Below, piece after piece: positions 1 through 27,146 of a stretch of DNA of 27,146 nucleotides. The notes below the pieces were generated by a model. The model ran no database searches and was not told the origin of the DNA. It saw only the letters and a list, made by a program, of their open reading frames with translations. Position 1 is the first letter of the stretch. Each line of letters begins with the position of its first letter. Origin of the DNA: a virus (Duplodnaviria; Heunggongvirae; Uroviricota; Caudoviricetes); IMG/VR virus record IMGVR_UViG_3300029474_000225, positions 99,109 through 126,254 of that record; one strand, given 5' to 3'. The translations under genes and the position numbers were made by a program.

Positions 1-2
1 AT

Positions 3-983
3 ACGGCATTTAAGGAAATTAAGACCAAAAGTGGGAAACCTATGAGAATGCTTAATTTTGGTACAAGTTATCTTGGCGGTGAGACATTATATGTCAATCT
101 TCAGGGAATGGAACAGGAATATGTTTATTTCTCTAAGAGGGCTGAAAAGAAGGGTGAAAAGGCTGATACTGTAAAAGTACCTTGGGCTGATAGATTTTCT
201 TATAACCGTGAAGGATATCGCATGATTGGTAAGAATATCGGTGTAAAGAAGAAGGTTGATTCTGAGGGTAAGACAGTTAATGACAAGAAGGTTCTTACAG
301 ATTTTGATGCTTGTAAGGAAGTTAAAGAGAATCTGAAGGATGGTGCAAGCGTATTTATTCGTGGAAATCTTGATTATAGCAGTTTTACAGATGATAAGGG
401 TAATAAGAGAACATCTACAAAGCTTGTTCCAAATCAAATTTCACTTTGCTCAGAGGTAAACTTTGATGATGAGAAGTTTGAGAAGCAGAATGATTTCAAC
501 CAGGTAATTATTTTCATGGGAATCGAGCAGGAAAAGGATGATAACGATAAGCCAACAGGCAGATTTATTGTTCTTGCAAAGATTGTTACATACAGCAATA
601 TTGAGGATGTTCAGTTTATCATCGAGGATAAGGCTCTCGCTAATAAGTTTAAGAAGTCACTTAATCCTTACAATGCAATTAAGGTAAGTGGACATATGGT
701 TTCTTCTACTCAGACAGAGACAGTTGCAACAGATGATGATGACAATTGGGGTGAAGAGGACAGCATGGAGAAAGTATCTGCACCTACAAAGAGAGAGTTT
801 ATTATCACAGGAGCAAAGGGTTCTTCAATTGATAAGGAACTTTATACAGAGGAGAATGTAACAGAGGCTATTGCAAAGATTAAGAATGCAAATAAGGCAG
901 AGGAGAGTTTTGGTTCTGATTCTAATGACGATTGGGGAGATGGAACAGATCTTGATGATGGAGACGATGAAGCGTGGGATTAA
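3..983 (+). CDS. Phage ssDNA-binding-like protein (probable OB folds, acidic tail); 5'-truncated by window edge
   Basis: Frame is open upstream of the ATG at 42 to the window edge (TAFKEIKTKSGKPMRM...). OB-like strands (ASVFIRGNLDYSSF, AIKVSGHMV) and a very acidic C-terminus (DDWGDGTDLDDGDDEAWD). First gene of the replication cluster. Confidence 0.65.
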   Translation, partial: TAFKEIKTKSGKPMRMLNFGTSYLGGETLYVNLQGMEQEYVYFSKRAEKKGEKADTVKVPWADRFSYNREGYRMIGKNIGVKKKVDSEGKTVNDKKVLTDFDACKEVKENLKDGASVFIRGNLDYSSFTDDKGNKRTSTKLVPNQISLCSEVNFDDEKFEKQNDFNQVIIFMGIEQEKDDNDKPTGRFIVLAKIVTYSNIEDVQFIIEDKALANKFKKSLNPYNAIKVSGHMVSSTQTETVATDDDDNWGEEDSMEKVSAPTKREFIITGAKGSSIDKELYTEENVTEAIAKIKNANKAEESFGSDSNDDWGDGTDLDDGDDEAWD

Positions 984-1007
984 TTCTCACAACAGAGAAT
1001 AACTAAG

Positions 1008-1031
1008 TGGAACGTCAGAAATGGCGTTCCA
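1008..1031 (+). promoter_or_regulatory. Intergenic RNA hairpin with GAAA tetraloop
   Basis: TGGAACGTCA-GAAA-TGGCGTTCCA: 10-bp stem with one G-U pair. No U-tract follows, so it is not a classical intrinsic terminator. Confidence 0.6.
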
Positions 1032-1068
1032 ATAAATCAATATTATAGAATTACGGAGGAATTATTTA

Positions 1069-2223
1069 ATGGCAAAAGCAAGAAAAGCGTCAGTAACAGA
1101 AAGTAAATTAGGAATGATTTTATATGGTAAACCATTTACAGGTAAATCAACTATGGCAATGCAACTTGCGTATTTTAAGCGTCCTGATGGAAAGCCTTTC
1201 AGAGTTTTATATCTTGATCCTGAGTCTGGTTCAATTGATGATTACCTTGGCGATTTAGAAGCAAATGGTGTAAATCTTGAAAATATTTATATTGTTTATA
1301 CACAGTCTCTTGGAGAAGTAAGACAGTATATTGCAAAGGTAAAGAATAATGAAGATTTTTATGAGTTAGACGATGATGGCAATGAAACAGATGATGTTGT
1401 TGTAGATGCGGATGGAGAACCATTTAGAGCAGATGCAATCGTTGTTGATGGCACTACAATTCTTAATTTAACAACAAAACAGGGATTAGTAGAGTTCTCT
1501 AAAAAGAGAAATAAGGTTAAAGCTGACAAAGATGGACTTGTAGGAGATGCTAGGCTCGTAAAAATTGAAGGTGCTGGAATGGAATTAAAGGATTACCAGA
1601 CTGTTAATTTTAAAGGTCAGGATTTAATTCTTGATTTAATGTCATCTGGTGTTCATTATATTGTAACTGCAAGAGAAACAGATGAGAAGGAAACAATTAA
1701 GTTACCTGATGGAACAACTCAGAGTGTGGTTACTGGAAGAAAGATTCCAGATGGATTTAAAGGAATGGATCACAATGTTAAGACTGAGATTCGTATGTTT
1801 AGAAATGAAGACGGAACAGTTTGTGCATGGATTGAAAAGGATAGAACCCATGTACATGATGATTATGTAACTATTGAAGATCCAACATTGGTTGACTGGC
1901 AGGCAGTTATTGATAAAACAGCAGGAAAATCAAAATTCGTTCTCAAGAATGATTTAACAAAAGCTGTTGATATTGAGCAGGATATTTATAGAAAGGAAAT
2001 TCTTGGTCAGGTTGGCGAACCAACTGAAGAGGATACTACATCTAATGATGGGCATGCAGATATTGAAGTGATTAAGAAAGAAATCATTGCTAAAAGAAAT
2101 GCACTTCCACCAATTGAGAAGAAAGCCATGAAGGAAAAACTTGAAGCAGCAGGACTTCCTACAGCATACAAGAATGTGACTGATGTTGAGATTCTTAATA
2201 AAGTATTAGCAATGTTTGATTAA
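1069..2223 (+). CDS. P-loop ATPase, AAA_24/Sak4-like phage recombination or replication protein
   Basis: Walker A GKPFTGKS, LDPESG, Walker B IVVDG; RBS GGAGG upstream; adjacent to the SSB-like gene. Confidence 0.75.
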   Translation: MAKARKASVTESKLGMILYGKPFTGKSTMAMQLAYFKRPDGKPFRVLYLDPESGSIDDYLGDLEANGVNLENIYIVYTQSLGEVRQYIAKVKNNEDFYELDDDGNETDDVVVDADGEPFRADAIVVDGTTILNLTTKQGLVEFSKKRNKVKADKDGLVGDARLVKIEGAGMELKDYQTVNFKGQDLILDLMSSGVHYIVTARETDEKETIKLPDGTTQSVVTGRKIPDGFKGMDHNVKTEIRMFRNEDGTVCAWIEKDRTHVHDDYVTIEDPTLVDWQAVIDKTAGKSKFVLKNDLTKAVDIEQDIYRKEILGQVGEPTEEDTTSNDGHADIEVIKKEIIAKRNALPPIEKKAMKEKLEAAGLPTAYKNVTDVEILNKVLAMFD

Positions 2224-2248
2224 ATTTGGCTTATGTAAAGGTAGGATT

Positions 2249-2941
2249 ATGGCAAGATACACAGGCAATAACAAAAATGGTGTTAAAAGAAAATGTGGTT
2301 GTTGCGGAGAAAACCTTTATATAAACAAGAATAATATTGACGATGCAATCTACTATGATAAAAAAACATATCATAGTAGTTGCTTTATCAATATATGTCA
2401 GAAGCGTATTGCTAATAAAAGGGCAGACGTATCAGCAAAATGGACTTGGATATATGACCACATTGATTCTATAAAAAAAGATACATATTCGCATCTCGCA
2501 GTAGCAATAGAGCAAGACGAGATATTTGAATTTATTAAAGAAGCATATGATTTGACAATTATTCCTACTACCGTATGGCAGAAGTTGGGTAACATTTATA
2601 ATGGAACTTTTAAAGGAATGTCGGTAGGTATTCCACCTTCAGACTTACTTGATATGTGGCAAAGAAAAATAGATATGCTTAATGGTATTGCGAAAAAGAA
2701 TGAAGTAAAAGGTATTCATATGCAGCCAGAACAACGACTTTCGTATGATTTATCCATTTTGGTTAATAAATATGACAGTTATTTAAGGTGGAAAGAAAAA
2801 CAGAAAATACTTGAAGCTGAGAAAGAAACAGAAAAATCACAGAATATTGTCAGTCAATCAATTGGTTATACTAATGTGTCCAAAGATAGTAAGGCTGATA
2901 CAGATGATATTTCAGGCTTGGTGGATGATATTTTTGGATAG
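2249..2941 (+). CDS. Replication-cluster protein with N-terminal Zn-finger-like motif (possible helicase loader or initiator)
   Basis: CGCC...HSSC motif; probable ATG at 2249 after AAGGTAGGA; directly upstream of the helicase. Function is inferred from position only. Confidence 0.5.
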   Translation: MARYTGNNKNGVKRKCGCCGENLYINKNNIDDAIYYDKKTYHSSCFINICQKRIANKRADVSAKWTWIYDHIDSIKKDTYSHLAVAIEQDEIFEFIKEAYDLTIIPTTVWQKLGNIYNGTFKGMSVGIPPSDLLDMWQRKIDMLNGIAKKNEVKGIHMQPEQRLSYDLSILVNKYDSYLRWKEKQKILEAEKETEKSQNIVSQSIGYTNVSKDSKADTDDISGLVDDIFG

Positions 2942-2950
2942 GAGATAATA

Positions 2951-4504
2951 TTGGATAATGAACATGAATTAAAAGACTGTAATGTGCAAGCAGAAATCTT
3001 ATTTGTTGGTTCTATAGCAAAGGATTTAGACTTGATTGTAAATTACAGCACATTTATGAGAAGCAAGTATGATTTCTCTGATCCTGCGACAAAATTCTTT
3101 TATGATAATCTTGAAACTTATTTTCTTACATTTTCACAAACATTAGATGAAGCAAAAATGAATGTGTTTATGAGTCAGAATGAAGAACGATTTAAATTAT
3201 ATAAGCAGTATAAAGGTTGGAAAACGCTTCAAAGGTTTATGACATTGGCAGATGAAAATGATGTGAAAAATTATTTTGATACTGTTAAGAAATATTCATT
3301 AGTAAGAGAATATGGAAGAAATGGATTTCCAGTTGAGAAGATATTATCTCATAGAAACTTTGATAAAATGTCACCAAATGACATTTACAGAATTATTCGT
3401 ACAAAAGCAGATAAAATAAATACAGTAATTAATGCTGGTGAAGAAGCTGTTGAGCTTACTGATAAAAACTCATCTCAAATCGACAAATATCTTGAAAAGC
3501 CAAATTTCGGCTTACCTTTCCCTTGGTATATGTATAACGAATTTTTTCTTGGTCTTAGAGAAACAAAGGTTCTCTTTGAAGGATTCCTTTCTAATGAGGG
3601 TAAAACAAGAAAACTTGTACTTTTAGCAGCTTATGTAGCACTTGTGCAGAACGAGAACTTTTTTCTTATGAGTAATGAGATGGACGAAGAAGATCTTCGT
3701 AGTTGTCTTATTACGACTGTTATTAATAACAAAGAATTTCAAGAGTTGCATGGTGTACATATTACAAAGCCTGAGAAAGAGATTGTATTAGGTGTTTATC
3801 ATGATAAAAATGGTGACATTATCAGAAGAAAAATTGATGATAATGGTGTTTATCTTGAAAGTAATGAAGATTACATAAAGAGAATAAAAGATACGTCAGA
3901 GGAATATTGGAATGTAAAAAAAGTTACAGATTGGATTGATAGTAGTGATCGTAAGGGCAAAGTTATGTTTAAAGATGTTGGAGATGATTATAGCCCTGAG
4001 AGAATTGAATTTGAATTGCGTAAAGCAAAGATGGTTCAGAACATTAAATATTATGGTTATGACACGTTAAAAGGTTATAACACTGATGATTGGTCACAAA
4101 TTAAACAATTTGCAACTAAATTGAAAGAATTAACAAAAGAACTTCGTATGAGTGGATATGCAGTATTCCAGTTAAGTGATGATACGGTGTTTACTGATAT
4201 TTTTAGTTTGAGTAGTAATAACATTGCCAATGCAAAGCAGATAAAGCATGTAGCTGATATTCTGAATATTGGTAAAAAGTTAAATAAGGAAGAATACCAT
4301 AAATATCAAGTTGTTTTAGAATGTGATTCTTGGGGTGAGCCAGTGACGGAAGATTTGGATTTAAGTAAACAATATTTTTGTATCAAACCAGATAAAAACA
4401 GAGCAGGTAGTAAGGACAAGATTATGTTATTTGAGATTGATTTGAACTTAAATATTTGGAGAAATATAGGTTATATCATTAAAAAATCAAAAAATAGTGA
4501 CTAA
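2951..4504 (+). CDS. DnaB-like (SF4) replicative helicase
   Basis: TTG start after AGGAGA; Walker A SNEGKT, SNEMD catalytic Glu, Walker B-like YYGYDTL, FQL and KNRAG motifs; next to the primase. Confidence 0.8.
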   Translation: MDNEHELKDCNVQAEILFVGSIAKDLDLIVNYSTFMRSKYDFSDPATKFFYDNLETYFLTFSQTLDEAKMNVFMSQNEERFKLYKQYKGWKTLQRFMTLADENDVKNYFDTVKKYSLVREYGRNGFPVEKILSHRNFDKMSPNDIYRIIRTKADKINTVINAGEEAVELTDKNSSQIDKYLEKPNFGLPFPWYMYNEFFLGLRETKVLFEGFLSNEGKTRKLVLLAAYVALVQNENFFLMSNEMDEEDLRSCLITTVINNKEFQELHGVHITKPEKEIVLGVYHDKNGDIIRRKIDDNGVYLESNEDYIKRIKDTSEEYWNVKKVTDWIDSSDRKGKVMFKDVGDDYSPERIEFELRKAKMVQNIKYYGYDTLKGYNTDDWSQIKQFATKLKELTKELRMSGYAVFQLSDDTVFTDIFSLSSNNIANAKQIKHVADILNIGKKLNKEEYHKYQVVLECDSWGEPVTEDLDLSKQYFCIKPDKNRAGSKDKIMLFEIDLNLNIWRNIGYIIKKSKNSD

Positions 4505-4519
4505 TTGGAGGGTGGCAGC

Positions 4520-5545
4520 TTGGATGTAAAAGAGTTGAAGAATTATATATATGAAAATAATTATTGTGAACAGATATTAGAATCCGTTGGTTGCCACCAT
4601 ATCAAATATCATTCAGTTGGAGCATATTGGACTGCTGGTAATCCTGATGGAGATAATAAAGGAGCAATTATTTTATACAATAATGAGTCCCTTATCTGCT
4701 TGAATAAAACTCGACAAATGATAAAGTGGAACAGACAAACAGATATTATTGATCTTGTGTGTTATGTCAAAGACCTTACATTTCCAGAAGGATTAAAGGA
4801 AATATGCTCAGAAATAGGAATGTCTTATTATCACGATTTTGAAGAGGATATTCCAGATAGTTTTAAAATACTGAAAATGTTAGAAGATATGGATTCTAAT
4901 ATATCAGAAGAGAAAGAAAAACCATTACAACCTATTTCGGAGAAAATACTTTCGTATTATAAACCTTATGTAAATGATTTATTCTACGAAGACCATATAG
5001 ATTATGAAACACAAAGAGAGTTTGAGATAGGTTTTGATGAAGAAACAAACCGATACACAATTCCTATTCGTTCTGAATTAGGAGATTTAGTCGGTGTAAA
5101 AGCAAGATATTTTGATAGAAAAGTACCTGATGGAATGAATAAATATATTTATTTAGAGCCATGTGCAAAATCAAAAATTATATATGGATTGTATAAAACT
5201 CTTCCTTATATAAAAAGAACAGGAAGGATTTATGTTGGTGAATCTGAAAAATTTGTTGAACAAGCATGGAGTTATGGTTATCAAAACACTGGTGGTACAG
5301 GTGGGAAGGAACTTTCACAATATCAAATTGATATGTTGGTTCGACTTGGTGTTGATATAGTTTTATGTTTAGACAAAGATGTAAAAAAAGAAGAATTGGA
5401 GGAACTAGCAGAAAGATTTCCTGACGGTGTTCCACTTTATTATATGTTTGACGAAGATAATATTCTTAGTGAGAAAGAATCCCCAACAGATGATCCTATT
5501 AAATGGAAGCACTTGGTAGAGAATAATATATATAGATTAAGATAG
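4520..5545 (+). CDS. DnaG-like Toprim DNA primase
   Basis: RYTIPIR...VGVKAR, KYIY, IYGL, YVGESE and LDKD (DxD) Toprim motifs; likely TTG start at 4520, 7 nt after GGAGGG. Confidence 0.8.
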   Translation: MDVKELKNYIYENNYCEQILESVGCHHIKYHSVGAYWTAGNPDGDNKGAIILYNNESLICLNKTRQMIKWNRQTDIIDLVCYVKDLTFPEGLKEICSEIGMSYYHDFEEDIPDSFKILKMLEDMDSNISEEKEKPLQPISEKILSYYKPYVNDLFYEDHIDYETQREFEIGFDEETNRYTIPIRSELGDLVGVKARYFDRKVPDGMNKYIYLEPCAKSKIIYGLYKTLPYIKRTGRIYVGESEKFVEQAWSYGYQNTGGTGGKELSQYQIDMLVRLGVDIVLCLDKDVKKEELEELAERFPDGVPLYYMFDEDNILSEKESPTDDPIKWKHLVENNIYRLR

Positions 5546-5557
5546 GAAGGTGTGTAT

Positions 5558-7327
5558 TTGAAGTACAAATTATATGAAAATAGCGACAATAACACTTCTA
5601 ATGTATTAGAGGAAGTTTTAAGAAATAGAGGAGTTGACGATTATGAAAAATATCTCAACTTAGATGAAAGCGTTTTAATTCCATATGAGAATTTGGACAA
5701 TATAAATAAAGCAGTAGAGTTATTTATGAAACACTTTAATAACAAGGATAAAATTGAAATACTTGTTGATGAAGATCCAGACGGATTTTGTTCAGCAGCT
5801 ATGATGTATTCTTATATTAAGAAAATGAATGCTGATTATCCAGTTAATTACATATTACATGCAAGAGCAAAGGCACATGGACTAGATGATGATATTGTGA
5901 TATCTAATGATACAAGATTATTGATTATCCCTGATGCTGGTACAAATGACACAGAACAGTGCAGAGAGCTTTCAGAAAATGGTATTGATATACTTATTCT
6001 TGATCACCATGAGTCAGAAGAAAAAAATCCATATGCATTGATTGTAAATAATCAAATGAGTAACAATTATTCTAATAAGGATTTTTGCGGAGCAGGTGTT
6101 GTATATAAGTTTTTACAAGCATTAGATGCTGAGACCTGGAATGAGTTTGCAGATGACTATTTAGATTTGTGTGCATTAGCAAATATTAGCGATGTTATGG
6201 ATATGCGTTCATTTGAGACAAGATATATTACAAATCTTGGATTACTCAATATTACAAATAAATGTTTTCAGGCACTTATTAAAGCACAAGATTACAGTAT
6301 AAATGGTAAGGTTAATATTCACAATATCCAATGGTATATAACACCTATTTTGAACGGAATGATCCGTATCGGTTCAAGTGATGAAAAGGAATTATTATTT
6401 AGAGCTTTTATTGAAAAAGATGAGTTCTTTGAATATAAAAAAAGAGCCACAAAGAATAAACCAGCAGAAACAATTCAAGAAAGCATTTATGATAGAACTG
6501 CTAGACTTTGTAAAAATGCAAAATCACGACAAGATAAAATGAAAGAAAAAGGCGTAAAAGCCATTTCAGAAGTTGTAGATAATCTTCCAATTGATGATAA
6601 AGTTATTATGGTTGATGTATCTGACTTACTTGATAGTGGATTAACTGGTGTTGTAGCAATTAAAATTGCAGAGCAATATAATAAACCTTGCATTCTGCTA
6701 AAGAAACATTTTGATAAAAAGACAAAAACAACTGTATTTGGTGGTAGTGCAAGAAATATTGATAATAGTCCAATTGATAGTTTTAAAGATATTGTTAATT
6801 CAACAGGATTCATTAATGGTAAAGGTCATGCAAATGCTTTTGGTATTGTAGATTTACCAGTTGATGATAAAGAAAAAGCAATTAATATGATGAACAGTAT
6901 TCTTAAAAATACTGAATATGATTCTACATATCGTGTAGATTTTATCTTAGACATTAATCATGTCACAATCCCTTTAATTATTAAGTTATCACAGTTTGAA
7001 GATATTATTTGTCAAGGAATTGATGAACCTATGCTTGCAATAGAGAATATATCATTGACAAGAGATTGTTTTGAAGTATTTGGCAAGAATGAGGATACTA
7101 TTAGTTTTATGGTGAATGATATTAAATACATTCAGTTCAAATGTAAAGAAGGTAATCAGCTATATGATTTTCTTCAAAACGCATGGGATGATAACGATAG
7201 TATTACATTTAATATTGTCGGAAAACCTTCAATAAACGAATATAACGGTATTAGAACACCACAGATTATTATCGAAGATGTAGCTGTTATTAGTACAAAT
7301 AGTAACGATGAAGACGATGATTGGTAG
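5558..7327 (+). CDS. recJ: RecJ-like DHH-family ssDNA exonuclease
   Basis: DEDPDG, PDAG, LDHH, ISDVM, GSAR and GHANAFG DHH/DHHA1 motifs. Start is TTG 5558 or GTG 5552. Confidence 0.88.
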   Translation: MKYKLYENSDNNTSNVLEEVLRNRGVDDYEKYLNLDESVLIPYENLDNINKAVELFMKHFNNKDKIEILVDEDPDGFCSAAMMYSYIKKMNADYPVNYILHARAKAHGLDDDIVISNDTRLLIIPDAGTNDTEQCRELSENGIDILILDHHESEEKNPYALIVNNQMSNNYSNKDFCGAGVVYKFLQALDAETWNEFADDYLDLCALANISDVMDMRSFETRYITNLGLLNITNKCFQALIKAQDYSINGKVNIHNIQWYITPILNGMIRIGSSDEKELLFRAFIEKDEFFEYKKRATKNKPAETIQESIYDRTARLCKNAKSRQDKMKEKGVKAISEVVDNLPIDDKVIMVDVSDLLDSGLTGVVAIKIAEQYNKPCILLKKHFDKKTKTTVFGGSARNIDNSPIDSFKDIVNSTGFINGKGHANAFGIVDLPVDDKEKAINMMNSILKNTEYDSTYRVDFILDINHVTIPLIIKLSQFEDIICQGIDEPMLAIENISLTRDCFEVFGKNEDTISFMVNDIKYIQFKCKEGNQLYDFLQNAWDDNDSITFNIVGKPSINEYNGIRTPQIIIEDVAVISTNSNDEDDDW

Positions 7328-7337
7328 GAGGTGAGTT

Positions 7338-10300
7338 ATGTATAGTTCATTACATAACCATACATATTATTCATTACTTGATGGATATGGTAGTCCAAAA
7401 GAAATGTTGGACAGAGCAAAAGAAATAGGGTTAAAAGCATTTGCTATAACAGAACACGGAAATGTATATAGCCACATTTATTTTGACTTAATCAAGAAGG
7501 ATTATCCAGAAATTAAAATGATATATGGATGTGAGTTATATGAGTGTGAAGATATAGAAATTAAGGATAAAGACAACAAATATTTCCATTTGATTTGCTT
7601 GATTAGGAATGAACAGGGCAGAAAAGATTTAAACAAAGTTATTACAAAGAGTAATTTTGAAGGGTTTTATTTTAAGCCAAGGTGTACAATCGAAGATATT
7701 AAGCCTTATGCTGACAATTTTGTTATATCATCTGCTTGTTTAGCAAGCAAATTAGCAAGAGAATCAGATTTTGAGAAATGTGTAAAATACATCAATGAAT
7801 ATAAAGAAGCCTTTCCATATTTCTTTCTTGAAATGCAGTCTCATTCACACCAAGATCAATGTTTATATAATCAGAAAATCTTAGAGCTTTCAAAAAGAAC
7901 AAATACCCCATTTATCATTACAACAGATAGTCATACACCTAAAAAAGAAGATTTGTATTATCAGGACAAACTTATTCAGATTGGTAGAAAAAGTAGTAAC
8001 AACGACAAAAATGCTATCGAAAATAGCGAGGTATATGAAGGTTGCTATATGCAATCTGAAGATGAAATCCATGAAATTATGGATAGTCAGATTGGATATG
8101 AAAATGTATGTCTTGGATTGGAGAATACTAATAAGGTAGCAGATTTAATTGAAAATGTAGATATGCCATTTCAGAAACCACAGTTACCTACATTCCCATT
8201 ACCTGATGGATATAGAGATAACAATGAATTCTTATGGCATTTAGTTAGACAAGGTTGGAAAGATAGAGGATATGACAATCTTAGCGAAGATGAACAGCAA
8301 GTAAGAAGAACTAGGTTAAACTATGAGATGGGTATTATTCATTCGATGGGGTTCGATGGTTATTTCTTGTTTGTATGGGACTTTATTAAGGCTGCTGAGA
8401 AACTTGGAATTGAAGTTGGTAAGGGAAGAGGAAGTGCAGCAGGTTCTTTAGTTTGCTATTGTTGTCATATCACGGATATTGATCCGATTAAATATGGACT
8501 CATTTTTGAGAGATTCTTAAATCCTGAACGAGTAGGACTACCAGATATTGATACAGATGTTGGTAACAGAGATGCAATTATTGATTACCTTGTAGACAAA
8601 TATGGAGAAGAAAGAGTATGTCAGATTATTAACTACTCGTATATTACTCCAACAGTTGCAATTACTGACGTTGGTAAGATACTTGGATTTCCATATAATC
8701 AGATGCAAAAACTTTCACAGAAATTTACATTCGATAAATGGAATGACTGTATGAAAGCAAATCCAAATTTACTCGCAGACAATCCACAATATGCTGATTT
8801 GTTTGATATTGCAAAGCATTTAAGTGGTCGTGTTAAAACTGTTTCTATTCATGCTGGTGGTGTTGGAATCGTTGATACAACAATCAATGATTATATGCCA
8901 ATGAAGATAGGGACAAAGGGCGAACATGTAATTCAAGTTGATAAACATTATGTAGAAGACATTGGAATTGTGAAGTTTGACCTTCTTGGAGTAGCAACAC
9001 TTAATCTTGTGAAGGAAATTAAGGATGATTTACATTTAGATCCTTGGGATTATGATATTAATAATCCAGAATTTGAGAATGACAGACCTACATATGAATT
9101 ATTAGCGAGTGGTAAGACTAATGGTGTATTCCAGGTTGAATCAGCAGGAATGAAAGATTTGCTTATTCGATTAAAACCAAAGCTTGAGCAACTAGACTTT
9201 GAGGTTATATCTGTCATCTTGGCATTATATAGACCTGATAGTATGGGAGCACTTGACGAGTATGTTGAAATGGCAACAGGTGGAAGTAGACCACCATCAA
9301 TTCATCCAGATATGGATGAAATTTTAAAAGACACAAATTACTGTATGATTTATCAGGAACAGCTTCTTGATATTGTTAAGAAGTTTGGTGGGAGAACATA
9401 CGGTGGTGCTGACTTATTCCGTAAGGCGATTGGAAAAAAGATAGTTGAATTAGTACAGAAAGAGTCAGAAATTCTTCGTGGTGAAATTGTAGCAAACGGA
9501 TATTCTAAAGAAATTGCTGATAAAATTGCGAATGAATTGTCACAAAAAGGCGGTTATCTATTTAACAAATCGCATTCTTATAGTTACGCAGTTCTTTGTT
9601 TCGAGACAGCTTGGTTCAAAGCACATTATCCAACATATTTTTTCAAAGCTTTATTTAATCAGAATAAGGATAAAGCAGGAGCAATTAACAAATACATTCT
9701 TGACGCAAGATATTTTGATGTAAATGTTATGCCACCTAATATCAATCATTCGGGAATGAATTTCACAGTCGATAAGGATAAGGTTCTTTTTGGATTGTCT
9801 GCTATTGGTGGAATTGGAGAATCACTTTCTAAGCAAATTATCGAAGAAAGAGAGAATAATGGTATATACAAATCGTTTAATGATTTGATTCAGAGACTTT
9901 CTTTAGGTAAGGCATCTGTTATTGCACTGATAAAATCTGGTGCAATTCCTTGTAAAAATAAGCGTGAAAAACTTATATCATATCTTAAATCAGAGTATCA
10001 ACCATTAAAATTCTCAGAAGTTCAATCATTGCCTACCTATAAGAAACTCGAAGAAGATTGGAACATTAACTTAAAGAAGTACGTGATTCCTTCATCTGGA
10101 AAACGAATTGTATATGACAAGGAAGCACTACTTACTGAATATAACAGATTGAAAAAGATACAGTTTGAAGAAAATCAGAAGGTAAGATTCCAAAAGTACA
10201 TAGATGATAATAAAAAATATCTTGAAGATGAACAGTTTTGGGAATTCCAAACATTACAGGTATTTATCAATGATAATCCATTTGATGCAGCTTATACATT

Positions 10301-10607
10301 CTTGACACCATTTGAGGATGTGCCTGATGGTGAGAAATGTACTTTAGTTGGAATTATAGCAAAGGTTCAAAAGAAGAAAGATAAGAATGGTAAGCAGTTC
10401 GCATATATAAACATCTATTCAAGTTTTGGACTTGTTGAAGGAATTGTATGGCATAGTCAATTAAAAGAATATGAAGATTTAGTAAAAAAAGGACAGCAAG
10501 TAGCAATTCTTTGTAAGAAAGATAGCGAAGAAAAGGTAATTGTAGAAAAATTAAAGCCATATAGTAAATGGCTTGAATATGTGAGAAAGAAAGGAGTATC
10601 AGTCTAA
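7338..10607 (+). CDS. dnaE: DNA polymerase III alpha subunit (C family, DnaE type), phage-encoded
   Basis: PHP domain HNHTYYSLLDG/TEHG/TDSH, GRGSAAGS, FERFLNPER, PDIDTD, KFDLLG, FNKSHS, C-terminal OB fold; RBS AGGAGG. Confidence 0.95.
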   Translation: MYSSLHNHTYYSLLDGYGSPKEMLDRAKEIGLKAFAITEHGNVYSHIYFDLIKKDYPEIKMIYGCELYECEDIEIKDKDNKYFHLICLIRNEQGRKDLNKVITKSNFEGFYFKPRCTIEDIKPYADNFVISSACLASKLARESDFEKCVKYINEYKEAFPYFFLEMQSHSHQDQCLYNQKILELSKRTNTPFIITTDSHTPKKEDLYYQDKLIQIGRKSSNNDKNAIENSEVYEGCYMQSEDEIHEIMDSQIGYENVCLGLENTNKVADLIENVDMPFQKPQLPTFPLPDGYRDNNEFLWHLVRQGWKDRGYDNLSEDEQQVRRTRLNYEMGIIHSMGFDGYFLFVWDFIKAAEKLGIEVGKGRGSAAGSLVCYCCHITDIDPIKYGLIFERFLNPERVGLPDIDTDVGNRDAIIDYLVDKYGEERVCQIINYSYITPTVAITDVGKILGFPYNQMQKLSQKFTFDKWNDCMKANPNLLADNPQYADLFDIAKHLSGRVKTVSIHAGGVGIVDTTINDYMPMKIGTKGEHVIQVDKHYVEDIGIVKFDLLGVATLNLVKEIKDDLHLDPWDYDINNPEFENDRPTYELLASGKTNGVFQVESAGMKDLLIRLKPKLEQLDFEVISVILALYRPDSMGALDEYVEMATGGSRPPSIHPDMDEILKDTNYCMIYQEQLLDIVKKFGGRTYGGADLFRKAIGKKIVELVQKESEILRGEIVANGYSKEIADKIANELSQKGGYLFNKSHSYSYAVLCFETAWFKAHYPTYFFKALFNQNKDKAGAINKYILDARYFDVNVMPPNINHSGMNFTVDKDKVLFGLSAIGGIGESLSKQIIEERENNGIYKSFNDLIQRLSLGKASVIALIKSGAIPCKNKREKLISYLKSEYQPLKFSEVQSLPTYKKLEEDWNINLKKYVIPSSGKRIVYDKEALLTEYNRLKKIQFEENQKVRFQKYIDDNKKYLEDEQFWEFQTLQVFINDNPFDAAYTFLTPFEDVPDGEKCTLVGIIAKVQKKKDKNGKQFAYINIYSSFGLVEGIVWHSQLKEYEDLVKKGQQVAILCKKDSEEKVIVEKLKPYSKWLEYVRKKGVSV

Positions 10608-10608
10608 A

Positions 10609-12888
10609 TTGGATGAAGATGAGATTTATAAATTCACAGCGATAATTACATATGAGCAATACTATTCGGATGATTCAACGTGGGGTGTGTTTGGATTTTC
10701 AACAAAAGATGATATTCCATTCTTTACAAAACCTACAAAAACATTCGATCCGTTTAGCGATAATAAAACCTCTGATGAAGAGAATAAAAAGATGAGTAAG
10801 TTGGCAGGAAAGATGCAGCACTTAGTTGTTGGTGGAGAGTATGTAGTTAAAGCAAAGTATAAAAAGGATAAAAAATATGGCGATCAATATACACCGATTG
10901 CCATATACGCCATTATTCCACAAAGCAGAGAAACACAGTTATTATTTTTGAAGTCAATGATTCCTGAATGGATGGCTGATAATTTAATAAACGCATATCC
11001 AAATGTAGTTAATGATGTAGCGAATGGTACATTAAAAACTATTGATTACAGTCTTGTAAAAGGTGTTAGAGAAATTACTTGGAATAAAATCAAGGAAAAA
11101 ATTATCAATAACTATCTCATTTCTGACATTATCTCAATGTTGAAACCAATTGGTGTCACTTATGCAATGATTAAAAAATTGCTTTCAGAAGAACCAAATC
11201 CAGTTTTATTAAAGCAAGAGTTAGAAAAAAATCCATACATCATGACAAAAATTGATGGGATTGGATTTCGTAAATGTGATGATTTAGCACTGAAGTTAAA
11301 ACCTGAACTAATTGATTCTACACAAAGACTTGTAGCTTTTATTCAATACTATTTCAAAGAACTAGGAGAAAGTAAAGGTCATACATGGTGTTCTGAAAAA
11401 ATTTTAAGAGCAGCCATAAGTAATAATATATACGAGTGTTGCAATAAGGTTAATTGGCTATTAGAAAATAATGACTTTCTTCATATTGATAATGGTCGAA
11501 TTGGTTTGAAATATTATTACGATATTGAGATGCAGATTTATCATTTGATTCTGAATAAATCTCAAATTGAAACAACAATCAATATTTCTGATGAAGCGAT
11601 TGACAAAGCAATTAAACATGCGGAAGAAGAACAGGGATTTGATTATGTAGTAGAGCAGTTAGACACGATTCATAAGAGCTTACATAGAACTGTTAGTTTG
11701 ATAACTGGAAAAGCAGGAACTGGTAAAACATCAATAGTGCGAGCAATTGTTAAGGCTTATATGGAGAATAATTATATGATGACAGCTTCAGCACTTTCAG
11801 CAATGGCAGCTCAGAGAATTACAGAAGCAACAGAATTTCCTGCAATGACTATTCATAGAACACTTGGATGCCAAGGTTTAAATGATTTTACATACAATAA
11901 GGATAATCATTTGATTACAGATGTTGCATTTCTTGATGAGGGAAGTATGGTTAATGCCAGTTTATTTTTACATTGGCTTGAGGCAATTGGAGATAATACA
12001 AGAATTATTATTTCAGGAGATCATAAGCAGTTACCACCTATCGGATTTGGTAACGTGTTCTCAGATTTAATAGAAATGTTTGATGATTCAGTAGTAAGTA
12101 AATTAGTAAAGCCAATGAGACAGGCTGAAAAATCAGGAATACTTGTTGATGCTAATAAGATTAGAGAGAATATCAATCCTATATCTGAAAAATTACAACC
12201 AAGAATTATTCATGGTGAATTACAGGATATGTATTATATGTTCCGTACAAATCGACAGTCTCTTTTCAATATAGCTGTAAAAACATTTATAAAATCTGTA
12301 GAGTCAGATGGAATAGATAATGTTGTAATTGCAGTTCCTCGTAGAAAGGATTGCTTGAATAGTACAACTGAGATTAACAAGGTTATTCAGAATGAGTTGC
12401 TTGGAGACGTATTACAGAGTATTGATGGGTTTGATACTACATTTAAGCTTGGTGCAAAAGTAATGCAAACAGTTAATGATTATGACAAAAATGTGTTTAA
12501 TGGTGAAATAGGTTATGTTACTAAAATCAGTGAAAGATATGAAGGTAAGAAAAAAGAAGAGTATTGTGAAGTTACTTATACTGATGTTTTTGGCAAGGAC
12601 AAGATTATTGAATACACAAAAAAGGAATTGGCTGCATTAGACCTTGCTTACGCAATGACAGTGCATAAGTTACAAGGTGCTGGTAGAAAGACAGTAATTG
12701 GAATTATTGATAATACACATCATCAGCTTCTTGATAACTGTATGCTTTACACATTACTGACAAGAGCAAAGAAAAGATGTTTATTATTGGCTGAACCTGA
12801 AGCGTTTTTACAATGTATTAGGACAAGTCATAACAATAGAAACACTTGGATGATGTTAGAAACAGAGAATAATACAGTAGAAGAGTAA
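10609..12888 (+). CDS. recD2: RecD2-like SF1B helicase
   Basis: NPY...GIGF HhH, Walker A GKAGTGKT, DEGSM, GDHKQLPPIG, MRQA, LAYAMTVHKLQG, LYTLLTRAKK. Confidence 0.9.
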   Translation: MDEDEIYKFTAIITYEQYYSDDSTWGVFGFSTKDDIPFFTKPTKTFDPFSDNKTSDEENKKMSKLAGKMQHLVVGGEYVVKAKYKKDKKYGDQYTPIAIYAIIPQSRETQLLFLKSMIPEWMADNLINAYPNVVNDVANGTLKTIDYSLVKGVREITWNKIKEKIINNYLISDIISMLKPIGVTYAMIKKLLSEEPNPVLLKQELEKNPYIMTKIDGIGFRKCDDLALKLKPELIDSTQRLVAFIQYYFKELGESKGHTWCSEKILRAAISNNIYECCNKVNWLLENNDFLHIDNGRIGLKYYYDIEMQIYHLILNKSQIETTINISDEAIDKAIKHAEEEQGFDYVVEQLDTIHKSLHRTVSLITGKAGTGKTSIVRAIVKAYMENNYMMTASALSAMAAQRITEATEFPAMTIHRTLGCQGLNDFTYNKDNHLITDVAFLDEGSMVNASLFLHWLEAIGDNTRIIISGDHKQLPPIGFGNVFSDLIEMFDDSVVSKLVKPMRQAEKSGILVDANKIRENINPISEKLQPRIIHGELQDMYYMFRTNRQSLFNIAVKTFIKSVESDGIDNVVIAVPRRKDCLNSTTEINKVIQNELLGDVLQSIDGFDTTFKLGAKVMQTVNDYDKNVFNGEIGYVTKISERYEGKKKEEYCEVTYTDVFGKDKIIEYTKKELAALDLAYAMTVHKLQGAGRKTVIGIIDNTHHQLLDNCMLYTLLTRAKKRCLLLAEPEAFLQCIRTSHNNRNTWMMLETENNTVEE

Positions 12889-12905
12889 TTTGAATTTCTG
12901 TTGGA

Positions 12906-12980
12906 TTTCTGGAATGCCCATAAATAGGGCGTTTCAGAGACTCAAAAAGCCAATGAAAGACGGATTTCTCGTCCGTCATT
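12906..12980 (+). promoter_or_regulatory. Structured intergenic element (two hairpins) at the core/accessory boundary
   Basis: TCTGGAATGCCC-ATAAATA-GGGCGTTTCAGA (12-bp stem, 2 G-U; 12908-12938) and GACGGA-TTTCTCG-TCCGTC (12959-12977). Confidence 0.55.
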
Positions 12981-13003
12981 TATATAAAAGAGAGGAGATT
13001 AAA

Positions 13004-13576
13004 ATGTCATATATCATTAAATCAGCAGATGAATTAAAAGATCCATTTTTATGCTATTGTGTTTTTCGTAAATTTATAGAGGAGGCAGGTGAAGATTATA
13101 TTGACTATAATGAGTCAATTATAAATAGCATTCCATTTATATTTTGGCTAAGAGGACGTAATGATATTAATAATGAACAATTAGAAACATTTTTATCAAT
13201 CCAATATAAAATCTGTGTGCAAGATGTTTTAAAAGATGATGTATTATTCCCAAATACATATGGCGATTCTTTCCTATCTGATATTAAAACATATACACTT
13301 CTCGCAGAGTATATGTGCCAATTAAAAGAATTCAGAACAAGACTTTGGAATAGTGTGAACGATGAAGCAACAAATTTTGAAAATGAATCTTTCTATAAAG
13401 ATATTAATAATAATAGTTTAGCGTGTATTATAGAAGAAAATGAATTAAATGATACATGGTATTCTTATGAAGATGTATTAGATATGCCAATGCAGAAGTT
13501 ATATAAATTATCATATAAAAATCAGTTTAATATTGGTAAAAAAATGTCTATAAGAGATGCAGACATTGAACTATAA
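13004..13576 (+). CDS. Hypothetical protein (very AT-rich accessory gene)
   Basis: ATG at 13004 after GAGGAG; the track's upstream extension runs through the hairpin region and is probably not coding. No recognised motif. Confidence 0.6.
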   Translation: MSYIIKSADELKDPFLCYCVFRKFIEEAGEDYIDYNESIINSIPFIFWLRGRNDINNEQLETFLSIQYKICVQDVLKDDVLFPNTYGDSFLSDIKTYTLLAEYMCQLKEFRTRLWNSVNDEATNFENESFYKDINNNSLACIIEENELNDTWYSYEDVLDMPMQKLYKLSYKNQFNIGKKMSIRDADIEL

Positions 13577-13615
13577 TAAACGACAGTTTCTTTGGAAGAT
13601 TTGGAGGTGAATGAG

Positions 13616-14116
13616 TTGTTAGATGTTGCAATCAAATACAAAGAGCAATTAGAAAAACTGCAATACAATATTTGGTTCAAAGATAAATATAAATTTTGGA
13701 ATAATGATACATATTATGATGCTATGACTATTGATGACAATACATGGGAGCGACATCAATTTGTTTCCATTAAAAATGACAATGTGATTGGATATATTAG
13801 TTATTCTGTAAACAGAAGATGTAATTATGCACACAGTTTAAGCATAATGAATTTTACAGACGATAAGATGACGTTTGGTATGGATCTTGGACAGGTATTA
13901 CAAGATATATTCGAAAAATATAATTTTAGAAAGCTTGATTTTTGTGTTGTTGTTGGCAATCCAATTGAAAAATCATATGACAAAATGGTTAAAAAATACA
14001 ATGGAAGAATTGTTGGAATTTTCAAGGACGATGTGAAGTTGATTGATGATAAATACTACGACACAAAACATTATGAAGTTACAAGAGAAAATTATATGAG
14101 TGTAAAGAACAGATAA
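13616..14116 (+). CDS. GNAT-fold protein, RimJ/RimL-like
   Basis: VIGYISY, IFEKYNFRKLDFCVVVGNP and G...DDKYYDTKHYEV follow the RimJ/RimL pattern; TTG 13616 after GGAGGTG. Confidence 0.6.
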   Translation: MLDVAIKYKEQLEKLQYNIWFKDKYKFWNNDTYYDAMTIDDNTWERHQFVSIKNDNVIGYISYSVNRRCNYAHSLSIMNFTDDKMTFGMDLGQVLQDIFEKYNFRKLDFCVVVGNPIEKSYDKMVKKYNGRIVGIFKDDVKLIDDKYYDTKHYEVTRENYMSVKNR

Positions 14117-14154
14117 CAAGAATCCATTATTTCTTGTGAAAGGATGAGAGAATA

Positions 14155-14325
14155 ATGAATAGAAACAGACATTTAAGATACAAACCACTCATAGAAACAA
14201 GACCATTTTTAGGTGGCATAGGAGTATCGGAAAGATGTCATAAATGTAAAACCATAATACAATGCAATAATCTAAATGTAAATGCGGTTGTAGTATCAGA
14301 TGGGATAATGAATGTTAATTTGTAA
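14155..14325 (+). CDS. Small hypothetical protein, 56 aa, CxxC (not in ORF track)
   Basis: MNRNRHLRYKPLIETRPFLGGIGVSERCHKCKTIIQC...VNL*; AAGGA upstream; fills the gap between two boundary motifs. Confidence 0.5.
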   Translation: MNRNRHLRYKPLIETRPFLGGIGVSERCHKCKTIIQCNNLNVNAVVVSDGIMNVNL

Positions 14326-14328
14326 TTC

Positions 14329-15141
14329 ACAGTAAACTAAATTTTTTGAAAAATAAATGGAAGGAGTTAAAAAATTGGAAAATAATTACGAATTATGGCA
14401 AGGAAATTGTTTAGAGCTTATGAAAAATATTCCTGATAAATCAGTTGATATGATTCTATGCGATTTACCGTATGGTACAACAAAATGTTCTTGGGATATT
14501 ATTATTCCATTTGATAAATTGTGGGAACAGTACGATCGTATTACTAAAGATAACGCAGCAATTCTGTTGTTTGGACAAGAACCATTTTCATCGTTGTTAA
14601 GGAATAGTAACATTGATAATTATAAATACGATATTTACTGGGAGAAAGAACGACTTACAAATATCAATCAGGTAAAACGTAGAGTTGGCAAAACAGTTGA
14701 AACAATATCAGTATTTTATAAGAAGCAATGTACATATAATCCTCAGATGGTGAAATATGATGGTAAACCACGAACTAATAAAGTCAAAAACGGTAAGTTA
14801 GGTAAATTGACAGATGAAAACGAAAAGAAAGTGATTGAGTATAAGGATACTGGATGGAGATATCCAACACAGGTTTGGAAGTTTCAAAGAGATTGTTTAA
14901 CTTCAAATCTACATCCAACTCAGAAACCATTGTTGCTTTGTGAAGAACTCATAAAGACATTTTCCAATGAAGGTGATGTTGTTTTAGATAATTGTATGGG
15001 TTCTGGTACAACTGGTGTTGCTTGTAAGAATCTTAATCGAAAATTTATTGGAATTGAGTTAGATGAAAAGTATTTTGAAATGGCGAAAGAGAGAATAAAT
15101 AAGTAACAGTAAACTAAACTTTCTTTTTGAAAATAATGGAA
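14329..15141 (+). repeat. Imperfect ~35-bp direct repeat flanking the methyltransferase gene (14329-14362 and 15106-15141)
   Basis: ACAGTAAACTAAATTTTTTGAAAAATAAATGGAA vs ACAGTAAACTAAACTTTCTTTTTGAAAATAATGGAA; the first 13 bp are identical. Confidence 0.8.
14375..15106 (+). CDS. Orphan DNA methyltransferase, N6-adenine/N4-cytosine, beta class
   Basis: Motif IV DLPY near the N-terminus, HPTQKP, motif I DNCMGSGTTG, FIGIELD; TTG 14375 after AAGGAG; no adjacent endonuclease. Confidence 0.92.
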   Translation: MENNYELWQGNCLELMKNIPDKSVDMILCDLPYGTTKCSWDIIIPFDKLWEQYDRITKDNAAILLFGQEPFSSLLRNSNIDNYKYDIYWEKERLTNINQVKRRVGKTVETISVFYKKQCTYNPQMVKYDGKPRTNKVKNGKLGKLTDENEKKVIEYKDTGWRYPTQVWKFQRDCLTSNLHPTQKPLLLCEELIKTFSNEGDVVLDNCMGSGTTGVACKNLNRKFIGIELDEKYFEMAKERINK

Positions 15142-15169
15142 AGACTTGATTATATAGGGAGGTAGAAAG

Positions 15170-15589
15170 ATGGAATGGTATGTATATTATTATGACATCA
15201 ATCATGGAAATATTATCACATACAATATTTTTGATCATGGTAGCTTTAAAGAAGACTTTAACAAATTGATATCAGATTATAATATCACAAAAGAAGAATT
15301 TGCAAATAAACTTGATATTATGCTTAGATATTATTTCTGGTCAAAAGCTCAATGGGAGACATTTTTGAAGCCTTGGGTTGGAGATAGCAAGGTTGAAAAG
15401 AAGATTGATGTGTATGACCAAATTAAACTTAACTGGGACAAATTCTTAGAATATACATATAACTGTAATTTTAAAACATACGCAGATGTTATTGAATATG
15501 AAAAATATAAAAACATCGGCACTGTTGAAGAGTGTGAAAAAGCAATGAAGTTTGTAAAACACTATCAGGAAGAGAATAAATATTTATAA
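15170..15589 (+). CDS. Hypothetical phage protein
   Basis: ATG after GGGAGG; 139 aa, aromatic-rich; no function recognised. Confidence 0.65.
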   Translation: MEWYVYYYDINHGNIITYNIFDHGSFKEDFNKLISDYNITKEEFANKLDIMLRYYFWSKAQWETFLKPWVGDSKVEKKIDVYDQIKLNWDKFLEYTYNCNFKTYADVIEYEKYKNIGTVEECEKAMKFVKHYQEENKYL

Positions 15590-15604
15590 GGAGGATCAAG
15601 TATA

Positions 15605-16330
15605 TTGAAAGCTACAGTAACAAGTATTACAGGATTTTATGAAGCATTTGTATCTATGTTTATGAGTAAAAGAACGTGGACACCAGAATTGAACGAAGAA
15701 ATTAAAGTTGTATGCGATAAGGTTTTAAATCCTGATGGAAGATTAAAAGAGGATCAAGAGGTTGAAAGCTATGATAAGTTTTGTAAATGGCTTGGGATGC
15801 TGCTTCGTATGGGCAAAAGACATATTACAGTTCTTAGATACATTGACATTACAATTATGACAGAAGGATTGCATAGAGCAGGACAAGATGACGTTGATGC
15901 ACACGCAAGAAGATTTGATAATCGAATTATTAGAAACAGTACAAGGTTAGCAACATTTGATGAAGGAGAAATGTCAGATTATTACAAGGATAAAGTATTA
16001 ACAGATGGACAGGCTTGCAAAATTCTTGGATTTGGATTACCAAACGAGATTGAGCATGATGGTAAAACATATGTAAAATCGACTAATGGATATGTTTTAA
16101 AAGAATATGAGAATAACAAAGATGTAAAACGTGGTCTTTATATGTTGGGTATTCCAAGCAATTTTATATCTAAAATCAATCTTTGTGAATGGGGACACGT
16201 ATTTAGAGAGCGTTGTGCTGATGGCGGTGCTAATCCAGAAGTAAAAGAATGGGCAGAACAGGTTATGAAACAGATTACGGAATTTCATAAAGAGATTACA
16301 AGAGATTATGTTTTATCAATTCAAAACTAA
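15605..16330 (+). CDS. Divergent ThyX/Thy1-fold (flavin-dependent thymidylate synthase-like) protein
   Basis: RHITVLRYIDITIMTEGLHRA...NSTRL and INLCEWGHVFRERC...ANPEVKEWA parallel ThyX GHxSVLEH..F..EG.SRA...SQRY and MN.R....F...RC...AQWEIR..A. The RHR motif is degenerate. Confidence 0.55.
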   Translation: MKATVTSITGFYEAFVSMFMSKRTWTPELNEEIKVVCDKVLNPDGRLKEDQEVESYDKFCKWLGMLLRMGKRHITVLRYIDITIMTEGLHRAGQDDVDAHARRFDNRIIRNSTRLATFDEGEMSDYYKDKVLTDGQACKILGFGLPNEIEHDGKTYVKSTNGYVLKEYENNKDVKRGLYMLGIPSNFISKINLCEWGHVFRERCADGGANPEVKEWAEQVMKQITEFHKEITRDYVLSIQN

Positions 16331-16358
16331 ATCCTGATTTCAAGAGAGGAGGAATTGA

Positions 16359-17636
16359 ATGGAAGAAGTAATTAAAATTTTCAAACAGATACAAAATACA
16401 AGTAGTACAAATGATAAGAAAGCCATCATTGAAGCAAACAAAGATAACGAATTATTCAAAAAGTGCTTAGTGTTCTTACTTGATTCAAATATTGTAACTG
16501 GTATCAGCGATAAGAAATTAAATAAATTCGTTGGTATGTCAGGAACAGAATTGAACTCTTTTGAAGAAGTAATGAAATACTTAGCTGATTTTAATTCAGG
16601 TAGCGATATGGATATTGGAACTATGCAAGGGTTTATCGAGAATCAACCAGAAGAATACCAAGATTTTTATAAACAAATGATCACAAAGAAATTTCGTCTT
16701 GGTTGTGATAAAAAAGTTGTAAACAGTGTAATTCATGGTTTGATTCCATCATGGGACGTACAACAAGCATATCCTATTTCTGAAAAGAATGAACCCAAAG
16801 ATGGTGAATGGTTTGCGTTATCTCAGAAGCTTAATGGTAATAACTGCGCATACTATAAAGGAAAACTAATTAGTAGACAAGGTAAACCATTTACAGGTCT
16901 TGACCACATCATTAAAGATATTGAACGATTACCAAAACATGAAAACTATATGTTTAATGGTGAGCTAATTCGTAAAAATTATGATAATCTTTCTGATAAT
17001 GACAACTTTCAGATTGGAACTGGTATTATCAATTCTGACGATTCTGACAAGTCTTGCATCAAATTTGTAATCTATGAATGTATCCCAAACGAAGAATTTG
17101 AAAATGGTGAGAGTAAATTAAAGTACAAAGATCGTAGAGAACATGTGTTGAATCCATTAACAATCGCAATTTCTCGACTTCAGACAGATAATCTTGAGGT
17201 TGTTCCTATTATATATGAAGGAACTGATAAATCGGTTATTCAACCATTGCTTAATAAAGCAGATAAAGATGGTTGGGAAGGTTTAATGCTCAACAAAGAT
17301 ACAAAGTGGAAGAATAAACGTAATAACGGAATTCTTAAAGTCAAGTCATTTAAACATGCAGATATTCGTTGCACTGACGTTATCGAAGGTGATGGCAAAT
17401 ACAAAGGTACGCTTGGACTAATCAAATGTGATTACAAAGGATATGAACTTGGTGTAGGATCTGGATTTACTGATGAGCAGAGAACTTACTATTGGAACAA
17501 TCCTGGTGAGATTATTGGCAAAATTGTGCAGATTAAATTCAAAGGCGAAACAAAGAATAAAAATGGTGGAATTTCGGTTCAGTTCCCTATTTTTGAAATC
17601 GTAAGAGATGACAAATCTGAACCTTCTTATAATTAA
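16359..17636 (+). CDS. ATP-dependent DNA ligase
   Basis: Motif I SQKLNG, SRQGK, FNGEL, EGLML, LKVK, and C-terminal OB domain VGSGFTDEQR...QFPIF..VR.DK. Confidence 0.88.
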   Translation: MEEVIKIFKQIQNTSSTNDKKAIIEANKDNELFKKCLVFLLDSNIVTGISDKKLNKFVGMSGTELNSFEEVMKYLADFNSGSDMDIGTMQGFIENQPEEYQDFYKQMITKKFRLGCDKKVVNSVIHGLIPSWDVQQAYPISEKNEPKDGEWFALSQKLNGNNCAYYKGKLISRQGKPFTGLDHIIKDIERLPKHENYMFNGELIRKNYDNLSDNDNFQIGTGIINSDDSDKSCIKFVIYECIPNEEFENGESKLKYKDRREHVLNPLTIAISRLQTDNLEVVPIIYEGTDKSVIQPLLNKADKDGWEGLMLNKDTKWKNKRNNGILKVKSFKHADIRCTDVIEGDGKYKGTLGLIKCDYKGYELGVGSGFTDEQRTYYWNNPGEIIGKIVQIKFKGETKNKNGGISVQFPIFEIVRDDKSEPSYN

Positions 17637-17712
17637 CAATTCGCTAAATATTCCCAATTCAAACAGAGAACATACAAATGTAACATATTAACAGTACAAA
17701 AGGAGGCAATGT

Positions 17713-18516
17713 ATTTTATTACGAAAAATGACATTTGGAATGGTTGTTGTTGTGGCTCTTGTAACTTCTGTTCCAACAGCACAAGCAGAGGTTTGTAACA
17801 AACCTTGCATAACGGTTACGCCCTGTCTTACGGCAGGGTTTAGCAATCAATTAAACTTATTATCTCAATCAAAAGAAGTAACTAAGTACAAGAAAAAATA
17901 TGTAAAAGGTACATATGTGAACATTCGAGAGCAACCAAGCAAGAACTCAGAAGTTATCAAACAAGTTTCGTTTAATGAAAAAGTTATTATCATTGGAAAT
18001 AAACTTACGAATGGTGTTTGGTATACTGTCGATCTTAATGACAAAACTGGTTATATCCATAAAGATTATGTATCTGACAAAACAATCAATTACAAGATCT
18101 ATAATGTTCCATACGCAAAAAATAAGACTTGGATGCCATACACAACAATTACCAGTAGACGGAGTAAACAGTATAAGCTTCAACAGAAAGCATATACAGG
18201 TGATTATGGTATTCGAATGGTAAATGAAAGGTATTGTGTGGCACTTGGTTCACATTTTGAGTGTAAAATTGGTCAGTATTTTGACTTGATTTTAGCAAAC
18301 GGTACAGTGATTCCTTGTATCATGTCTGATCAAAAGGCTAATAAGCACACTGATTCTGCGAATATCATTACGACTTCTACAAATTGTTTAAGTGAATTTA
18401 TTGTAGACAGGAATGCTTTAAATTATGAAGCAAAACGTGACGGAGATATATCTTCTTGCTGTCCAGAATGGAAGTCAGTTGTAAAACAAATTAAAGTATA
18501 CGAAAAGGTGATTTGA
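17713..18516 (+). CDS. Secreted SH3b-domain cell-wall-associated protein with possible 3D/DPBB-like C-terminal domain
   Basis: Signal-peptide-like N-terminus ending TAQA; SH3b VNIREQPS...WY.V....TGYIHKDYV; C-terminal YCVALGSHF...G..IPCIMSD. Start is ATT 17713 (6 nt after AGGAGG) or ATG 17728. Confidence 0.65.
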   Translation: MLLRKMTFGMVVVVALVTSVPTAQAEVCNKPCITVTPCLTAGFSNQLNLLSQSKEVTKYKKKYVKGTYVNIREQPSKNSEVIKQVSFNEKVIIIGNKLTNGVWYTVDLNDKTGYIHKDYVSDKTINYKIYNVPYAKNKTWMPYTTITSRRSKQYKLQQKAYTGDYGIRMVNERYCVALGSHFECKIGQYFDLILANGTVIPCIMSDQKANKHTDSANIITTSTNCLSEFIVDRNALNYEAKRDGDISSCCPEWKSVVKQIKVYEKVI

Positions 18517-18557
18517 TGTTTATTAGTGGGTTTTGTCTAAGAGAGGTGAAAAACGAA

Positions 18558-18809
18558 TTGGAAAGAACGTATAAATTAAATTTACAAAGTATCAATGATG
18601 CAAAAGATTTTGTAGTTGCAATCAATAAATTAAATAGCGAAGTTGATGCGAGATACGGTGTACGTGTTGTCGATGCAAAATCTATGTTGGGCTTGCTAAA
18701 TATGTCTCATTGCAAGCCGTTAGAGATGACCATTTACTCTGATAATGAAAATGAGATAAGTGAATTTGCTGAAATTTGCAAGAAATATGAGGTAAAAAAG
18801 AATGATTAA
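18558..18809 (+). CDS. HPr-family (PTS phosphocarrier-like) protein lacking His15
   Basis: VDAKSMLGLLNM matches the HPr Ser46 signature; no GLHARP motif; TTG 18558 after GAGGTG. Confidence 0.75.
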   Translation: MERTYKLNLQSINDAKDFVVAINKLNSEVDARYGVRVVDAKSMLGLLNMSHCKPLEMTIYSDNENEISEFAEICKKYEVKKND

Positions 18810-19014
18810 TTATTCGCAGGTATTAGAGTTAGATAATATCAGAAAAGAAGATATTATCAGAATATATGACATAGGAAAACACAAAACGGTAAAGAAGAGA
18901 TTTATCATAAACGATGGTAGGATTGTAGATATTATTGATCAAAAAGGATATGTCGGAGAAGAAAGGGAGGAAGAAGAATATTTTAATAATTTGCGGAAAA
19001 TCGGCAAGTGGTAA
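18802..19014 (+). CDS. Small hypothetical protein
   Basis: ATG after GAGGT, overlaps the HPr-like stop; 3' end overlaps the kinase start. Confidence 0.5.
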   Translation: MINYSQVLELDNIRKEDIIRIYDIGKHKTVKKRFIINDGRIVDIIDQKGYVGEEREEEEYFNNLRKIGKW

Positions 19015-19546
19015 AACATTTGTCAGAGATAAATTAGTAAAGGAACATGGCTATAAAAGTCTAGTAGCATTCACATCTCGTCCATCACGCAAAGGTGAAA
19101 AACAGGATATCACATATCACTTTATTTCTCAAGAAGAGTTTGAACAGAAAATTGAAGATGGATTTTTTGCAGAATGGAAGAAATATGATACTGAGCAAGG
19201 TGTTTGGTATTATGGCACTGCATTAACGGATTGTTATGACGCAGACGATGATACCGTAGCGATTCTTACGCCTGAAGGTGTGAGAGATTTGCAAGCAATA
19301 GAGATCCATATGACTGTCATTTACTTATATAGTAATTTAAACACGATTAAACAGAGATTGTCTATTCGTGGCGATAATCCAAAAGAAGTTGAAAGGCGTA
19401 TGAAAGCTGATATTAAAGATTTTAATGGTGCTGAAATGTTGGCTGATAGAATTGTATATAACAATTTATCTGATGATATTGAGGATGTTATCAGTAATGT
19501 TGACTATTGGTATAAAAAAATTTTAAAGGAGAAAGCGGATGAGTAA
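18980..19546 (+). CDS. gmk: Guanylate-kinase-like (d)NMP kinase
   Basis: GKSASGKT, TSRPSRKGE...YHFIS, YYGT. Start uncertain: ATT 18980 after GGGAGG, or ATG 18950. Confidence 0.82.
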   Translation: MLIICGKSASGKTFVRDKLVKEHGYKSLVAFTSRPSRKGEKQDITYHFISQEEFEQKIEDGFFAEWKKYDTEQGVWYYGTALTDCYDADDDTVAILTPEGVRDLQAIEIHMTVIYLYSNLNTIKQRLSIRGDNPKEVERRMKADIKDFNGAEMLADRIVYNNLSDDIEDVISNVDYWYKKILKEKADE

Positions 19547-20005
19547 TAAATTAACTATTTACTTGGCTGGACGTATGGGTGGTCTTACAAAAACTGAATA
19601 TAACACATGGAGAGAAATGTTAAAGAAGAAACTCGAAATTGCAGCAGAGTGTTGTAATTCAATGGTTCAGGTCATCAATCCTGCCGATTATTTTGATTTG
19701 ATAACATGGAAGGTCATACAGAAAAGGAAGTTATGCAGTTTGATCTTAACATGGTACATCAAAGCGATATTGTGATTGCAAACATCAATGGTATCAATGA
19801 AAGTATCGGAACAGCAATCGAAGTTTACGAAGCAAATAGATTAAATATCCCTGTTATTGCATATTCAGACGTATTAGATGCCAAAAAAGGAGACATTTTT
19901 GACAAGATTCACCCTTGGATCAAGGAATGTTTGGCAACGAAACTAATGTTTCATGCGGATGATGTTGTGCAGTATGTGAAGGATTTTTATATGGTTAGAT
20001 ATTAG
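19539..20005 (+). pseudogene. Nucleoside 2-deoxyribosyltransferase-like (NDT/DNPH1/MilB superfamily) gene split by a 1-nt frameshift
   Basis: IYLAG...INP in ORF 19539 continues as DL..V..SDIVIA...SIGTAIE...IPVI in ORF 19706. Adding one T at ~19697-19699 restores a single ORF (YFDFDNMEG). Confidence 0.75.
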
Positions 20006-20013
20006 GAAAGGAA

Positions 20014-20199
20014 GTGATTGAGATATACACAGGATATATGAGTTGTCGAAGTCTTGCTGATGCGTTATATGATAAAGACAATTTCGTAACAGTTCAAGTT
20101 GGAGACAGAGAATATTATATTAAAACGGTTAAGCAGAAACGAACACATGCTAATTTAGATGATTCTGTAATGCATACTGTTCTAGTTTGTGAAGAATAG
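20014..20199 (+). CDS. Small hypothetical protein
   Basis: Fills the gap after AAGGAAG; start is GTG 20014 or ATA 20023. Confidence 0.5.
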   Translation: MIEIYTGYMSCRSLADALYDKDNFVTVQVGDREYYIKTVKQKRTHANLDDSVMHTVLVCEE

Positions 20200-20212
20200 A
20201 TTGGAGGTAATT

Positions 20213-20368
20213 ATGCTAGATATGACGTTATGTAGCAGTTTACATTGTCCAGTAAAAGGAGATTGTTTTCGTGCCACCGCAAAACCAAATCCAGTGAAAC
20301 AAAGTTATTATAATTTTGAATATACATGTCACGAGGATAATGGCTTTGCAGATTTTATTAAAAAATGA
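20213..20368 (+). CDS. Small Cys-rich protein, 51 aa (not in ORF track)
   Basis: GGAGGT RBS; MLDMTLCSSLHCPVKGDCFRAT...YTCHED...KK*; four Cys, possibly metal-binding. Confidence 0.7.
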   Translation: MLDMTLCSSLHCPVKGDCFRATAKPNPVKQSYYNFEYTCHEDNGFADFIKK

Positions 20369-20417
20369 AAAGAAAGAAATGTTGATTTCTTATAGAATCG
20401 AGAAAGGAGAATAATAT

Positions 20418-20591
20418 ATGTGTTTAACAGTAAAAGAAGTAAAAGAAATTTTGGACGGAATGCGTGATGATGCATTGGTTTTAGCAGATAAAGAGCTTGA
20501 GGGCGATGCCGCACATGAACTAACTGCTTATGAATATCCATCTGGCGATAAAAAGGATTGGAATTTTGTAATTTTAACGTGGGAGAAATAG
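20418..20591 (+). CDS. Small acidic hypothetical protein, 57 aa (not in ORF track)
   Basis: AAGGAG RBS; MCLTVKEVKEILDGMRDDALV...VILTWEK*. Confidence 0.65.
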   Translation: MCLTVKEVKEILDGMRDDALVLADKELEGDAAHELTAYEYPSGDKKDWNFVILTWEK

Positions 20592-20603
20592 GAAGAAGAT
20601 AAA

Positions 20604-20708
20604 ATGAAATTCAATATTATAGATTGTATAGAATTTGAGATTGATTGGAAAGCTGTAGCAGCGATTGCGGCATGTGTACTTGGTTATGCAATCATAACAG
20701 TAATTTAG
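20604..20708 (+). CDS. Small single-pass membrane peptide, 34 aa (not in ORF track)
   Basis: MKFNIIDCIEFEIDWKAVAAIAACVLGYAIITVI*; AGGAAG upstream; stop sits directly before the nrdD RBS. Confidence 0.55.
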   Translation: MKFNIIDCIEFEIDWKAVAAIAACVLGYAIITVI

Positions 20709-20725
20709 AAAGGAGATTTTACATA

Positions 20726-23700
20726 TTGACAAAAGTAATTAAAAGAGATTGTTCAGAGGTTGATTTTGACAAATCAAAAATCTCAACTGCAATTCTTAAA
20801 GCAATGAAAAATGGCTCAGGTATTGTAAAACCAAAGATTGCAGAAGATATTGCAGACGAGATTGAAAATGAATGTAAGGATAAAGACGAAGTAAGCATCT
20901 CTGATATTGAATCAATGGTTTATGATAAATTGATTACAAAAAAGCAGAGACTTACTGCAAAAGCGTATGAAGGATATAGAAGTATTCGTGAGTTTCAGAG
21001 AGAAAATGAGAATACAACAGATGAAGAAATTCACAATCTTGTAGAAGACAAAGATGAATATTGGAAGGATGAAAATGCAAATAAAAATCCTGTATTAAAC
21101 CCTACCAAAAGAGATTATATTGCTGGATCTGTTAGCACAGATATAACAAAAAGATATTTATTATCTCCTGAAATTATTCAGGCTCATAATGATGGACTAA
21201 TTCATTTTCATGATGCTGATTATTTCTTGCAGCACATGCATAACTGTGGGTTGGTCAATTCTGAAGATATGCTTCAAAATAACACAGTTATTAGCGAAAC
21301 TCTTATTGAAACACCGCATAGCTTTTCAACTGCTTGTAATATTGAAACACAGGCTATCGCACAGATTGCTAGTAACCAATATGGAGGACAAAGTATTTCT
21401 TTAGCACATCTTGCTCCATTTGTTAATGTGAGTAGAAAATCAATCAGAAAGAAAGTAACAGAAGAATTATATGATAATGGATTAATTAGTGAGTATGATG
21501 AAGACCTTGCAGAAGTTGTTCATATAACAAATAAACGATTAAAAGAAGAAATAGAAAAAGGTGTTCAGACAATCCAGTATCAGTTGGTCACACTTATGAC
21601 AACAAATGGACAAGCACCGTTTATCACAATTTTTATGTATCTGAACGAAGCAAAGAACGAATGTGAGAAAGCAGACTTAGCAATGTTAATTGAAGAAATG
21701 CTTCACCAGAGAATTCAAGGTGTGAAAAATGAAAAAGGCGTTTATATTGCACCTGCATTCCCAAAACTGATTTATGTATTAGAAGAAGATAATATCACAG
21801 AAGATTCAAAATATTGGTATCTTACAGAATTAGCAGCTAAATGTACATCTAAGAGACTTGTCCCTGATTACATATCTGAAAAAATGATGCTTGAATTAAA
21901 GGGTGATGTCTATACGTGTATGGGATGCGTTGACGGAAAAGAACTTATTACATATAAGATTAAGAATAATTTATATGTAGAATCGTTTGAAAGAATGTGG
22001 AGAAGGTTGTCTGATTCATTTGAAATTAAACACCAGTATTCCGAAACTAATCCTAATTTATATATGGATTTATCAGAAGTAACGATTTATGATACAGAAA
22101 AAGGATTTGTTGAAACAAAAAGAATTATTCGTAATGTATCAAGTGAATGGTTGGATGTGGACTTTTCTAATGGTAGAAGATTATTATGTACAACAGATCA
22201 TCCATTAACATTAAGAGATGGTAGAAATGTACACGCATCAGAATTGAAACTTGGAGACAAAATCTTAATCAACTCAAATCAATATAATGAAGAATCAATT
22301 CTTTTTAATACTGATAAAGCATGGCTATTGGGATTTATGTTATGTGATGGATGTTATCAAAATAACCATGTGTTTGCATCTATTGCTGCAACAGGAGAAG
22401 ATGAAATTGAAGAAAAATTTAGCAATACATTTACTAAATATTTCGGTCTAAATGTTAAAACAATTCTACAAGAACGTGGTAAAAAAGGAACATACAAAGA
22501 TTTATGTGCAATTTCAGATAATAACGGTGGAATTCAATATGTAACAAATTATTTTACATCAAAATTTGGCGGTATCAATAAAGTAAATAGACAAATTCCA
22601 AATGAAGTATTCTCATGGAATTATGAAGCGAAACTTGCCTTTTTTGCAGGAATGATTGATGCAGACGGATATATCAATTCACATCAAAATGAAAATAACT
22701 TTTCTACTGTTCAAATCGGCTCTACTAATAAAGAATTAGCACTTCAGCAAATGGCATTAGCACAATCTATTGGAATCCCCGCTAAAATTTATCATAATCA
22801 TTACACAAAGAAAAATCCAGAATTGATTAGATATAGGGTTGAATTTTACCCAACTGATGAATTAGTTAATTACATTGTATGCAAAAAGAAATGTGATAAC
22901 TATATTGAATCAAATGTATCAGGATATGCTATTGAATCAGAGGTCATCAAGATTAATCCGATTCATAAAGAAATGTATAGTTATGATGTGACAACATCTA
23001 GTGAGCATTTTGAAGTTAGTGGTATTTATAGCCACAATTGCCGAAGTTTTCTGACCGTTGATAGATTTACAGATAAAGTAGGAAATATTGCAAACGCAAA
23101 GAACTTTGATCCAAACAAACACAAATATTATGGACGATTCAATCAGGGTGTTGTAACGATTTCACTTCCAGATATCGCTTTCTCATCTGACGGAGATTTT
23201 GATAAGTTTTGGGAAATTTTTGAGGAAAGAACGGAATTATGCCATAAAGCATTAAGATCAAGGCATGAGCGATTACTTGGTACATCTTCTGATGTAGCAC
23301 CTATTCTATGGCAGCATGGAGCATATGCCAGATTAAAGAAACATGAGAAAATCGACAGGCTTCTTTATGATGGTTATTCTACAATATCACTTGGTTATGC
23401 TGGTTTATATGAATGTGTAAAATTTATGACTGGTCATTCCCATTCTGATGAGGGGATTGGCGAAGAATTTGGATTAAAGGTTATGCAGGCATTAAACGAT
23501 AAATGTAATCAGTGGAAAAAGGTTGAAAACATTGACTATAGTTTGTACGGAACACCATTAGAGTCCACGACTTACAAATTTGCAAAATGTCTTAAATCTC
23601 GATTTGGCGAAAATATCTTTAAAGAATTAGATGGTTTCGATAGAAATTACATCACTAATTCATATCATATTCCAGTTTTTGAACATATTACAGCATTTGA

Positions 23701-24091
23701 AAAACTAAGAATCGAATCAAAATTCCAGAAATTAAGTCCAGGAGGAGCAATTTCATATATCGAAGTACCAAGTATGAGCCATAATATTCCTGCTATATTA
23801 GAAGTTATTAAGTTTATTTATAACAATATCATGTATGCAGAGATTAACACAAAAAGTTGTTATTGTGAGAAATGTGGCTTTGATGGCGATATTCCTCTTG
23901 TATCAGATGAAAACAATAGACTTAAATGGGAATGTCCTAGCTGTGGGAATACTGACAATACAACAATGGATATAGCATTTAGAGTTTGTGGTTATATTGG
24001 TACTGCAAAAAATGGTGGTAATCAGGGTAGATATGGTGACATTCATGACCGTGTTTATCATTTGGACGACATGGAATATGCGGAGGATTAA
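20726..24091 (+). CDS. nrdD: Anaerobic (class III) ribonucleoside-triphosphate reductase, intein-containing
   Basis: ATP cone VIKRD, HFHDAD, HNC, QYGGQS, FPKL, MG/CRSFL split by the intein, GRFNQGV, YITNSYH, CEKC/CPSC Zn site, glycyl loop RVCGY; TTG 20726 after AAGGAG. Confidence 0.96.
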   Translation: MTKVIKRDCSEVDFDKSKISTAILKAMKNGSGIVKPKIAEDIADEIENECKDKDEVSISDIESMVYDKLITKKQRLTAKAYEGYRSIREFQRENENTTDEEIHNLVEDKDEYWKDENANKNPVLNPTKRDYIAGSVSTDITKRYLLSPEIIQAHNDGLIHFHDADYFLQHMHNCGLVNSEDMLQNNTVISETLIETPHSFSTACNIETQAIAQIASNQYGGQSISLAHLAPFVNVSRKSIRKKVTEELYDNGLISEYDEDLAEVVHITNKRLKEEIEKGVQTIQYQLVTLMTTNGQAPFITIFMYLNEAKNECEKADLAMLIEEMLHQRIQGVKNEKGVYIAPAFPKLIYVLEEDNITEDSKYWYLTELAAKCTSKRLVPDYISEKMMLELKGDVYTCMGCVDGKELITYKIKNNLYVESFERMWRRLSDSFEIKHQYSETNPNLYMDLSEVTIYDTEKGFVETKRIIRNVSSEWLDVDFSNGRRLLCTTDHPLTLRDGRNVHASELKLGDKILINSNQYNEESILFNTDKAWLLGFMLCDGCYQNNHVFASIAATGEDEIEEKFSNTFTKYFGLNVKTILQERGKKGTYKDLCAISDNNGGIQYVTNYFTSKFGGINKVNRQIPNEVFSWNYEAKLAFFAGMIDADGYINSHQNENNFSTVQIGSTNKELALQQMALAQSIGIPAKIYHNHYTKKNPELIRYRVEFYPTDELVNYIVCKKKCDNYIESNVSGYAIESEVIKINPIHKEMYSYDVTTSSEHFEVSGIYSHNCRSFLTVDRFTDKVGNIANAKNFDPNKHKYYGRFNQGVVTISLPDIAFSSDGDFDKFWEIFEERTELCHKALRSRHERLLGTSSDVAPILWQHGAYARLKKHEKIDRLLYDGYSTISLGYAGLYECVKFMTGHSHSDEGIGEEFGLKVMQALNDKCNQWKKVENIDYSLYGTPLESTTYKFAKCLKSRFGENIFKELDGFDRNYITNSYHIPVFEHITAFEKLRIESKFQKLSPGGAISYIEVPSMSHNIPAILEVIKFIYNNIMYAEINTKSCYCEKCGFDGDIPLVSDENNRLKWECPSCGNTDNTTMDIAFRVCGYIGTAKNGGNQGRYGDIHDRVYHLDDMEYAED
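21926..23038 (+). mobile_element. Intein (371 aa) with LAGLIDADG homing endonuclease inside nrdD
   Basis: Starts C(VDG), block B CTTDHP, LAGLIDADG motifs WLLGFMLCDG and FFAGMIDADG, block F SYDVT, ends SHN followed by extein Cys. Confidence 0.95.
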
Positions 24092-24093
24092 AT

Positions 24094-24657
24094 ATGAGGT
24101 ATGCAAGTATACGTAGCCTTGATATTTCTAATGGAGAGGGAGTTGGAGTCTCCCTCTTCGTCCAAGGCTGTCCATTTCACTGTAAAAACTGTTTTAATTC
24201 TGAAACATGGGATTTTAATGGTGGGAAAGAGTGGACAGAAAAAACAAAAAATAAATTTATGGAACTTATTAATAGACCGTATATTAAACGAGTATCATTT
24301 CTTGGTGGAGAATGTTTAGCGGATCAGAACCTTGATGAAGTCCTCAAATTAGTCAAACAAATCCGTATTTCTTTTCCTGAGAAATCTATTTGGTTATATA
24401 CAGGATTTCAATGGAATTACATAATGAATTATCAACCTGTAGAAACAGATGATTTTGATTATATTGAAGAATCTTATAATGATAGATTGATGGAAAAACG
24501 CAAGCAGATAATTTCTTTGTGCAATGTCGTGGTTGATGGAGAATATATAGATGAGCAGAAAGATCTCACACTTGCTTATCGTGGCAGTAAGAATCAGCAT
24601 GTTATTGATGTAAAACAGTCTCTCGCTCAGAACAAAATGGTTTTATATTGCGATTAA
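24094..24657 (+). CDS. nrdG: Anaerobic RNR activating protein (radical SAM)
   Basis: NGEG...SLFVQGCPFHCKNCFN (CX3CX2C), LGGE, WLYTG, VDG.Y, RGSKNQ; immediately follows nrdD. Confidence 0.95.
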   Translation: MRYASIRSLDISNGEGVGVSLFVQGCPFHCKNCFNSETWDFNGGKEWTEKTKNKFMELINRPYIKRVSFLGGECLADQNLDEVLKLVKQIRISFPEKSIWLYTGFQWNYIMNYQPVETDDFDYIEESYNDRLMEKRKQIISLCNVVVDGEYIDEQKDLTLAYRGSKNQHVIDVKQSLAQNKMVLYCD

Positions 24658-24673
24658 AGGAGGTAATACAAAT

Positions 24674-25009
24674 ATGGAAATGGAAGATTTATACAAATTA
24701 AAGAAAGGCGATAAAGTTCTTGTTGAATGTACTGTAGAAGCAGTATTTGTTCAAAGCGGAATGGCAATGGTTAAGACAAGGGATTGTGATAATGGGTTTG
24801 ATGCTTATGTAGATGGGGTTAAAGGTGTTTCAAATACACGTAACAATACAGAAGAAAACATCTTAAAGATTCTCAAAGAGTTTGAAAAATGCAAATATGA
24901 TATTAAAAGAAATGTAAGTCCACAATTATATTATTTGTTGCTAGAACTAAAAGATTTATATAAAACTAAATGTATTAATTTTGGAAATGAGGTACAAGCA
25001 AATGAATAG
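24674..25009 (+). CDS. Hypothetical protein
   Basis: AAGGAGGT RBS; 111 aa; no motif recognised. Confidence 0.6.
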   Translation: MEMEDLYKLKKGDKVLVECTVEAVFVQSGMAMVKTRDCDNGFDAYVDGVKGVSNTRNNTEENILKILKEFEKCKYDIKRNVSPQLYYLLLELKDLYKTKCINFGNEVQANE

Positions 25010-25166
25010 CATTATTGGATTTCTGTTATTTTTTCTTGGAATCATAGTTGGCGCAACTATTGTATTTCTAGTTGTATGTCCAATAGTAAACTATATGTTT
25101 AATTATGTTCAAGATATGAAAGAATTTTTAAAAGACAAGGAGAATAAAACAAATGGAGAAAATTAA
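25002..25166 (+). CDS. Small membrane protein
   Basis: ATG 25002 after GAGGT; hydrophobic [22 protein letters not shown] followed by a charged tail. Confidence 0.6.
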
Positions 25167-25584
25167 AATTAAATACTTTGATGACGAAATTGATAAAATT
25201 GAAAAAATAAGCAAAGGTGATTGGATTGATCTCAGAAGTGCCGAAACCGTACACCTGAAGAAAGGTGAATTTCGTTTGATCCCACTTGGAGTTGGAATGA
25301 AATTACCAGATGGATATGAAGCAAATATTGCACCTCGTAGCAGTACATATAAGAACTTTAAAGTATTACAGACAAATAGTTTTGCGGTGATCGACAACAG
25401 CTATAGTGGAGATAATGATCAGTGGCTATACCCTGTCATCGCTATGGAAGATACTACAATTAATAAAAATGATCGTATTTGTCAGTTTCGTATCAACAAA
25501 ATTCAGCCTGAGATTGAGTTTGAAGAAGTGGAACACTTGGACGAAACAAACAGAAGTGGTTTTGGAAGTACAGGGAAAAATTAA
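25153..25584 (+). CDS. dut: Trimeric dUTPase
   Basis: [23 protein letters not shown] and RSGFGSTG (motifs 1-5). Confidence 0.93.
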
Positions 25585-25589
25585 AAGGA

Positions 25590-25796
25590 GTGATTTATAT
25601 AAAACAAACAATAGAAATAAAAGATAAAATAAATCTTACGATTCCAGAAGCATCTACATACTCTAATATTGGAGAAACAACAATTAGAAAATTGCTTTCC
25701 GAAAAAGCATGTCCCTTCTTATTAAAAATTGGTAATAAACATCTTGTAAAAAGAGTTGAATTTGAAAAATATTTAGCTGGAAAGCATTTTATTTAA
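25590..25796 (+). CDS. xis: Excisionase (Xis-type winged HTH)
   Basis: LTIPEASTYSNIGETTIRKL...LKIGNKHLVKRVEFEKYL; directly upstream of a tyrosine integrase. Start is GTG 25590 or ATA 25599. Confidence 0.85.
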   Translation: MIYIKQTIEIKDKINLTIPEASTYSNIGETTIRKLLSEKACPFLLKIGNKHLVKRVEFEKYLAGKHFI

Positions 25797-25797
25797 T

Positions 25798-25851
25798 TTG
25801 GTAAAAGAACTTTTGTGTGATATAATACAGTCATGCAAAAGTTCTTTGCCA
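25798..25851 (+). promoter_or_regulatory. SigA-type integrase promoter embedded in a long inverted repeat
   Basis: TTGGTA (25798)-17 bp-TATAAT (25821) with extended TG. Arms TGGTAAAAGAACTTTTGTGTGA / TCATGCAAAAGTTCTTTGCCA. Confidence 0.75.
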
Positions 25852-25871
25852 TATACAAGGAGGAAATACGA

Positions 25872-27146
25872 TTGGGCAAAGATCTTAAAGGAAAAGAATT
25901 GGGACAAGGAATAATACAGAAAAAGAATGGGAGGTATGAAGCAAGATATATAGATAGATTTGGTAAAAGGGTATCAATTTCAGGCAGAGATCTAAAAGAT
26001 GTTAAAAAGAGATATAATGAAGCAATTTACGAAAATGACAAGCAAATAAACGTAAAAGACAATATAACACTTGACGAATGGTATAAAAAATGGATGAACG
26101 TTTACAAGTTTGATATTATTCGTGAAAACACAAAAAGACATTATAATAATGTATATTATAAGCATATATCTCCGAGTCTTGGGAATTTTCAATTAGGAAG
26201 TATTACTCAATATCAAATCAAACAACTTATCAAAGAATTAAAGAGTAGTGGGTATCAATACGAAACGTGCAACAAGGTAAAAATTCTTCTTGTTGATATT
26301 TTTAACAAAGCTATGATTAACGAATATGTGCGAAAGAATCCAGCAAAAGGAATATCATTAAAAAGAGATGAAGAAAAAAGTGTAAGAGTTTTGTCACAGG
26401 ATGAACAAACGGTATTCTTTGATTGTTGTAAGGGAACATTTTATGACAATCTGTTTGTTACGGCAGTATCAACAGGAATGAGGATTGGAGAACTTGCTGC
26501 TTTAAGATGGACAGATGTTGACTGGGATAGTAGAGTAATTCATGTAACTAGAACTCTCGTATATCAGAAATATGAAAACGACAGTCAAAAGGAATATCAT
26601 TTTGAAAAGCCAAAGACAAGAACTAGCTTAAGAGATATACCAATCAACAGACAGTGTGAAATAGCATTAAAGAAACAATTTATTCAAAAGTCTGTTGTTG
26701 CTACTAAGCAACCCATTACAAAGAAAATTGACGATAAATATGCTGATTTGTTATTTACATCAAAATTCAACACACCATTAAATTCGCAAGTTGTATGTCA
26801 AGCAATTAACAAAATTATAGAAGAGGTAAATCTTACGAAAGATTATCTGGATGAAATAGAGCCATTTTCTGCACATTGTTTTCGCCACACATTTGCGACA
26901 CGTTGTTTTGAAGCTGGTATTGCACCAAAGACAGTACAAGCATATCTAGGACACTCATCTCTACAAATGACAATGGATTTGTATACATCAGTTATGCCAA
27001 AACAGATGGAGACAGAGATGGATAAAGTGTCTAAGGAGCTTGATCGAATTTCAGAATATGGCGATGAATTAGCAGAAAAACAGTTCGAAAATATGTCTTC
27101 AAATAACAAAATTGTTTCTTTCCGTGGAGATTCAATGGTGGTATAA
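25872..27146 (+). CDS. int: Tyrosine integrase with Tn916-like N-terminal arm-binding domain
   Basis: TTG 25872 after AAGGAGG; GKDLKGKELG.G..Q.KNGRY.ARY; catalytic TGMRIGE (R), KPKT (K), HCFRH, LGH and DLY (Y). Confidence 0.93.
   Translation: MGKDLKGKELGQGIIQKKNGRYEARYIDRFGKRVSISGRDLKDVKKRYNEAIYENDKQINVKDNITLDEWYKKWMNVYKFDIIRENTKRHYNNVYYKHISPSLGNFQLGSITQYQIKQLIKELKSSGYQYETCNKVKILLVDIFNKAMINEYVRKNPAKGISLKRDEEKSVRVLSQDEQTVFFDCCKGTFYDNLFVTAVSTGMRIGELAALRWTDVDWDSRVIHVTRTLVYQKYENDSQKEYHFEKPKTRTSLRDIPINRQCEIALKKQFIQKSVVATKQPITKKIDDKYADLLFTSKFNTPLNSQVVCQAINKIIEEVNLTKDYLDEIEPFSAHCFRHTFATRCFEAGIAPKTVQAYLGHSSLQMTMDLYTSVMPKQMETEMDKVSKELDRISEYGDELAEKQFENMSSNNKIVSFRGDSMVV

Follow-up and report, generated by a model that had tools for sequence, protein, structure and literature searches.

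A palindrome with position-specific centres coincides with homology breaks in an SPbeta-like Lachnospiraceae prophage and its relatives

The window is the whole stretch of DNA that was analysed (27,146 nt) and is part of a 126-kb SPbeta-like Lachnospiraceae prophage. In its accessory regions, units of a ribosome binding site (RBS) and an open reading frame (ORF) are separated by a palindrome. Its 14-bp core is [GT]AA[AT]-N6-TTTC, and the whole imperfect palindrome spans about 24 bp with the consensus cAnAR-KAAW-N6-TTTC-WTKnGRA. There are about 40 sites per genome, mostly in early and accessory regions. The sites are co-oriented with transcription and lie just 5' of the RBS, 20-35 nt from the start codon, and the left arm is supplied by a TAA stop codon at many of them. 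No promoter-like or terminator signal was found at the sites.

The earlier note listed seven copies in the window, and all of them are present (12955, 13577, 14120, 14333 as a TTTT variant, 15110, 16328 and 20376). As stated there, six of the seven start at a stop codon or no more than 7 nt after it, the exception being 12955. The list is less accurate in strength, since two of its copies score poorly on the weight matrix and a strong site at 19939 was omitted. All sites and cassettes described below are on the plus strand. Site A (GAAA-GACGGA-TTTC, 12955..12968) separates the conserved helicase unit from the hypervariable array. It starts 67 nt past the helicase stop codon and has a weight-matrix score of 15.5 on the minus strand versus 10.2 on the plus strand. 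The helicase-side anchor is present in 44 of 79 related loci, most of which match the window until the TTTC or nearby and then continue into many different sequences; a pig-gut contig departs from the window sequence after 12968. Slot A>B contains a gene for a 190-aa hypothetical protein (13004..13576), and the 24 segments found in this slot represent 21 different segment families. Site B (TAAA-CGACAG-TTTC, 13577..13590, score 18.3) begins with a TAA immediately 3' of the upstream stop codon, and its centre is present at 28 sites, where it is combined with 14 left contexts and 14 right contexts. The gene in slot B>C (13592..14116) encodes a 174-aa protein. The label GNAT previously given to it has no Pfam or NCBIfam support; the sole match is phrog_30343, whose function is unknown. 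Site C (GAAT-CCATTA-TTTC, 14120..14133, score 21.9) has a centre shared by 30 sites, whose 13 left contexts and 18 right contexts form 29 combinations. The next cassette, a 56-aa peptide gene (14155..14325), is missing from L018, L045 and one pig-gut contig. A joint of 14133 to 14344 in a pig-gut contig removes this cassette exactly.

The following cassette encodes an N6/N4 DNA methyltransferase (MTase, PF01555, 14357..15106). Its left flank is site D' (TAAA-CTAAAT-TTTT, 14333..14346, score below 6), a degenerate duplicate of site D (TAAA-CTAAAC-TTTC, 15110..15123, score 18.4). As had been noticed, the two share a core, with near-identical centres CTAAAT and CTAAAC; these lie in a direct repeat with gaps, about 40 nt long, that flanks the MTase. 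The centre CTAAAC is found at 16 sites, which have 9 left contexts and 10 right contexts among them. The MTase leader is attached to centre A, C or D' in relatives, and gut contigs depart from the window sequence upstream of 15106 and 15114. L047 has an arrangement without the MTase; this and the two flanking D-type sites were counted for a crossover at the palindrome. A two-gene unit (15170..16330) of a 139-aa hypothetical protein and a ThyX-like thymidylate synthase comes next, and the weight-matrix scan finds no motif between its genes. The weak site TAAA-TCCTGA-TTTC (16328..16341, score 7.1), whose TAA is the stop codon of the ThyX-like gene, precedes an ATP-dependent DNA ligase gene; several homology blocks end at 16342 or start at 16347-16359. 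The strong site GAAA-CTAATG-TTTC (19939..19952, score 19.7) is 61 nt 5' of a GTG at 20014, and its centre is the same at the matching place in L025, L045 and L060. The site GAAA-TGTTGA-TTTC (20376..20389, score 11.2) precedes the last small genes before nrdD, at the position where relatives have centre G (GGTTGA). Motif copies also occur within ORFs (22691, 24358, 25260). Pattern and weight-matrix scans both agree with the earlier statement that the replisome gaps contain no copy.

The prophage has two apparently intact orphan Xer-like tyrosine recombinases, whose genes are 40-90 kb away from the array of the window. TR1 (genome positions 20693-21727) has 30% identity to SPbeta YomM (E 2e-22). 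TR2 (genome positions 60437-61426) matches XerA, XerH and XerD (E 2e-16), scores 120 bits on the XerC model and is present in 146 related stretches; the alignment places its predicted catalytic Tyr two places off that of XerA, and BLASTP finds no similarity to YopR or YopP. An IntI-type integrase is absent, the score of TR2 being 29.8 bits against a cut-off of 265. A Tn916-type tyrosine integrase (25833..27146, plus strand) and its Xis (25590-25796) are given for context only and are presumably the integration module of the prophage. The prophage also encodes several helix-turn-helix proteins (HTH_3, HTH_26), and the window encodes a recombination toolkit of Sak4-like annealase, RecJ-like and RecD-like enzymes.

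A genome-wide check of intergenic enrichment, as proposed in the earlier note, bears out the motif. Intergenic DNA is 9.4% of the 126-kb genome, and the N6 form has 62 matches, of which 28 are intergenic on the plus strand; each of the other spacings (N3-N5 and N7-N10) has 1-5 such matches. The spacing of 6 bp is the decisive control against chance and shows that the site is specific for it. Enrichment over a shuffled background holds for the strict TTTC form in the window (27 matches versus 15.4 +/- 4.0 expected, with at least 27 in 0 of 100 shuffles), but not for the TTTY form (53 versus 46.3 expected, with 53 reached in 19 of 100 shuffles).

Homology breaks were compared in two independent genome regions among 79 (region 1) and 80 (region 2) related IMG/VR loci, which are kin to one another, so that the counts cannot be read as independent events. 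The ends of homology are most frequent at offsets -1 to +2 relative to the last C of the core, and the starts at -16 to -12. The right ends at the peak number 48, 75, 37 and 53 in region 1. In region 2 there are 159 ends at offset 0 and left starts of 137, 117 and 137, compared with about 2.4 per offset if the breaks were spread uniformly. The breakpoints fall on both edges of the 14-bp core. The check put forward in the earlier note, whether breakpoints of gene gain and loss coincide with the motif, is positive at nucleotide resolution, and such breakpoints are seen in animal-gut contigs, wastewater contigs and cultured Bacillus SPbeta-like phages. Sharp unique junctions lie in motif windows in 197 of 477 and 67 of 312 cases in region 1 (7.2 kb of motif windows and 92 kb of other gene edges in a total of 1544 kb) and in 231 of 1039 and 246 of 995 cases in region 2 (15.6 kb, 133 kb and 1521 kb, respectively). 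Junctions are 4-15 times as dense in motif windows as at other gene edges, which are likewise enriched. Motif windows hold only 21-41% of the sharp junctions, and the remainder are at other gene edges or within ORFs. Within the variable region, a sharp break is present at 70 of 102 gene junctions with the motif versus 121 of 686 that lack it (odds ratio 10.2).

No part of a site is as conserved as its 6-bp centre, so the Tn916-like variable coupling sequences that had been suggested do not fit. Divergence between orthologous site pairs is 0.006 in the centre, 0.045-0.062 in the far flanks and 0.24-0.36 at free arm positions; the centre is about 10 times more conserved than coding flanks and about 50 times more than free arm positions. 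There are seven centre types, each with many left and many right contexts. Their order in close relatives is fixed (A>B>C>D>E>F>G), with no violation seen in the list. The centres are fixed by position and independent of both neighbouring genes, and cassette families remain in their own slots. Among 1569 pairs with the same left and different right contexts, identity is kept through position 14 and collapses at 15. In the reverse arrangement (930 pairs), identity up to position 0 equals background. The changeover from sequence linked to the left to sequence linked to the right is somewhere in positions 5-14, a crossover window of about 10 identical bases. The core is common to both neighbours and a cassette has no private site.

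The arms differ by lineage, with GAAA/TTTC here, TGAAA/TTTCA in more distant relatives and TAAAA/TTTTA in Bacillus. Seven cultured Bacillus SPbeta-like phages have the same design (TAAAA-N6-TTTTA), and position-specific conserved centres are found in two phage groups with about 30% identical polymerase. Independent animal-gut contigs share the architecture too. Across 218 unique sites the arms are conserved symmetrically without base-pair covariation, as Watson-Crick pairs equal the independence expectation at every variable mirror position (66 observed versus 68.3 expected at 0,15; 88 versus 80.1 at -2,17; 60 versus 67.2 at 5,10). This pattern fits a protein dimer on double-stranded DNA.

We tentatively favor an addressed crossover site, and it is quite possible that the palindrome serves in-register exchange, probably through an orphan tyrosine recombinase acting on the 6-bp centre. 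A protein dimer would bind the arms and exchange would be catalysed at the centre. Related genomes in one cell would swap everything on one side of the site, in register. Differing centres would block recombination among the roughly 40 sites of one genome and permit exchange at allelic sites. The enzyme may be TR1 or TR2, which are candidates on geometry and availability only. The distance of both genes from the array, the offset catalytic Tyr of TR2 and the sharp junctions outside motif windows speak against this reading. Heterospecific lox and FRT sites, engineered for recombinase-mediated cassette exchange, have identical arms and different central spacers. Only sites with like spacers recombine; a cassette flanked by two unlike sites is swapped in register and is safe from deletion. 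The same arms and differing centres are found here; however, lox/FRT is a laboratory design and the catalysis here is putative. A literature search found neither a natural phage system of this type nor a printed description of such addressed palindromes.

It is also possible, and only slightly less likely, that the palindrome is primarily the docking site of a dimeric regulator (e.g. Xre/Cro-type), in line with the operator array named as the main alternative in the earlier note, with stoperator-like control or block of downstream transcription and exchange as a by-product. The geometry of 4-bp arm, 6-bp gap and 4-bp arm fits Xre/Cro-type helix-turn-helix operators equally well. The fixed register to the RBS at some 40 places suggests a role in expression, the half-sites are symmetric and do not covary, the arms vary by lineage as operator-repressor pairs do, and HTH proteins are encoded. 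As the sole conserved islands in hypervariable DNA, the sites would be where general or short-homology recombination resolves. The recombination toolkit and the junctions off the motif agree with this, as do laboratory phi3Ts x SPbeta hybrids, in which, as far as the available text goes, 15 of 16 recombination sites are ordinary homology regions (bioRxiv 10.1101/2020.05.06.055103). However, an uncontacted gap ought to drift, yet the centre is strictly conserved and tied to position rather than to either adjacent gene. About 10 identical bases is also very short for homologous recombination, despite dozens of context combinations, and the sites have no promoter-like signal. A recombination role implies only indirect selection on the centre, so it does not fully explain this strict conservation either.

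Known regulator sites are similar in part. Stoperators of cluster A mycobacteriophages are repeated short sites in short intergenic gaps of a temperate phage, and some 20-35 copies are bound by a phage regulator; they are 13-bp, asymmetric and monomer-read without a variable centre, and the available text describes no link to mosaic junctions (PMC9283540, PMC6550527). The SPBRE operator of MrpR/SroF is a repeated intergenic element in the same phage family and its binder has a tyrosine-recombinase fold, but according to the accessible parts of the sources it is a long asymmetric box that a monomer recognises, with about 10 copies located in promoter regions (PMC10516654; bioRxiv 10.1101/2025.11.27.690993). 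Neither palindrome is related to the shared SPBRE core, which was obtained from seven SPbeta upstream regions. PeSL of T4-type phages are, in the portions available, composites of sigma-70 promoter and terminator stem-loop that provide homology for general recombination (Arbiol et al. 2010, PMC2839356; Comeau et al. 2014, PMC4122927). As here, these short conserved intergenic modules recur between non-essential genes in hyperplastic regions, with insertions, deletions and replacements between close relatives, and nearby copies may recombine into mini-circles (PMC2839356, as excerpted). In contrast, the element described here is a 14-24 bp palindrome whose conserved centre is specific to each site; it has no promoter or terminator signal, and the order of addresses among its copies is fixed.

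A folded hairpin in RNA or single-stranded DNA, used in mRNA processing, translational control or as an attC-like recombination site, is improbable. The inverted repeat belongs to the 5' leader of the gene that follows and is co-oriented with transcription; nevertheless, the arms do not covary, G1>T (a T.C mismatch) is uncompensated at 60 of 218 sites, and any stem would be very weak since just two A-T pairs are guaranteed.

The earlier note was right to propose a gene-exchange system insofar as breakpoints fall on the motif, but its integron and pdif models do not fit. It is very unlikely that cassette circles excise and reinsert at any site by a dedicated integrase or host Xer. Like integron attC/attI cassettes, the units are single genes that appear promoterless, bounded by imperfect palindromes and very diverse per locus. 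The duplicated D-type sites, the exact deletion of the 56-aa cassette and the encoded tyrosine recombinases also agree with this model. However, no IntI-type integrase or attC-type covariation of a folded strand was found, cassettes keep their order and slot and share their core with both neighbours, and there are 0 minus-strand matches of at least 300 nt among 80 sequences, i.e. no inversions. The arms of pdif sites are 11 bp and asymmetric with XerC and XerD sides, mimic host dif and alternate in orientation; the present sites have short symmetric arms, position-specific centres and a single linear order, and any enzyme recombining them would come from the phage itself. The likeness to pdif/dif of Acinetobacter plasmids, as presented in the available text, is in the accessory modules, the inverted arms around a 6-bp centre and the shuffling among related replicons (PMC6449649, PMC13141974).

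The explanation that no special site exists, and that selection for intact genes sets the breakpoints while a short, A+T-rich motif arises from stop codons and leaders, draws on the TAA left arms and the junctions at other gene edges, but is refuted, as far as these controls allow, by the N6-specific enrichment, the junction density, the odds ratio in the variable region, the breaks on exact core edges and the conserved centres in two phage groups.

For the addressed crossover site, the palindrome is found exactly where the gene content of related phages differs; therefore, it is likely the crossover point at which single genes are swapped while the gene order is left undisturbed.

The core motif, [GT]AA[AT]-N6-TTTC, is 14 bp long and has a left arm (positions 1-4), a 6-bp centre (positions 5-10) and the terminal TTTC (positions 11-14). 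All seven copies that the earlier note had read in the window are present, beginning at 12955, 13577, 14120, 14333, 15110, 16328 and 20376. Intergenic enrichment, to which that note had looked for confirmation, is seen for the TTTC form with N6 spacing. Genome-wide, 28 of the 62 plus-strand matches with N6 spacing are intergenic, compared with 1-5 for each of the other spacings (N3-N5 and N7-N10), which is a strong control. Counted over the window, the TTTC form shows a modest excess (27 observed vs 15.4 +/- 4.0), whereas no enrichment is seen for the TTTY form. Alignment of 24 intergenic copies gives the consensus cAnAR-KAAW-N6-TTTC-WTKnGRA, an imperfect palindrome of about 24 bp, whose last C lies about 20-35 nt 5' of the start codon and directly 5' of the RBS. 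Copies found by weight matrix are crowded at 40-100 kb and 110-120 kb of the genome, whereas the replisome block and the late region (0-40 kb) hold few. The matrix finds few sites in more distant Lachnospiraceae prophages because it was built on the flanks of this clade. High-scoring copies also occur inside open reading frames, in the dUTPase gene (25260-25273, score 18.3), the NrdD intein region (22691-22704, 11.5) and NrdG (24358-24371, 9.2); homology between the window and one related locus (L045) begins at 24354, adjoining the NrdG copy.

The arms are symmetric. There is no covariation at mirror positions, since Watson-Crick pairs occur at the level expected from independence at all variable ones (218 unique sites), and a hairpin model is therefore rejected. 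Symmetry without covariation suggests recognition by a protein dimer on double-stranded DNA. Site A, one of the site types named A to G by their centres, scores higher on the opposite strand. In the window its centre pairs with a complement 7 nt downstream to give a terminator-like hairpin (12959-12977). The hairpin is also found in three related loci (L033, L061 and L062) and is absent from most relatives; such local pairing of a centre accounts for this copy and, by eye, is not a general rule. Many relatives have a long inverted repeat directly after site A, at about locus positions 12350-12420, with stems like ACAATATATAGT ... ACTATATATTGT (loci L011, L017, L020-L022, L024, L025, L027, L031, L040, L043, L048, L058 and L065). 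Its stems and loops vary among loci as if compensatory, and it is absent from the window. This repeat could function as structured RNA or as an operator.

The proposal that genes are gained and lost among relatives at the motif is borne out, with homology edges peaking at the core edges in two independent regions. Region 1 comprises 79 loci around the helicase (73-99% amino-acid identity) and region 2 comprises 80 loci around the CCA-adding enzyme gene. About half of the 79 loci lose homology to the window at 12966-12972, where the copy at 12955-12968 ends. The helicase-side anchor was found in 44 loci, where many differing sequences lie beyond site A. When region 1 was compared all against all, right homology ends peaked between offsets -1 and +2, counted from the last C, and left starts between -16 and -12. 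The same two peaks were seen in region 2, with 159 ends at offset 0 and starts of 137, 117 and 137, compared with about 2.4 per offset if edges were spread evenly. Among junctions that are unique and sharp (identity of 95% or more inside and 50% or less outside), 197 of 477 and 67 of 312 in region 1 and 231 of 1039 and 246 of 995 in region 2 fall within motif windows. The motif windows make up 0.5-1% of the DNA, and their junction density is 4-15x that of other gene edges. In the variable stretch of region 1, a sharp break occurs at 70 of the 102 compact gene junctions with the motif vs 121 of the 686 without it; because the loci are related, these junction counts do not represent independent events. 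Contigs of pig-gut, other animal-gut and wastewater sequencing runs break or join at 12968, 13601, 14114/14117, 14133>14344 and 15106/15114; 24 runs were compared as contigs, the best of them holding 0.48 of the sampled words, and uncovered parts are uninformative. One wastewater contig (run X1, depth 2.8) has a 22-nt insertion at 15349, inside a gene for a 139-aa hypothetical protein.

The centres behave as position-specific labels. The 295 sites have 95 different centres, of which seven predominate, and each of these seven is bordered by many different sequences on its left and on its right. The 30 sites with CCATTA, for instance, have 13 left and 18 right contexts in 29 combinations. All close relatives carry the centres in the order GACGGA > CGACAG > CCATTA > CTAAAC > TTGGAC > TGTTCA > GGTTGA. 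Slots are at times skipped, and no centre out of order was seen on reading the list of close relatives. Inverted segments were not found in the window or the 79 loci. Between sites the sequence is extremely diverse (138 segments in 98 families), as in the slot between sites A and B, where 24 segments fall into 21 families, and the families are mostly confined to their own slot. The leader of the MTase gene lies behind three or four different cores. A D-type site is present on each flank of this gene, and an arrangement that lacks the MTase is present in a related locus (L047).

A centre divergence of zero at loci picked by the core is circular, because the core itself chose the loci. In orthologous site pairs picked by their far flanks with a centre-blind matrix, the centre diverges by 0.006, compared with 0.045-0.062 in the far flanks and 0.24-0.36 at the unconstrained arm positions (0, 4, 15, 17, 18 and 20). 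An unbiased look at the leader upstream of one conserved gene, found in 59 of 81 loci, showed on reading the listing that all but two of its motif-bearing copies have the centre CGCACA, with at least six left contexts. At the site before the RlaP-like gene (genome 72258-72271, region-2 loci), the 8 bases that follow TTTC vary strongly, with at least 11 versions, including TTGCGGAA, CTATGGAA and TTATGAAA, within nearly identical surrounding contexts. The free positions of this site diverge by 0.55, whereas four-fold sites in the gene behind it diverge by 0.24; this may be unconstrained drift, short-patch exchange or expression tuning. In the linkage profile, positions up to 14, including 0, 1 and 4, track the left neighbour and positions from 15 onwards track the right neighbour. 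Therefore, the exchange point lies within positions 5-14.

A tyrosine-recombinase core site has inverted binding arms around a 6-8 bp centre that hosts the exchange and is identical in the partners. The earlier note had seen this geometry in the motif, and the symmetric arms, the switch within positions 5-14 and a whole core common to the partners agree with it. This likeness is one of geometry alone, and other readings are compatible with it too. That the motif is an addressed recombination site is a tentative reading, put somewhat below an even chance. Unlike centres in one order would permit allelic exchange and yet prevent deletion within a genome, and a crossover confined to the identical centre of about 10 bp would fit such a site. 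Two Xer-like tyrosine recombinases encoded outside the window, TR1 (genome 20693-21727) and TR2 (genome 60437-61426), would be on hand as candidate enzymes. TR1 is 30% identical to YomM of SPbeta. TR2 resembles XerA (E 2e-16) and was found in 146 related stretches; it has no BLASTP similarity to YopR or YopP. The block around TR2 (genome 60159-62358) holds genes for a DUF6618 protein, TR2, a 64-aa HTH_3 protein with weak RstR/DicA-like matches, a 63-aa ORF and a MazF/PemK-like toxin, and may be a lysogeny-control or addiction module.

The site could instead be the docking site of a regulator that doubles as the only island of homology, a reading put only slightly lower than the addressed site. 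The fixed register to the RBS, the lineage-specific arms, the helix-turn-helix proteins encoded by the phage and the occurrence of junctions elsewhere in the genome all favour a docking site. In addition, laboratory hybrids of phi3Ts and SPbeta arose by ordinary homologous recombination at 15 of 16 sites (10.1101/2020.05.06.055103). However, a docking site leaves the conservation of each centre unexplained. The main difficulty is that neither an addressed site nor a docking site fully explains the strict conservation of the centres. An array of stoperators, or of repressor operators (the main alternative of the earlier note), would have one sequence-specific regulator on all copies, repressing transcription, and the placement and symmetry of the palindrome would fit this.

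The array is not an integron, to which the earlier note had likened it. Integrons have an IntI-type integrase by the array, whereas none of the three tyrosine recombinases here reaches the cut-off of 265 for the integron-integrase model TIGR02249 (TR2 scores 29.8 bits, the Tn916-like Int scores 54 bits and TR1 has no match). Integron attC sites are folded strands with compensatory changes, whereas pairing here is at the level of independence. The order and position of integron cassettes vary, whereas the order of the centres is fixed, the families are mostly slot-bound and inversions are lacking. The picture is mixed for pdif modules, whose sites resemble the dif site of the host, serve host XerC/XerD and alternate in orientation around each module: the site types here follow one linear order and no inverted segments were found, but site A scores better on the opposite strand. 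A PeSL copy has a sigma-70-type promoter and a terminator stem-loop, neither of which is enriched in window 12500-21000 (51 promoter-like sites vs 48.3 expected and 3 terminator-like vs 2.1 expected) or tied to the motif there, except for the weak hairpin at site A, so a PeSL-type model is ruled out. A link to SPBRE, the 15-bp MrpR box of SPbeta, is ruled out because the shared core derived from seven SPbeta upstream regions is an asymmetric sequence with no relation to the palindrome.

The prophage itself, a 126,254-bp IMG/VR provirus with the window as its final 27 kb, has a gene layout matching yorF-yosS of SPbeta. The window encodes, in order, SSB-like, Sak4-like annealase, DnaB, primase, RecJ-like, DnaE-type polymerase and RecD-like helicase proteins, then has a string of small genes, followed by an N6/N4 methyltransferase, ThyX-like, ligase and guanylate kinase proteins, and finally an intein-bearing NrdD, NrdG, dUTPase and a Tn916-type Xis/Int pair. 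Elsewhere the genome encodes a YonO-like RNA polymerase (PF05183 match), HU, ClpP, PhoH, Ku, a sigma/ParB-like fusion and two more tyrosine recombinases. The NrdD intein (20645-24091) has a LAGLIDADG homing-endonuclease domain (Pfam Intein_splicing, LAGLIDADG_3 and Hom_end), and nrdE of SPbeta has an intein and an intron as well. A second N6/N4 methyltransferase gene lies outside the window (genome 81765-82529) and shares 165 nt at 70% identity with the first; further methylase genes include C5, D12 and others. Helicase relatives are carried by Lachnospiraceae genomes, among them those of Roseburia sp. 1XD42-69 and Acetatifactor muris DSM 23669. A megablast of window 12000-21000 found no close cultured relative in the phage collection, in which the best DnaE match is 34% identical.

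The same design is present in the SPbeta-like phages of Bacillus. GAAA-N6-TTTC is not enriched in SPbeta (5 intergenic vs 1-5 at other spacings), whereas TAAAA-N6-TTTTA has 34 copies vs a mean of 1.4 for other spacings and is placed alike, over stop codons and ahead of the next RBS. The SPBc2 record (NC_001884; loci L088, L089 and L250) leaves the 34 palindromes unannotated and has only generic stem_loop and two "palindrome" features. Among seven phages (SPbeta, phi3T, SPR, Goe11, Goe12, Goe13 and BUCT082), the last bases of the 16-bp site account for 24 of 100 right homology ends, and its first bases for about 24 of 105 left starts. The Bacillus centres are also position-specific and ordered, and 2-4 differing contexts flank each. 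Judged by its stated coordinates, the 725-bp "s" replacement of phi3Ts has no strict palindromes as its boundaries.

SPbeta-like phages, from Bacillus to gut Lachnospiraceae, might use a natural recombinase-mediated cassette exchange driven by a phage Xer-like recombinase of the YomM/TR1 or TR2 type, a suggestion with clearly less than even chances. Dozens of palindromes with identical arms and position-specific 6-bp "addresses" would let single accessory genes be swapped in register between related genomes. Hypervariable slots, such as the one with 21 different inserts in 24 genomes, would arise in this way and the gene order would never be scrambled.

No published description of the palindromes was found in the literature searched, including the accessible parts of the Kohm et al. 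and Dragos et al. preprints; subscription journals, with the 1999 SPbeta genome paper, lay outside the search. The points of exchange carry a defined sequence of 14-24 bp, and what is new against the searched literature is the conserved position-specific centres, their fixed order and the crossover window of about 10 bp. Since the design is present in SPbeta and phi3T, whose host Bacillus subtilis is genetically tractable, it is directly testable. The finding bears on the rapid turnover of accessory genes, probably those of defence and counter-defence, in large temperate phages under a stable genome plan. Should a recombinase be responsible, the system would be nature's equivalent of engineered cassette exchange with heterospecific sites and would offer modular phage engineering a tool ready for use; otherwise, it would clearly exemplify how regulatory sites shape phage mosaicism.
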